A program made the translations under genes and the position numbers. A stretch of DNA of 62,453 nt from an uncultured Oscillospiraceae bacterium (GTDB taxonomy: Bacteria > Bacillota > Clostridia > Oscillospirales > Oscillospiraceae), in contig CALXGE010000001.1 in assembly GCA_944387775.1 (NCBI GenBank), forward strand, positions 1 to 62,453, read 5' to 3'. Positions 1 to 62,453 of the stretch are shown piece by piece. The first letter of the stretch is position 1, and the number at the start of each line of letters is the position of its first letter. The notes beneath the pieces were generated by a model. It saw only the letters and a list, made by a program, of their open reading frames with translations, was not told the origin of the DNA and did no database searches.

Positions 1-68
<68 letters not shown>

Positions 69-208
69 ATATTTTGTAGCGTTCGCAGCTCACCGCCGGA
101 ACATACAAGACTATACCATGGGAGATGGCAATTGTCAACACTTTTTTCTTTCTTTTTCAAAAAATAAAAAAATAGAAGAAAAATGACGGAAACAGGTAGA
201 GACTATTA

Positions 209-904
209 TTATTTTAAAATAAAATCGGAAGCTTTTGGGAGGAATTTGCCGGCTTCACTTAAAAAGAGAGCGTTTGCTGCAGGGAGCAGATCGTCCCATA
301 GCACTCCCTGGGGGAGTCTGGCGAAGGTCAGAGTCTCGCCGGTGGCGGGATGTCGGAAGGAGAGACGGAAACTCCACAGGGCCAGTTCCCCTGGCCCGCC
401 ACCGTACTTCCGGTCGCCCACAAGAGGAGTCCTCCGGCTGGCGAACTGCACACGGATCTGGTGGGTACGGCCGGTGTGCAGGGCAACCAGCACCAGGGCT
501 CGCTGACCTTCGCTGTCTATGACACGGTAGGAGAGGGAGGCTTCCTTTACGCCGCTGCGCTTGCGCTGGACGACAAAGGTCTTGTTGCGGGTTTTGTCGT
601 GAAAGAGAAGGTCTGTATAGGTCCCTTCCGGCTGGGCGGGAATGCCTTGTGTAAGGCAGAGATATCGTTTTTCCCACTCATGGCGCTGGATGGCGGCGGA
701 GAGAGCGGCAGCGGCCTTCTGATTCTTGGCGTAGACCATCACGCCGCCGGCCTCCCGGTCCAGACGATGGACGGGATAGATTTCGCAGCGGCACTGGGTG
801 CGGAGCAGGGAGGGAAGATCACCCTCCGGTCCATCCTGAGAGAGAAGACCCGATGGTTTGAGACAGACCAAAAGGTCTCTGTCCTCGTATAAAAGTGGAA
901 TCAT
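209..904 (-). CDS. RluA-family pseudouridine synthase
   Basis: 231 aa. It carries the HRLDREAGGVMVYAKN catalytic-Asp motif and a HTGRTHQIRVQF motif typical of the RluA/RluD family. Confidence 0.85.
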   Translation of the reverse strand: MIPLLYEDRDLLVCLKPSGLLSQDGPEGDLPSLLRTQCRCEIYPVHRLDREAGGVMVYAKNQKAAAALSAAIQRHEWEKRYLCLTQGIPAQPEGTYTDLLFHDKTRNKTFVVQRKRSGVKEASLSYRVIDSEGQRALVLVALHTGRTHQIRVQFASRRTPLVGDRKYGGGPGELALWSFRLSFRHPATGETLTFARLPQGVLWDDLLPAANALFLSEAGKFLPKASDFILK

Positions 905-1038
905 AGGGGCACACCTACCATAATAAAAGTGACAGTCAGAGATTTCGATACGAATTTACCACAAAATACTTGCAATTACAACCGGAATACGATAAAATGG
1001 CCGATGGGTAAATTCATTCCAACAGGAGGATATAGTAT

Positions 1039-1608
1039 ATGGCAACGATTACTGCCGGCGATTTCCGCAACGGCAAGACCTTTGAGATGGACGGCAAGGT
1101 GATGCAGGTCATCGAGTTCCAGCATGTCAAGCCCGGCAAGGGCGCGGCTTTCGTCCGCACCAAGATGAAGAACGTGGTCACCGGCGCTGTGACGGAGACT
1201 TCCTTCAACCCCACTGCCAAGTTCGAGGAAGCTTTCATCGAGCGCAAGGATATGGAATACAGCTATAACGACGGCGATCTCTACTACTTCATGGATCAGG
1301 AGACCTACGATATGGTCCCCCTGAACAAGGACCTGCTGGGCGACGCCTTCCGCTTTGTCAAGGAGAATACGGTCTGCAAGATCCTCTCCTACAAGGGCAA
1401 CGTGTTCGGCATTGAGTGCCCCAACTTCATGGATCTGGTAGTCACTGAGACGGAGCCCGGCTTTGCCGGCAACACCGCTACCAACGTCACCAAGCCCGCC
1501 ATTCTGGAGACTGGTGCGGAGATCAAGGTGCCTTTGTTCATCGACATCGGCGACAAGATCACCATCGACACCCGTACCGGCGAGTATCTGTCCCGCTGCA
1601 AGAACTGA
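1039..1608 (+). CDS. efp: Elongation factor P
   Basis: 189 aa. The N-terminus [38 protein letters not shown] is the canonical EF-P KPGKG loop. An RBS aggagga lies upstream. Confidence 0.95.
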
Positions 1609-1705
1609 TCGTGACTTCCGGCTGTTGGCCAGCCGGCTCATGACCCCGTGTTGTGCACTATGGGGAGAGTCCCGAGAGACATGACGCTTTGAAAGGAGAA
1701 TAGCT

Positions 1706-2131
1706 ATGGAAATTCTGGAAAAGGTCGCGTATATGAAGGGCTTGGCAGAGGGCCTGGGTCTGGATACCAAGTCGAAAGAGGGCCGGCTCCTCACCGTAAT
1801 GATCGATATTCTGGACGATATCGCTCTGGAGCTCCAGGACATCCGGGAGGATCAGAGTGAGATGGAGGAGTGCCTGGACGCCGTCAGCGACGACCTCAGC
1901 GACGTGGAGAGCTACATCTACGAGATGGATGGCGAGTACGAGGATGAGGATGACGAGGACGAAGACGAGGACGAGGAGGTCTATGAGACCACCTGCCCCA
2001 ACTGCGAGGAGGAGATCTTCTTCGACGAGACCATCCTGGCCGACGGCTGTGTAGAGTGCCCCAACTGCGGCGAGAAGCTGGAGTTTGACCTGGACGACGA
2101 GGTCGAGGAAGAGAACGACGAGGAGGAGTAA
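1706..2131 (+). CDS. Acidic zinc-ribbon protein of unknown function
   Basis: 141 aa with a long D/E-rich tract and CPNC...CPNC cysteine pairs (a zinc ribbon). An RBS aaggaga precedes it and a strong terminator follows. Confidence 0.6.
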   Translation: MEILEKVAYMKGLAEGLGLDTKSKEGRLLTVMIDILDDIALELQDIREDQSEMEECLDAVSDDLSDVESYIYEMDGEYEDEDDEDEDEDEEVYETTCPNCEEEIFFDETILADGCVECPNCGEKLEFDLDDEVEEENDEEE

Positions 2132-2159
2132 TCTTCCCGCTTCCCAAAACAGCATAATG

Positions 2160-2200
2160 ATGCCCCGGCGCGGATCATCCGCGCCGGGGCATTTGTTTTA
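2160..2200 (+). terminator. Rho-independent terminator
   Basis: A perfect GC-rich hairpin ATGCCCCGGCGCGGAT/ATCCGCGCCGGGGCAT is followed by TTGTTTTA. Confidence 0.65.
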
Positions 2201-2382
2201 TAACAGGGTGGTTATCATTATTGTTTTGCACATTAAAGCAACAGCGAAACAGTGTACGAATGTGTAAAAACTCTAAACCACTAAGCCGGGAAAGAAGTTT
2301 CTGATTTTCACAAAATAAGTTGAATAGGAGGGGGATATATTATAGGATAGTAATAAATTAGCAATAGATGGAGGAGAATGGC

Positions 2383-3948
2383 ATGAACGGACCCAAGGCG
2401 ATTCGGAAGGTGATTCTGACAGGACAGAGCCTGTCTCTGGAGGAGTTTGTGGCGGTAGCACGGTTTGGTGCCTCCGTGGAACTGGCCCCCCAGGCGAGAG
2501 AGGCCATGGAGCGCTCACGGGCACTGGCAGAGAAGATCGCCGATGAGAAGCGGGCGGCCTACGGCATCACCACCGGATTTGGTGACTTTGCTTCAGTAGC
2601 AGTGCCGGAGGAGTTGAGCAACAAACTCTCCACGAATCTGATTCTCAGCCACTGCACCGGTACCGGAGAGCCCTACCGTGAGGAGCAGGTCCGGGGTATG
2701 ATGCTCCTGCGGGCCAACGCCCTGTGTGTGGGTATCAGCGGTGTGCGGCCGGTACTGGTGGAAATGCTCATCGAGATGCTCAACAAGGGCGTGACCCCCG
2801 TCATCCCCCAGAAGGGCTCTCTGGGGGCCTCCGGGGACCTGGCCCCCCTCTCCCATATGGGGCTGGTGCTGCTAGGCAGGGGAGAGGCGGTCTACCAGGG
2901 CAGAAAACTGCCCGGCGGGGAGGCCATGGCCCTGGCGGGGATCCCGGCGCTGGATACCCTGGTGTGTAAGGAGGGCCTGGGCATCACCAACGGTACCTGT
3001 GCCATGACCAGTGTAGGAGCTCTGAACCTCTACGACACATTCCAGGCAGCCCAGCTGGCGGACCTCATCAGCTCCCTGACCCTGACGGCGCTGACGGGGC
3101 AGCTGAGCGCCTTCCAGGAGCGGATGCACACCGCCCGGGGCCACATCGGCCAGATCCAGGTGGCGAAGAATCTCCGGCTCCTCACCGACGGCTGCGAGAT
3201 CCTGGAGCGGTGCCAGGGGGCACGGATCCAGGACGCCTACGCTCTGCGCTGTATCCCTCAGGTCCACGGTGCTGTCCGGGATGCTTTGGCATTCATTAAG
3301 AGCAAGGTGGACATCGAGCTCAACGCGGTGACGGACAACCCCCTGCTGTTCTGCGAGGATGAGGCGGTGATCTCCGGCGGCAACTTCCATGGAGAACCTA
3401 TGGCCTTGCCCTTCGACTTTCTGGGCATTGCCTGCTCAGAGATGGCCAGCATCTCTGAGCGGCGCATCGAGCGTATGGTCAACGGCGCCCTCTCCAACGG
3501 CCTCACCCGCTTTCTTACCACTGACGGCGGCATCAACAGTGGCTTTATGATCGTGCAGTATTCCGCCGCCTCCATGGCTTCGGAGAACAAGGTGCTGGCC
3601 CATCCCGCTTGTGTGGATTCCATCCCCTCCTCCGCCAACCAGGAGGACTTTGTCTCCATGGGCACCACTGCTGCCCGGAAAGCGGGCACCATCCTGGAGA
3701 ATACCCTGTCGGTGCTGGCTTTCGAGCTGCTCACCGCCTGCCAGGCCATTGATATCCGGAGGAGGTTTGGCATCTACGGCGTGGGGCTCTCTCCGGTGGG
3801 CGAAGCGGTGTTTGCCCATGTCCGGGAAAAGGTCGCCTTTATGGAGGAGGACCGGGAGATGTGGCCGGATATCCAGGCGGTGGAGGCCATGGTCCGCAGC
3901 GGTGAGCTGCTGGAACTGGCCCGTGAGATCGTGCCGGACTTCCAGTAA
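2383..3948 (+). CDS. hutH: Histidine ammonia-lyase
   Basis: It has the GSLGASGDLAPLSH motif (the MIO-forming Ala-Ser-Gly). The start is placed at MNGPK, 6 nt after ggaggag; the ORF track begins 5 codons earlier. Confidence 0.9.
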   Translation: MNGPKAIRKVILTGQSLSLEEFVAVARFGASVELAPQAREAMERSRALAEKIADEKRAAYGITTGFGDFASVAVPEELSNKLSTNLILSHCTGTGEPYREEQVRGMMLLRANALCVGISGVRPVLVEMLIEMLNKGVTPVIPQKGSLGASGDLAPLSHMGLVLLGRGEAVYQGRKLPGGEAMALAGIPALDTLVCKEGLGITNGTCAMTSVGALNLYDTFQAAQLADLISSLTLTALTGQLSAFQERMHTARGHIGQIQVAKNLRLLTDGCEILERCQGARIQDAYALRCIPQVHGAVRDALAFIKSKVDIELNAVTDNPLLFCEDEAVISGGNFHGEPMALPFDFLGIACSEMASISERRIERMVNGALSNGLTRFLTTDGGINSGFMIVQYSAASMASENKVLAHPACVDSIPSSANQEDFVSMGTTAARKAGTILENTLSVLAFELLTACQAIDIRRRFGIYGVGLSPVGEAVFAHVREKVAFMEEDREMWPDIQAVEAMVRSGELLELAREIVPDFQ

Positions 3949-3957
3949 GCACAGAAA

Positions 3958-3982
3958 GCCCCGGAGCGGGGCGCTCCGGGGC
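3958..3982. terminator. Hairpin between convergent hutH and the yerC-like gene
   Basis: GCCCCGGAGCG-GGG-CGCTCCGGGGC stem-loop. No clear U-tract is present. Confidence 0.4.
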
Positions 3983-3987
3983 GGATG

Positions 3988-4311
3988 TCATTCTTCTATT
4001 TTCTGAGGGCTCTGGCTGTCTGACAGCAGGCGGCTGAGTACCGAACGGTATCCGCCGGAGCCATACTGCAGCTCCGTGCTGATGCGGGTGATGGTGGCGC
4101 TGCTGACGGAGGCCTGGCTGCGGATCTTTTCGTAGGTCTCCCCGGCCAGGAGGAGTTTGGCCACCTGGAGCCGCTGGGAGAGCAGCACCAACTCCTGCAT
4201 GGTGCACAGGTCGCTGAAAAAGGCGCGGCATTCCTCCGTGTCCTGCAGGGACAAAATGGCCTGAAACAGTTGCTCGATATTCTCATTCGGATTACGGAAT
4301 ATGTGATTCAT
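3988..4311 (-). CDS. YerC/YecD-family TrpR-like protein
   Basis: About 107 aa. The sequence ...CTMQELVLLSQRLQVAKLLLAGETYEKIRSQASVSSATITRIS... is the TrpR-like HTH signature of YerC/YecD. The start is at MNHIF, preceded by gaggag. Confidence 0.75.
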   Translation of the reverse strand: MNHIFRNPNENIEQLFQAILSLQDTEECRAFFSDLCTMQELVLLSQRLQVAKLLLAGETYEKIRSQASVSSATITRISTELQYGSGGYRSVLSRLLSDSQSPQKIEE

Positions 4312-4414
4312 AGCGCTACTCCTCTGCTGAAGATAGCAACAGTGTAGCATCGAAAAGCGAACGCGTCAACTTGCTTCATAATAAAAGTAATGGGAACCGG
4401 AAAGGAGATCAACC

Positions 4415-6427
4415 ATGGACGAATATACTACCGGCGCAATGACCATCAGACTGGATGACGAGCTGCCCGCATACCCCGCCTTTGTCCCGGGCTGCCGCCG
4501 GGCCCCCAGGCGGGAATCCGCGCTGTCCCAGGCGGACAAGGAGCTGGCCATCATGAATGCCCTGCGATATATCCCGCCCCAGCACCATGAGCAGATGGCA
4601 AAGGAGTTTGCCCAGGAGCTGGAGGAGCACGGCCGCATCTACGGCTACCGGTTCCGCCCGGATGGCCGCCTGTATGGCAAGCCTATCGACGAGTATAAGG
4701 GCAACTGTGTGGAGGCCAAGGCCTTCCAGGTGATGATCGACAACAACCTGGACTTCGATGTGGCCCTCTATCCCTACGAGCTGGTGACCTACGGAGAGAC
4801 GGGCCAGGTATGCCAGAACTGGATGCAGTACCGCCTCATCAAAAAGTACCTGGAAGTGATGACCGACGAGCAAACCCTGGTGGTCATGTCCGGCCACCCC
4901 CTGGGGCTGTTCCACAGCCATAAGCTGGCTCCCCGCTGTGTCATCACCAACGGCCTCATGGTGGGCGCCTTTGACGACCAGAAGAACTTCAACCGGGCCG
5001 CCGCTCTGGGTGTGGCCAACTACGGCCAGATGACCGCCGGCGGCTGGATGTACATCGGGCCTCAGGGCATCGTCCACGGCACCTTCAACACCCTTCTCAA
5101 TGCCGGGAGACTGAAGCTGGGCATTCCCTCCGACGGGAATCTGGCGGGGCGGCTGTTCGTCTCCGCGGGTCTGGGCGGCATGAGCGGCGCCCAGGGCAAG
5201 GCGGCGGAGATTGCCGGGGCGGTGGCCATCATCGCGGAGGTGGACGACTCCCGCATAGACACCCGCTACACCCAGGGCTGGGTCAGTGAGCGCACAGACA
5301 GCCTCTCCGAGGCTGTAGCCATGGCCCAGGCGAAGATGGCGGCCAAGGAACCCTGTGCCATCGCCTACCACGGTAATGTGGTGGATCTGTTGGAGTATCT
5401 CTACGACCATGATATCCATGTGGATCTCCTCAGCGACCAGACCAGCTGCCATGTGCCCTACGACGGCGGCTACTGCCCCCAGGGCCTGACTTTCGAGCAG
5501 CGTACGGAGATGCTGGACAAGGACCCGGAGGGCTTCCGGGTACTGGTGGACAAGAGCCTTCGCCACCACTATGAGATGATCTGTAAGCTCCACGACAGGG
5601 GCACCTACTTCTTCGACTACGGCAACAGCTTCCTCAAGGCGGTCTGCGACGCCGGAGTCACCTCTATCTGCCGGAACGGGGAAAACGACCTGGACGGCTT
5701 TGTGTTCCCCTCCTATGTGGAGGATATCCTGGGTCCCTGCCTGTTTGATTTCGGCTATGGTCCCTTCCGCTGGTGCTGCCTGAGCCGGAACCCTGAGGAC
5801 TTGGACAAGACCGACGCAGCGGCGGCGGAGTATATCCTGGCCCACAACCGCCGCTACCAGGACTACGACAACTATGTCTGGGTCCGGGACGCCAAGAAGA
5901 ACAAGCTGGTGGTGGGTACCCAGTGCCGCATCCTTTACCAGGATGCCATGGGCCGTATGAACATCGCCCTGAAGTTTAATGAGATGGTCCGCAACGGTGA
6001 GATCGGCCCCGTCATGCTGGGCCGTGACCACCACGACACCGGCGGTACCGATTCCCCCTTCCGGGAGACCAGCAATATCAAGGACGGCTCCAACATCATG
6101 GCAGATATGGCCACCCAGTGCTACGCCGGCAACGCAGCCCGGGGCATGAGCCTCATTGCCCTCCACAACGGCGGCGGTACCGGCGTGGGGAAAGCCATCA
6201 ACGGCGGCTTCGGCATGGTGCTGGACGGCTCCGAGCGGGTAGATACCATCCTCCGTATGGCCATGCCCTGGGATACCATGGTGGGTGTCTCCCGTCGGGC
6301 CTGGGCCAGAAATGAGAACGCCCTCGCCACCGCTGCGGAGTACAATAGGCTCTACGCCGGTCAGGACCATATCACCTTGCCCTACCTGGCCGATCCTGCC
6401 GTTGTTACCAAGGCGCTGAAGGGCTGA
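4415..6427 (+). CDS. hutU: Urocanate hydratase
   Basis: 670 aa, of the long clostridial type. It shows urocanase-family blocks GGMSGAQ and HNGGGTGVG, and it sits in a hut context. Confidence 0.93.
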   Translation: MDEYTTGAMTIRLDDELPAYPAFVPGCRRAPRRESALSQADKELAIMNALRYIPPQHHEQMAKEFAQELEEHGRIYGYRFRPDGRLYGKPIDEYKGNCVEAKAFQVMIDNNLDFDVALYPYELVTYGETGQVCQNWMQYRLIKKYLEVMTDEQTLVVMSGHPLGLFHSHKLAPRCVITNGLMVGAFDDQKNFNRAAALGVANYGQMTAGGWMYIGPQGIVHGTFNTLLNAGRLKLGIPSDGNLAGRLFVSAGLGGMSGAQGKAAEIAGAVAIIAEVDDSRIDTRYTQGWVSERTDSLSEAVAMAQAKMAAKEPCAIAYHGNVVDLLEYLYDHDIHVDLLSDQTSCHVPYDGGYCPQGLTFEQRTEMLDKDPEGFRVLVDKSLRHHYEMICKLHDRGTYFFDYGNSFLKAVCDAGVTSICRNGENDLDGFVFPSYVEDILGPCLFDFGYGPFRWCCLSRNPEDLDKTDAAAAEYILAHNRRYQDYDNYVWVRDAKKNKLVVGTQCRILYQDAMGRMNIALKFNEMVRNGEIGPVMLGRDHHDTGGTDSPFRETSNIKDGSNIMADMATQCYAGNAARGMSLIALHNGGGTGVGKAINGGFGMVLDGSERVDTILRMAMPWDTMVGVSRRAWARNENALATAAEYNRLYAGQDHITLPYLADPAVVTKALKG

Positions 6428-6435
6428 GGTATCCA

Positions 6436-6459
6436 TTCTTTTTCTTGAAAGAAAAAGAA
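6436..6459. repeat. 24-bp perfect AT-rich palindrome in the hutU-hutI spacer
   Basis: TTCTTTTTCTT-GA-AAGAAAAAGAA, read directly from the sequence. Confidence 0.8.
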
Positions 6460-6568
6460 CCAAAAAGAACTTTTGCGCGAAACTTCGTTTCGCTATAGCC
6501 GCAGTTTGTGTAAGATCAAGATCAAAATATAAGCAAAACATAGTTTTGCGCGAAAAGTTTTCTTTTGA

Positions 6569-6594
6569 TACTTTTCTTTTTTAAAAGAAAAGTA
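6569..6594. repeat. 26-bp perfect AT-rich palindrome abutting the hutI RBS
   Basis: TACTTTTCTTTT-TT-AAAAGAAAAGTA, read directly. It resembles the palindrome at 6436. Confidence 0.8.
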
Positions 6595-6613
6595 GGGAGG
6601 AAAGGAGTTTTTT

Positions 6614-7861
6614 ATGAGCGAGCTGTTGGTGGTGAACATCGGGACGCTGGCCACCCCGGTAGGGAAGAAGGCCAGAGGCGGCGTGGACCAGGGGGCGGTG
6701 CGCGTTCTCCATGATGCCTGGGTCCTGATTGAGGACGGTGTCATCACCGGCGTGGGCGAGGGTGCACCACCTTCCCATGCCGCAGCGCAGCGGATCGACG
6801 CCGGGGGACGGCTGGTGACCCCCGGACTGGTGGATGCCCATACCCATTTGATCTTCGGCGGCTGGCGCAACCACGAGATGGCCCTGAAGTTGCAGGGGGT
6901 TCCCTACCTGGACATTCTGGCCCAGGGAGGCGGCATCCTCTCCACCGTGGAGGCCACTCGCGCAGCCTCGGAGGAGGAGCTGGCGGCGAAGGCCCGGCTG
7001 GCCCTTGACGAGATGCTGGCTCTGGGCACCACCACCTGCGAGGCCAAGAGCGGCTACGGCCTGGACACCCGGCAGGAGCTCAAGCAGCTGCGGGCCATCC
7101 GGGATTTGCAGAAGAGTCACCCCATGGACATTGCCGCCACCTTTATGGGAGCCCACGCCCTGCCCGGGGAGTATAAAGAGAACCGGGAGGGGTACATTGA
7201 CCTTCTCTGCGAGGAGATGATTCCTGCCGTGGCAGCGGAGAAGCTGGCGGCGTTCTGCGACGTGTTCTGCGAGACGGGGGTGTTCACCGCCCAGGAGTCC
7301 CGCCGCATCCTGGAGACCGGGAAGCGGTACGGTCTCGTCCCCAAGATCCACGCCGACGAGATCGACCCCATCGGTGGTTCTCAGCTGGCGGGGGAGGTGG
7401 GGGCTATCTCCGCCGAGCACCTGATCGTCTGCCCTCCCGAAGGCATCGCCAGCATGGAAAAAGGCGGTACTGTGGCCTGCTTGCTGCCCGCTACCAGCCT
7501 CTATCTGGGGGCGACCTTTGCTCCTGCCCGGGACATGGTGTCCGCCGGCGTGCCGGTGGCTATGGCCAGCGATTTCAACCCCGGCTCCTGCCCCTGCCTC
7601 AACATGCAGCTGGTGATGAACCTGGGGTGCTTGCGCTACCGGCTGACCCCGGAGGAGGTCCTCACCGCCGTCACTTTGAACGGCGCCGCTGCCATCGCTA
7701 TGGCAGACAAGGTGGGCTCCGTGGAGGAGGGCAAGCAGGGGGATCTGGTGATCTGGGAGGCAGAGGACCTCAGCTACCTCTGCTACCGCATGGGCAGCAA
7801 TCTGGTCCGCACTGTGGTAAAGAGCGGGCAGACTTATTTCAATACGACACGGGCCAACTGA
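6614..7861 (+). CDS. hutI: Imidazolonepropionase
   Basis: 415 aa amidohydrolase with GLVDAHTHLIFGG (HxH) and KIHADE motifs. It sits in a hut context. Confidence 0.9.
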   Translation: MSELLVVNIGTLATPVGKKARGGVDQGAVRVLHDAWVLIEDGVITGVGEGAPPSHAAAQRIDAGGRLVTPGLVDAHTHLIFGGWRNHEMALKLQGVPYLDILAQGGGILSTVEATRAASEEELAAKARLALDEMLALGTTTCEAKSGYGLDTRQELKQLRAIRDLQKSHPMDIAATFMGAHALPGEYKENREGYIDLLCEEMIPAVAAEKLAAFCDVFCETGVFTAQESRRILETGKRYGLVPKIHADEIDPIGGSQLAGEVGAISAEHLIVCPPEGIASMEKGGTVACLLPATSLYLGATFAPARDMVSAGVPVAMASDFNPGSCPCLNMQLVMNLGCLRYRLTPEEVLTAVTLNGAAAIAMADKVGSVEEGKQGDLVIWEAEDLSYLCYRMGSNLVRTVVKSGQTYFNTTRAN

Positions 7862-7880
7862 GCCCGGAGAGGAGAACCAT

Positions 7881-8792
7881 ATGGCAAAACTGGTAGAGTG
7901 CATTCCCAATTTCAGCGTCAGCCGGGAGACGGACCCCGCTGTTTTCGAGGCATTGTCAGCTGCCGCCGCTGGTGTTCCCGGCTGCACGGTCCTGGACATC
8001 CAGAGCGACGGCGACCACAACCGCTGCGTATTCACCATGGTGGGCTCCCCCGGGGCCATTGAGGAGGCGGCCTTCCGCCTGACCCAGGTGGCCACGGAGC
8101 GCATCGACATGACCAAGCACAGGGGGCAGCACCCCCGGATGGGGGCCACCGACGTGATCCCCTTCGTGCCCACCATGGATATGACCGTGGAGGAGTGCGT
8201 GGCCCTCAGCAAACGGGTGGCCCAGCGGATCTGGGAGGAGCTGAAGGTGCCCTCCTTCCTCTATGAGGACTCCGCCTCCGCCCCTCATCGGGTGAATCTG
8301 GCCAGTGTGCGCAAGGGGCAGTTTGAGGGCATGCCGGAGAAGCTCCTCCAGCCGGAGTGGGCCCCGGACTACGGCGAGCGGAAGATCCACCCCACCGCCG
8401 GCATCATCGCCATCGGCGCCCGGATGCCGCTGATTGCCTACAATGTGAATCTGGATACCCCTGATCTGGAGATTGCCAGTAAGATCGCCAAGGCCATCCG
8501 GGGCGCCAACGGAGGCTTTAAGTACTGCAAGGCCATCGGCGTCATGCTGGAGGACCGGCAGATTGCCCAGGTGTCTATGAACCTGGTGAACTACGAGGGA
8601 ACACCCATCTACTATGTCTTTGAGATGATTCGGGCCCTGGCGGACCGCTACGGCGTACGGATTATCGGCAGCGAACTGGTGGGGCTGACTCCGGCCAAGG
8701 CGCTGTTGGACTGCGCGGAGTATTATTTGAAGATGGAGAACTTTGACTGCCACAAGCAGGTAATGGAGTACCATTTGGTTGGCATGGAATAA
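7881..8792 (+). CDS. ftcD: Glutamate formimidoyltransferase (FtcD transferase domain)
   Basis: 303 aa. The N-terminus MAKLVECIPNFSVSRE is the hallmark of formiminotransferases. Confidence 0.9.
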   Translation: MAKLVECIPNFSVSRETDPAVFEALSAAAAGVPGCTVLDIQSDGDHNRCVFTMVGSPGAIEEAAFRLTQVATERIDMTKHRGQHPRMGATDVIPFVPTMDMTVEECVALSKRVAQRIWEELKVPSFLYEDSASAPHRVNLASVRKGQFEGMPEKLLQPEWAPDYGERKIHPTAGIIAIGARMPLIAYNVNLDTPDLEIASKIAKAIRGANGGFKYCKAIGVMLEDRQIAQVSMNLVNYEGTPIYYVFEMIRALADRYGVRIIGSELVGLTPAKALLDCAEYYLKMENFDCHKQVMEYHLVGME

Positions 8793-8829
8793 GTCTGCCC
8801 GAAGCGATCATACCAGAGGAGGAGACGAT

Positions 8830-9465
8830 ATGAAGTTAGCCCAAATGTCCACGGAGGAGTTGACGAAGCTGCTGGCCTCCGACGCTCCGGCGCCGGGCGG
8901 CGGCTCTGCAGCTGCTCTGGAAGGAGCCCTGGGGGCGGCTCTCACCGCCATGGTCTGTGGCCTAACAGCGGAAAAGCCCCAGTATGCCGCTTACCGGGCG
9001 GAGATTCTGGCGGTACAGGCCCGGGCAGAGGCTCTGCGGGAGCAGTTTTTGACGCTGATGGATCGGGATACAGAGGCTTTCCTCCAGGTCAGCGATGCCT
9101 TTGCCATGCCTAAGGCTACAGACGAGGAAAAGGTCCAGCGTTCCGCGGCTATTCGGCAGGGATTGACAGCATGCACGGAGACGCCACTGGCGGTGATGGC
9201 GCTGGCGGCGGAGGGCTTGGAGCTGATCCAGTCCCTCCTGGGGCGGTACAACGAGAGTGCCGCCAGCGATTTGGGCGTGGCGGCGGTGTCCCTGGAAGCA
9301 TGTGCCAGGGGGGCCTGGCTGAACGTCCTTATCAATGTAGGGAGCCTGAAGGACCGGGAGAAAGCCCACGCTTTTCGGGAACAAGGAAAGGCACTACTGG
9401 AGCAGGCCCGGAACCTGGCGGCCTATGTGGAGAGAGAGCAGGCCACGTGCTGGGACATGGAATAA
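8830..9465 (+). CDS. Formiminotetrahydrofolate cyclodeaminase-family protein
   Basis: About 211 aa. The sequence ...LASDAPAPGGGSAAALEGALGAAL... is the cyclodeaminase/cyclohydrolase signature. The start is at MKLAQM, after agaggaggag. Confidence 0.8.
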   Translation: MKLAQMSTEELTKLLASDAPAPGGGSAAALEGALGAALTAMVCGLTAEKPQYAAYRAEILAVQARAEALREQFLTLMDRDTEAFLQVSDAFAMPKATDEEKVQRSAAIRQGLTACTETPLAVMALAAEGLELIQSLLGRYNESAASDLGVAAVSLEACARGAWLNVLINVGSLKDREKAHAFREQGKALLEQARNLAAYVEREQATCWDME

Positions 9466-9477
9466 AGCGATACAACG

Positions 9478-9518
9478 AACAAGGGGGACATCCATGGGAT
9501 GTCCCCCTTGTTGTTTTC
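9478..9518. terminator. Bidirectional terminator hairpin
   Basis: ACAAGGGGGACATCC-ATG-GGATGTCCCCCTTGT followed by TGTTTT. It lies between convergent genes. Confidence 0.65.
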
Positions 9519-9520
9519 GA

Positions 9521-10213
9521 TTATTGAGGTTCTTCGCCGCAGTACTGCCGCAGGATGGTACGGACAAAGAAGTTAGCCAGCAGGCAGGGAAGAGAGAAAC
9601 CGATGAGCAGCAGATAGATAAAGCTCAGTGGGAAGGCCAGAACTGCTGCGATCACCAGTCCATATCCGAAGAGAATAGCCAAAAGGGCCCGGAGGGGCCG
9701 CCCGATTCCCAAGGTCAGCGCTAGACGGAGGGCTGCCGGCAGAGCCATCCCGGTTGAAAGGATGCCGTAGAGATAGGTGGAGGCCAACAGCGTCACCAGA
9801 AAGATGGTGGAGCAGAACATGAAGGGGAGGAACAACACCGGTCGTTCCCCTGCATAGCGCAGATAGAAAGCAGCACCGTAACCTGAGAGAAACAGCGGTA
9901 CCGCTACCAGGAAAAAGGCAGCGTAAGCCCGGCCTGGCCGCTGTCGAATGGCATCCCGGAAGTGGGTAAGGCCTCGTACCGGCTGATCCTGGACCATGGC
10001 ACGAATTACCTGGTTCATGGCCTGAAGGGCCAAAGGAATTGTAACTATGGGGAGACAGCAGAGGAGAAAAAGCAGATTTACCTTGATGAGATTCCCACAC
10101 TCTGCCTGCAGGATCTCAAACAGTCTTCCCGGCCCTGTCTTTTCTGACGGCATCTCATCAGTTTCTGGTGCCGGTTCCTCAAAATCTCTGCGGAAAAACA
10201 CAATTTCCTCCAT
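9521..10213 (-). CDS. YesL-family (DUF624) membrane protein
   Basis: 230 aa and multi-pass. The N-terminal ...LFEILQAECGNLIKVNLLFLLCCLPIVTIP... is typical of DUF624 proteins found next to sugar ABC systems. Confidence 0.65.
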   Translation of the reverse strand: MEEIVFFRRDFEEPAPETDEMPSEKTGPGRLFEILQAECGNLIKVNLLFLLCCLPIVTIPLALQAMNQVIRAMVQDQPVRGLTHFRDAIRQRPGRAYAAFFLVAVPLFLSGYGAAFYLRYAGERPVLFLPFMFCSTIFLVTLLASTYLYGILSTGMALPAALRLALTLGIGRPLRALLAILFGYGLVIAAVLAFPLSFIYLLLIGFSLPCLLANFFVRTILRQYCGEEPQ

Positions 10214-10650
10214 TCCCGACCCACCACAAGGTATAGGCCGTGGGTGTTATGGTCAGTCTACCATGCGGCGGGGAGGGATGCAATAGGCAAGGGGGGTACT
10301 AGCTGTCTCATAGCGGCAGAGTAGGGGGCCTGATTGCACATAAGGACATATGTTTAGAAATAGTAAAACTTATAAAGTCAGTATGACTGGAAAGTAATAC
10401 CAGTAAAAGCTGCATTCCTTTTGCTGAATTGCACAATGAAATGATGCACTATCTGGTAAGATTCAACGAAAATACTAAAAATATACCCGGATGCTATTTA
10501 ATATGCATAAATGGCGCTCTGTGTAGCATTGTGGCATATTTCAACTGTGCCAGTCCATTTACAAATTCCACGGGCAAGGATACTATTTTTATATCAAGAT
10601 CCTGCTTTTTCGGGAAAATGAGCGGGAAAATGCAGCAGAGGAGTGGAGTT

Positions 10651-11931
10651 ATGAGAAGGAAACCCTGTATCCTGGCGGCAGTCCTGGCATTTGCGCTGCT
10701 GCTGTCTCTGTGTGGGTGTGGCGCTTCGGACGGTAAGACCCACCTCACGTTCCAGATCTGGGACGTGGCCCAGCGGGACGGCATGCAGGCTATGTGTGAT
10801 GCCTATACTGCCAAGAATCCGGATGTGGTCATTGAGGTGCAGGTGACCAGCTGGAGCGAGTACTGGACCAAGCTGGAGGCCGCCGCCGAAAGCAACACTA
10901 TGCCTGACCTGTTCTGGATGCACACCGACCAGATTCTGTACTATTCCGAGTTTGGCATGCTGGCCGATGTCACCGACCTTTTCCCCTATGAGGAGCACTA
11001 CAGCGAGATCTCCATCAGCAATGCCACCGGCTCCGACGGGCGGATGTACGGTGTGCCCAAGGACAAGGACAACATCTGCCTGGTATATAACAAGGAGATG
11101 TTTGACGCCGCCGGTGTGGCCTATCCCGACGAGACCTGGACCTGGGATGACCTGGAGGCTGCCTCCCAGGCCATCTACGATGCTACCGGCAACTACGGCT
11201 ACATGGCCTACAACGACGAGCAGCTGGGCTACCACAACTTCGTCTACCAGAATGGTGGCTGTATCCTCACCGAGGACAAGACCAAGGGCGGCTTTGATCA
11301 GGAAGCTACCCGTGAGGCTGTGAAGTACTACGTGGGGCTTCAGGACAACGACTGGTGCCCCGACCAGGCCTACTTTGCCGAGACCAGCCCCGGTACCGGC
11401 TTCTTCTCCGGGAAGGGTGCCATGTTCCTGGAGGGCAGCTGGAACCTCCTTTCTGAGATGAATAACTACCCCGATATGGTAGGCAAGTGGGACATTGCCG
11501 TACTGCCTGCCGCCCCCAATCCGGTCAGCGGCGACGGTCGGGCCACCATTTCCAACGGCCTGACCTATGCTACCGGCGCTCATGGAAAGAACCTGGAGAT
11601 TGCGCTGGATGTGCTCGAGTTCTTTGCCGGTGAGGAGGCCCAGCGGATTCAGGGTGAATCCGGCGCTGCTATCCCCGCCTACGAGGGCCTGGAGGAGACC
11701 TGGATCAGCGCTTTCAGCAAGTTCGACTATCAGCTGGACCTGGAGGCTATCATGAGCCAGTTCGACTACTGTGTGCAGTACGTCAACAACTCTGCCCGCC
11801 CCAAGTGGAAGAGCGGCGTGGTGGACATTATGACCAGCATCTACAACGGTACGGTGGATATTGATACCGGACTGGATCAGATCCAGGAACTCATCAACAC
11901 TGAGACCGCCAAGAAGTTGGCCGATTCTTGA
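10651..11931 (+). CDS. Sugar ABC transporter substrate-binding lipoprotein
   Basis: It has a lipoprotein signal MRRKPCILAAVLAFALLLSLCGCG and the features of the family-1 extracellular solute-binding fold. The upstream 74 codons in the ORF track lack an RBS and any signal peptide. Confidence 0.85.
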   Translation: MRRKPCILAAVLAFALLLSLCGCGASDGKTHLTFQIWDVAQRDGMQAMCDAYTAKNPDVVIEVQVTSWSEYWTKLEAAAESNTMPDLFWMHTDQILYYSEFGMLADVTDLFPYEEHYSEISISNATGSDGRMYGVPKDKDNICLVYNKEMFDAAGVAYPDETWTWDDLEAASQAIYDATGNYGYMAYNDEQLGYHNFVYQNGGCILTEDKTKGGFDQEATREAVKYYVGLQDNDWCPDQAYFAETSPGTGFFSGKGAMFLEGSWNLLSEMNNYPDMVGKWDIAVLPAAPNPVSGDGRATISNGLTYATGAHGKNLEIALDVLEFFAGEEAQRIQGESGAAIPAYEGLEETWISAFSKFDYQLDLEAIMSQFDYCVQYVNNSARPKWKSGVVDIMTSIYNGTVDIDTGLDQIQELINTETAKKLADS

Positions 11932-11946
11932 GTGGAGGGGTAAGAC

Positions 11947-12843
11947 ATGAAAAATAAGGTAGCAAGGCTTTCCGCCGCCGCTAGGCGGGAGCAGAACTGG
12001 GGCTGGTTCATGGTGGCGCCCACCATCATCGGTCTGCTGATTCTCAATGTGTGGCCCTTTATCCAGACGCTGTACGCCAGCTTCTGCGAGCACCTGGGTT
12101 TTGGCCACTATAAATTCATCGGTTTTGAAAATTACATCAACATGTTTCAGGATGCTGATTTCTGGAGAGCTACCTGGAATACCATCTACTTCTGCATTCT
12201 GACAGTGCCTATCGGCCTCTTTTTGTCCCTGCTGGTGGCCATCCTCCTCAATGCCAAGATCAAGGGTAAGAGCTTCTTCCGCTCTGTGTTCTTCCTGCCC
12301 ATGATCTGCGCCCCTGCCGCAGTGACCATGGTCTGGCGGTGGATTTTCAACAGTGAGTATGGCATTCTCAACCAGATCCTTGGCACCCACATCAACTGGA
12401 TCACCGACTCCAAGGTGGTTATGATCGCCTGCGCCATAGTGGCCATTTGGAGCGCCATCGGCTACGACGCGGTGCTGCTGCTGGCCGGTTTGCAGAATAT
12501 CTCCAAGTCCTACTACGAGGCTGCCTCCATCGACGGTGCCAGCAAGGTGACCCAGTTCTTCCGCATCACGCTGCCCATGGTGTCTCCCACGCTGTTCGTG
12601 GTGCTCATCATGCGTCTGATGGCCTCCATGAAGGTCTATGACCTCATCTACATGATGGTGGAGGACACCAACCCCGCCCTTACCAGCGTGCAGAGCCTCA
12701 TGTACCTCTTCTACCGAGAGTCCTTCGTGGCGGGCAGCCGCGGCTACGGCTCCGCCATCGTCATCTGGACCGTGCTGCTGATCGGTATTGTGACCATCAT
12801 CCAGTTTGTGGGCCAGAAGAAGTGGGTCAACTACGAGATTTAA
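11947..12843 (+). CDS. Carbohydrate ABC transporter permease (MalF-like)
   Basis: 298 aa with 6 TM segments and an EAASIDGAS...ITLP EAA-loop motif. Confidence 0.9.
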   Translation: MKNKVARLSAAARREQNWGWFMVAPTIIGLLILNVWPFIQTLYASFCEHLGFGHYKFIGFENYINMFQDADFWRATWNTIYFCILTVPIGLFLSLLVAILLNAKIKGKSFFRSVFFLPMICAPAAVTMVWRWIFNSEYGILNQILGTHINWITDSKVVMIACAIVAIWSAIGYDAVLLLAGLQNISKSYYEAASIDGASKVTQFFRITLPMVSPTLFVVLIMRLMASMKVYDLIYMMVEDTNPALTSVQSLMYLFYRESFVAGSRGYGSAIVIWTVLLIGIVTIIQFVGQKKWVNYEI

Positions 12844-12855
12844 GGAGGACGTGTT

Positions 12856-13698
12856 GTGATGAGAGCCAATACCATGGGACAGTCCAAGCGGACGTCCACC
12901 TTTCTGACGTATTTCTTCCTGATCCTTGGCACTGTGGTAATGATCTTCCCCTTTGTGTGGATGATCCTGACCAGTTCCAAAACGGTGTCCGAGAGTATGC
13001 AGATCCCGCCCACGATTCTCCCCAACCAGCTGATGCTGGACAACTTTGTAGAGGCGGTCAAGAGCCTGCCCTTCCTCAACATGTACATCAATACCGGCCT
13101 CATGATCCTCTTCCGGGTTGTGTGCGCCGTGGCCTTCAGCTCTATGGCGGGCTATGCCTTCGCAAAGCTCAAGTTCAAGGGGAAGAACATCCTCTTTTCC
13201 ATTGTCCTTATCCAGATGATGCTGCCCAGCCAGATCTTCATTATTCCTCAGTATCAGATGGTAGCCAAGCTGGGTATGGCCAACACCATTTTTGCACTGG
13301 TGTTCCCTGGCATTGTCAGCGCCTTCGGTACCTTCTTCCTGCGCCAGGCGTACCTGGGTATCCCCAACGAGATCGGGGAAGCTGCCTACCTGGATGGCTG
13401 CAATCAGTGGCAGACCTTCACAAAGGTCATGTTCCCTCTGACCTCCTCCTCTGTGGCGGCTCTGTGCGTGTTCACCGCAGTGTTTGCCTACAGTGACCTG
13501 ATGTGGCCACTGGTTGTGAACTCTGACCTGAACATGATGACTCTGTCCTCGGGCCTTGCCACCCTGCGTGGTCAGTTCTCCACCAACTTCCCGGTGCTGA
13601 TGGCCGGTAGCCTTCTGGCCATGCTGCCCATGGTGGTGCTGTACCTGTTCTTCCAGCGCCAGTTCATCGAGGGTGTGGCCATGACCGGCGGCAAGTAA
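12856..13698 (+). CDS. Carbohydrate ABC transporter permease (MalG-like)
   Basis: 280 aa with an EAAYLDGCNQWQTFTKVMFPL EAA-loop motif. Confidence 0.9.
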   Translation: MMRANTMGQSKRTSTFLTYFFLILGTVVMIFPFVWMILTSSKTVSESMQIPPTILPNQLMLDNFVEAVKSLPFLNMYINTGLMILFRVVCAVAFSSMAGYAFAKLKFKGKNILFSIVLIQMMLPSQIFIIPQYQMVAKLGMANTIFALVFPGIVSAFGTFFLRQAYLGIPNEIGEAAYLDGCNQWQTFTKVMFPLTSSSVAALCVFTAVFAYSDLMWPLVVNSDLNMMTLSSGLATLRGQFSTNFPVLMAGSLLAMLPMVVLYLFFQRQFIEGVAMTGGK

Positions 13699-13864
13699 CC
13701 GTCGCTTTTCACACTGACCCAGCAACAGCCCCGGTATCGGCGCACCGCCGCCGGGGCTGTCCTTTTTCCCGGAAAAGATCGCGGTTTTTCCTACAGCTAT
13801 TGCAACCCGTGGGAAAATCCTTTACAATTGCCGCAGCTACAATTTTATTTGAGAGGATTTCTCC

Positions 13865-16042
13865 ATGATCGTTCACGATAAGTCGAAAAATATTTTTACA
13901 CTTCACACCAATGCCACCACCTACCAGATGAAGGTGGATGACTATGGGGTGCTGCTGCATACCTACTACGGAGGCCGGATCGCTGATGCGGATCTGTCCT
14001 ACTTGATTCGCTACGCCGACCGGGGCTTTTCTCCCAATCCGGGGGAGGCGGGCCATTGCCGGACCTACTCCCTGGATACCATGCCTCAGGAGTATTCCAC
14101 CTGCGGTGCGGGTGATTTCCGCCTGCCCTCCTTGGAGCTGGAGGCGGTGGACGGTAGCCGCATGGCCGACCTGCGCTATGCCGGTTATGAGATCCGGGAG
14201 GGGAAGTATGCCCTGGAGGGATTGCCGGCTTTCCATGGCGAAGGCGGAGAGACGCTTGTAATTTTCCTGGAGGATGCTGCCGCTCAGGTGACAGTGGAAT
14301 TGTACTACGGGGTGTTCGAGGCGTATGACCTCATTACCCGGGCAGCCCGGATTGTGAACCGGGGAGAAAAGACGATCAGCCTGTGTCGGGCTGCCTCCCT
14401 GTGCCTGGATATCTCCCGGGGAGATCTGGACCTGATCACCTTTGACGGCCGCCACGTGATGGAGCGCTGTCCCACCCGGGCGGCCCTGCGGCCCGGCGTA
14501 CAGAGTGTGGGCAGCGTTCGGGGCACGTCCAGCCATCAGCACAACCCCTTTGTGATCCTGTGCGAGCCAGATACTGGTGAGGACCATGGGCTCTGCTGGG
14601 GAACTATGCTCCTCTACAGCGGTAACTTTGAGGCGGCAGTGGAGCGCAGCCAGTTTGAGAACAGCCGGCTGGTCATGGGTATCCATCCCCACCACTTCCG
14701 TTTCCGCCTGGACCCGGGGGAGAGCTTCACTACCCCTGAGGCAGCCATGATCTGCTCCGTGGGCGGCTTTACGAAGATGAGCCACCAGTTCCATCGGGCT
14801 ATCCGGGAGCGTCTCATCCGGGACAATTGTCCGGGACGTAAGCCGGTGCTGGTCAACAGCTGGGAAGCTACCTATTTTGACTTTAACGCTGAGAAACTCA
14901 TGCGGCTGGCCCGGGCGGCAGCCCCGCTGGGCATCGAGCTCTTTGTGCTGGACGATGGATGGTTCGGCACCCGTAACGACGACAAAGGGGGCCTTGGCGA
15001 CTGGTGGGTGAACCGGAAGAAGCTGCCCGGCGGTCTGGGTGACCTGGCCGATCAGATCAATGGCCTTGGCATGCAGTTTGGCCTGTGGATTGAGCCGGAG
15101 ATGGTCAGCGAGGACAGCCAGCTCTACCATGAGCACCCGGACTGGGCCCTCAGCGTGCCGGGCCGATCCTATACCCGGGGCCGCAGCCAGTTGGTGCTGG
15201 ATTTCTCCAGAGAGGAGGTCCGGGACTATATCTATGATGCTCTGCGGGAGGTGCTCTCCCAGGCGAATATTACCTACCTCAAGTGGGATATGAACCGCAG
15301 CCTCACCGAGGTCTGGTCTGCGGCTCTCCCCGCCGACAGGCAGGGAGAGGTGTACCACCGCTATGTCCTGGGCGTCTATGAACTGCTGGAGCGTTTCCAT
15401 CGGGATTACCCCCACATCCTAATCGAGGGGTGCAGTGGCGGCGGCGGACGGTTCGACGGAGGTATGCTCTACTATACTCCCCAGATCTGGTGCAGCGACA
15501 ATACCGACGCGGTGGACCGCCTACGGATCCAGTACGGCACCTCTTTCTGCTATCCCCCCTGCACCATGGGGGCCCACGTCTCTGCGGTGCCCAATGAGAC
15601 CAACCGCCGCGTGACGCCTTTGGAGACCCGGGGTGTGGTGGCTATGTCCGGTGTCTTCGGCTACGAGATGGACCTGAGCCGCTCCACGGAGGAGGAGCAG
15701 AAGGTCATCGCCGGGCAGGTAGAGCGATACAAGGCCTGTTGGGACCTGGTGTCGGAGGGAGACTACTACCGCCTCAGCGATCCCTTTGCGGACGGACCCT
15801 ACACTGCCTGGGCCCATGTCTCTCAGGACAAGCGACGGGCTTTGGTGTCTGTGGTTACCGGCAGCACCCGTGCCGCTCTGCCTTTCTTTGCCCTGCGGAT
15901 AAAGGGACTGGATCCGGATTTGCGTTACCGTGTCAACGGAGGAGAGAGCTACCCCGGCGATGTGCTGATGCAGGCGGGCTATCCTCTGCCTGTATTCCAG
16001 GGGGACTACCAGTCTTTGCAGTTGTGCCTGGAAGCGGAGTAA
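13865..16042 (+). CDS. Alpha-galactosidase, GH36
   Basis: 725 aa with GH36 blocks FVLDDGWF, YLKWDMNR and EGCSGGGGRFD. Confidence 0.9.
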   Translation: MIVHDKSKNIFTLHTNATTYQMKVDDYGVLLHTYYGGRIADADLSYLIRYADRGFSPNPGEAGHCRTYSLDTMPQEYSTCGAGDFRLPSLELEAVDGSRMADLRYAGYEIREGKYALEGLPAFHGEGGETLVIFLEDAAAQVTVELYYGVFEAYDLITRAARIVNRGEKTISLCRAASLCLDISRGDLDLITFDGRHVMERCPTRAALRPGVQSVGSVRGTSSHQHNPFVILCEPDTGEDHGLCWGTMLLYSGNFEAAVERSQFENSRLVMGIHPHHFRFRLDPGESFTTPEAAMICSVGGFTKMSHQFHRAIRERLIRDNCPGRKPVLVNSWEATYFDFNAEKLMRLARAAAPLGIELFVLDDGWFGTRNDDKGGLGDWWVNRKKLPGGLGDLADQINGLGMQFGLWIEPEMVSEDSQLYHEHPDWALSVPGRSYTRGRSQLVLDFSREEVRDYIYDALREVLSQANITYLKWDMNRSLTEVWSAALPADRQGEVYHRYVLGVYELLERFHRDYPHILIEGCSGGGGRFDGGMLYYTPQIWCSDNTDAVDRLRIQYGTSFCYPPCTMGAHVSAVPNETNRRVTPLETRGVVAMSGVFGYEMDLSRSTEEEQKVIAGQVERYKACWDLVSEGDYYRLSDPFADGPYTAWAHVSQDKRRALVSVVTGSTRAALPFFALRIKGLDPDLRYRVNGGESYPGDVLMQAGYPLPVFQGDYQSLQLCLEAE

Positions 16043-16050
16043 AGAGCGGA

Positions 16051-16085
16051 AAAAGGCTGACTGCTGGTGTAGCAGTCAGCCTTTT
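16051..16085. terminator. Terminator hairpin overlapping the AraC stop codon
   Basis: AAAAGGCTGACTGCT-GGTGT-AGCAGTCAGCCTTTT. Confidence 0.6.
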
Positions 16086-16933
16086 GCATGGATTTGATTT
16101 TCCGTACGCCACTCACGGGGAGAGACACCGTATCGCTTTTTAAAGGCCCGGGAGAAGTGGAGCTGATTGGGGTAGCCGCACTGCTGGGCGATGTCTCCGA
16201 TGGAGGCGCGGCTGGTCTTCATAAGCTCTGTGGCTTTTGACAGCCGCATCCGGATCAGGAACTCCTGAGGCGGACAGCCCATGCTCTCCTTGAAAAGCTT
16301 ACTGAAGTAGCTGCGGTTGAGCTTGCATACGTCGGCCAGCTCCTCCACCGTGAGATCCCGCTGAAAATTCTGCTCCATGTAGGTGATGGCCTCCTGGATG
16401 TAGAAGTCCCGCAGCTGGCCGCCGGAGGCAGTGCGCCGGGTGGAGGAGGATTGGATGAGGGCATCCAGGAACAGAAAGAGATGTCCGATGAGATGGAGGG
16501 TGGATGCCTTGGAGTGGTCTGCTATATAGAGCATGATATCCCGCATGGCTTGCCCCTGGGCAGGAGTCTGGGGGATATAGATGGGATGAGCAGCGTCCAG
16601 CCCGGCGTAGGTCAGGTACTCTGTGACCCGCAGGCCGTCGAACTCCAGCCACACGTATTTCCAGGGGCGGTCCTTATCCGCACAGTAGGTGTTCACCTGC
16701 CCCGGACAGATCAGAAAGGCCTGATCCGCCTCCAGGTCATAGCGGTGGGTCACCCCGTCCGGCGCGGTGGAGTCCAGAAAGCCCTGGCCGGAAATCACAT
16801 AGTGGATCAGGAAGTGATTACGGACAAAAGGGCCGAAGGAGTGGAGAGGGGCACACTGCTCCCAACCATACTGATACAGCCGCAGATCCAGAAAATTCTC
16901 ATTGGGGAAAATCGAGAAGGAGAGATCTTCCAT
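16076..16933 (-). CDS. AraC-family transcriptional regulator (cupin plus HTH)
   Basis: 285 aa with a C-terminal AraC HTH (...IGDIAQQCGYPNQLHFSRAFKKRYGVSPREWR). It is divergent from the GH13 gene. Confidence 0.85.
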   Translation of the reverse strand: MEDLSFSIFPNENFLDLRLYQYGWEQCAPLHSFGPFVRNHFLIHYVISGQGFLDSTAPDGVTHRYDLEADQAFLICPGQVNTYCADKDRPWKYVWLEFDGLRVTEYLTYAGLDAAHPIYIPQTPAQGQAMRDIMLYIADHSKASTLHLIGHLFLFLDALIQSSSTRRTASGGQLRDFYIQEAITYMEQNFQRDLTVEELADVCKLNRSYFSKLFKESMGCPPQEFLIRMRLSKATELMKTSRASIGDIAQQCGYPNQLHFSRAFKKRYGVSPREWRTENQIHAKG

Positions 16934-17137
16934 AGGTCCACCTCCGATCTGTTATAGGCATGACGTTTTTTGTTATTATATCACAGGGATTCATGGAATC
17001 CAACTAAAAATATTAGGATACTTTACATATGGAGTGCGCACCTTCAAAGGACAATGGCATGGCAGTATGCTGCTGAGGGGAAGGAAGCCTTTCCGGGGCA
17101 TGCGGAAGCTTTGATACGTAATGGGAGGATAAAGAAG

Positions 17138-18970
17138 ATGATCAGTGGTTTTGCGCGCCGCCTGCAGGAGCGGCGGGACGAGCTGGAATGGCTCTATATG
17201 GAGCTCTACGACCGGCGGGACATGCTGGATACCCTGCTGGAGCGGATGGGGGAGGCTTACCGTCAGCGTGAGCAGAGCCTGCGGCGGCTGGATGCCAAGC
17301 GGGAGCAGGACCCCAACTGGTTCCGTTCCGGAAAGATGCTGGGCATGACCATGTATACCGACCTCTTTGCCGGGAACCTGCCGGGGCTGGAGAAGAAGCT
17401 GGACTATCTCACAGAGCAGGGGATTACCTATCTCCACCTGATGCCGCTTCTAAAGATGCCCCACCCGGACAACGACGGCGGCTACGCTGTGGAGGACTTC
17501 GATCAGGTGGACCCGACGCTGGGTACCAATGAGGACCTCAGCCGTCTCACCGCCGCCATGCGCCGCCGGGGCATGAGCCTGTGCCTGGACTTTGTTATCA
17601 ACCACACGGCGGATACCCACCCCTGGGCCATGAGGGCCAAGGCGGGGGAGCAGGAATATATCGACCGGTATATCTGCTTTGATACCCCGGACATCCCCAG
17701 GGAGATGGAGAAGACCATCCCCGACGTGTTTCCGGAGACCGCCCCGGGCAGCTTTATCTACCAGGAGGATATGAAAAAGTATGTCTGCTCCTCCTTCCAC
17801 CCCTATCAGTGGGACCTCAATTACCGGAACCCGGCGGTATTTAACGACATGGTCTGCAGCATGCTCCACCTGGCCAATCTAGGCGTGGAGATCCTGCGCA
17901 TCGACGCGGTGCCCTATCTCTGGAAGGAGATGGGTACCAGCTGCCGGAACCTTCCCAAGGTCCATACCATCATGCGGATGATCCGCCTCATCATCGAGAC
18001 GGTGTGCCCCGCCGTTATTCTGAAGGGGGAGGTGGTGATGGCCCCCAAGGAACTGGCTCCCTACTTCGGTACCCAGGAGAAACCGGAGTGCCACCTTCTC
18101 TACAATGCCTCCACCATGGCCACCCAGTGGAGTGCCCTGGCCAGCGCCGACGTCCGCCAGCTGAAACGCCAGCTGGACGACCTCCACAGCCTGCCGGCCA
18201 ACTGCTGCTTTGTCAACTACCTCCGCTGCCATGACGACATCGGCTGGGGGCTTAACGAGGAGTTTGGCAGAACCATTGGCATAGACCCGGTGGCCCACAA
18301 GAAGTACCTCTACGAGTTCTTTGAGGGCAGTTTCCCCGGCAGCTACGCTCGGGGGGAGCGTTACAACTACAACCCTGCCACCCAGGACGCCCGGACCTGC
18401 GGCACCACCGCCAGCCTCTGCGGCATCGAGAAGGGACTCTGTGAGGGAGATGAGAGCCAGGTGGCGCTGGGCATCCAGCGTGACCTCATGATGCATGCCG
18501 CCATGATGACCATGGCCGGGTTTCCCATGCTCTCCAGCGGAGATGAGATCGGTCAGCTCAACGGCTATGACTACCACGACGATCCGGACCGCCGGGAGGA
18601 CAGCCGCAATCTCCACCGCACCCGCTTCAACTGGGATAATGCCGCGAGGCGCAAGGAGCCCGGAACCGTACAGCAGCGGATCTGGGACGGCCTGCGGCAG
18701 CTGGAGAACATTCGCTGTGGGGAGCCCTGCTTTGGCCCTGAGGCCTGGGTCACCACCTGGGATACCGCCAACCGCCAGGTCCTGGCGCTGGTCCGCCGAA
18801 CGGAAGGGGAGACCCTGGTGGGGTTGTTCAATTTCTCCGGGGACATCCAGACCATCCATATGGATGCCCTGGAAGGGAATTTTACCGATCTCATTACCGG
18901 GGAGACGGGCCTCTGCACCCATCGGCAGCTGGGTCCCTACCAGTACTGCCTGTGCCGTCAGTCTCGGTAA
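17138..18970 (+). CDS. Amylosucrase-like GH13 alpha-amylase-family enzyme
   Basis: It has an N-terminal helical domain followed by YLHLMPLLKMP..DNDGGYAVEDF, DFVINHT and LRIDAVPYLWKEMGTSCRN, which is the GH13_4-like pattern. The start is placed at MISGF, after gggaggataaagaag. Confidence 0.7.
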   Translation: MISGFARRLQERRDELEWLYMELYDRRDMLDTLLERMGEAYRQREQSLRRLDAKREQDPNWFRSGKMLGMTMYTDLFAGNLPGLEKKLDYLTEQGITYLHLMPLLKMPHPDNDGGYAVEDFDQVDPTLGTNEDLSRLTAAMRRRGMSLCLDFVINHTADTHPWAMRAKAGEQEYIDRYICFDTPDIPREMEKTIPDVFPETAPGSFIYQEDMKKYVCSSFHPYQWDLNYRNPAVFNDMVCSMLHLANLGVEILRIDAVPYLWKEMGTSCRNLPKVHTIMRMIRLIIETVCPAVILKGEVVMAPKELAPYFGTQEKPECHLLYNASTMATQWSALASADVRQLKRQLDDLHSLPANCCFVNYLRCHDDIGWGLNEEFGRTIGIDPVAHKKYLYEFFEGSFPGSYARGERYNYNPATQDARTCGTTASLCGIEKGLCEGDESQVALGIQRDLMMHAAMMTMAGFPMLSSGDEIGQLNGYDYHDDPDRREDSRNLHRTRFNWDNAARRKEPGTVQQRIWDGLRQLENIRCGEPCFGPEAWVTTWDTANRQVLALVRRTEGETLVGLFNFSGDIQTIHMDALEGNFTDLITGETGLCTHRQLGPYQYCLCRQSR

Positions 18971-19004
18971 GGAAGAAAAACCCCGTTATCCGTCAAATAA
19001 TGGA

Positions 19005-19033
19005 TTGACAAGGGAAGCAGAACTGGCTACAAT
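19005..19033 (+). promoter_or_regulatory. Sigma-70-type promoter for the riboswitch leader
   Basis: TTGACA, a 17-nt spacer, then TACAAT. Confidence 0.5.
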
Positions 19034-19039
19034 GCAAAT

Positions 19040-19262
19040 GGAAAATTCCATACGCTTCAAGTGCCTCTCCGGGATGTGTGATCGGAGAGGAGAATAGGGA
19101 ACCGGGTGAGAATCCCGGACGGTACCGCCGCTGTAAGCGCAGAGATCAGCTTCGTTGACGAAAGTCAGTCACTGGGAAACTGGGAAGGCAGAAGCTGCTC
19201 GGCGATGGCCTGAGAGGGCTGTCATACGCGCAAGTCAGAAGACCTGCTTGGGGATGCCCTCT
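19040..19262 (+). promoter_or_regulatory. Cobalamin (B12) riboswitch aptamer
   Basis: It has the conserved core AATAGGGAACCGGGTGAGAATCCCGG, the ...GTCACTGGG... element and a B12-box-like AGTCAGAAGACCTGC at about 19233-19247. Confidence 0.8.
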
Positions 19263-19304
19263 TCCACGTGCTATGGAAGATGGGGGCTTTGTCGCGGGAA
19301 TACC

Positions 19305-19340
19305 GGCCGCGGCAGCTTATGCTGCCACGGCCGCTTTTTT
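19305..19340 (+). terminator. Riboswitch expression-platform terminator
   Basis: GGCCGCGGCAGC-TTAT-GCTGCCACGGCC (one mismatch) followed by GCTTTTTT. It lies just upstream of the first ORF. Confidence 0.6.
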
Positions 19341-19404
19341 GTCTCCTGCAGTCTCAGGGAGCGATGGGGTTTCACAAAATCTATTTTCAGGAGGATCCCA
19401 TGAG

Positions 19405-20604
19405 ATGAAACACGTGATGAACAAATGGCTGGCGTTGGTACTGGCGCTGGCGATGGTGCTGAGTATCTCCGCCTGCGGCGGAAACAGCGCCGGTGAGAAC
19501 GATGCCGCCGGAAACCAGAGCGGCCAGAATACCAGCGACCAGGAGGTCCAGGAAGATACCCAGGAGGAGGCCGATGGCCCTGTCCTGGAGGGACAGATGG
19601 AGCTGGACTACGCGGAGAATTTTACGATTGACCTCTATAGTGACGGCTATCGGATGATCACCATTGAGGGTGCGGCAGCCCCCTACCTGGTGGTACCGGA
19701 GGGAGCGGAGGTTCCCGAGACGTTGGCAGAGGGAGCGGTAGTGCTCCAACTGCCCATAGAGCGTGCCTATGTGGCCAGCACCAGCATGATGTCCCTGCTG
19801 GACGCTATCGGCGGCCTGGACCGGGTAAAGCTGGTGGCTACGGAGCAGGAAAAGTGGTATCTGGAGAACATCGTCAGCCGTATGGAGGCGGGGGATATGG
19901 TGTTCTCCGGGTCCTATGACGAGCCGGACTACGAGCTTATGACCGCCGGGGACATTCAGTTCCACCTGGACAGCGGCATGGTGGACGGCCATCCGGAGGT
20001 GCTGGAGAAATTCGCGGAGCTGGGCATTCCCTCTCTGGTGGAGCGCTCCTCCCAGGAGGGTCACCCCCTGGCCCGTGTGGAGTGGGTGAAGGTGCTGGGT
20101 GTTCTCTTTGATCTGGAGGATGAGGCCCAGCAGTACTTCGAGGAGCAGAAGGCTCTGGTGGAGGGCGCCGCCGGCGCCGACACCGGCAAGACTGCTTCCA
20201 TGGGCTACATCACCTCCACCGGCAAATGCTACTCCCGCAACGGCGGGGATTACATGGCCCAGATGATTGCCCTGGCCGGTGGAGAGTATGTCCTGGCGGA
20301 TATGGAACCGGAGGAGAGCGGCAACACCAATATGACCTTTGAGGATTGGTATGCCCGGAACAAGGACGCGGACTATCTGTTTTATATAAACTTTGCCCTG
20401 GGCTTTAACTCCCTCCAGGAGATGATCGACTATAACCCCCTCTTTGCTGATTTCAAGGCCGTTCAGGAGGGCCATGTCTATGTCACCTCTCCTGATTTCA
20501 CCCAGTCCACAGCGGCTATTGCCTCCATTATCGCCGATATGAATACCATTTTCACCAGCGATGATCCCGAGGTGACCACCGACCACCTGATTCGGCTGTC
20601 CTGA
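19405..20604 (+). CDS. ABC transporter substrate-binding lipoprotein (BtuF/FecB-type)
   Basis: It has a lipoprotein signal MKHVMNKWLALVLALAMVLSISACGG and an aggagga RBS. It sits downstream of the B12 riboswitch and upstream of FecCD/FepC-type partners. Confidence 0.8.
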   Translation: MKHVMNKWLALVLALAMVLSISACGGNSAGENDAAGNQSGQNTSDQEVQEDTQEEADGPVLEGQMELDYAENFTIDLYSDGYRMITIEGAAAPYLVVPEGAEVPETLAEGAVVLQLPIERAYVASTSMMSLLDAIGGLDRVKLVATEQEKWYLENIVSRMEAGDMVFSGSYDEPDYELMTAGDIQFHLDSGMVDGHPEVLEKFAELGIPSLVERSSQEGHPLARVEWVKVLGVLFDLEDEAQQYFEEQKALVEGAAGADTGKTASMGYITSTGKCYSRNGGDYMAQMIALAGGEYVLADMEPEESGNTNMTFEDWYARNKDADYLFYINFALGFNSLQEMIDYNPLFADFKAVQEGHVYVTSPDFTQSTAAIASIIADMNTIFTSDDPEVTTDHLIRLS

Positions 20605-20680
20605 TTTGGCAGTGATTTGTTTTTTACCCCGGGCGGAGGATTTTCTCCGTCCGGGGCCATCCTTTGAAAGGCGGAATCCT

Positions 20681-21790
20681 ATGGAAACCCATGACCTGAT
20701 GCGGTCATCCCGCCGGGAGCGCCTCACTACGGCAGGGCGCTTTCTGGTGACCATGCTTCTGCTGGCCCTCCTCTTTGGATGGGGGCTGGTGCTTAATGTG
20801 AATACAGGCTCTGTGGAGATTCCCGCCGGGGAGGTGTTCCACATGGTCTGGTCAGGGGTGAAAGCCCTGTTCCGGGATCTCTTTACCGGTTCGGATACCC
20901 TCCGGGCCGTGACGGAGGCCTCCTCAGAGAGCAAGATTATTTTCAGTATCCGCATGCCGCGGATGCTGCTGGCAGCCATTCTGGGTGGTGCGCTGTCCGT
21001 GTCCGGCTTCTTGCTCCAGACCTTTTTCCGCAACCCCATTGCCGGGCCCTTTGTGCTGGGAATTTCCTCCGGAGCGAAGATGGTGGTGGGCATCACTACC
21101 ATCCTGCTGACCCCATACCTGGGGACGATCAGCTCCGGGGTGCTGATCTTGTCCGCCTTTGCGGGCTCCCTGCTCATTGTGTCCATGGTGCTGCTCTTCT
21201 CCCAGCGGGTGCAGAATATGTCCATGCTGCTGGTTATCGGCATTATGGTGGGCTACATCTGCAGTGCTGTTACAGATTTCTGCATTACCTTCGCGGATGA
21301 GGAGGATATTGTCAATCTTACCAGCTGGTCCATGGGCAGCTTCTCCGGCGCAAACTGGAGCGGCGTGACTACGGCGGCATGGCTGTGCCTGGGCGGCACG
21401 GTGCTTTCCTGGCTCCTCAGCAAGCCCATTGCCGCCTACGCCCTGGGGGAGGGGTATGCCCAAAGTCTGGGCATCAATGTGAAGGTCTTCCGGGCGGCAC
21501 TGATTATCCTCTCCAGCCTGCTCTCCGCCTGTGTTACCGCCTTTGCGGGCCCCATCTCCTTTGTAGGTATCGCGGTGCCACACATCACCCGCACCATGCT
21601 GAAGACCTCCAGGCCGATACTGGTGATCCCAGCGACCTACCTCTGCGGGGCGGTGTTCTGTATTTTTTGCGATCTCATCGCCCGCACCGCCTTTTCTCCC
21701 ACGGAAATGGCCATCGGCACCGTCACCTCCGCTTTTGGCGCGCCGGTGGTGATCTATATGATGCTTAAGCGCCAGAAGGTCCGGCAGTAA
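20681..21790 (+). CDS. FecCD-family ABC permease (BtuC-like)
   Basis: About 369 aa and polytopic, with ...RNPIAGPFVLGISSGA... and ...GPISFVGIAVPHITR... FecCD signatures. Confidence 0.88.
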   Translation: METHDLMRSSRRERLTTAGRFLVTMLLLALLFGWGLVLNVNTGSVEIPAGEVFHMVWSGVKALFRDLFTGSDTLRAVTEASSESKIIFSIRMPRMLLAAILGGALSVSGFLLQTFFRNPIAGPFVLGISSGAKMVVGITTILLTPYLGTISSGVLILSAFAGSLLIVSMVLLFSQRVQNMSMLLVIGIMVGYICSAVTDFCITFADEEDIVNLTSWSMGSFSGANWSGVTTAAWLCLGGTVLSWLLSKPIAAYALGEGYAQSLGINVKVFRAALIILSSLLSACVTAFAGPISFVGIAVPHITRTMLKTSRPILVIPATYLCGAVFCIFCDLIARTAFSPTEMAIGTVTSAFGAPVVIYMMLKRQKVRQ

Positions 21791-21800
21791 GGAGGACCCC

Positions 21801-22964
21801 ATGATCTATTTCCATACAAAAGATCTATCAGTGGGCTACAATGGCCACGCTTTGATTCATGATATCAATATTGAGGTGGAAAAAGGAAAGATTCTGACCC
21901 TCATTGGCCCCAACGGGGCCGGGAAGTCCACCATTCTCAAATCCATCACCCACCATCTTGCCAAGATCTGCGGACAGGTGTATATTGACCGACAGGAGAT
22001 TTATGCCTGGTCTGCCAGAGAGCTGGCAAAGCAGGTGGCAGTGGTGCTGACGGACCGTATCCACCCGGAGCTCATGACCTGTGAGGAGGTGGTGGCTATG
22101 GGCCGCTACCCTTACACCAATGCGCTGGGGAAGCTGACGCCCCGGGACAAGGAGATTGTGGTCCAGGCCATGGAACGGGTCCACGCCCTTGACCTGGCGC
22201 AGCGGGACTTTACCACCCTCTCCGACGGCCAGCGCCAGCGGATCATGCTGGCCCGGGCCCTCTGCCAGGAGCCGGAGGTGCTGATTCTGGATGAGCCCAC
22301 CGCCTATCTGGACATCCGCCACAAGATCGAGCTGCTGGACATCCTCCGGGAGATGGCCCATGAGAAAGGCATCACCGTCATCATGTCCCTCCATGAGATC
22401 GACCTTGCTACCAAGATTTCCGACTATCTGCTGTGTGTCAAGGGGGACACCATTGAGGCCTTTGGTCCGCCGGAGGATATTCTGGCGGATGGGGCTATTG
22501 ATAAGCTCTACGATATTCAGCATGGCTCTTACAACCTGCTGTTCGGCAGCGTGGAGTTGGCAAAGCCCCAGGGGGAGCCCCAGGTCTTTGTGGTGGGCGG
22601 CGGCGGCGCAGGGATTGCCTGCTACCGGGCTTTGCAGAAGCGGCAGATCCCCTTTGCTGCGGGGATTCTTTTTACCAACGACGTGGACTATCCGGTGGCC
22701 CAGGAACTTAGCGACTATGTGGTCACCGCCCCAGCCTTCGAGCCCATGACCGAGGCCCATTATCAGCAGGCTGCCCAGATACTGCTCCGATGTGACTGTG
22801 TCATCGATGCAGGAACCCCTATCGGTACGCTAAACAGTATGAACGGGAGACTTTTGGACCTGGCACGGGAGAAGGGAATACCACTTTACAGCGGTTGGCA
22901 AGCAATGGAAAATAAAAAAGACAGCCGGGAAAACAGACGGCGTGAGAGAGGAGTAGGACCATGA
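21801..22964 (+). CDS. ABC ATP-binding protein (FepC/BtuD-like) with a C-terminal extension of about 135 aa
   Basis: It has Walker A GPNGAGKST, the signature LSDGQRQR and Walker B LILDEPT within the first 250 aa or so. An extra domain beginning PQVFVVGGGGAGIACYRAL follows. Confidence 0.85.
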   Translation: MIYFHTKDLSVGYNGHALIHDINIEVEKGKILTLIGPNGAGKSTILKSITHHLAKICGQVYIDRQEIYAWSARELAKQVAVVLTDRIHPELMTCEEVVAMGRYPYTNALGKLTPRDKEIVVQAMERVHALDLAQRDFTTLSDGQRQRIMLARALCQEPEVLILDEPTAYLDIRHKIELLDILREMAHEKGITVIMSLHEIDLATKISDYLLCVKGDTIEAFGPPEDILADGAIDKLYDIQHGSYNLLFGSVELAKPQGEPQVFVVGGGGAGIACYRALQKRQIPFAAGILFTNDVDYPVAQELSDYVVTAPAFEPMTEAHYQQAAQILLRCDCVIDAGTPIGTLNSMNGRLLDLAREKGIPLYSGWQAMENKKDSRENRRRERGVGP

Positions 22965-23584
22965 TTGAGATTGTAAAGCCCATGGATATTGAAAAGCGCA
23001 GCTTTGAAATCATCACAGAGCTTCTGGGAGATAACCAGCCCGACCCGGAGACTGCCCCAGTGGTCAAGCGGGTGATCCACACCACGGCGGATTTTGAGTA
23101 CCGGGAGAATCTGGTGTTCTCCGACCATGCGGTGGAGAAAGGCATCGAGGCCCTGCGCGGCGGCTGCCACATCGTCACCGACACCCACATGGCTATGGCC
23201 GGGATCAACAAGACGATTCTGGGTCGGCTGGGGGGCGAGGTCCACTGCTTCATGGCCGATCCTGACGTGGCGGAGGAGGCAAAGGACCGGGGCATCACCC
23301 GGGCAGCCGTGTCCATGGGGCGGGCTGCCGCTCTGGACAAACCCTGCATCTTTGCCATCGGCAACGCTCCCACCGCCCTTATGGCCCTGAAGGATCTGAT
23401 GGACGCTGGAAAGGTCCGGCCCGCTCTGATCATCGGTGTGCCGGTGGGCTTTGTAAATGTAGTGGAAAGCAAGGAGCGGATCATCGGCTGCGACGTGCCT
23501 TACATTGTGGCCCGGGGCCGGAAGGGCGGCAGCAACGTGGCCGCCGCCATCTGCAACGCCCTCCTGTATCAGATCCAGCGGTAA
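22961..23584 (+). CDS. cbiC: Precorrin-8X / cobalt-precorrin-8 methylmutase
   Basis: 207 aa with ...VIHTTADFEY... and ...IFAIGNAPTAL... CbiC/CobH blocks. An ATGA overlap joins it to the ATPase gene. Confidence 0.85.
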   Translation: MIEIVKPMDIEKRSFEIITELLGDNQPDPETAPVVKRVIHTTADFEYRENLVFSDHAVEKGIEALRGGCHIVTDTHMAMAGINKTILGRLGGEVHCFMADPDVAEEAKDRGITRAAVSMGRAAALDKPCIFAIGNAPTALMALKDLMDAGKVRPALIIGVPVGFVNVVESKERIIGCDVPYIVARGRKGGSNVAAAICNALLYQIQR

Positions 23585-23588
23585 CGCC

Positions 23589-24740
23589 ATGGAGGAATAT
23601 GTGGTCCGCCAGGGAAAGCGGCTGCGGTTAGGTTACACCACCGGATCCTGCGCCGCGGCGGCGGCTAAAGCGGCAGCCTGGATGCTGCTGACAGGGCGGG
23701 AGCGACATAAAATTACTCTGACAGTGCCCAAAGGAATCACCCTGGAGCTGGATATCCGGGACATAAACCGAGGGGAGAATTTTGTCTCCTGCGCCGTGGA
23801 GAAGGACAGCGGCGACGACCCGGATGTGACCCGTGGGACTTTAATCTATGCCCGGGTATCCCTATGCCCTCAGGCCGGCATCGCCATCGACGGGGGAGAG
23901 GGCATAGGCAGGGTCACCCGGCGAGGGCTGGACCAGCCTGTGGGAGCGGCGGCCATCAACTCCGTTCCCCGGGAAATGATTCGGGAGAATCTGGAGGAGG
24001 TCTGTCGTCTGACGGACTACGCAGGAGGGCTTTCTGTGATTGTGTCCGCCCCGGAGGGGGAGGCTCTGGCGAGAAAGACCTTTAATCCCCGGCTGGGCAT
24101 TGTGGGTGGTATCTCTATTCTGGGGACCACGGGGATCGTGGAGCCCATGAGTGAGCAGGCATTGATCGACACCATCAAAGTGGAGCTCAGCCAGCGACGG
24201 GCAGAGGGACAGGACTATGTGCTGTTGACTCCCGGCAACTACGGTTCCGATTTCATCCGTCAAACACTGGGCATCGATCCCGGCGCTGCCGTGCAGGTGT
24301 CCAACTTTATTGGCGAATCCCTGGACCTATGCCGGGAGCTGGGCTTCCATGGTGCCCTCTTAATTGGGCATATTGGAAAGCTTACTAAGATTGCCGGCGG
24401 TATGTTGAATACGCACTCCCGGTACGGCGACTGCCGGATGGAGATCCTGGCAGCTCACGCCGGTGCCGCCGGCCTATCGCCGGAGGGAATCCGGGAGGTG
24501 CTGGACTGCGTGGCCTGCGATGACGCCCTGCGCATTCTTCAGGAAACCGGAGTGTATGAGGCAACTCTCTCCCGGCTGTTGGAGCGGATTGGATTCCACC
24601 TGGTCCAGCGAGGTGATGAATTGGAGACAGGAGCTATGATGTTCTCTAAGGAGTACGGTCTGCTGGGGGAGACGGGAAATGCCCGGACCCTCCTGGAGCG
24701 GGCCGTAACAGAATCGGGAAAGGGGAGACGGGATGGATAA
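23589..24740 (+). CDS. cbiD: Cobalt-precorrin-5B (C1)-methyltransferase
   Basis: It has LRLGYTTGSCAAAAAKAA near the N-terminus and ISILGTTGIVEPMS, both typical of CbiD. Confidence 0.85.
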   Translation: MEEYVVRQGKRLRLGYTTGSCAAAAAKAAAWMLLTGRERHKITLTVPKGITLELDIRDINRGENFVSCAVEKDSGDDPDVTRGTLIYARVSLCPQAGIAIDGGEGIGRVTRRGLDQPVGAAAINSVPREMIRENLEEVCRLTDYAGGLSVIVSAPEGEALARKTFNPRLGIVGGISILGTTGIVEPMSEQALIDTIKVELSQRRAEGQDYVLLTPGNYGSDFIRQTLGIDPGAAVQVSNFIGESLDLCRELGFHGALLIGHIGKLTKIAGGMLNTHSRYGDCRMEILAAHAGAAGLSPEGIREVLDCVACDDALRILQETGVYEATLSRLLERIGFHLVQRGDELETGAMMFSKEYGLLGETGNARTLLERAVTESGKGRRDG

Positions 24741-25509
24741 GCTGTGCATATTTGCTGGAACCACTGAGGGGCGGCAGCTGGTGGAGTTTCTCTCTGGGCA
24801 GCCGGTGGCGGTTACCGCTTGTGTGGCCACAGAGTATGGCGAGACCCTGCTCTCCACAGCGGAGAATCTGACTATCTCCGCCCGCCGTCTGGCAGAGGAG
24901 GAGATGGAGGACTTGTTCCGGGCCCAGGGCTTTGCCCTGGTGGTGGATGCCACCCATCCCTACGCTGCCGCCGTAACGGAGAATATTGCCGCCGCTTGCG
25001 CCAAGACCAGCACGCCCTACCTGCGACTGCTTCGGGCGGGGACGGAGGTGCCGGATGGGGCGGTATATGTGCCCGATATCCCCCATGCGGTGGCATATCT
25101 CAATGAGATGGCAGGAAACATACTGCTGACAACTGGCAGTAAAGAACTTTCACTTTACACATGTATTCGTGATTTTTCGAATCGCGTTTACGCCCGCGTA
25201 CTGCCCATGGAGTCATCTCTGGTTGCCTGCCGGGCGGCAGGGCTGCCTCCCAGCCATATTATTGCCATGCAGGGACCCTTTTCCAAAGAGCTGAATATCG
25301 CTCTGCTGCGTTTTACCCAGGCAAGATATTTGGTTACCAAGGAGGATGGTACTCCCGGTGGATTTGCAGACAAGGCCGCTGCCGCCGCGGAGGCGGGAGC
25401 CACGCTGGTGGTCATCGGAAGACCGCCCCAGCGGGAGGGGCTGTCCCTGTCCGACACGACGGCGCTGCTGTGCCGCCGGTTTGGCCTACGCGAAAGCGTC
25501 ATAGAATAA
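24733..25509 (+). CDS. cbiJ: Precorrin-6A / cobalt-precorrin-6A reductase
   Basis: 258 aa with an N-terminal IFAGTTEGR and ...VVDATHPYAA...LLTTGSKEL... CobK/CbiJ blocks. Confidence 0.8.
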   Translation: MDKLCIFAGTTEGRQLVEFLSGQPVAVTACVATEYGETLLSTAENLTISARRLAEEEMEDLFRAQGFALVVDATHPYAAAVTENIAAACAKTSTPYLRLLRAGTEVPDGAVYVPDIPHAVAYLNEMAGNILLTTGSKELSLYTCIRDFSNRVYARVLPMESSLVACRAAGLPPSHIIAMQGPFSKELNIALLRFTQARYLVTKEDGTPGGFADKAAAAAEAGATLVVIGRPPQREGLSLSDTTALLCRRFGLRESVIE

Positions 25510-25524
25510 GAGATACGATCTACA

Positions 25525-25575
25525 AAGAAAGAAACAGGCCCGTGCTCGTTTAAGAGCACGGGCCTGTTTCTTTTT
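25525..25575. terminator. Bidirectional terminator between cbiJ and OTC copy 1
   Basis: A 17-bp perfect stem GAAACAGGCCCGTGCTC/GAGCACGGGCCTGTTTC, flanked by an A-run and a T-run. Confidence 0.75.
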
Positions 25576-25602
25576 ATTGATTTGCGAGAACAGCACGCAG
25601 CC

Positions 25603-26595
25603 TCAGCAGAGGGTGGCGTAGATGACGGCCTTGATGGTGTGCATGCGGTTCTCCGCCTCGTCAAAGACCACGGACTGGCGGGACTCGAAGACCTCGTTGG
25701 TGACCTCCATCTCAGGAATGCCGAACTTTTCTGCGATTTGGGCGCCGATGGTGGTCTTGGTATCATGGAAGGAGGGGAGGCAGTGCATGAAGAGGGCCTC
25801 CGGCTTGGCCTGGCCCATCACATCGGCGTTTACCTGGTACTTGCGCAGCAGGCGGATCCGGGAGTCCCATACCTCGTCGGGCTCGCCCATGGACACCCAG
25901 ATGTCGGTGTAGATCACGTCTGCATTTTTGGCACCCTCCGCCACATCCTCCGTCAGGCGGACGGTGGAGCCGTTTTCCGCGGCAATCTTCTTGGCCTCCT
26001 CCACCAGCCAGGGAGCGGGGAAGAGCTCCTTGGGAGCGCAGGCAGTGAAGTTGATGCCCATCTTGGCGCAGGCCACCATCAGGGAGTTGCCCATATTGTT
26101 GCGGGCGTCGCCCATGAAGGTGAAATTAAGGCCCTTGAGATGGCCAAACTTCTCCTCCATGGTCAGAAGGTCTGCCAGCATCTGGGTGGGATGGAACTGA
26201 TCCGTCAGGCCGTTCCACACGGGTACGCCAGCGTACTTGGCCAACTCCTCCACGATCTGCTGGTCAAAGCCCCGGTACTCGATGCCGTCGTACATCCGGC
26301 CCAGGACCCGGGCGGTGTCGGGGATGCTCTCCTTTTTGCCCATCTGGCTGCTGCCGGGGTCCAGATAGGTGACCCCCAGGCCCAGGTCCATGCCGGCCAC
26401 CTCGAAGGAGCAGCGGGTCCGGGTGGAGGTTTTCTCAAAGAGCAGAACGATGTTCTTTCCCTCTAGATAGCGGTGAGGGACACCGTTGCGCTTCATATTT
26501 TTGAACTGCTTGGACAGGTCCAGCAGATACCGGATCTCCTCCGGTGTGTAGTCCAACAGCTTCAGAAAATGTCTGCCACGAATATTTACGCCCAT
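25603..26595 (-). CDS. argF: Ornithine carbamoyltransferase, copy 1 (stand-alone)
   Basis: 330 aa with [13 protein letters not shown] (carbamoyl-phosphate site) and HCLP motifs. The start is at [11 protein letters not shown], as in copy 2; the 29-codon upstream extension in the ORF track is not shared with copy 2. Confidence 0.9.
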
Positions 26596-26707
26596 AATGC
26601 TTTCTCTTTTTCGTGAGTCTTTCGTGAATAGGCTGTCCCCGGAGATATCCAAGAGCTTATCTGAGCAGAATCGCCAATGCACTATAAGGGGACATATTTA
26701 TGCACTC

Positions 26708-26737
26708 ATTATACAACACTTTTTTAAGAAGTGGCAA
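26708..26737 (-). promoter_or_regulatory. Candidate promoter for OTC copy 1
   Basis: The minus strand reads TTGCCA, an 18-nt spacer, then TATAAT. Confidence 0.4.
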
Positions 26738-26869
26738 TAAATTTTTATAAAAATAAAAATGCGAAAGAGATTTGACAAAATAATAAATAAGAAATATTTA
26801 AAACGTAGATTCTGACAATTTTTTATAAGTTTCTGAAGAATGATTTTGTGTAAAATTTATAAAAATTTC

Positions 26870-26898
26870 TTGACAGCAGAAAAAAATTGCAATAAATT
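26870..26898 (+). promoter_or_regulatory. Candidate promoter for the amidohydrolase operon
   Basis: TTGACA, a 17-nt spacer, then TAAATT, within a very AT-rich spacer. Confidence 0.45.
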
Positions 26899-26959
26899 GT
26901 GAGTGTACACATAAAAATGGCGAGTACTGTCGATGATGACTCGTCAAAAAAAGGGGTAG

Positions 26960-28108
26960 ATGGCTATGTTGTTGATACGAGGAGGAAATGTCTACTTGGG
27001 CCATGGCCGTTATGAAGCTGGATGGGATGTTTTATGTGATGGTCCTGTTATCCGCGCGGTAGGTCCGAATCTGATCTGTGAACAGGGAGAGGTAGTTGAG
27101 GCGGCCGGAAGGAATGTCTATCCTGGCATTGTTCTGGGCCTCTGCGCAGTTGGGGCAATGGCCTTCAGCGAGATGGGAGGCTGGGATACAAATGAAACTT
27201 CCAGCCCTTTGGTGCCGCAAATGGACGTTCGGGATTCCTTTGATCTGCGGGAATTGAAGCTGCAGCGGTTTGCGCGGGCGGGTATTACTTCCTACGGCCT
27301 CTCTCCTGGAACCAAAGCGCTGCTGGCTGGACAGGTATCTCTGATTCATACGGATGGTGACCATACAGCGGATGTTTTTCTTGCGGATCGCATTGCTCTG
27401 AAAGGAAATTATACAGCAGCTGTTAAATCCGCATTCAAAGACAAGGGGACACCGCAGACACGTATGGCCATGTATCAGATGTTGGATGAGGCGTTCCGCG
27501 CCGCGCAGGAGTATAGCGGGAAGACAGAGAAAGAATACGATGCGGGCAAGGAGATTCTTTGCCGCGTCCTGCAACGGGAGATTCCTCTGATAATAGCGGC
27601 AAATTCTGCTTTGGAGATCGAAAGTGTTGTGCGCCTGGGCAAAAAATATAGCCTACGGCTGGTTATCAGCGGTGCCTTCGGTGTAGAGAGTATGATAGCG
27701 GACATTATGCAACAAGGGTGGCATGTGATGCTGGGCGCGGGGACGAATATGATGAGTGCCCTAAAGAACCGGACAGATCTGACCAAGTTGGTGGAATGGT
27801 ATCGGCGAGGGCTCAAGCTTTCTATTTCTTGCTCCGGCGATGAGGGATATGTCTACGGATACGAGCAGATCTGGTGGACGGCTACGCAAATGAGTGCCGC
27901 AGGAGCTACAGGTGAGGAGATTATGGATATGATGACCTGTAATGCTGCTAGGGCTCTTGGTGTAGATGCCCTGGTAGGCTCTTTGGAGGCTGGGAAGCAA
28001 GCCGACGTGATCATTTGCTGCGGAAATCCCGCAGTACGCTTTGATAATTATATTGATCAGACTGTCGTTGCCGGAAAGACGACGTTCAGAAGAGGGGAGG
28101 AGGCCTGA
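26960..28108 (+). CDS. Amidohydrolase-fold protein lacking the metal-binding histidines (predicted non-catalytic paralogue)
   Basis: 382 aa and alignable with the next gene. Where that paralogue has PGLVDAHVH, VHCEQ and IEHG, this one has PGIVLGLCA, IAANS and ISGA. Confidence 0.7.
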   Translation: MAMLLIRGGNVYLGHGRYEAGWDVLCDGPVIRAVGPNLICEQGEVVEAAGRNVYPGIVLGLCAVGAMAFSEMGGWDTNETSSPLVPQMDVRDSFDLRELKLQRFARAGITSYGLSPGTKALLAGQVSLIHTDGDHTADVFLADRIALKGNYTAAVKSAFKDKGTPQTRMAMYQMLDEAFRAAQEYSGKTEKEYDAGKEILCRVLQREIPLIIAANSALEIESVVRLGKKYSLRLVISGAFGVESMIADIMQQGWHVMLGAGTNMMSALKNRTDLTKLVEWYRRGLKLSISCSGDEGYVYGYEQIWWTATQMSAAGATGEEIMDMMTCNAARALGVDALVGSLEAGKQADVIICCGNPAVRFDNYIDQTVVAGKTTFRRGEEA

Positions 28109-28111
28109 GCC

Positions 28112-29272
28112 ATGTTGCTGATCAAACATGCGACGCTGTATACGATGGAGAGCGATGCGGCACCGTTTGAAGGAGATATCCTGATCAAAGATGGAAAGAT
28201 TGCGGCGATCGGACAGGATCTCCGGGAGGATAGTGCGAAAATAATTGATGCCTCTGGCATGGTGGCAACGCCGGGACTGGTGGATGCTCATGTACATACC
28301 GGTGGTTTTGCCTCTCCGTCTCCTGATCTCAATGAGATGACAGACCCCATTACAGCAGATTTGGATGCATTTTATGCAATTGATATTCATTCCGATGATT
28401 TTCAGGAGTTGCATACAAGGGGGGTTACAGCGGCCTGCTTTATTCCCGGCAGCGCAAATGTTATATGCGGAACCGGATTTGTGGCAAAAACTGCAGGAGG
28501 AAACACAATTTCTGATTTATCAGTGCTGCACCCGGCCGTCATGAAATGTGCCATGGGAGGAAACCCGAAGGGCTATGGAAAGCGGGGTAAAGCCCCAATG
28601 ACTCGGATGGGCGTTGCCGATTTGTTCCGCAGTGCCCTTCGGAAAGCAAAAGACTACCTGGAAAAGAAAGAGGCGGCAGGGGAGGATAAGGACAAACTTC
28701 CTCCCTATGATGCAAAGTGTGAGGCGCTGATCCCAGTACTCAAAAAGGAAATCCCACTGAAGGTACACTGTGAGCAATTTGATATGCTGACGACAATAGC
28801 AATTGCCAGGGAATTTGACTGCCTTTATACTATTGAGCATGGTTGGGCCTGTAATCTGTATGTCGATGAGCTGGTGGCAGGCGGTGGAAGTGTGTGCTTT
28901 GGCCCCATCGGTATTGCAGAGGGCTATGGAGAGCTTACCGGAGGAGACGTGGCATATGTGAAAGAACTGGATGATCGGGGCCTGAATGTTTGCCTGATCA
29001 CGGACGGACCAATAGCAGGTCCTGAAGCTTTGCTGATCTCTGCCGGTGAGGCGGTACGGTACGGTGTACCGCACATGCGGGCTCTGCGCATGGTTACGAT
29101 CAATGCGGCAAAAGCTCTGCGTGTGGAGGATCGCCTGGGAAGCCTTGCACCTGGAAAAGATGCGGATGTAGTTTTGTGGAACGGGATTCCGGCGTTGGAA
29201 ACCTGTGCAAGGGTACAGTACACGATTATTGATGGAAAAATCGTATATCAGTCTGGAAACATCAATCTATAA
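28112..29272 (+). CDS. Amidohydrolase-superfamily hydrolase (COG1228-like)
   Basis: 386 aa with PGLVDAHVH (HxH), KVHCEQ, IEHG and ITDG motifs, and the C-terminal GSLAPGKDADVVLW typical of this superfamily. Confidence 0.8.
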   Translation: MLLIKHATLYTMESDAAPFEGDILIKDGKIAAIGQDLREDSAKIIDASGMVATPGLVDAHVHTGGFASPSPDLNEMTDPITADLDAFYAIDIHSDDFQELHTRGVTAACFIPGSANVICGTGFVAKTAGGNTISDLSVLHPAVMKCAMGGNPKGYGKRGKAPMTRMGVADLFRSALRKAKDYLEKKEAAGEDKDKLPPYDAKCEALIPVLKKEIPLKVHCEQFDMLTTIAIAREFDCLYTIEHGWACNLYVDELVAGGGSVCFGPIGIAEGYGELTGGDVAYVKELDDRGLNVCLITDGPIAGPEALLISAGEAVRYGVPHMRALRMVTINAAKALRVEDRLGSLAPGKDADVVLWNGIPALETCARVQYTIIDGKIVYQSGNINL

Positions 29273-29303
29273 ACAGTGTAAAAAGGAATAAGAAGGAGAG
29301 AAC

Positions 29304-30566
29304 ATGGAAACAAAATTCTATATGAAAAACCGCCTGCGCTTTTTTAACCATGCAGAGGAAAATAGTCTCCTGTTCCTGTATTCAGGGACTGCTCCGGTAA
29401 AGAGCAACGATCAGAAGATGCACCCCTTCGCCGTCAACCGCAATTTCTACTACCTCACCGGGATCGAGACCCAGAGCGTATGGCTGGTGCTGGCCAAGAC
29501 AGCGGGGACCATGGCGGAGTATCTCTTTATTGATCAGCCGGATGAGGAGATCATCCGCTGGAACGGCAAGATGCTGACGAAGGAGAATGCGGCGGCCCGC
29601 AGCGGGATCTCTATCAGCGACGTGCACTACAAGCAGGAAATGGACCGCATAGTCGCCCGACTGCTGGGCGACAGGCGGAATCTTGCAGCGGGTGCGCCTG
29701 CGGTCTGCCTGTCATTTGACCGGCTGTGGATGGATTCTGCCCCCACGCAGATGGAGATCTACGCGAAACAGCTGCAGGAGAAATATCCCTTTGTTCAGAT
29801 CAAAAACATTGCGCCGCAGCTTGCTGCACTCCGCTCTGTCAAGACGGCGGAGGAGATCCAATATATCCGCAAGGCGGGAGATGTGACCATCGAGGGCCTG
29901 CGCAGTATGCTGCGTACAGCAAAGCCTGGTGAGCTGGAATATCAGTGGGCGGCAGACTATGAATACTATGTGGCGCGGGCAGGGCTGCGCAACGCATTTA
30001 CCACCATTGCGGCGGCTGGCCCAAACGCGACCATGCTGCATTACAGTGACAACAACTGCACGGCTAATGTCGGAGACCTGATCCTCTTTGACCTGGGTGC
30101 GGAATACCGCAACTATTCCGCAGACGTTTCCCGGACATTTCCTGTCAACGGAAAATTCACCACAAGGCAACGGGAACTGTTCTCTATAGTTCGGGAAGCC
30201 ATGGATGTGGCTAAAGATAAAATGCGGCCAGGTGTCCCTCTGCCGGAATCCAATCAGGCAGTGATTGATTTCTATAAGAAGGCGCTGCGCACAGCTAAGC
30301 TGATCTCTGATGACAGCGATGTGCGTAAATATTACTATCACGGGGTGTCCCACTCCTTGGGTCTGGATACTCATGATCCCTGCGCCAAAGCAGTATATGA
30401 GCCTGGCATGGTGATCACCTGTGAGCCGGGACTGTATATTGCGGAGGAGGGGATCGGTATCCGCCTGGAAAATGATATTCTTGTAACGGAAGGGGCCCCG
30501 GAGGATCTGGTGGGAAACCGTCTGTTAGACATGGATGAGATTGAGGCGTTGATGGAACGCGGCTGA
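29304..30566 (+). CDS. Xaa-Pro aminopeptidase / M24B peptidase
   Basis: 420 aa with the pita-bread ligand context LFDLGAEYRNYSADVSRTFP, HGVSHSLGLDTHD, ITCEPGLY and IRLEND. Confidence 0.85.
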   Translation: METKFYMKNRLRFFNHAEENSLLFLYSGTAPVKSNDQKMHPFAVNRNFYYLTGIETQSVWLVLAKTAGTMAEYLFIDQPDEEIIRWNGKMLTKENAAARSGISISDVHYKQEMDRIVARLLGDRRNLAAGAPAVCLSFDRLWMDSAPTQMEIYAKQLQEKYPFVQIKNIAPQLAALRSVKTAEEIQYIRKAGDVTIEGLRSMLRTAKPGELEYQWAADYEYYVARAGLRNAFTTIAAAGPNATMLHYSDNNCTANVGDLILFDLGAEYRNYSADVSRTFPVNGKFTTRQRELFSIVREAMDVAKDKMRPGVPLPESNQAVIDFYKKALRTAKLISDDSDVRKYYYHGVSHSLGLDTHDPCAKAVYEPGMVITCEPGLYIAEEGIGIRLENDILVTEGAPEDLVGNRLLDMDEIEALMERG

Positions 30567-30585
30567 TAGCGGCTAATAGAATTAC

Positions 30586-30617
30586 AGGCACAGTCCCCTT
30601 ACAAGGGGACTGTGCCT
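30586..30617. terminator. Bidirectional terminator hairpin
   Basis: AGGCACAGTCCCCTT-ACAA-GGGGACTGTGCCT, between convergent genes. Confidence 0.6.
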
Positions 30618-30705
30618 ATAATTTATGGCATGTTCTGGAATCAGACGGAATTAAAAGCGGCAGAAACAAATCCTCATACGGCAAGGAATAAGACGAGGGG
30701 GCGGA

Positions 30706-32034
30706 TCATGAGGAGGGTTCAGAGCCAGCCTGAGATGGCTCGCTGCCCAACAAAATACGGACCAGGGATTTAGGCCTACCGCGGCTGGCGGCGTTCTCCT
30801 TCGCATATACTTCGCCGCAGCCTGCCTCAATGAGCCTGCTAATGATGCGGCGAGCACTGCGGGTGGTCACCTCCAGGCAGTCGGCCAGCTCATGGGCGTC
30901 AAAAACGTCGCTGTGCCGCATATCAATAATGGCGCGCAGCTTCAGAATCGAGGCGGAACTGAGCCCGGTCTTTTCGGCCAATTCCATAACACGAGGATCA
31001 TTTGAGATCAGCTGATAGCGCAGCTCATTTTCCCGGAAGAGAGGGCCAATCAGTTCGTTGTTCTCATCGATACAGTAGAGGTCCTCCGGATTGGATTTGT
31101 CCAAAGTACAGCGCAGTGCCTTCCTGGCGTTGATTTCAGCCTGATAGGCAGTGACCCCTACGCCCATCCCGGCACTCAGCCGAAGCCCCTGGCTGCGGAC
31201 ATATTTCTGAAGCTCCGTCAGCAGCCGAAGGCTGCGCCGCTCCCGCAGTACACCGGCGTTGGCGTAAATAATGTATTCCCAGCGGCCCTCCTGAAAGACA
31301 GCGGCCTGGAGCTCCTTACTGTAACGGATGATACGCTTATAAATATCTGCTTTTTCGATCATACCGGAGTAGTAGTTCTCCTCCAGAACCTGCGTATCCT
31401 GCAGCTGAAGGATCTCCGTAGCGATCTGGGCCTGCTCAGCCCGGTTGATGGCGAGATCGGCTTTCAGACGATCCAGGGCGAGTCTGGTGGTGGTACGGGT
31501 AGGTCCCATATAGATAGCCTGGTAGCCGTCCAGCAGCAGCTGTTGAAAGACCCACTGCAGAGAGGTCAGTGCCACCGAGGTATATCCTTCATCCTGCAGC
31601 TCCTTGTGCCAGCGGACGTAGTGCTCCTCCTCGATATCCTCCGGTGTCGGATAGGAGTATATGTTCTTTGCGAGAATTTGGAAAGTGTCCAAGACATCCT
31701 CAATGACCTGAGGTTCTACAATATCAATACTCAGCGAGTCAAATTTCAGATTTTGTTTCTGCATAGAGAGAAATGCCCGGGCTACGGCTACGGCGGAGCG
31801 TGCTACAGCAGCGGTGGGCTTGGTGATCTTGCAATTGCTTTTTACATAGCTTTCCACCGCTCTTCCGGTAAACAATACCGCGTCGCATGTCCTTTCGCAG
31901 TCGGGATAGACCTCCGCACAGGCGGAAACCTGCTCCCTCACATAACAGCGGACCTCAACACCGGGGTCAATATAGTGCATGTCCCGTGCGATGCTTTCGC
32001 AGGAACTCTTGGGGCCAACGATACCGATCTTCAC
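30706..32034 (-). CDS. Putative transcriptional regulator with C-terminal HTH (family unresolved, PucR/CdaR-like organisation)
   Basis: It has a C-terminal ...LADCLEVTTRSARRIISRLIEAG... HTH. The start is placed at GTG (VKIGIVGPK), 7 nt after gaggtg. The longer ORF-track start would overlap the upstream M20 gene by 92 nt. Confidence 0.5.
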   Translation of the reverse strand: MKIGIVGPKSSCESIARDMHYIDPGVEVRCYVREQVSACAEVYPDCERTCDAVLFTGRAVESYVKSNCKITKPTAAVARSAVAVARAFLSMQKQNLKFDSLSIDIVEPQVIEDVLDTFQILAKNIYSYPTPEDIEEEHYVRWHKELQDEGYTSVALTSLQWVFQQLLLDGYQAIYMGPTRTTTRLALDRLKADLAINRAEQAQIATEILQLQDTQVLEENYYSGMIEKADIYKRIIRYSKELQAAVFQEGRWEYIIYANAGVLRERRSLRLLTELQKYVRSQGLRLSAGMGVGVTAYQAEINARKALRCTLDKSNPEDLYCIDENNELIGPLFRENELRYQLISNDPRVMELAEKTGLSSASILKLRAIIDMRHSDVFDAHELADCLEVTTRSARRIISRLIEAGCGEVYAKENAASRGRPKSLVRILLGSEPSQAGSEPSS

Positions 32035-32110
32035 TGCATACACCTCGTGCTTTCTCGGATAAAGAGCGATCCCGAATCCTACCTTGCGATAGCATTCGGG
32101 ATCGTGTCTA

Positions 32111-33451
32111 TTATAGCGCAGAGCTGTCAAAGAAATCAAGCTTGGAATGCTCTTGCAGGAAAGCAAGATACCCATCCTTAGTAAAGACAGGATGGAATGC
32201 ATCCATAACGGCCTTGGCGCGGCTGGCCTTGTCGAAGAGCAGATCGATGGCAGTCATGGCCATCATTTTGGCCGGGAGAATGAAGGATGCCTCGCGGTCC
32301 ACCACCTTGAAGTCGCTGGCGTGCAGTGCACCGGAGATACCTCCGGTCCAGATGTGCATGCAGGGCACGATGTGGGAGATATCGCCCAGGTCCGTGGAAC
32401 CGGCACTGACGTACTGGGAAATGAAAGCATCGTCGGTACAGCCCAGGTACGCCTCAACATTTTCCTTGTAGATAGCCGTCAGCTCCCGACTGGAGTGAAG
32501 GGGAAGGTAGCCGATCCGGTTCTGGATCTCCACTTTACCGCCAATGGCGAGAGCACCAGCCTTGAGAGCCCGATCCACCTTCTTGGAGGCGTCCAGCATG
32601 GCGTCGATGGTGGCGCCCCGGACCATGATCTGCATTTCGGCCTCTGCAGGGACCGTATTGACCATCTCGCCACATTTGGTGATGATGGTGCTGACGCGAA
32701 TCTTGTCCTCATCCCGGAAAGTCTCCCGCAGGGCATGGATGCCATTGAGGGCCAGCTGGGCCATGTTCAGGGCATTGATGCCCTCAGAGGGGGCAAAGCC
32801 TGCGTGAGCGGCCCGACCAATGAACCGTACACTCTTGCCGATAAAGCCGTCACAGTCGGTATCCAGGCAGCAGACGATATTTTTGTCCTGCGTGTTGATC
32901 AGGTGTGCCTGGAGGACCATGTCCACATCGTCCATGCCGCCGCGGTACAGGTACTCCTGCTTGCCGCCGTAGTAATGGAGCTTTCCTTCCTCAATGAGGC
33001 CGGTGCGGTAGTCCGTATCCACATACTCCTCAGCGGGAATGGCAATGAATTTAACGGCACCGTCCAGATGGGGGAGTACACCGGACTGGACCAAACCAAC
33101 GGCGCAGCCATAGAGGTTCGCCAGCTGGGCGTGATGGCCACAGGAGTGCATATTCCCGTTGACATCGCAGTCGGGGTGGTCGGGACAGTTCAGGCTGTCC
33201 AGCTCACCCATGATGCCCACAACCGGACCGTTGTTCTGGCCCGCCTTGGCGGAGCAGCCAGTATAGGCAATGTTGTTCTCCACCGTCAGGCCAAGGCCCT
33301 CAAAGGCCTCTTTCATTTTTTCCGTGGAACGAAATTCATGGAAGCCCATCTCAGGATGGCGATAGATATCGTCGGCCAGTGCAAAAATGGCCTCCCGGTT
33401 TTGGTCAATCGCTTCCAAACAGAGATTCTTTAAGGTTTGCTTGTCAATCAT
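32111..33451 (-). CDS. M20D-family amidohydrolase (AbgB / N-acyl-amino-acid hydrolase-like)
   Basis: 446 aa with ...IYRHPEMGFHEF... and ...NMHSCGHHAQ... M20D signatures. Confidence 0.8.
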   Translation of the reverse strand: MIDKQTLKNLCLEAIDQNREAIFALADDIYRHPEMGFHEFRSTEKMKEAFEGLGLTVENNIAYTGCSAKAGQNNGPVVGIMGELDSLNCPDHPDCDVNGNMHSCGHHAQLANLYGCAVGLVQSGVLPHLDGAVKFIAIPAEEYVDTDYRTGLIEEGKLHYYGGKQEYLYRGGMDDVDMVLQAHLINTQDKNIVCCLDTDCDGFIGKSVRFIGRAAHAGFAPSEGINALNMAQLALNGIHALRETFRDEDKIRVSTIITKCGEMVNTVPAEAEMQIMVRGATIDAMLDASKKVDRALKAGALAIGGKVEIQNRIGYLPLHSSRELTAIYKENVEAYLGCTDDAFISQYVSAGSTDLGDISHIVPCMHIWTGGISGALHASDFKVVDREASFILPAKMMAMTAIDLLFDKASRAKAVMDAFHPVFTKDGYLAFLQEHSKLDFFDSSAL

Positions 33452-33454
33452 AAT

Positions 33455-34573
33455 TTATTTCGCCTCTGACATGCTCATCATACGACGCATAACTTTAGTG
33501 CACTTATATACTTCATTCATATCAAGAGATTCTTCCACCGTGTGGACATCCCGCATACCAAGGCCCAGGATCACGCTGCGGTATCCATGGCCAGCCAGAA
33601 TGTTGGCATCGCTGCCGCCGCCGATGACCATGCAGTTGGGAGTGATGCCCTCCTCTTCCATGGCCTTTACGGTCATCTGCACGAGGTTGCTGTCCAGGGA
33701 GACGTTGAGGGTGGGGTAGGAGAGCTCATGGCAGAACTCCACCGTGGCACCCATCTCCTCTGCAGCCTTGCGGCAGCACTGCTCCATGTAGGCTACCTCG
33801 TCGTGGAGGACCTCCATGCTGTGGGAGCGGATCTCAGCTGTAAAATACACAGAATCGGTCACCACGTTGGTGGCGCCGCCGCCCTCGATCCGGCCGATAT
33901 TGGACGTGGTCTCCGGGGAAAGACGTCCGATGTGCATCTGGCTGATGGCCTTGGCAGCTGCCACGATGGCGTTGACGCCTTTCTCCGGCTCAATGCCGGC
34001 GTGGGCCTTTCTGCCGTGGAAGGTGACGTGAATGGCCTCCATGGCGGGAGCCTTGTAGGCAATGACGCCGGTATTACCGGTAGCATCCGCTACCACAAGA
34101 TCCTTGCAGGGCAGCATGTCCAGATCCATGTGCTTGGTACCCAGCATGCTGATCTCCTCAGAGCAGGAGAACACAAGGTAGAGGTCGCGGTGGGGGGCGT
34201 TGGTCTCCAGGATGTCCTCCACTGCCTCCAGAATGGCAGTGATACCGCCCTTGTCGTCACCGCCCAGGGTGGTTGTCCCATCCGTGCGGATGATATCCCC
34301 CTCAATAATGGGGTGGATGTCCTGGCAGGGCTCGATCTGGTCCGTGTGGGCCATGAAGCCGATGGGGTCACCGGGCAGATTGCCGGGGATGTGGGCAACG
34401 ATGTTCTTGCCGTTACCGCCGTAACCCTTACCGGCCTCGTCGGTGCGGTAGGAGATACCACGCTCGGTGAAATAGCGCTCCAGCCATTCCACCATGGGCA
34501 ACTCGCCCTTGGAGGGGCTGAAAACCTGGATCATTTCCAGGAAGCGAGACTGCAAACGTTCTTTGGAGATCAT
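33455..34573 (-). CDS. M20B-family peptidase (PepT/tripeptidase-like)
   Basis: 372 aa with FMAHTDQIEP, LGGDDKGG and SCSEEISMLG metal-ligand blocks. Confidence 0.8.
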   Translation of the reverse strand: MISKERLQSRFLEMIQVFSPSKGELPMVEWLERYFTERGISYRTDEAGKGYGGNGKNIVAHIPGNLPGDPIGFMAHTDQIEPCQDIHPIIEGDIIRTDGTTTLGGDDKGGITAILEAVEDILETNAPHRDLYLVFSCSEEISMLGTKHMDLDMLPCKDLVVADATGNTGVIAYKAPAMEAIHVTFHGRKAHAGIEPEKGVNAIVAAAKAISQMHIGRLSPETTSNIGRIEGGGATNVVTDSVYFTAEIRSHSMEVLHDEVAYMEQCCRKAAEEMGATVEFCHELSYPTLNVSLDSNLVQMTVKAMEEEGITPNCMVIGGGSDANILAGHGYRSVILGLGMRDVHTVEESLDMNEVYKCTKVMRRMMSMSEAK

Positions 34574-34574
34574 A

Positions 34575-35288
34575 TTACTTCACCTGTTCTTCCGTATCAT
34601 CAGCCAGTTCCTTCTTGTAGATCAGGCTGCCGGCGAAGATGGAACCGAACACTGCGATGAGGATAACAACACTGCCGGCAAAGCCGCCCAGGAAGTTGAG
34701 ATAGCCGTTCTTGCTCAGCCAGTTGGCAGCGAAAACGATGACAATGGAGACAACAGCCAGCTTGGGACGGGAGACGGCAAACTGACCGAAGACGGCGCCG
34801 AAGAGGGCGGGCAGCAGGAAGTTGAGGGCGGAGGTGACAGACTCGGGCAGGATACCCAGGATGACGTTGCTGCCGATGGCGCCGATGGTCAGAATGATGA
34901 TGTTCACGATAACGGAGACACCGATACCGATGGTGGAGATGATAGTACCCTGACGGGAACCGAACTCCACGCCAGCGGCTTCCTGAGCCACAGAGGAGCA
35001 GGGCAGGCGCATGTTGGAGGTATTACCGGAGAGGAAGGTCATGTAGGTGCCGGGGATACCCAGAATGGGGAAGTAGGAGATAGGCTCAACGACATAGAAG
35101 GCACCGCTGACGCTGATCTGAGCCAGGGTACCGGTCAGGATAGCGGAGATCGGGGGCCAATAACCAAAGACAGCGGAGAACACCAGGGGGGGCAGGAACA
35201 TCGTGATAATGCCCAGAAGCATGGTGGCCTTGCCCCATCTGATAATACCGGGCATGTAGGTTTCAGAATAATAAGACTTTTTATCCAT
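34575..35288 (-). CDS. Uncharacterised polytopic membrane protein (subunit 2 of a two-gene membrane module)
   Basis: 237 aa with about 6 hydrophobic segments. It lies 1 nt from the downstream peptidase gene and 22 nt from the upstream membrane gene. Confidence 0.6.
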   Translation of the reverse strand: MDKKSYYSETYMPGIIRWGKATMLLGIITMFLPPLVFSAVFGYWPPISAILTGTLAQISVSGAFYVVEPISYFPILGIPGTYMTFLSGNTSNMRLPCSSVAQEAAGVEFGSRQGTIISTIGIGVSVIVNIIILTIGAIGSNVILGILPESVTSALNFLLPALFGAVFGQFAVSRPKLAVVSIVIVFAANWLSKNGYLNFLGGFAGSVVILIAVFGSIFAGSLIYKKELADDTEEQVK

Positions 35289-35310
35289 AATTGTTTACTC
35301 CTTTATACCA

Positions 35311-36039
35311 TTACACCATAGAATTCCAGACAGAGCCGATGATCATGCCGGAGAACATTGCGATAGCAAAGGCCCACTCACGCAGCCAGCCGATGTTCTT
35401 GGTCCGGGCCAGCTTGGTGAGGATCATCATCAGGATACAGCCGCAGATTGTAGCGATAGCGGGAGCACCCAGGAGGTCGAAGCCGCCCTCGGCATTAAAG
35501 AAGTTACCAGAGGAGAGGTTGGCGAAGGCACCCAGCATGGCGCCGGCGGAGATGATGGGGACCATCTTCTGACGGCCGCGGGAGAGCAGGTGGTTAACCT
35601 TCTCCATTTTGTCAGTGAACAGCAGGGTAAAGACGAGCCAACCCAGGGAGCCGCAGCACATGACCCAAACGCCGCAGGAGAAGGCCATCGGATCCAGGTT
35701 GTCCAGGGTGGTGCCCATGGCCTGTGCGCCAAAGCCGGCAGCCATGGCCTCATAGTTGACGGAGCCGATGAAGGACAGGCGCATCCAGGAAACAGGGGCG
35801 CCCATGGAGATGATCAGGGAGATCATGGTGACCAGGATCACGATAGCAGGGCCAATGGAAGCGATGACGCTGCTCTTGACGGCCATTTTGATCTGCTTGT
35901 TGGTGATTCCTTCCTCAGCGGCTGCGGCCAAGGATTTTCTGATAAAGATAACGGACTGCAGGATAACAACGCTGATGGCAATTGCTGCGGCAAGCCACAT
36001 AATAGGGTGGTTCGCCAATTCCAAGTAGTTTACATTCAT
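35311..36039 (-). CDS. Uncharacterised polytopic membrane protein (subunit 1)
   Basis: About 242 aa and multi-pass. The start is at MNVNYLE, after ggaggg; the ORF-track start is 9 codons earlier. Confidence 0.6.
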   Translation of the reverse strand: MNVNYLELANHPIMWLAAAIAISVVILQSVIFIRKSLAAAAEEGITNKQIKMAVKSSVIASIGPAIVILVTMISLIISMGAPVSWMRLSFIGSVNYEAMAAGFGAQAMGTTLDNLDPMAFSCGVWVMCCGSLGWLVFTLLFTDKMEKVNHLLSRGRQKMVPIISAGAMLGAFANLSSGNFFNAEGGFDLLGAPAIATICGCILMMILTKLARTKNIGWLREWAFAIAMFSGMIIGSVWNSMV

Positions 36040-36056
36040 AAAATACCCTCCTTCTA

Positions 36057-36085
36057 TTTGGGACATGTCTTAAATATGTCCCAAA
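36057..36085. promoter_or_regulatory. 10-bp perfect inverted repeat immediately upstream of the membrane-operon RBS
   Basis: TTTGGGACAT, a 9-nt spacer, then ATGTCCCAAA, read directly. It is a candidate operator or 5'-UTR hairpin. Confidence 0.4.
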
Positions 36086-36389
36086 AAAAGATTACAAAAT
36101 AGTTAAAAAAAAGTCAAGGAGTTTTTGAAATTCACCCTTCCAAAATGTGACGGTAATTTTTTGTCAAACTATACAATTTTTGAAAATTTTAATCAGTTAG
36201 CCTGTTGAAACAATCACTTTTTGAGTGTTGGTCTCTGCATAATATTTGTACTTTGAGCTTTATCGCCGTTGAAACTGCCATATCACTTTAGAGGATTTCA
36301 AAAAACGAACTGTCGGTCCTGACCATTACCCGAGGGGGCGGACAGCGGCAGAAGGAAAATCGCGCCTATCGAAAAAGTGGTGAAAGTTG

Positions 36390-36436
36390 AGAGAAAAACC
36401 CGTCTGAGCGAACGTTCCGGTTCACCCAGACGGGTT
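36390..36436 (-). terminator. Terminator after the S10 peptidase gene
   Basis: The minus strand reads AACCCGTCTG...CAGACGGGTT followed by TTTTTCTCTC. Confidence 0.55.
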
Positions 36437-36569
36437 GATAAGTAATCCCTACTTAATTTGTATAAAGGAGAATGAAACCCCTTAGTTGCTAGAAATCAGC
36501 TTGTATGATTCTGAGGAATGTCTTTCTTCTGCGAACACAAAATGTTTTACGGTCGGAAAATTCTTGCCC

Positions 36570-37979
36570 TTATCCTTGGATGGCTTTTTCAAAAAAGCTT
36601 CTCATGTCTTTGGCCAGCAGCTGAGCGCTCTCTTCACCCAAATAGGCCATATGGCCGGAGGGGTAGACTCCGATCGTTACTCTGTTCATATCCAAATGGG
36701 AATGGGAGGCCAAATACTTTGCCATGCCCGATGTGGTGCAGAGATCGTACTCACCGCAAGCAAAATAGACCTGAAGTTTTTTGTTCCTGCGCATGGACAA
36801 TCCCAAGGCATCGGCGGGACTGATTTGGAACTTTCGATTCCAGGTAGTGTTGATGGGGAAAGAGAGGGCCGCGGAGCGGCGATCAAAGGTGATGCCTAGT
36901 TCCTGCTTCATCAAAGCGAAAGCTGATAGAAAGGCCGGGGTGTACTGACCCATGGCCGGATCGTCGGCAATAGTGTTGGCGATTTTAAGGCCTTTCTCTT
37001 CTTTCCAGGTGTAGCGGCCGTCATAGTATCCGACCACCTTGCCCTCTTTTTCGAGAAGCAGGTGCATAAAATCTCGCATGTTAATTCTGAGATCATGGTT
37101 TAAAATATAAGATTTATCAACACCTATAAAGTAGCTGAGCTTCTCAGCAATGGATTGTTTTTCCTCACAAGTGAGGAAGTCGTTGCGGTAGAGAGCGGTA
37201 AGGTATTCACCGCCGGCAAAGGCCTCGGCAGCTTTGACGAAGTCCGTATGGGAGAGGTCAGAGTGGGGCTTGTGGAAGTCGAAGGTAGCAGCCATGGAGG
37301 GCAGATCGAGCACCGCTTTTTCTACCGGCACATCGGCAAAGAAATAGGAGCCCAGCAGCATTACGCCACTGACAGCTATCCCCTGCATGACCGACTTCTT
37401 GGGATTGCCGCCCAGAAGTTCGCCCACCAGAAGAGCAGAACGTCCGGTTCCATAGCTCTCACCGGCTAGGAGGACGGGGCTATTATGCCGGTTGTACCGT
37501 GAGAGAAAATTATCAATGAACATACCCAGTGATTCTATGTCGCCGTCGGTGCTGAAAAACTCCTCTTTTTTGCTTTCATCGAAGAGACGGCCAAAGCCGG
37601 TTCCTACAGGATCTACTAAGACAATATCGCAGATGTCCAGCAAACAGTGGGGGTTTTCTTCCAGTTCAAATGGAGGAACGGGAGAAATATTGAGTTCATC
37701 GCCGGCTTTTAGCCGCTTGGGCCCGAAGAGCCCCATATGGACCCAGAGACTGCCGCAGCCCGGACCACCGTTGTATGCGAAAAGAATGGGCCGGGTGGAG
37801 GGGTCTGCTACGTCGCTTCTAAAATATGCATAGGAAAAGATAGATGCTACAGGCTTTCCGTCCTCACTTAGGAAGAAATTGTCTTCGCATACTGTGTTGT
37901 AGGGGATTTTCACTCCGTGGAGAGTCACCTCACCTTTGGACACAAATCGGGATTTCTCTCTGCACTCATCAGTGATCAT
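36570..37979 (-). CDS. S10-family serine carboxypeptidase-like protein
   Basis: 469 aa with NGGPGCGSLW, LAGESYGTG (nucleophile Ser), CGEYDLC (Asp) and YPSGHMAY (His) in S10 order. Confidence 0.75.
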   Translation of the reverse strand: MITDECREKSRFVSKGEVTLHGVKIPYNTVCEDNFFLSEDGKPVASIFSYAYFRSDVADPSTRPILFAYNGGPGCGSLWVHMGLFGPKRLKAGDELNISPVPPFELEENPHCLLDICDIVLVDPVGTGFGRLFDESKKEEFFSTDGDIESLGMFIDNFLSRYNRHNSPVLLAGESYGTGRSALLVGELLGGNPKKSVMQGIAVSGVMLLGSYFFADVPVEKAVLDLPSMAATFDFHKPHSDLSHTDFVKAAEAFAGGEYLTALYRNDFLTCEEKQSIAEKLSYFIGVDKSYILNHDLRINMRDFMHLLLEKEGKVVGYYDGRYTWKEEKGLKIANTIADDPAMGQYTPAFLSAFALMKQELGITFDRRSAALSFPINTTWNRKFQISPADALGLSMRRNKKLQVYFACGEYDLCTTSGMAKYLASHSHLDMNRVTIGVYPSGHMAYLGEESAQLLAKDMRSFFEKAIQG

Positions 37980-38458
37980 AGTTCTACCTCTTTCTGTTAA
38001 TGATACCCGAAAGGAACCGGACAGGAACGCCGGAAATACTGACTATACGCTGCTGTTGTGGTTCCCCGGAACGAGATGGGAGCGGTACGTTGCTCCGAGC
38101 GGAAAGACGTGTCGCTCTTCTGCAATATTATACAAAATGATGGGGTGAAAAATCAATTTGTTTATTGCAAATTGCGGGCACTTTTGATAATTTTTTCTCT
38201 GCGCACGCTGAAGCAGATAACAGAGGGGGTGCCACTGCTTCCGCAGTGGAGGCTTCATAGCAAGTCTGTTTGGAACTTCCTGTTCTCGGGCATCTGCGAC
38301 GCGGAAATCGGATATGTCGGAAGATGGAGTGAAACAGCGGCGTCCAGTGTTGCACCGGACCTGACCTTGTGGTACAGTAAAAAGACGATCTGCGGACTCC
38401 ACAGCGCTCTTCCTGTACTGTGGGGGCGGAAGAATTACCGAAATTTTGGGAGAAAAGC

Positions 38459-40549
38459 ATGGATTTTACCCAGTTTAGAACAAAGTTTTCCCTTTGCCTG
38501 GACGAACAGCAGGAGACAGCGGTACAGGCGGTGGACGGGCCTGTGCTGCTGTTGGCAGTTCCCGGCAGCGGTAAGACTACCGTGCTGGTCACCCGATTGG
38601 GCTATATGCGCTATGTGCGGAATATTCCTTCAGATCAGATCCTGACTATGACCTATACTGTGGCGGCAGCTCGGGATATGAGACAGCGGTTTGCGGCTCT
38701 TTTTGGAGAGGGAGAGGCGGATCGGCTGGAGTTTCGCACGATCAACGGCGTGTGCAGCAGGATCATCCGCTACTATGAGCAGACTATGGGGCGCACGGCC
38801 TTTCGTCTTCTGGAGGATGGCAGCGAAAAAAGTGCCCTTGTCAGCGATATTTATCGGATGCTGACCAATGAGTATGCCGCAGAAAGTACGGTTAAAAATC
38901 TTCAGACAGCGCTTACCTATGCCAAAAATCAAATGCTTGCCGGAGAGGAACTGGAGAAAATAGAGGCGGAGGGAGTCAGCTTCCCGGCCTTTTATCAGGC
39001 GTACTCCCGTGCCCTGCGCGAGCGCCAGCTGATGGACTATGATGACCAGATGGTGTATGCCCTTGAGATCCTTCGCCGGTACGCTCCGATCCTGGAAGCG
39101 TTTCAGATGAGGTACCAATATTTCTGTGTGGACGAGGCCCAGGATACCTCCAGGATCCAGCACGTTATTATCCGCCTTTTGGCGGGGCGCAGCCGGAATC
39201 TCTTTATGGTGGGCGATGAGGATCAGAGTATCTATGGCTTTCGCGCCGCCTGTCCCCAGGCGCTTACGCAGTTTGACGCAGTGTACCCCGATGCCCGTGT
39301 ACTTTATATGGAGCGCAATTACCGTTCCACCCGACCAATTGTAGAGGCAGCGGGCCGTTTTATCCAGAAAAACCGGAACCGTCATCCCAAGACGATGAAG
39401 GCAAATCGGCCGGATGGTTTGCCAATCCGGGAGACCTCGCTGTATGACCGCTACAAGCAGTATGAGTACCTTTGCCGGATGGCGGATGGCTGTCAGGTGG
39501 AAACGGCGGTGCTCTACCGGGACAACGACAGCGCACTGCCCCTGCTGGATCTGCTGGACCGGAAGGGCATCCCTTACCGCTGCCGTCAGGTAGAGAGTAT
39601 GTTTTTCACCAACCGTGTGGTACGGGATTTGACAGACATCATCTGCTTTGCCCGGGACCCCGGCAACGGTGAGCTGTTTATGAATATTTACTATAAGCTC
39701 GGCGCGGGTATCAGCCGCAGTCTCGCCCAGGAGGCGACTTGGGCAGGCAGAGAAGGGGAGACGATTCTGAACTATCTTGCGGAGCTTCCTGCCGCCTCAC
39801 CCTGGACAAAAAAGCAATGCCGGGCTTTGCAGACCCACTTGACGAACCTTCTTGCAGAGCGGGCAGACAAGGCCATTTACCGTATCGTCCATTTCATGGG
39901 CTATGGTGCCTATCTGGAGGAGCGGGGCGGCGATCTGAGCAAAGCGGATATTCTGGAGGCGCTGGGGGCGCAGGAGCCTACGCCTGAAAGACTTCTGGAG
40001 CGGTTGGAAGAGCTGCGGGAGGTAGTGCTGGCAGGTTCACGGGACCCAGACAGCAGATTTATCCTTTCCACCATTCATTCCAGCAAAGGCCTGGAGTATC
40101 AACGGGTAGTTCTCATGGATGTTGCTGACGGCTTGCTGCCCAAGGTTCTGCCTGAGAAAGAGGCGGCGGATGAGGAGCGGGAGGCCTATGAGGAGGAGCG
40201 GCGGCTGTTCTATGTAGGCATGACCCGCGCGAAAGATGAACTGGAGATCGTAACGTTTCGCAAAGCAGGACTCAGCTCCTCGTTTTCCCAGGAAGTATTT
40301 CCACCCAAACGGAAGCCGGTCACTACAGCTCCCCGGCCTGTGCTAGAGGTAAAAAAGCGGGACAACGGGCAGGCGGCTGCCCTGTCGGGGGCCTGCCTTC
40401 CCGGTGTACGGCTGGTACATAAGGCCTTTGGGCCGGGGCAACTGGAGAGCCGGAACGGAGATGTTGCTGTGATCGCCTTTGACAGCGGGGAGACCAGGAA
40501 GATCGCTCTTTCCGTAGCTCTGCGGGCAAGGCAACTCCGTCTTGAATGA
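38459..40549 (+). CDS. UvrD/Rep/PcrA-family ATP-dependent DNA helicase
   Basis: It has Walker A AVPGSGKTTVLV, motif II FCVDEAQDTS, NYRST and a C-terminal STIHSSKGLEY. Confidence 0.85.
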   Translation: MDFTQFRTKFSLCLDEQQETAVQAVDGPVLLLAVPGSGKTTVLVTRLGYMRYVRNIPSDQILTMTYTVAAARDMRQRFAALFGEGEADRLEFRTINGVCSRIIRYYEQTMGRTAFRLLEDGSEKSALVSDIYRMLTNEYAAESTVKNLQTALTYAKNQMLAGEELEKIEAEGVSFPAFYQAYSRALRERQLMDYDDQMVYALEILRRYAPILEAFQMRYQYFCVDEAQDTSRIQHVIIRLLAGRSRNLFMVGDEDQSIYGFRAACPQALTQFDAVYPDARVLYMERNYRSTRPIVEAAGRFIQKNRNRHPKTMKANRPDGLPIRETSLYDRYKQYEYLCRMADGCQVETAVLYRDNDSALPLLDLLDRKGIPYRCRQVESMFFTNRVVRDLTDIICFARDPGNGELFMNIYYKLGAGISRSLAQEATWAGREGETILNYLAELPAASPWTKKQCRALQTHLTNLLAERADKAIYRIVHFMGYGAYLEERGGDLSKADILEALGAQEPTPERLLERLEELREVVLAGSRDPDSRFILSTIHSSKGLEYQRVVLMDVADGLLPKVLPEKEAADEEREAYEEERRLFYVGMTRAKDELEIVTFRKAGLSSSFSQEVFPPKRKPVTTAPRPVLEVKKRDNGQAAALSGACLPGVRLVHKAFGPGQLESRNGDVAVIAFDSGETRKIALSVALRARQLRLE

Positions 40550-40604
40550 GGAATCTTTTATACCTGCCATTCAGGAACGTCATATAACAGAAAGAGGTGC
40601 CGGT

Positions 40605-41858
40605 ATGCCGGAGATTGTACCAATGCAGAGCCTGTATAGCTCAATGCAGGATGAAAAAAAGATTTGCAGTTTCGATATTGAGGTGATTTCAGAGCCCACG
40701 ACGCCTCTGATTCACCCTATGTCCCGCTTCTGGATGGTAGACAGCGGGGAAGGGGAGCTGATGCTGAACAACCGTCGCTATCCTCTGCGACCTGGTACAT
40801 TGGTATCTGTGCTGCCGTGGCAGATCACCGATATCATAGAAGTGAAATCACCCCTCCGTCTGCTGATCCTGGTGTATTACTTTGATAACGTCCATGAGAT
40901 CATAAAGACCTTCTATAATCCAGGCAATGAGCCCCTTTCCGTCATGCAGGCCATGGCCCGTCAGCCCGTGATATGGCTGTCGGAGGGGGATACTGCATCT
41001 GTATCCGCCCTTTTTCTTCAGATCCGGGATGAATTTGGTATGGATTCTTCACCGTCACCCCAGGATAAAGAGTCGGCAGCGGGAGGCTTGGAAAACCTGT
41101 ACGTTACGAACAAACTTATTGAAATTGTTATCCGCTTCCTTAGGGCACAGAATGATGCGGAGGAGCAGCATACGGAGAGCCCGTCGGATCCCAGCCAGAT
41201 ATTTCTGTATCTGTACAGCCATCTGCATCAGAAGATCACGCTGTCCCAGCTGTCAAAGATCTTTTTTATGAGCGAATCTGCCATCAGTGCGTATATCACC
41301 CGTACCACAGGGCTGTCTTTCTTTGATCTGCTCAACGAGATGCGCATCGGAAAGACGATCAACTACTTGCTCTATACGGACTTCACGCTGGAGGAATTGG
41401 CAGAAATCCTGGGATTTGTGGACAGCGCCCATATCAGCAAGGTATTTCTGGCCAGGATCGGCATGAACGCAAATGCTTTCCGCAATACCTATCAAAAGGT
41501 GGGCAATATCTGTCATATCAGGGACAGAAGGGAGTTTTACGCCCTTGTCTCCTACATATACCGGCACTACAGCGAGGATCTCCATCCCCGGGCGGTCGGT
41601 GAAAAATTCCATATGTCCCCCAGGGAGCTCAACCGCATCCTCCTCTATCAGGTGGAGATGGGCTTTGCGGAGTTTCTTAGCTATGTCCGGGTGAACCGGG
41701 CGTCGGAACTGCTGCTGGAGACAGATAAAACCATCCTGGAGATCGCCCTGGAGGTAGGCTTTCATTCGGAAAAGACGCTCAGCCGTCATTTCCTGCATTT
41801 TAGGGCAATGACGCCCGGAAAATTTCGCCAGACGGTGGAGCTTCAAAAGCCGCAGTAA
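40605..41858 (+). CDS. AraC-family regulator with two tandem AraC-type DNA-binding domains
   Basis: A cupin-like N-terminus is followed by two complete AraC HTH units: ...LSQLSKIFFMSESAISAYI...GFVDSAHISKVFLARIGMNANAFR and ...VGEKFHMSPRELNRIL...VGFHSEKTLSRHFLHFRAMTPGKFR. Confidence 0.8.
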   Translation: MPEIVPMQSLYSSMQDEKKICSFDIEVISEPTTPLIHPMSRFWMVDSGEGELMLNNRRYPLRPGTLVSVLPWQITDIIEVKSPLRLLILVYYFDNVHEIIKTFYNPGNEPLSVMQAMARQPVIWLSEGDTASVSALFLQIRDEFGMDSSPSPQDKESAAGGLENLYVTNKLIEIVIRFLRAQNDAEEQHTESPSDPSQIFLYLYSHLHQKITLSQLSKIFFMSESAISAYITRTTGLSFFDLLNEMRIGKTINYLLYTDFTLEELAEILGFVDSAHISKVFLARIGMNANAFRNTYQKVGNICHIRDRREFYALVSYIYRHYSEDLHPRAVGEKFHMSPRELNRILLYQVEMGFAEFLSYVRVNRASELLLETDKTILEIALEVGFHSEKTLSRHFLHFRAMTPGKFRQTVELQKPQ

Positions 41859-41880
41859 GACAGCGCCCAAAAGAAAAAGA

Positions 41881-41927
41881 ATCCGTGGAGAATGGCCGGA
41901 GACAGTCCGGCGCTCTCCACGGATTTT
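41881..41927. terminator. Bidirectional terminator
   Basis: ATCCGTGGAGA...TCTCCACGGAT with a flanking A-run and T-run, between convergent genes. Confidence 0.6.
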
Positions 41928-41949
41928 TAATGAGAAAGGAGCTGGTTGC

Positions 41950-43050
41950 TTATTTCATAACACCCAAGCCCTTGGCCACAATGGTGATAAAGTCCTGAAC
42001 ATTGGTCACAACAGTGGTGGCAGAGAGGCTTCCGCGGTCCAGCAGCTTGTTGACCACAAATTCGTCTGCATCTACTGTGTACAGGAAAACCGGGCGGATG
42101 GTGCCGTCCTCCAGGACCCGGAAGGAGGGGGTCATATTCCCAGTGGCGATGGTATGCAGCATGGTGGCAAGGCAGATGACGGTAGTGGCCTTTTTGACCA
42201 CCTGGCGCATGGCGGCCTGTCCCTCGTAGGCGTCTCCGATGACCTCCGGCAGAGGACCGTCATCCCGGATAGACCCGGTGAGTACAAATGGGATGTTGTG
42301 CTTGACCACGCTGTACATGATCCCGTTGTCAATGTGGTAATCCTGGATAAACTGAGAAATGGAACCGCTTCTCCGGACTTTGTTGATGACGTCCAGGTGG
42401 TTGTAGTGGCCGTTGGGCTGGGATACCTGGGTGTAGATATCCTGTCCCAGGGCGGTGTGCAGCAAGGCACCCTCCAGGTCATGGGTGGCCAGGGCGTTGC
42501 CTGCCAGCAGACCATGGGCGTAACCGTTTTCCACCAGCGCCTGCATGGCGGCTCTCGCGTCTGCGTCAAAGGCAAAGGCCGGTCCCATCACCCACACAAT
42601 GTTCCCATGCTCCTTTTCGTACCGCAGCAGTTCGAAGAGACGGTCGTAATCTCTGGCATAGGATGTCTCTCGGCTTCTGCCCTGGCGGAAGACGAACTGG
42701 TCGTCCATGTGCTCGCCGGGGACCTGGAAACCGGTGCAGTGCATATAGATTCCCTCTTCGCAGCGCTCTGTGCGTCCCAGGATTACCTTGTCGCCCTTGC
42801 GGATATTGCGGTTTTCTACCACAGCCAGGTGGCCGTCGTCGCAGATTATCACGCTGGAATCCATGCGGCTCTCCTCCGCCAGGACCCACTTCCCGTCGAT
42901 CTTGAAATATTCGGGGTACATGGAGGTGCTGTGGTAGTTGTCCGGCGCCACGCCGTCCTTCTCCGCTACGGCATATGTGACGTTGGGCGCGTCTACAAAC
43001 TGTGCCTTAGTAAAGTCTGGCGCGTAATAGATTGGCATATCAAACGGCAT
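41950..43050 (-). CDS. Putative LOR/SDH-type (TIGR00300-like) ornithine cyclodeaminase
   Basis: 366 aa. The blocks LLAGNALATHDLE, GIMYSVVKHNIPFVLTGSIRDDGPLPEVI and MLHTIATGNM match my recollection of the TIGR00300 / ArgZ C-terminal family. It is the last gene of the arcA-arcB operon. The assignment rests on memory only. Confidence 0.45.
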   Translation of the reverse strand: MPFDMPIYYAPDFTKAQFVDAPNVTYAVAEKDGVAPDNYHSTSMYPEYFKIDGKWVLAEESRMDSSVIICDDGHLAVVENRNIRKGDKVILGRTERCEEGIYMHCTGFQVPGEHMDDQFVFRQGRSRETSYARDYDRLFELLRYEKEHGNIVWVMGPAFAFDADARAAMQALVENGYAHGLLAGNALATHDLEGALLHTALGQDIYTQVSQPNGHYNHLDVINKVRRSGSISQFIQDYHIDNGIMYSVVKHNIPFVLTGSIRDDGPLPEVIGDAYEGQAAMRQVVKKATTVICLATMLHTIATGNMTPSFRVLEDGTIRPVFLYTVDADEFVVNKLLDRGSLSATTVVTNVQDFITIVAKGLGVMK

Positions 43051-43098
43051 GTGGAATTTCCTCCTGTGTTCTGATAATGGGGCTTTATGCTGCGGACC

Positions 43099-44091
43099 TC
43101 AGCAGAGGGTGGCGTAGATGACGGCCTTGATGGTGTGCATGCGGTTCTCAGCCTCGTCAAAGACCACGGACTGGCGGGATTCGAAGACCTCGTTGGTGAC
43201 CTCCATCTCAGGAATGCCGAACTTCTCTGCGATCTGGGCGCCGATGGTGGTTTTGGTGTCGTGGAAGGAGGGGAGGCAGTGCATGAAGAGGGCCTCCGGC
43301 TTGGCCTGGCCCATCACATCGGTGTTTACCTGGTACTTGCGCAGCAGGCGGATCCGGGAGTCCCATACCTCGTCGGGCTCGCCCATGGACACCCAGATGT
43401 CGGTGTAGATCACGTCTGCATTTTTGGCGCCCTCCGCCACATCCTCCGTCAGGCGGACGGTGGAGCCGTTTTCCGCGGCGATCTTCTTGGCCTTCTCCAC
43501 CAGCCAGGGAGCGGGGAAGAGCTCCTTGGGAGCGCAGGCAGTGAAGTTGATGCCCATCTTGGCGCAGGCTACCATCAGGGAGTTGCCCATATTGTTGCGG
43601 GCATCGCCCATGAAGGTGAAATTAAGGCCCTTGAGATGGCCAAACTTCTCCTCCATGGTCAGAAGGTCTGCCAGCATCTGGGTGGGATGGAACTGATCCG
43701 TCAGGCCGTTCCACACGGGTACGCCAGCGTACTTGGCCAACTCCTCCACGATCTGCTGGTCAAAGCCCCGGTACTCGATGCCGTCGTACATCCGGCCCAG
43801 GACCCGGGCGGTGTCGGGGATGCTCTCCTTTTTGCCCATCTGGCTGCTGCCGGGGTCCAGATAGGTGACCCCCAGGCCCAGGTCCATGCCGGCCACCTCG
43901 AAGGAGCAGCGGGTCCGGGTGGAGGTTTTCTCAAAGAGCAGAACGATGTTCTTTCCCTCCAGATAGCGGTGAGGGATACCGTTACGCTTCATATTTTTGA
44001 ACTGCTTGGAGAGGTCCAGCAGATACCGGATCTCCTCCGGTGTGTAGTCCAACAGCTTCAGAAAATGTCTTCCACGAATGTTGACACCCAT
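43099..44091 (-). CDS. arcB: Ornithine carbamoyltransferase, copy 2 (catabolic context)
   Basis: 330 aa, differing from copy 1 at 3 residues. An aaaggag RBS precedes it, and it starts 52 nt downstream of arcA. Confidence 0.92.
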
Positions 44092-44142
44092 ATTTTTCTC
44101 CTTTTCTAATTCTATTTTCGCAGATGATATGATGATAACATT

Positions 44143-45375
44143 TTACCAAGAAATGGTCTCGCGCACCAGAGGCATGCTCATACATCTGGGGCCGCCTCTG
44201 CCCCGGGAGAGCTCAGAACTGGGCATTTCCAGGACCTGGACACCGCTATCCTCCAAGAGCCGGTTGGTAATATAATTTCGGTCGTAGACGACCACCTTTC
44301 CCGGCTCGATGCACAGTGTATTGGAGCCATCGTTCCATTGCTCCCGCTCTGCAGCGATCCGATCTTTGCCGCCGCAATGGATCATGGTTACGTGATCCGT
44401 TCCCAGGGAGGACGCCAGAACATCCGGGAGAGGAGAGGAAAGCTGTGCCACACGCAGCTCCGTATTGTCTCTGCCGCCGGGCCGGATGCTGTAGATGCGG
44501 AGGCTTCCCAGAATTCCGGGATGGATGACAAATTTATCGCGATCTACCTGAGTAAACACAGTGTCCAAATGCATATAGGCGCGGATGCTGGGGATGTCTA
44601 AGGCCAGGACCGTATCGATCTCACAGGAAGGATCACGGAACATATTCTGGGCCAGGATTTCAATGGCTTCCGGCGTGGTTCGCTGGGAGATTCCTACTGC
44701 CAACACATGGGAGCTGAGATTGAGAATATCGCCTCCCTCCACAGAGAAGGGGAGGTCACGATTGTAATAAAACACCGTTCCGGAAAGATCGGGATGATAC
44801 TCCAGAATATACTGCCCAAAGATTGTTTCTCGACGTCTGGTTTTGGAATACATCCTATTCAGGCTGACCCCTCTGCCGATAGAAGCGAATGGATCTCTGG
44901 TAAAGTAGAGGTTGGGGATGGGGTCGAGGATGAAGTGGCCACCGGTGCGGACGAGGTTTGTCAAGGGGCTGCTGATAGCAGAGCGCAGCTCCTGCATCTG
45001 TACACCGGACATGAGCTTCAAAACCAGTTCTTTCTCGTCCCGGATCTCTGTGAGCAGCTCATACAGCTGCTGACTGTACTGATTGGCTGTGCTGCCGCCT
45101 TCCCGGATGAACTGACGAAGGAAGTCCTCTTTTATCTGTGGAGACAGTTTAAATACTTCCGCTGTCAGATCCTCCAGATATTTGACTTCCACGCCGTTTT
45201 CCGTCAGGATCCGGGCAAAAAAGTCATGCTCTCTCCGTGCGGTTTCCAGATAGGGAATGTCGTCGAACAGCAGTCGTTCCAGTTCCTCCGGTACCAGGTG
45301 CTCAAGCTCAATGCCGGGTTTATGCAGCATGACGGTTTTCAGTTTTCCGATCTCACTGGTCACATGGATGGGCAT
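44143..45375 (-). CDS. arcA: Arginine deiminase
   Basis: 410 aa with an N-terminal IHVTSEIGKLKTVMLHKPG and a C-terminal GRGGPRCMSMP (catalytic Cys), both typical of ADI. Confidence 0.92.
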   Translation of the reverse strand: MPIHVTSEIGKLKTVMLHKPGIELEHLVPEELERLLFDDIPYLETARREHDFFARILTENGVEVKYLEDLTAEVFKLSPQIKEDFLRQFIREGGSTANQYSQQLYELLTEIRDEKELVLKLMSGVQMQELRSAISSPLTNLVRTGGHFILDPIPNLYFTRDPFASIGRGVSLNRMYSKTRRRETIFGQYILEYHPDLSGTVFYYNRDLPFSVEGGDILNLSSHVLAVGISQRTTPEAIEILAQNMFRDPSCEIDTVLALDIPSIRAYMHLDTVFTQVDRDKFVIHPGILGSLRIYSIRPGGRDNTELRVAQLSSPLPDVLASSLGTDHVTMIHCGGKDRIAAEREQWNDGSNTLCIEPGKVVVYDRNYITNRLLEDSGVQVLEMPSSELSRGRGGPRCMSMPLVRETISW

Positions 45376-45701
45376 GGTGTTCTCCTTTACTGATTCTATA
45401 TAAGTAATGATACAGCATTTTTCATCGGAATGTCGGCCAGACTCCGGCGGAAAAATGGTATTTTAACACTACTTTTTTATAAAACATAGGTGGAAAACGC
45501 CCGCAAAACAGAAATGGTTTTGCAAAATTCCACAAGGATATGATGGTTTAAATACAAAAGAAATATGTGTTTCTGTCTGCTATGCCCTCGCCGATGTTGA
45601 CCAGTAATTTTTTGATACCAAGAGGTTAGTGAAGAGCTGAGAAAGGGGAGAGTAAGGCAAAAGCCAGAAAAGAAACGAAGGATGATTGTTTGAAAATATA
45701 G

Positions 45702-45938
45702 CTAACACTCTGTAAACTCGTATTTCACGGGTTGGATGCCACTGGTAAAGCAGATGCTCACAGTACCGTCCTGTGTGTGGTGGACCTCCAGCTCCGCATC
45801 CTGAGACAGTCCAGGTTCATGCCGGCGGACATAGTCCACAGGATCATCTGTCTCCACGTTTTGAAAATCATAAAGTTTGGCAGGCTTTCCGCCGCAGGGG
45901 GGTTGTCGGCGCTCAATTATCAACTCATAGCTTTTCAT
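45702..45938 (-). CDS. Small hypothetical protein (78 aa)
   Basis: Its ATG lies 2 nt after the stop of the upstream flavodoxin/ferredoxin gene, which suggests translational coupling. No family was recognised. Confidence 0.45.
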   Translation of the reverse strand: MKSYELIIERRQPPCGGKPAKLYDFQNVETDDPVDYVRRHEPGLSQDAELEVHHTQDGTVSICFTSGIQPVKYEFTEC

Positions 45939-45940
45939 GA

Positions 45941-46696
45941 TTAGTACAGTTCACACGTTTTCCTTTCCGTACAGACCTTTTCCAGCATGGCGGAGATACC
46001 TGCCAGTCTGGCCGCGTCCAAGAATTTGGCATGCTGGGGGCAGATCGCAACGCAGCGCATACACGAAATGCACTCCGTCGGATCCACCGTCTTCGCATCG
46101 TTCTTATCAATGGCTCCGGCAGGACACTGTTTTGCGCACAAGCCGCACTGGGTACATGCGTCTCCCGTCTGAGGAGTCATTCCGCTTCCACCTGCTTTTT
46201 TGTATGGCCGGTTGCCGGGAATTGTACCGGCTTCCGTGCCGGACTCCAGTCGATCCAGAATGGTCTGTCCGTAGCTTGCCAGGATGGCCTGATCCTCTGC
46301 ATCCGGCCGCCCTGCGGCAAACCGGCGTACAATAGAGTGTTCTGCTATGGCAGCCACGGCAGCTGTTATCCTGAACCCGGCGGCTTTTGCCGCATCTTCC
46401 AGTTCTACCAGTGTATCCTCATAGGCGCGGTTTCCATAGATGCAGACTAAAACAGCGTTTGCGCCGTTTCCGCGCACTTTTTGGATGCGTTCTGCCGCAA
46501 GATGAGGGACTCTACCTCCATAGGACGGCACGGCAATGACTACCAAGTCTTCCGCCTGGAATGCAAACTGCGAAAAATCGATCGCAGCATTGGTCAGGTC
46601 TACGGTATGAATCTTCTGCCCCCACTTGGATGTCAGGGATTCCACAGCTTTTTCCGTGCCGCCTGTGGGACTGAAAATCATTGTTGTATAGTTCAT
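45941..46696 (-). CDS. Flavodoxin-like protein fused to a 2x[4Fe-4S] ferredoxin domain (EFR1-like)
   Basis: The N-terminus MIFSPTGGTEK is flavodoxin-like. The C-terminus has CTQCGLCAKQCP and CISCMRCVAICP clusters. The start is at MNYTT, after aaaggag. Confidence 0.75.
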   Translation of the reverse strand: MNYTTMIFSPTGGTEKAVESLTSKWGQKIHTVDLTNAAIDFSQFAFQAEDLVVIAVPSYGGRVPHLAAERIQKVRGNGANAVLVCIYGNRAYEDTLVELEDAAKAAGFRITAAVAAIAEHSIVRRFAAGRPDAEDQAILASYGQTILDRLESGTEAGTIPGNRPYKKAGGSGMTPQTGDACTQCGLCAKQCPAGAIDKNDAKTVDPTECISCMRCVAICPQHAKFLDAARLAGISAMLEKVCTERKTCELY

Positions 46697-46964
46697 AGGA
46701 AACTCCTTTCTGACTGATCCTTGCAAAGAATCAATATCTAACGTTTTTATTCCCCGGAGCTCACCCAAAAGTGTGCTGTATCCCGAAAATACATGTGCCC
46801 CATCTGCTTCAGGTTGCTGTGTAGTGTGTCATCAGTGTGGAGCAGCAGCGTGATGCAATTATAATAATTGCAGGCTTTTGCCAAAAAATCAAGACAGTTG
46901 CGCAGCGATTCCCTGGGCAATATCTTTCCGCCCATATGCCACAAGAGCTTGGCCCTGAATGATT

Positions 46965-47007
46965 AAACAGCGGTTCCTGCAGATTTTGTCTGCAGGAACC
47001 GCTGTTA
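46965..47007 (-). terminator. Hairpin downstream of the histidine kinase gene
   Basis: An 18-bp perfect stem AAACAGCGGTTCCTGCAG/CTGCAGGAACCGCTGTT. Confidence 0.5.
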
Positions 47008-47060
47008 TTGGTTAGCCAATCCGTAAGCAGAAACAATGGCTGCATGGGTGAGGTGTCGTC

Positions 47061-48074
47061 TTACAGCACAAGTCTAAACCGAAACCAACCATCGGTCATA
47101 TCAAACTCGCAGACAGCTCCGTTTTTCCGGCAAAAAGCAGAAATGGATTGAGTTCCCAGGCCGTGTCCCTCTCTTGAGGCCACCGGCAGGCCGCTGCTAT
47201 CTAAGGAGATATTGCCAGTATATGGGTTTGAAATTTCCAACATGACGCTGGGGGATCCTACCACCTTGCAGCGGATCTCCCTTTGATCCAGAGGCAGTGC
47301 CAGATTGGCGTGAATGCTGTTTTCCAGTGCATTTGCAAGGACAATAGCCAATTCTCCCTCATTCACTGGGAGATCAGCAGGCAGAGAAATCTTTGCCTCC
47401 ACGCGGATACCTTGGTTTTTGGCCTGGTCAAAGTAGGAGGAAAACACTGCATCCAGCACAGGCGGACGGCACCAGCGGATTTCCTTTTGCTCATCTAGTC
47501 GTTTCTGAGCGGCATCCAGGAATTCCATCGCGGCCTCCCTGTCTCCGCGTGACACCAATTCCGCGACAGTTTGGAGCCGGTGTCGCAGGTCATGGCGCTC
47601 CGTGCGGATGGCGTCCTCCCCTGCTTTCACCGCCTCCATACGGCTTCGCAGTGCCGACAGCTGTAATACGGACAGTTGCGCGCTGTGCCGGGCTTCCGCC
47701 TCCTTTCGGACGCTGAAAAAGAGAAACATCAAAACGGAATAAAATCCCACCATCAGCAGAGAAATGGCAGGTTTCATGATGGTGCTGCTCCGCGAAAATC
47801 CTACAGCGCCGGGAATCAGATATATGACGATGACATAATATATCGCCATTACCAGGCATATGAGCCACCAGCCACGGCGTAATTCCAGCAACGTCTGGAG
47901 AAACAACGGCCGAAGAAAGCAGACCAGGAACCAGATAACCCCGGTGCTAAGAACAATATAGGACAATATCAGTACCCAGAAACGGCCGCCCGACAGGTAG
48001 TAGAGCATTCCGGCTCCGTGCTGAATCAGTGCGCAGAACAGGATTGCAGAGAGCAGCTGGAACACCAGCGCCAC
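47061..48074 (-). CDS. AgrC/LytS-like (HPK10) sensor histidine kinase, main reading frame
   Basis: TM segments are followed by ...TERHDLRHRLQ... (the H-box) and a GHKL ATPase end (...GHGLGTQSI...). It is adjacent to a LytTR regulator. Confidence 0.75.
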   Translation of the reverse strand: MALVFQLLSAILFCALIQHGAGMLYYLSGGRFWVLILSYIVLSTGVIWFLVCFLRPLFLQTLLELRRGWWLICLVMAIYYVIVIYLIPGAVGFSRSSTIMKPAISLLMVGFYSVLMFLFFSVRKEAEARHSAQLSVLQLSALRSRMEAVKAGEDAIRTERHDLRHRLQTVAELVSRGDREAAMEFLDAAQKRLDEQKEIRWCRPPVLDAVFSSYFDQAKNQGIRVEAKISLPADLPVNEGELAIVLANALENSIHANLALPLDQREIRCKVVGSPSVMLEISNPYTGNISLDSSGLPVASREGHGLGTQSISAFCRKNGAVCEFDMTDGWFRFRLVL

Positions 48075-48319
48075 CCTCTGAAACGGCTGAGTATGAGAAG
48101 TATCAGCAGAGACGGAATATGGGCGATTAGGGAATAGAGCTGAAGTGTGGTATCCGGGCCGATTACCCGGTATAGGACGGCAACTGCAGCCATGACCAAC
48201 ACCATCGTGCTGCAGACCATAAAAATGGTGTACCGGCGGGAATACCGGCTGTCTAGGAACAATAACAAAATCGTCATGCCCAGTGCCGTCAAGTACTCCA
48301 TGGCAAACAGTTCTACCAT
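48026..48319 (-). pseudogene. N-terminal membrane segment of the same kinase in a different frame (apparent 1-nt frameshift)
   Basis: MVELFAMEYLTALGMTILLLF... is preceded by ggagaagga and overlaps the regulator stop. This frame ends at 48026, while the kinase frame opens at 48074. The span 47061..48319 is 1259 nt, which is not a multiple of 3. Confidence 0.5.
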
Positions 48320-49053
48320 GCGTCCTTCTCCTCCAACCAGTAGTTTCCCCATGCCTTCTTGAAGTCCGTCGCTGCTGTCCGTGGCAATGTCACAGTCTGG
48401 CCACTGTCCAAAAGGGCTGCCTGGCCGCTGACCCCGGTCACGTGCTGAAAATTCAGTACAAAACTGGCCCCGCACGGGTAAAAGCGCCGGTCAGCCAGAA
48501 GTGGGGCGGTAATTTCTCGAAAGGGGACCCGAATGGTTTGAGAATCCACAGTGCCATCGGTACAAAAATAGCGCACACAGCGACCTACCCGCTCCACATA
48601 GCGGATATGTTCCAGCAGGATGCGCCTGGGACCGTCCGCTGTGGTTACTACAATGGCGCTGCTTCGCCGCCGAATTAGCTTCTTTACCGCCCCGTCCAGT
48701 ACCTCAAACAGTTTCATATCTTCCACCGGTTTGAGCAGATAGAAAAAGGCCCGAACATCATAGCTGTCGGCGGCAAAGTCGTTGGAACTGGTAAGATAGA
48801 CAATCTCGCCGCCATCACCCAGCGCCCGCAGGCGTCGACCGGTGTCGATTCCGCTCAGCTCCGGCATGAGGATGTCCAACACATAAAGGTCAAAGCCTTC
48901 GCCGCTCTCTGCCCGTATCAGTAGTTCACCGCCGCTCCGGAACAGTTCTGTATGCCCGTGTAAGTGGGGACGGGACTGGAGATAGGAATTCACTAGCGCC
49001 GCTGTCTCATGGAGTTGTTTTTCTTCGTCATCACATATGGCGATCCGCAGCAT
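48313..49053 (-). CDS. LytTR-family response regulator
   Basis: 246 aa with a receiver domain (MLRIAICDDE...DILMP) and a C-terminal LytTR domain. Confidence 0.85.
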   Translation of the reverse strand: MLRIAICDDEEKQLHETAALVNSYLQSRPHLHGHTELFRSGGELLIRAESGEGFDLYVLDILMPELSGIDTGRRLRALGDGGEIVYLTSSNDFAADSYDVRAFFYLLKPVEDMKLFEVLDGAVKKLIRRRSSAIVVTTADGPRRILLEHIRYVERVGRCVRYFCTDGTVDSQTIRVPFREITAPLLADRRFYPCGASFVLNFQHVTGVSGQAALLDSGQTVTLPRTAATDFKKAWGNYWLEEKDAW

Positions 49054-49216
49054 AGACAGTTTTGCCTCCTCAAAAGACTACAAATTTTACGCAGAAAATA
49101 TCAAATTCTGAACAACTACTTCCCAATTTCACAGTGATTTGTACAATGAAAATAGCATGGAAGCAAAAAACCGTCAAGAGGGCTGCCAAAAGGAGGCCTG
49201 ACTATGTGGTACGGCT

Positions 49217-50437
49217 GTGAAATATATTGTGATCGGTGGAAATTTGATGTGTAGAATTCAAAACTTCTTTGAACATAAATTGCTGCCGTTCTGGAAAATA
49301 CCAGATTATATTTCCCAGGAATTTATACAGGAATCGGTGCGGAAAAACTACTTCTCTTTCCGGATTATCTGCGCAATTATTTTTGCGGCAGAGTCATATA
49401 ACATTCTCAGAGTGTTGTTTTGGTCGCGTTCTGGTCTGGGAACACAGAACAATAGAATCTATTTTTCCATGTATTGTATCCTGTTCCTCATTGCGGTCCT
49501 GTGGCTGGTGCTGAAACGTCCGCTGCAGCGTACCTCAATACGCTTTCAGTGGGCTGCACAGCATGTGGCAACCGGGCTGATTTTTCTATGGCACGTGGGC
49601 CTTAACACTTATGATTTGTACCGAGACCCTGCTGCAGGAACTACAGTGCTGACAACGGCACTGCTGGGGTTGGCTTTGCTGATCCAGTCACCGCCCTGGT
49701 ACAGCGCAGTACGGTTTGTTGTGGATTATTTGCTGTTCTGGGCCACTATGGCCCCGCTTCTTGATTCGGGTGACCGGCTTAACCTAACCATTACCTTTGT
49801 AGTAGCTTTGACTGTCTCGTTGGCTCATGCCTATCACACCTCTGTTATGCTAAAGCAGCAGAAACAGATTACCGAGATCAATACCAAATTGCATAAATTG
49901 GTTCATATGGATTCTCTGACAGGGCTGCTCAACAAGGCGACATTGGAGTGTTGGGCGGAGCAGATACTTCTCAGCCTGGAGCACACGGGAAAATCCGGTG
50001 GGCTGACGCTGTTCCTTTTGGATTTGGATGAATTCAAAAGAATCAATGACCGCTACGGACATCCCTGCGGAGACCAGGTGCTGGTGGCGACAGCAGAAGC
50101 TATGCGCCTTGCCTTCCCGGACGCGACAGGCCTGGGACGGATCGGCGGGGATGAATTTGCGGTTCTCTATGATCGTCCTGTAACAGAGACGCAGGCCATA
50201 ATCCTGAGCCAAGGATTGATGGAGCGATTAGGGAATATCCAATGGCAGGAACAGCCATTGGGAGTCCAATGCAGTATAGGCGTGTGCATCTGTACACAGC
50301 CCCAATATACATACCAGCAATTGTATACGGAAACAGATCGGATGCTGTATCGGGCCAAGGAAACCGGCAGAGGCAGGTGCTGTGTCCGGCAGCTGGAACA
50401 CCCGGAAAATAAACGATTCGAGGAGACTCTAGTGTGA
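49217..50437 (+). CDS. Membrane-anchored GGDEF diguanylate cyclase
   Basis: About 6 N-terminal TM segments are followed by FLLDLDEFKRINDRYGH and RIGGDEFAVLY. The exact start is uncertain (49217 or 49247). Confidence 0.8.
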   Translation: MKYIVIGGNLMCRIQNFFEHKLLPFWKIPDYISQEFIQESVRKNYFSFRIICAIIFAAESYNILRVLFWSRSGLGTQNNRIYFSMYCILFLIAVLWLVLKRPLQRTSIRFQWAAQHVATGLIFLWHVGLNTYDLYRDPAAGTTVLTTALLGLALLIQSPPWYSAVRFVVDYLLFWATMAPLLDSGDRLNLTITFVVALTVSLAHAYHTSVMLKQQKQITEINTKLHKLVHMDSLTGLLNKATLECWAEQILLSLEHTGKSGGLTLFLLDLDEFKRINDRYGHPCGDQVLVATAEAMRLAFPDATGLGRIGGDEFAVLYDRPVTETQAIILSQGLMERLGNIQWQEQPLGVQCSIGVCICTQPQYTYQQLYTETDRMLYRAKETGRGRCCVRQLEHPENKRFEETLV

Positions 50438-50530
50438 AAAAACGGCCTGAGAATGTGGCTGGTTTCCCCTGAGAATATGGGGCTAAAATATGAGATCAGA
50501 CTGGCTGCGTTTTAGACGATTGAGAACGTG

Positions 50531-50564
50531 GGCCCGCCGCAGGATTTCCTGCGGCGGGCCTTTT
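50531..50564 (+). terminator. Rho-independent terminator
   Basis: GGCCCGCCGCAGGA-TTTCC-TGCGGCGGGCC followed by TTTT. Confidence 0.65.
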
Positions 50565-50643
50565 CGTTAAAGATGGTTGTCGCTGTGCTCTGAGAGCATG
50601 CCTGCACGCAAGATCCTGGCGCATGGTGCTCCGCGATGTGGTG

Positions 50644-51543
50644 TTAAGTTTCTGCCTCTGAGAGCATCATTTGCTTCAACGCCGCGGCTGCAGCGCTGAG
50701 GCATTTTGTTTTGTCTTCCAGCAGGACGATGGCTCTTTCCGCCTTCAATCCAATCACTTCGATGGGGACGATTGTTTTCTGCTCCAGATCTCGCTTTGCC
50801 ATGAATTCCGGTACAAAACCAATACCAAGTCCTGCTTTGATCATCGGCAGAATCTGATCGGACGTGGCCAGATCAATATCCGGCTGCCACTCCAGACCAT
50901 AGGGGAGGAACAGGTGGGAGTAGAAATCGTAGGTTTTTGCATGCCGTCCCAGACTGACGATGGGATAAGAAAACACTTCACTTGGAGTGATCCGGCGCTT
51001 TTGGGAGAAATCAGAGGAAGCTGCTGCGACAAGAACCTCTTCAAAAGTCAAAAGGTGGGTACTCTGTATATCAGGAAGGAAATCAATGGGGGAGGTGACC
51101 ACGGCCAGGTCCAGCAACCCCTTATGCAAAGCCGCCGCTGTGCTGGAAGTAGATCCGTTGGTAATGTAAAGGCGGATGCCCGGGTATGCTGCCCTGAATT
51201 TTGCCAGCACATCCAGCAGGACGCCGTATAGTGCGGTTTCTGTAGCCCCAATGCGAACGGTGCCAGTGCGCATGCTCCCGACGCCGGACAGCTCGTTTTC
51301 CGCCTCTCGCAGCTGGGAGTAGGCGATTTGCACGTGGGCGTACAGCTTCTCGCCCTCCGGTGTGAGTGTGATGCCCTTGTTGGAGCGCGTCATCAGCCGG
51401 CAGCCAAGCTGGCTCTCCAGGTTATTCATATATTTGGTGATGTTTGGCTGGTTGCTGCGCAGGATCTCCGCGGCGTGGGAGATGCTGCCGTACTTCGCCA
51501 CATAATAAAAGATCCTATAATAGTCATAGGAGACCTTATCCAT
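50644..51543 (-). CDS. LysR-family transcriptional regulator
   Basis: 299 aa with an N-terminal HTH (YYRIFYYVAKYGSISHAAEILRSNQPNITKYMNNLE). It is divergent from the MATE gene. Confidence 0.85.
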   Translation of the reverse strand: MDKVSYDYYRIFYYVAKYGSISHAAEILRSNQPNITKYMNNLESQLGCRLMTRSNKGITLTPEGEKLYAHVQIAYSQLREAENELSGVGSMRTGTVRIGATETALYGVLLDVLAKFRAAYPGIRLYITNGSTSSTAAALHKGLLDLAVVTSPIDFLPDIQSTHLLTFEEVLVAAASSDFSQKRRITPSEVFSYPIVSLGRHAKTYDFYSHLFLPYGLEWQPDIDLATSDQILPMIKAGLGIGFVPEFMAKRDLEQKTIVPIEVIGLKAERAIVLLEDKTKCLSAAAAALKQMMLSEAET

Positions 51544-51763
51544 GTGATTCCTCCATACACAATCAATATAGTGACTATGTAATATATACTTTTTACATGA
51601 GGGTGAAATGATTATATTCTATGCGTGTGGAAAAGTCTATACGAGGAGGGTGCGGGTATGGAAAATTTTGCGATCTGCATTGGCCGTGAATATGGCAGCG
51701 GCATAGAAGAATGTGTGGACCTGATCAGAGGTAGTCTGTCCTACAGGAAGGTGGTGTGTTCCC

Positions 51764-53155
51764 ATGAATAAGGACCTGACTGTTGGGAAGCCATCCACGG
51801 TCCTGTGGCAATTCTGTCTTCCGCTGTTTGGAAGCATCATCTTCCAGCAGATCTACAATATCGCCGACAGCCTTGTTGCCGGGAAATTTGTAGGGGAGGA
51901 TGCCCTTGCCGCAGTGGGCAACAGCTATGAGATCACGTTGATCTTCATTGCCTTTGCTTTTGGGTGCAATATCGGCTGTTCCGTGGTCGTATCGCAGCTC
52001 TTTGGCGCCAGGCAGTACGGGGAAATGAAGACGGCGGTCAGAACAGCGATGCTTGGGAGTGCTGCGCTGTGCCTTGTGCTGATGGCGGCCGGTATCTTTG
52101 GCAGCGGGACGCTTCTCACATTGATCCGTACACCGGATAATATTTTTTCCGATTCCAAGCTGTACCTGGACATTTATGTGTGGGGACTTCCGTTTGTCTT
52201 CTTTTACAACATCTCGACGGGAATTTTCTCAGCCCTTGGCGACTCCAAGACGCCGTTCTGGTTCCTCGCTGCATCCTCCACGGCCAACATCTTTGTCGAT
52301 ATCCTCTTTGTCAAGGTATTTGGTATGGGTGTTGCGGGCGTTGCATGGGCGACGTTCCTTTGCCAGGGAATCAGCTGCCTTCTGGCACTGCTGTTCGTGC
52401 TGAGACGTCTGCAAAGCATTCCCACTGACGAGAAAGGGGAGTTTTTCTCCTTCGCGATGCTGAAAAACATTGCCGTCATAGCGGTTCCGAGTATCATGCA
52501 GCAGAGTTTTATATCCGTAGGAAATATCCTGATCCAAAGTGTCATCAATGGGTTTGGCTCCAGCGTGGTGGCGGGGTACTCTGCAGCAATTAAGCTGAAC
52601 AACTTGGTAATCACTTCATTTACAACACTGGGGAACGGAATCTCCAATTATACAGCCCAGAATCTTGGTGCCGGCAAGCTCCCGAGAATACGGGAGGGGT
52701 TCCGTGCCGGTATGAAAATGGTATGGCTACTCTGTGTCCCGCTGTTCCTGCTGTACATGTTCTGCGGCCAGACCCTGGTGACATTTTTCATGGACGAACC
52801 TTCCACGCAAGCTCTGCGGACTGGGATTGAAATTTTGAGGATTCTTTCCCCATTCTACTTTGTTATTTCGGTGAAGCTGGTGGCAGATGGTATTCTGCGC
52901 GGCACCGGAAGGATGAAGCAGTTCATGGTGGCAACCTTTACAGACCTGGTATTGCGCGTGCTCCTTGCATTTCTTCTTCCTCAAACGGCGCTGGGCTCCT
53001 TGGGTATCTGGTGTGCGTGGCCCATCGGTTGGTCGATTGCCTGTGTCTGCTCCGTGGCCTTTTACAAAAAAGGGGAGTGGGCAAAGGCAGATGTCGATGG
53101 TGTGCACGGTACCTCCTGCCGGAGTCTCGACAGAGCGAGTGCTTCAGGCAGGTAA
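51764..53155 (+). CDS. MATE-family efflux transporter
   Basis: 463 aa with 12 TM segments and an N-terminal ...LPLFGSIIFQQIYNIADSLVAGKFVGEDALAAVG... MATE signature. Confidence 0.85.
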   Translation: MNKDLTVGKPSTVLWQFCLPLFGSIIFQQIYNIADSLVAGKFVGEDALAAVGNSYEITLIFIAFAFGCNIGCSVVVSQLFGARQYGEMKTAVRTAMLGSAALCLVLMAAGIFGSGTLLTLIRTPDNIFSDSKLYLDIYVWGLPFVFFYNISTGIFSALGDSKTPFWFLAASSTANIFVDILFVKVFGMGVAGVAWATFLCQGISCLLALLFVLRRLQSIPTDEKGEFFSFAMLKNIAVIAVPSIMQQSFISVGNILIQSVINGFGSSVVAGYSAAIKLNNLVITSFTTLGNGISNYTAQNLGAGKLPRIREGFRAGMKMVWLLCVPLFLLYMFCGQTLVTFFMDEPSTQALRTGIEILRILSPFYFVISVKLVADGILRGTGRMKQFMVATFTDLVLRVLLAFLLPQTALGSLGIWCAWPIGWSIACVCSVAFYKKGEWAKADVDGVHGTSCRSLDRASASGR

Positions 53156-53314
53156 GACAGACCACATGTTATGCCGGAGCAATTTTGATGATAGATAGTG
53201 TTCTGATAAAGAGAGTCTCGTGTTACACATAAAGTAGCACGAGACTCTCCTCGTCAGACGGCATTCGTAAATACAACAATGCGTGCTTGGAGAGGCTGAA
53301 TGAAGCGCGCAATA

Positions 53315-53352
53315 AAACGTCCCCAGCTGTAATTTTGCAGCTGGGGACGTTT
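53315..53352 (-). terminator. Terminator after grdA
   Basis: The minus strand reads AAACGTCCCCAGCTG-CAAAATTA-CAGCTGGGGACGTTT followed by TATT. Confidence 0.6.
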
Positions 53353-53399
53353 CACTTCCCCTCTCTCCACCGAAACTTCCTCCGGCAGGGAAGTACAAA

Positions 53400-53870
53400 T
53401 TAATATTTGCAGAACTGCTCGCGAATAGAGGTCATTTCCTGGACGATATCATCTACATCCAGAACCATTTCCATCATGCCTACCTGCTCATCATAGATGG
53501 CAGAATCAAATTCGCCTTTGATTTCCGGCTCACAGACATGATATACCTTGAGTCCCAACGATACTCCTGTCAACGGACCTGCATAGGTGGGGTCACCATT
53601 GGTGACCGTCTCAGCAGCAAGACCGGAAGCTTCTCCCTCAGCAGCCCCCAGGAGAACGACGACGTTCTCAGGGCCGTATTGCTCGGAAAATTCCTTGACC
53701 CGCTTCTGATTTTCCAGATCCATTGCACCGGCGGCCGTTCAGACGAAGCATTCGGTAGAGGAAAATACAACCTCTGCTCCGGCGCTCTCCGCACAGGCCT
53801 CAATGGCCTGACCGGGGATACCGTCCCGGTCGCCGATAATGATTACCTTCTTGCCTTTCAGGATACCCAT
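53400..53870 (-). CDS. grdA: Glycine/sarcosine/betaine reductase complex selenoprotein A (in-frame UGA = Sec44)
   Basis: Reading through TGA at 53739-53741 joins [61 protein letters not shown]... to ORF 53400..53723. This gives 156 aa with the GrdA CFVU(Sec)TAAG active site. A ggaggcgcc RBS lies upstream. Confidence 0.85.
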
Positions 53871-53973
53871 ATAGGCGCCTCCTTTCTTTTCTAATATGGA
53901 TTATGCTAAAATTCCCTGGCCGGGCAGGGCGGCTATATCACCCCACCCAGCCGGGATGCGGGGATGCGATACG

Positions 53974-54939
53974 TTATATTCTGGTCTTGAACACGGTCTG
54001 CTCGCTGACCGGTGTGGTCAGAGCCTGCAGCGCCACACCCACTCTGTGGTAGCGCAGCTTCCACTGCTCCTCCCGGGGGCTGTTGGGATCGCCCAGGGGG
54101 TAGGGGATAGAGATGGTGGGGACAATACGGTTGGCGCCCACCGTTGTGGAGACCGGGATCAGGTTACACATATGAACCACCGGGAACCCGGCCTTCTCAA
54201 ACTCTTTTACCATCGTTGCACCGCAACGCGTGCAGGTACCTCAGGTGGAGCCCATGATAATGGCGTCTACCTTGTCCTTTTTGAAATAGGGGATCATCTC
54301 CTGGGCCATGCGCCGGGCCTCCGCCTCGGTGGTGCCGGTACCGACGGTGCTGTAGAAGAAGTTATGGAGCCGGCCGATAGGATCGAAAACGTACTCCTCT
54401 GTGTCCTCGGCAGGGAGGTCTTTGACGATCTTCCCCAGGTACTCTGCCAGCCGGTGGCCCGCCCAGCGGAGGGCGTGGTTGCACTTCTGCTGTTCATGGC
54501 GCTCAAACTCCTCGTCGGTATCGCCCACCAGGCAGATATTGACCAGCTTGGACCAGTAGGTGTGCTTGGCGCCCTCGCTGCCCATGTCGATAACGCCGTC
54601 GCCAAAGGAGCCCCAGTTCTTAGCTACCACGGTGACGCAGCAGCCCTTAAGGGCCTTTAGCTCGCCGTCTCCCGCAGGGACCACGTCATCGGTGACCCCG
54701 GGGAACAGGCAGCGGCCGTCCATACGGCAGCGGGGCTCAATGGTCTCGATGACCGGCACAATTCTAGTGTCATCGCCGGGCCTGGCAATGACGATGTCCA
54801 GGTCGGTGATGTGTTCGTCGCAATCTTTCAGATAGGCGACAGCGGCATCCTTGTTAATGTAGAGGACGCCGTCCTCGAAAGCGTCCCGCTGTCCCAGCTG
54901 GACGTCTTTGACATACAGATTTCCGATATTCAGTTTCAT
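53974..54939 (-). CDS. UGA-containing chimeric selenoprotein: GrdE/GrdI-like N-terminus joined to a GrdB/GrdH-like Sec C-terminus
   Basis: ORFs 54241..54951 and 53974..54213 share one frame, separated by TGA (54241-54243) and 9 codons. Read-through gives ...AIIMGST-U-GTCTRCGATMVKEFEKAGFPVVH..., about 321 aa in total. The start is placed at ATG MKLNIGN (54939). Confidence 0.7.
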
Positions 54940-55037
54940 CTGATGTACCACTCCTCACTTTCTGTTCGTACATTTTTTGAAAATACAGAAGGCGCGTACA
55001 GAGTAGTGGATGAGCTGTCCACCTTTAACCAATCGCG

Positions 55038-55066
55038 ATTATAATATGTTCAAAACGGATTGTCAA
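55038..55066 (-). promoter_or_regulatory. Consensus sigma-70 promoter for the selenoprotein genes, with an overlapping AATCGCGATT palindrome
   Basis: The minus strand reads TTGACA, a 17-nt spacer, then TATAAT, followed directly by CGCGATTGG. The palindrome AATCGCGATT spans 55031-55040. Confidence 0.55.
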
Positions 55067-55118
55067 GAGCGCTTTAAAAATTTAGGGCAGGGAGGAGAAA
55101 GATGGGCCTGGAAAGCTA

Positions 55119-55155
55119 AAAACAGCGGTACACCTCGTGGTGTACCGCTGTTTGC
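55119..55155 (-). terminator. Terminator after the TetR gene
   Basis: AAACAGCGGTACACC-nnn-GGTGTACCGCTGTTT with a T-run on the minus strand. Confidence 0.55.
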
Positions 55156-55163
55156 TGCAGAAG

Positions 55164-55823
55164 TTATTTGGAGTTTACTGTCAGAAATTCTATTGCCGCC
55201 AACATACGCTCTGTCTGCTGCTGATTGGCCAGGGTCCCCGCCTGGGTGCCACACTCCTCCAGCAGCTTCCGAAAATAGCATATGGTCAGGTCATTGATAA
55301 GGGATAGATGCTCTGCAGGGAAGAAACCCTCCTGGGCCAGGGGGGCCAACACCTTCTGGTTACGGGTTACCAGATCACCCGCCAGCAGCATTTCCCGCAC
55401 AGGGCCGTCTGTGACTGCAAGCTGACTGGGATAGACCTCGTAGTACCGCAGCACCGTTTCCTCTAAAGGTTTGCTGTGGGGGCGGAAAAACAGGTGATTA
55501 AATATCAATGGATGGGAAAAGGCGTGAAGGCAGAAGACTTTCCAGGTGTGCAGGTAGATCTCATAGGCACTTTGCAGCTGGGGAATATCTGCCGCCAGTG
55601 TGCGGCAGTAGTTCTCCAGGTAGCTCATGCTGGCCAGGGTGATCAGCTCGTCTGCGTCGTCAAAATACAGGTACAGAGTAGCACTGTTAAGTCCGGCGGT
55701 TTGGGCCACCTTCCGGATGGATACCTGCTGGATGCCTTCCAGATCAATGATCTCCCGGGTGCAGCGGATAAAGGTTGCAGTGATTTTATTGCGCTCTTGT
55801 GGTGTATATCGGTTTCTTCCCAT
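55164..55823 (-). CDS. TetR/AcrR-family transcriptional regulator
   Basis: 219 aa with an N-terminal HTH ...IIDLEGIQQVSIRKVAQTAGLNSATLYLYFDDADEL. The start is at MGRNRY; the upstream ORF-track extension is AT-rich, low-complexity sequence. Confidence 0.8.
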   Translation of the reverse strand: MGRNRYTPQERNKITATFIRCTREIIDLEGIQQVSIRKVAQTAGLNSATLYLYFDDADELITLASMSYLENYCRTLAADIPQLQSAYEIYLHTWKVFCLHAFSHPLIFNHLFFRPHSKPLEETVLRYYEVYPSQLAVTDGPVREMLLAGDLVTRNQKVLAPLAQEGFFPAEHLSLINDLTICYFRKLLEECGTQAGTLANQQQTERMLAAIEFLTVNSK

Positions 55824-55957
55824 ATTATGTAGGCCTCTCATAAAAGGGGAGGCCTTCCTCCTCTGAATGGATCTGCTGGTTACCTTTATAATATAGATTA
55901 TAATAAAAATCAAGATTAATTTTTTTATAGTTATTTTATATAAACTATTAATTTGGT

Positions 55958-56000
55958 TTGACATTTCTCCTTACAAACATATATAATATAATCGCGTTTA
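55958..56000 (+). promoter_or_regulatory. Candidate BCCT promoter with a TATAATCGCGTTT motif
   Basis: TTGACA, an 18-nt spacer, then TATAAT (55982-55987), followed by TATAATCGCGTTTA (55987-56000). This matches the motif at the selenoprotein promoter in 12 of 13 positions. Confidence 0.45.
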
Positions 56001-56069
56001 TGGAAGTGGATGAGCGCTTTTACTCTCGGCTGCCCGCCTTTCAGATAGAATCATGAAAGGAGTGCTTGC

Positions 56070-57488
56070 GTGAGAAGACAAAAAGTCAATATCGTATTTC
56101 TGACGGCGGCGGCACTGGTAGCAGTGACGGCGCTGTGGGGCCTTCTGCGCCCAAAGCAGCTGGAGGCGGCTGCAGGAATCCTGTTTCAGGGCATCACCGG
56201 CGGCTTTGGCTGGTTCTATCCCTTGGCAATGACCCTGTTTACCGGCTTTGCTGTCTGGATTGGTTTTTTCAGCAAATATAAGCACATGCGGCTTGGTCCT
56301 GACGACTCCAGGCCGGAGTACAGCAATACCGCCTGGTTTGCGATGCTGTTTTCCGCCGGCATGGGTGTAGGCTTGGTGTTCTGGAGTGTGGCGGAGCCGC
56401 TGCAATTCTATGTGGAGCCTCTGGGCGCGGAAGGAGGGACCGCGGCGGCTGAGGAGTTTGCCTTTGCCAAAGCGTTCCTTCACTGGGGGATCCATCCCTG
56501 GGCCAACTACGCCGTAATGGCTCTGGCCCTGGCCTATATGCAATATCGGAAAGGTCAGCCATCCCTGATCAGCTCTCTCTTTGTCCCCGTGGTGGGAGAG
56601 AAGCATACCAGAGGTGTCCTTGGTAAGTGTATTGATGTGCTGGCCCTTCTGGCCACTGCCGGCGGAGTGTGCACCACTCTGGGCCTTGGCGTTATGCAGA
56701 TCAACTCCGGTATGAACTTTATTTTCGGCATTCCCATTACCACAGTGCTGGTGGTGGGAACGGTCGTCGTTCTCTCGGTAATTTATGTAGCTACCGCTGC
56801 GGCGGGAGTGGAGAAGGGAAGTGCCCTGGTTTCCAACGCCAATGTGATTATTGCCGCTGCGGTGGTAGTGTTTCTTTTTTTGGCGGGCCCTACAGTGGAC
56901 ATCCTCAACAATCTGATGGAAGGAACTGGCGTTTATCTCTCCCGGTTCATTCACGACAGCTTCGCCCTGGGAGCCTTTGAACACAAAGAGTGGTACGGCA
57001 GCTGGACCATTTACTACTGGGCCTGGTGGATCGCCTGGGCGCCTTTTACCGGCTCCTTTATTGCACGAATCTCCCGAGGCAGAACGGTCAGGGAATTGAT
57101 TGCAGGGGTCATGCTGCTGCCGGCAGCTGCCTCCATGGTATGGTTTGCCGTTTTTGGTACCCTGGGGATGGACCTGGGCCTGGACTTTGCACGTGAGGCT
57201 GTTCAGTCCGCCTCCACAGCACTCTTCACCGTTCTGGTCCAATACCCTCTGGGCAAAATCCTATCTGTGGTTATGCTGGTTCTGGTGTGTACCTTTTTCT
57301 GCGCCAGCGCCACGTCCGCTACCATTGTTCTGGGCATGTACTCAGAGCACGGTACGTTGCATCCCTCTAACCGAAGCAAAGTCATCTGGGGTGTCCTGTT
57401 GGCTGTGCTGACTTTGCCCCTGATGCTCTCCAGCGAAAACGGTCTGGACATGCTCAAGACCCTTTCTATCGTTGTGGGATTTGTTTGA
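56070..57488 (+). CDS. BCCT-family (betaine/carnitine/choline) transporter
   Basis: 472 aa with a GTG start after gaaaggag. It shows BCCT blocks ...RPEYSNTAWFAMLFSAGMGVGLVFWSVAEP... and ...YYWAWWIAWAPFTGSFIARISRGRT.... It ends abruptly at ...LSIVVGFV, so it may be C-terminally short. Confidence 0.85.
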   Translation: MRRQKVNIVFLTAAALVAVTALWGLLRPKQLEAAAGILFQGITGGFGWFYPLAMTLFTGFAVWIGFFSKYKHMRLGPDDSRPEYSNTAWFAMLFSAGMGVGLVFWSVAEPLQFYVEPLGAEGGTAAAEEFAFAKAFLHWGIHPWANYAVMALALAYMQYRKGQPSLISSLFVPVVGEKHTRGVLGKCIDVLALLATAGGVCTTLGLGVMQINSGMNFIFGIPITTVLVVGTVVVLSVIYVATAAAGVEKGSALVSNANVIIAAAVVVFLFLAGPTVDILNNLMEGTGVYLSRFIHDSFALGAFEHKEWYGSWTIYYWAWWIAWAPFTGSFIARISRGRTVRELIAGVMLLPAAASMVWFAVFGTLGMDLGLDFAREAVQSASTALFTVLVQYPLGKILSVVMLVLVCTFFCASATSATIVLGMYSEHGTLHPSNRSKVIWGVLLAVLTLPLMLSSENGLDMLKTLSIVVGFV

Positions 57489-57638
57489 GTCGCCTCTGCC
57501 GCCGAAGACTTACCGACAGGCCGCTACGTGGGTGCTGGAAAAAGGATGGCTGAGGGAAGTACGATATCCGGAAGAAATGGTGCAATAGCAGATTCTTTTC
57601 CTCTGTGGAGGACCGGGAACGTTTCATGGAAATAGCGC

Positions 57639-57689
57639 AAAAAACCTCTGCCTGCAGTGTACACAGCATACTGCAGGCAGAGGTTTTTT
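57639..57689. terminator. Strong bidirectional terminator
   Basis: AAAAACCTCTGCCTGCAGT...ACTGCAGGCAGAGGTTTTTT. Confidence 0.75.
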
Positions 57690-57771
57690 ATGAAAAACTA
57701 TGTAATTTGCGAAAGAAAAGTATAAGGCTTTGCCTAGAAATTTATCACATTCTCGCCCTGTAAATTTTACC

Positions 57772-58170
57772 CTATAGAGGCAGTCCGTTATCTCTTTTGT
57801 TAATATCGCGTATAGAAATGGCAAGGTTTAATAGCAAGAGTAAGAAAATGGATACTGCTAAAATAAGAATGATTTTTTTCCGGTATATTGGCATGCCTGG
57901 TGTAATATGGGTGATCGTGAGAAAATTAAAATAAGAAAGAAGACAGAGACTGCAGATTGCAAGAGAAAGCCCATATATTGTCCAACGAAATTTCTGACCC
58001 CGAATTTCACGGTATGTGAAACGTGTTTGATTATAACCGGAAAGAATCTCCAGCAAAGGTAATAGACTATACAAAAGCAACATTTCCTGGGAAGACAGAG
58101 TGATGATTTTAGGAATTAAGAAAATTGCACCAAGAGCAAGTGATATAAGGAAGCTAAATACTTTTTTCAT
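57772..58170 (-). CDS. Small hypothetical membrane protein
   Basis: 132 aa from MKKVFSFLISL, with 4 hydrophobic segments and a gagaggtg RBS. The upstream part of the ORF-track ORF looks like an XRE-HTH remnant. Confidence 0.45.
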   Translation of the reverse strand: MKKVFSFLISLALGAIFLIPKIITLSSQEMLLLYSLLPLLEILSGYNQTRFTYREIRGQKFRWTIYGLSLAICSLCLLSYFNFLTITHITPGMPIYRKKIILILAVSIFLLLLLNLAISIRDINKRDNGLPL

Positions 58171-58454
58171 ACACACACCTCTCAGAAAACCGCTCGATTG
58201 TGGAGACGCAATTAACACGCTGAAAATCCACTTTCTCCTGATATGCTGGGAAGATAAGTCTGCTAGCTCAGCTAATTCTTTTTGACTCAAGCCAGCTTAG
58301 TTCCTGTGCCCATGGATGTTGTATCCGATTTCTTTATAATATTCATTATACCATAAGTCCCTTGCGTATGAAAGTGTAAGGGCAGGGTAGTATTGTGTTC
58401 GAGTAACTCGTATCTCCTACTTGTGATGTGTTGTGTACAAAACTATAATGGCGC

Positions 58455-58475
58455 TAGGACATTTCTGCAACATTT
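58455..58475 (+). promoter_or_regulatory. 21-nt motif TAGGACATTTCTGCAACATTT, copy 1 (upstream of the response-regulator gene)
   Basis: An exact 21-nt repeat of the sequence at 60296-60316, read directly. Confidence 0.6.
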
Positions 58476-58524
58476 CAGCTTTACAATAAAAATGCGCACA
58501 CTGAAGAAGAGAGGGAGTGAACGC

Positions 58525-59214
58525 GTGAGAAGCATACTGATCGTGGAGGACGATACGCTCCTGAACCGTACTTTGGGATATAACCTGGCATCTGACGGCT
58601 ATGATGTCACATCGGCCTGCAACTATAAGAGTGCTGTTCAACGGTTGAAAGAGAAAGAATTTGATATTGCTCTCCTGGACATCAATCTGCCCGATGGCAG
58701 AGGGCTGGACCTTTGCGAAGAAATCCGGGGCCGTGGCCAGTACACCTATATCATTTTTATCACCGCCAACGATAAGGAAAGCGATATGCTGGAGGGCTAT
58801 GAAGCTGGCGGGGCTGACTATGTAACAAAGCCCTTTTCGGTGACGGTGCTGTGCAAAAAAGTGGCAGCCATCTTCGCCAATATGGAGCTTCACGCACCTC
58901 GTCACGATCTGTTTGATGATGGCTTCCTGAAAATTGATTTCTCTGCGCAAAGCGCATCCCTTGCCGGGGCGTCGCTGGACTTTACGCCGAAGGAGTACCG
59001 CACCCTGTTTCTGTTTGTGAAGAATCCCCGCATTATCTTGACCAAACGGCAGATTTGAGAGAAGTTGTGGGACATTGACGGGGACTTTGTGGACGAGCAC
59101 ACCCTGACCACTATTATTAGTCGCATCCGTAAGAAAATTGAAACGAACGAGCACAAGTATATCAAGACGGCCTACGGAATGGGCTATCAATGGATCGGCG
59201 GTGAGCAAAAATGA
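58525..59214 (+). pseudogene. OmpR-family response regulator interrupted by an in-frame TGA
   Basis: GTG start after gagggag. A receiver domain (ILIVEDD...DINLPDG) and a winged-helix domain are present. TGA at 59056-59058 falls inside ...ILTKRQI*EKLWDIDGDFVDEHTLTTIISRIRKKIE..., where homologues have Leu. Confidence 0.7.
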
Positions 59215-60242
59215 AACTGGAGAACTTGTCCATGAAGAAATTTCTGTGGCTCATTCTCTACGGTGTCCTTTCGACCTCGGCACTCTTACTGTTTGGTCTG
59301 TTCTGGGTCACGAAAAATCTATGGGCAGTTTTGTATGGAGGATTTCTGACTGTTGCGCTTTTGGTATGGGGCGGGGTTTTCCTGTATTACTTTCAAAGGA
59401 AACTGACCCTGTTCACAGATAGCCTGTGCCGGACGCTGGATGACATGATGGACAGCACTGCGCGGCCTGAGATGGATTATGAAGCGGAAACGCTGCTTGC
59501 CCGGATCAGCCACCGGCTGGAACGGCTCTATCATGTCATGCAGAAAAGCCGGGATACCATCGCAAAGGAAAAAGCCGACCTGCAATCCCTGCTGTCGGAT
59601 ATTTCCCACCAGACCAAGACCCCTATCGCCAATTTGAAGATGATCAATGAAACCATGCTGACCCGTCCCATTTCAGAGGAACAGCGGAAAGAGTTTTTGG
59701 AGTCCACCGGCAGTCAGCTTGATAAGCTGGACTTTCTGATTCAGGCAATGGTAAAAACTTCCCGGCTGGAGTCCGGTGTGATCACTCTGGAGAAAAAGGA
59801 TGCTCTCGTGGAAGAAACACTGGTGAAGGCAGTCAATGGGATTCTGGCGCCAATGGAAAAAAAGAATATTGAGCTAACAGTAGATTGCCCAGAAGGGCTG
59901 ACCATTTCCCATGACAGCCGCTGGACTTCCGAGGCCCTGTTCAATCTGCTGGACAATGCGGTGAAGTATACTCTTGCTGGCGGCAGTATCCATGTGTCCG
60001 TTCAGAATTGGGAAATGTATCTGAAGATTGATGTGACTGATACGGGCCGCGGTATCCCGGAACGGGAACAGGCTGCTATCTTCAAGCGGTTTTACCGGGA
60101 AGAAGCCGTACATGATGTGGACGGGATCGGGATTGGACTGTACCTTGTCAGAGAGATCATCACCATGCAGGGCGGCTATATCATGGTGACTTCCGATGTT
60201 GGAAGAGGTTCTACTTTTTCAGTATTTCTGCCACGAGAATAA
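59211..60242 (+). CDS. HisKA/HATPase sensor histidine kinase
   Basis: 343 aa with 2 TM segments, an H-box LSDISHQTKTPIAN, an N-box LLDNAVKYT and G-boxes DTGRGIP/GIGIGLY. An ATGA overlap joins it to the regulator gene. Confidence 0.85.
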   Translation: MKLENLSMKKFLWLILYGVLSTSALLLFGLFWVTKNLWAVLYGGFLTVALLVWGGVFLYYFQRKLTLFTDSLCRTLDDMMDSTARPEMDYEAETLLARISHRLERLYHVMQKSRDTIAKEKADLQSLLSDISHQTKTPIANLKMINETMLTRPISEEQRKEFLESTGSQLDKLDFLIQAMVKTSRLESGVITLEKKDALVEETLVKAVNGILAPMEKKNIELTVDCPEGLTISHDSRWTSEALFNLLDNAVKYTLAGGSIHVSVQNWEMYLKIDVTDTGRGIPEREQAAIFKRFYREEAVHDVDGIGIGLYLVREIITMQGGYIMVTSDVGRGSTFSVFLPRE

Positions 60243-60295
60243 TGAAGCGGCGGTCTGCCGATGTTGGACCGCTGTTTTTTCTCAATTATTTATTT

Positions 60296-60316
60296 TAGGA
60301 CATTTCTGCAACATTT
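60296..60316 (+). promoter_or_regulatory. 21-nt motif TAGGACATTTCTGCAACATTT, copy 2 (upstream of the ABC genes)
   Basis: An exact repeat of 58455-58475. Confidence 0.6.
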
Positions 60317-60361
60317 GACCGGTACCCTTTTTTGCATCAAGCAGAGAAAGGCAGTATTCCT

Positions 60362-60666
60362 ATGAGTATCTTGCAAACAAGTAATTTGAAAAAATACTAC
60401 GGCACAGAGCCCAATATCACCCGTGCTCTGGATGGTGTGACCTTATCTGTAGAGGAGGGAGAGTTTGTAGCCGTGGTCGGGACATCCGGCTCCGGAAAAT
60501 CCACCCTGCTGCACATGATGGGCGGGCTGGACATGCCTACTTCCGGCAGCGTCTTGGTGCGGGATAGGGAACTAGCGAAGATGAATGACGAGCAGCTTAC
60601 CATCTTCCGCCGCCGCAATATCGGCTTTGTGTTCCAGAACTACAACTTGGTACCAATTCTCAATGC
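60362..60666 (+). pseudogene. ABC ATP-binding protein (MacB/FtsE-like), N-terminal third only
   Basis: It has Walker A GTSGSGKST and the Q-loop region ...IGFVFQNYNLVPILNA. Homology then stops. The signature motif and Walker B are absent. Confidence 0.7.
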
Positions 60667-61927
60667 TGATCGGTTCTGTTTTCAGCGTTGGCATGAGCCT
60701 TGTAGAATCTGTGAAGATGGAGCAAATACACCTTGCGGGTACGATGGCTCACGCTGCTGTGGGGCATCCTACGGCTTCACAGATCGAGCAGCTTCACAAT
60801 TTGGATTATGTGAAAACGGTGGGAACCAGCAATAGTGTCGGCTATGTAGAAAATACGGCGGAAATGGGAAATATCAGTTTGACCCTTCATTATTTTGATG
60901 AAACAGAATGGGAAGAACTGCGCGCCCCTGCCTATGTGGATGTAGAGGGCAGCTATCCAGAGAAAGAAAATGAGATCATGGTTTCTCGTGCAGTTTTGGA
61001 GCGGATGGGAATTAATGATCCATCTATCGGTATGGAAATCCCCCTTGCCTACTACACAGACAGCGACAAGAAAGGTGCATTGATGGAGGAAACCTTCTGC
61101 CTGTCAGGGTGGTTTACAAGCTATGCCTTTGTCCAATCAACCGATACTACAGACGTGATTTTCGTTTCCCAGGAGCTGTCACAAAAATATGGAAAGACCG
61201 TGGAGAGAGATGGCTCTGCGTCGGTGAAATTTGTAGATGAAACGCGCATTTCTGAGTATTGCGACGCATTGGCAATCGACTTGAGCTTATCGGAAAATCA
61301 GCCCATTGCAACGGTACAGCTCTACGATACAAGTGCTGGACAGGAAATAGCCATCGTGCTTTCCTTAGGTGCTGTTGCAGTTTTCCTGATTTTTACCGGG
61401 TATCTGCTGATCTACAATATCCTGTATATTTCAATCTCCCGTGATGTGCGGTTTTACGGGTTGCTGAAAACGCTTGGCGCAACAGCGAAACAAATCAAGA
61501 GCGTCGTTAGAGGGCAAATCTTGCGGCTTTGCCTCATTGGAATACCTGTTGGTATCGTTATTTCGCTCGTGCTCTCGCTGAGAATGGTTCCATTCTTTAT
61601 ATCTGCGCTTGATGCTGTTTCTGCAGATGGAGCCGTTGTGTCTTTTTCTCCCGTCATCTATGTAGGTGCGAGCGTTTTGCCATTGCTTACAGCAATATTG
61701 GGAGCATCGAAACCAGCCCGAAAAGCGGCAAGTATTTCTCCCATAGAAGCACAAAAATATACGGGAGTAGCTGGAAACATAAACGGTATACGGTCAGTTG
61801 CTCACGGAAAACCCATACGAATGGCTTGGCGCAATATCTTCCGGGGCAAAAAGCGTGCGGGGGTGGTGTTGCTCAGTCTGTTTTTAGGCGTGACGACTTT
61901 TTTGACCGTCACAACATTGGTTTTTAG
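60663..61927 (+). pseudogene. FtsX-family ABC permease fragment (N-terminus deleted, C-terminus truncated)
   Basis: In the other frame, from about 60663, the sequence reads LIGSVFSVGMSLVESVKMEQIHLAGT..., followed by an extracellular domain and the FtsX TM bundle (...RFYGLLKTLGATAKQIKSVV...). It is cut at about 61925 after ...FLTVTTLVFSM. Confidence 0.65.
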
Positions 61928-62326
61928 TATGAGGATAATGTGTCCGGTAAGATCGACGATGCCCGGTTTGCCAAAATGTCCAAGCGGTATGAGCAGGAGC
62001 AGGGCGAAAACGCCAAGAAAATCAAGGCGCTTCGTCTGGAACTGAAAAAGCTGGAAGATAAGCGGATGGATGTGGACACCTTCTTGGAAACGGTGCGCCG
62101 CTACACCGACGCTACCGCCATCACCAAGCGCATGGTTGCCGAACTCATTGAGTATATCGAGGTCTATCCTGCGGTCAAGGAGGACGGTGTTACCAATCAG
62201 CGGGTGACGATCCACTACAACTGCATCGGGGCCTTTGAGGTGCCGGATCGCCGGAAAATCCCCGAGCGGGATATTCTGCTGGAAACGAGAAAAGGCGTAG
62301 CATTAAGCTACGCCCCGGCGGTGTAA
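61928..62326 (+). mobile_element. 5'-truncated large serine recombinase fragment (DUF4368-like C-terminal region)
   Basis: YEDNVSGKIDDARFAKMSKRYEQEQ...ITKRMVAELIEYIEVYPA...VTIHYNCIGAFEVP is the C-terminal coiled-coil/DUF4368 pattern of clostridial large serine recombinases. No N-terminal catalytic domain precedes it. Confidence 0.6.
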
Positions 62327-62340
62327 AGGTGGTGTGGGAT

Positions 62341-62453
62341 ATGAGAGCATTTCTCTATTGCCGTGTCGCCCATGAAGATTCTTTCGCATTGGAACACCAG
62401 CGGTTTCTGCTCCAGCTCTACGCAAAGCAGGCGGGATATACCATCATCGGCGC
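62341..62453 (+). CDS. Serine recombinase-family protein, N-terminal 37 codons (runs off the window)
   Basis: MRAFLYCRVAHEDSFALEHQRFLLQLYAKQAGYTIIG resembles the resolvase-domain start Y-x-R-V-S...Q. The position after RV is Ala here. Confidence 0.5.
   Translation, partial: MRAFLYCRVAHEDSFALEHQRFLLQLYAKQAGYTIIG

Follow-up and report, generated by a model that had tools for sequence, protein, structure and literature searches.

A fused grdI-grdH reading frame in a gut Clostridia species as a probable young in-frame deletion allele of betaine reductase component B

An open reading frame (ORF) in which the N-terminal part of a GrdI-type protein runs directly into the selenocysteine (Sec) end of a GrdH-type protein raises the question of whether it encodes a new kind of selenoprotein or is what a deletion has left of two adjacent genes. 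The ORF is located on a stretch of 62,453 nucleotides from an uncultured Oscillospiraceae bacterium, and this whole stretch, as analysed here, is called the window. An earlier note, made from the sequence alone, had offered two readings: either an in-frame deletion had reduced neighbouring grdI-like and grdH-like genes to this relic, or the ORF encodes a minimal fused selenoprotein B of a kind not described before. The fused ORF consists of the following features.

53974 to 54939, minus strand: chimeric grdI'-'grdH ORF of 321 codons followed by TAA and containing an in-frame UGA, defined by translation, HMM coordinates and collinear alignment to intact alleles
54376 to 54939, minus strand: N-part, codons 1-188, equal to GrdI residues 1-188 and matching PF09338 positions 1-184 of 426
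53974 to 54375, minus strand: C-part, codons 189-321 plus the stop codon, equal to GrdH residues 307-439, containing U-x-x-C-x-x-C and matching NF040795 positions 302-435
54241 to 54243, minus strand: in-frame UGA (Sec codon), derived from grdH codon 351
54377 to 54379, minus strand: 3-nt microhomology TAT at the deletion junction, present once in the window and at both end points in the intact same-species locus L097

Translation from the ATG at 54939 to the TAA at 53976..53974 confirmed the proposed read-through of the single in-frame TGA (54243..54241), which gives a product of 321 aa (approximately 35.7 kDa); termination at the UGA gives 232 residues (25.9 kDa). The GrdE/GrdG/GrdI-type character suggested for the N-terminal part was borne out, as residues 1-188 matched the Pfam family PF09338 (Gly_reductase) at positions 1-184 of 426 (E 1.8e-62) and the NCBIfam GrdG model at positions 1-184 (133 bits). 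Residues 188-232 matched the final 45 positions of Pfam PF07355 (GRDB, 303-347 of 347), and residues 188-321 matched the NCBIfam model betaine_GrdH (NF040795) at positions 302-435 of 435 with 255 bits, in agreement with the assignment of the C-terminal 130 aa or so to the Sec end of a protein-B selenosubunit. The Sec motif, ...GST-U-GTCTRCG, fits U-x-x-C-x-x-C, and a SECIS element follows immediately 3' of the UGA. The HMM coordinates also placed the abrupt domain switch at residue 188 (...YVFDPI/GRLH..., 54376/54375), where the earlier note had seen it. The tryptic peptide across this junction is DLPAEDTEEYVFDPIGR.

The fused ORF is a fragment of GrdH and of the PF09338 family and a member of neither. 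Its 255 bits are far from the cut-off of 775 bits that a full-length GrdH of about 435 positions reaches with NF040795, and it covers positions 1-184 only of the 426 positions of PF09338. The share of each profile kept is 13% for PF07355 and 43% for PF09338. Searches of the PDB sequences with GrdH and GrdI found no relatives.

The signals and genes surrounding the fused ORF are those of a selenoprotein operon with its regulator and a divergent transporter gene.

55038 to 55066, minus strand: sigma-70-type promoter TTGACA-17-TATAAT of the grd operon, 12/12 matches
54951 to 54956, minus strand: Shine-Dalgarno sequence GAGGAG, 11 nt 5' of the ATG, read from the sequence
54203 to 54240, minus strand: bacterial SECIS element, Rfam RF01990 (SECIS_4), 60.8 bits, E 1.7e-13
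53400 to 53870, minus strand: intact grdA for selenoprotein A, 156 codons with UGA at 53741..53739, PF04723 270 bits
55164 to 55823, minus strand: TetR-family regulator of 219 aa upstream of the operon, a PF00440 gene present in all relatives
55153 to 55120: terminator hairpin of the TetR gene
56070 to 57488, plus strand: 3'-truncated gene for a glycine-betaine BCCT transporter, 472 aa versus 517, divergent from the operon

The perfect promoter, the preserved Sec codon and the intact downstream grdA of the earlier note were all found. The SECIS element begins right after the UGA (SECIS_4 gathering score, 38), and the grdA product matched NF040748 at positions 1-151 of 151 with 277 bits (cut-off 130) and has the motif CFV-U-TAAG, indicating a full-length GrdA. 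A non-exhaustive Pfam scan of 37 larger ORFs of the window (128-1043 aa), all located beyond the grd genes, identified none of the GrdC, GrdD and TrxB families, consistent with the observation that the window contains no grdC or grdD. A fragment of a DUF4368 recombinase is located at the window end.

In order to find other alleles of this locus, contigs of the same species were retrieved by exact match to the TetR protein of the window or to a C-terminal piece of its GrdA. Intact grdI (442 aa) and grdH (439 aa) genes were found on contigs 97-99.8% identical to the window at the nucleotide level, from at least nine other samples (loci L097/L112, L099, L104, L106, L107, L108, L110, L111 and L114), and the gene order TetR-grd-grdA-MATE-LysR-GGDEF is common to these contigs and the window. 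The intact grdH encodes 350 aa up to the Sec codon, and codon 351 is the sole in-frame stop in every intact grdH. Alignment of the window with L097 showed a single clean gap of exactly 1704 bp, corresponding to the loss of 568 codons. The segment missing from the window comprises grdI codons 189-442 with the stop codon, a 21-nt spacer, and grdH codons 1-306. L097/L112 have these 1704 bp in addition and are 99.6-99.8% identical to the window on either side of the gap. The end points in L097 are ...GATCCTAT/TCTC on the left and ...GGCGTTAT/CGGC on the right, with TAT at both.

The alleles of the species differ at 39 sites in the retained N-part and at 18 in the retained C-part, and at none of these 57 variable sites does the intact allele L097 depart from the fused one, which indicates that the deletion arose on an L097-like haplotype. 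The N-part is 100% identical to the grdI of L097 in both amino acids and nucleotides, the C-part is identical to the 3' end of its grdH, and relative to this parent haplotype no amino-acid change has occurred in the fused allele since the deletion. These comparisons provide what is expected of a recent deletion allele, namely an intact counterpart within the species whose flanks are collinear and nearly identical, and a microhomology (TAT) that explains the junction; the deletion relic proposed in the earlier note was thus borne out by a defined 1704-bp difference from intact alleles.

The same single clean gap was obtained when the window was aligned to two loci of sister species, L001 (a Logan contig) and L004 (MAG UMGS1188, deposited as 'uncultured Clostridiales'), which are 85-92% identical to the window at the nucleotide level and have the order BCCT, TetR, grdI (442 aa), grdH (439 aa, Sec351) and grdA. 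UMGS1188, at 86-92% nucleotide identity, is the nearest named genome and belongs to another species than the window. The intact GrdH of L001 scored 794 bits against betaine_GrdH, above the 775 cut-off, which identifies the parent genes as those of betaine reductase component B.

Because other strains of the species keep grdI and grdH whole, the fused ORF is regarded as a loss-of-function allele and not as a new enzyme, and we consider it very likely that it is a young, segregating, in-frame deletion allele of grdI and grdH. The ancestral locus, which other strains of the species retain, consists of BCCT, TetR, the promoter, grdI (442 aa), the 21-nt spacer, grdH (439 aa, Sec351) and grdA, from which a single event of illegitimate recombination or slipped replication between the two TAT copies excised the 1704 bp. 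Since 1704 is divisible by three (a 1-in-3 chance), the start codon, ribosome-binding site and promoter of grdI now read directly into the 3' end of grdH with its UGA, SECIS element and stop codon. A transcript that includes grdA is probably still made from the inherited promoter, possibly with a 26-kDa or a 35.7-kDa (Sec-containing) polypeptide. The fused allele has spread to many hosts, and part of the carriers, including the source of the window, have later lost the 3' end of a transporter gene that had become useless.

The deletion removed 254 of the 442 residues of GrdI (57%) and 306 of the 439 residues of GrdH (70%), and reduction of betaine to trimethylamine is therefore not expected of the remnant. 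The part of GrdI that is gone would take in the counterpart of the pyruvoyl-forming half of GrdE/GrdG, which contains the cleavage site and gives the pyruvoyl-bearing subunit. Judging from its sequence, the fused product should not act as protein B.

The junction is found far beyond the window. It was present in at least 13 further assemblies (L002, L003, L085-L094 and L113) from differing studies and assemblers, including SPAdes (NODE_), MEGAHIT (k141_), Logan and scaffolded sets. The possibility raised in the earlier note of a misassembly at about position 54375, through collapse or chimerism of the contig in the window's source assembly, is contradicted by these identical junctions. Furthermore, the end points have only 3 nt in common, far under any assembler k-mer, and hence offer no repeat on which an assembler could have collapsed; an artefact has practically no chance of being the explanation. 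The 232-aa product (P0194) was recorded on 16 contigs, in 35 index blocks, making the fused allele the most often recorded single variant of its protein cluster, with the reservation that contig counts are not allele frequencies, as the look-ups merge similar places and favour long contigs. The core haplotype of the fused allele was found on diverse flanks (L086, L088 and L113), and the allele has recombined into other backgrounds (L113 and L086). Given this spread and recombination, the fused allele is not obviously deleterious.

Outside this species the architecture was not encountered. A degenerate DNA pattern for EYVFDPIGRLH gave 0 matches in 185,579 GTDB species representatives and 0 matches in JGI metagenome contigs, and all of the 80 closest genome loci aligned to query residues 1-188/190 alone, none of them across the junction. 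A word-index search with the junction peptide returned 37 candidates and missed an identical protein, P0001, and an exhaustive HMMER search was therefore relied on instead. With a 93-aa peptide centred on the junction as query, P0001 was the only one of 1.84 billion representative proteins to span both sides, and it is the same allele, 100% identical to the fused ORF of the window. A few matches that reached slightly past the junction in this search proved to be GrdH fragments and not fused homologues. P0001 was also the only protein with both Pfam domains among the best 120 of 1114 matches to the N-part, whose closest full-length relatives are ordinary 442-aa GrdI-type proteins. The search for full-length homologues sharing the junction, suggested in the earlier note, thus returned the same allele and nothing else.

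The locus has been damaged more than once in this species. In three samples (L098, L101 and L103), codon R163 of grdI is changed to TGA and a 1-bp frameshift is present in codon 195 of the BCCT gene. The grdH of this allele has six amino-acid differences from that of L097, three of which (P25S, G30W and D260A) occur in no other allele examined. In one further sample (L109), codon Q210 of grdI is changed to TAG. The R163* and Q210* variant proteins were recorded on 5 and 6 contigs, respectively. In addition, the window itself has a second deletion, of 1178 bp (junction 57481/57482), that took two DUF3841 genes and, from the BCCT gene, its final 45 codons. This deletion is present in 7 of the 12 fused-allele assemblies, the window included, whose contig reaches the 3' end of the BCCT gene; among contigs covering the region it was seen only on fused backgrounds, and the 517-aa transporter is kept in the fused loci L086, L088 and L091 and in the intact locus L097. 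Insertion of a mobile element was ruled out as the cause of the truncation by comparison with L086, which showed a plain 1178-bp deletion. Such repeated losses are the pattern expected of a pathway that has turned dispensable. Taken together with the absence of orthologues of the fused architecture, these defects are in substance what the earlier note had described for a pure pseudogene. The grdA gene is intact in every allele class, perhaps owing to its use by another Grd complex.

The sequence of the remnant gave no positive sign of decay within the fused ORF itself, either in the codon-change counts within the species or in a three-taxon comparison of the window, L004 and L001. In the latter, the window branch had 19 synonymous and 1 non-synonymous singleton codon changes (of which the N-part accounts for 13 and 1, the C-part for 6 and 0), a ratio attributable to the fact that most of the branch predates the deletion, which is much younger than the branch. 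No SNP was found in the first 232 codons of the fused contigs, a number subject to ascertainment bias since these contigs were retrieved by their identical protein. The last 88 codons are free of this bias, and in them the fused alleles have 3 synonymous and 3 non-synonymous changes, which are few and mostly shared with intact haplotypes. Changes private to fused alleles are G268D, which falls in the conserved VGANRIVP stretch and comes from a contig with 2.5x coverage, and one synonymous site; the remaining variants of the fused loci L086, L091 and L113 are shared with intact haplotypes via recombination. Frameshifts from single-base indels in L002 and L003 were considered as evidence of decay and set aside as unsafe, because sequencing errors may account for them; in L003, 8 indels fall within 2.3 kb, four of them in the BCCT gene. 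The intact alleles are under strong purifying selection, with variation mostly at third positions. The lack of a positive sign of decay in the fused ORF fits a very young allele, and constraint could give that pattern too.

An alternative is that the fused ORF encodes a functional minimal fused selenoprotein kept under selection, perhaps as redox partner to GrdA or as a protein B for some new substrate, or that the chimera, translated through its UGA, is a 35.7-kDa selenoprotein with an acquired use, for instance as a GrdA redox partner or decoy, whose spread would reflect selection for the new protein and not for losing betaine reduction. The frame, start codon, UGA and SECIS element are intact, an intact grdA is located downstream, the allele is frequent and has a wide geographic spread, and non-synonymous changes are not in excess. 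A weak likeness of 13 residues between the C-terminal half of GrdI and the GrdH C-part (LEDAGIPVVGVSN / FEKAGFPVVHMCN, E 0.045) also hints that the swapped segments may be distantly related. The earlier note had argued from the promoter, the preserved Sec codon and the intact grdA that the ORF is still expressed; for its function these elements carry no weight, since intact, nonsense and fused alleles share them base for base. The promoter and the UGA with its SECIS element were base-identical across those alleles of all three classes that were checked, except for one spacer substitution in the intact locus L108, and were thus inherited unchanged and have no bearing on function; the fused allele is too young for its promoter, Sec codon and SECIS element to have decayed. 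Furthermore, the architecture is restricted to one haplotype of one species, and the identity of the fused allele to its intact parental haplotype leaves no time in which selection could have acted or become visible. The species has two further nonsense knock-outs of the same gene, the betaine transporter was secondarily lost on the fused background, and the portions of PF07355 and PF09338 that are left are small. The proposal of an undescribed minimal fused selenoprotein B, found in no other lineage and unchanged from the parent haplotype, was accordingly not upheld; we regard a selected minimal selenoprotein as highly improbable, and an acquired use as a redox partner or decoy as equally so. 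If the chimera did have a use of its own, one would be looking at the birth of a selenoprotein.

It is conceivable, though on balance doubtful, that the same deletion allele owes its frequency to positive selection for losing betaine reduction rather than to drift under relaxed selection. Three independent loss-of-function alleles (the deletion, R163* and Q210*) are recorded on 16, 5 and 6 contigs, each of them in several samples, the core haplotype lies on diverse flanks as if spread by recombination, and the transporter was also hit in two lineages. However, intact alleles are still common (at least nine samples) and under strong purifying selection, and the contig counts are no measure of allele frequency. 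Under drift as under selection, the fused ORF would be the same deletion allele of grdI and grdH.

The betaine reductase GrdHI converts glycine betaine to trimethylamine (PMC9321204, PMC6964529), and grdH serves as a marker gene for trimethylamine producers of the gut (PMC6964529). The occurrence of at least three independent betaine reductase knock-outs beside intact alleles in this species of gut Clostridia, which is related to UMGS1188, implies that the capacity to form trimethylamine from betaine varies between strains. Since the remnant keeps 133 grdH codons, the Sec site, the SECIS element and grdA, pipelines for annotation or read mapping could score its carriers as betaine reducers or report a 'fusion protein'. 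The locus is a clean example of an in-frame deletion that mimics a designed-looking chimera.

In conclusion, the fused ORF is a remnant of a known system and represents no new protein family or selenoprotein class. Like betaine reductase component B (GrdI and GrdH, acting with GrdA), it has GrdI residues 1-188, GrdH residues 307-439, a UGA and a SECIS_4 element, and, as in a betaine reductase operon, the window has the TetR gene, the promoter, grdA downstream and a BCCT betaine transporter gene upstream. Unlike component B, it is without 568 codons (GrdI 189-442 and GrdH 1-306) and joins two polypeptides in one. The same Pfam families also include GrdE/GrdG and GrdB/GrdF of glycine and sarcosine reductase, and the fused ORF aligns over the N-terminal 184 profile positions (GrdG model) but is far under the equivalog cut-offs of 780-800 bits. 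The closest parallel in kind is with in-frame deletion pseudogenes made by microhomology, which likewise have a single clean gap, a 3-nt microhomology and retained flanking signals, and the fused allele segregates within its species beside nonsense alleles. In contrast to the usual deletion pseudogene, it has stayed in frame with its Sec codon and SECIS element kept, and therefore looks like a tidy selenoprotein gene.

Besides the grdI-grdH fusion, two nonsense alleles of grdI were found among contigs of the same species. Three samples (L098, L101 and L103) carried R163* (CGG to TGA at codon 163), accompanied by a 1-bp frameshift at codon 195 of the BCCT glycine-betaine transporter gene and, within this lineage, by additional amino-acid changes in grdH, and one further sample (L109) carried Q210* (CAG to TAG at codon 210). 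Within this one species, R163* and Q210* each knock out the operon independently.

The BCCT gene was also structurally variable at its 3' end, where in the window it is shortened:

56070-57488, plus strand: BCCT glycine-betaine transporter, shortened, with a deletion junction at 57481/57482

A 1178-bp deletion has shortened the encoded transporter from 517 aa at full length to 472 aa and taken out two DUF3841 genes as well. This deletion is polymorphic within the species, and the only carriers seen were strains with the grdI-grdH fusion. A third structural variant of the BCCT 3' end, present in L089, L098-L101, L103 and L104, encodes a 479-aa transporter adjoined by a defence-like 774-aa TIR/NB-ARC/TPR gene, with homology to the window stopping at 57469, and co-occurs with intact as well as fused grd alleles.

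In L088 and L102, which represent one strain, 15 synonymous differences in the TetR gene were clustered within approximately 90 nt (equivalent to 55637-55722 of the window), a pattern suggestive of a short tract imported by recombination from a diverged lineage. The fused gene of L113 (ERZ27259767) displayed the intact-allele haplotype, including G16A, V25I and other differences, in its 5' part at codons 16-121, and the standard fused haplotype in the junction region; this allele is either a recombinant or the product of a mixed-strain assembly. Gene order differed from that of the sister species UMGS1188 (L004), in which the MATE-LysR block (918-3870 of L004) is located upstream of the BCCT gene rather than 3' of grdA as in the species of the window (50635-53080 of the window). 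An apparent frameshift near codon 355 was observed in the BCCT gene of L004.

The neighbouring two-component/ABC module and the window end contained the following features:

58525-59214, plus strand: OmpR-type response regulator with an in-frame TGA, the stop being at 59056-59058
60332-60835, plus strand: ABC-transporter ATPase ORF, which terminates after profile position 77 of 137
60585-62045, plus strand: ORF with an FtsX permease domain, overlapping and out of frame with the ATPase ORF
61940-62326, plus strand: 128-aa ORF with DUF4368, at the window end

The stop in the regulator gene resulted from a TTA to TGA change (Leu to stop) that cuts off the DNA-binding domain; this is a further in-frame TGA that does not serve as a Sec codon. 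Among contigs with the fused allele, L085 and L087 share this stop, and L086 encodes an intact regulator of 229 aa. The overlap of the ATPase and FtsX ORFs suggests that a further frameshift or deletion has affected this module. Large serine recombinases typically carry DUF4368 at their C-terminus, and the ORF containing this domain possibly marks the boundary of a mobile element.

Genes for amino-acid catabolism were found elsewhere in the window:

2368-8792, 25603-26682 and 41950-45375: amino-acid catabolism genes

These include a histidine-utilisation set (histidine ammonia-lyase, urocanase, an imidazolonepropionase-like amidohydrolase and formiminotransferase), and the window additionally encodes arginine deiminase, an ArgZ-like protein and two ornithine carbamoyltransferase paralogues.

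Weak local BLASTP similarity (E 0.045) was detected between residues ~334-346 of GrdI from the parental haplotype L097 (LEDAGIPVVGVSN), which belong to the deleted C-terminal half, and residues ~247-259 of the fused protein (FEKAGFPVVHMCN), which belong to the retained GrdH part. The similarity may hint at a nucleotide-binding-like subdomain common to both subunits.

Two other short ORFs were found to terminate at the GrdH Sec codon following an unrelated N-terminus, which was a TenA/PqqC-like PF03070 segment in P0126 (137 aa, from a 646-bp ENA contig) and an FAD-binding GxGxxG segment in P0162 (123 aa). In other organisms, these two ORFs may represent additional remnants of grdH or else chimeric contigs.
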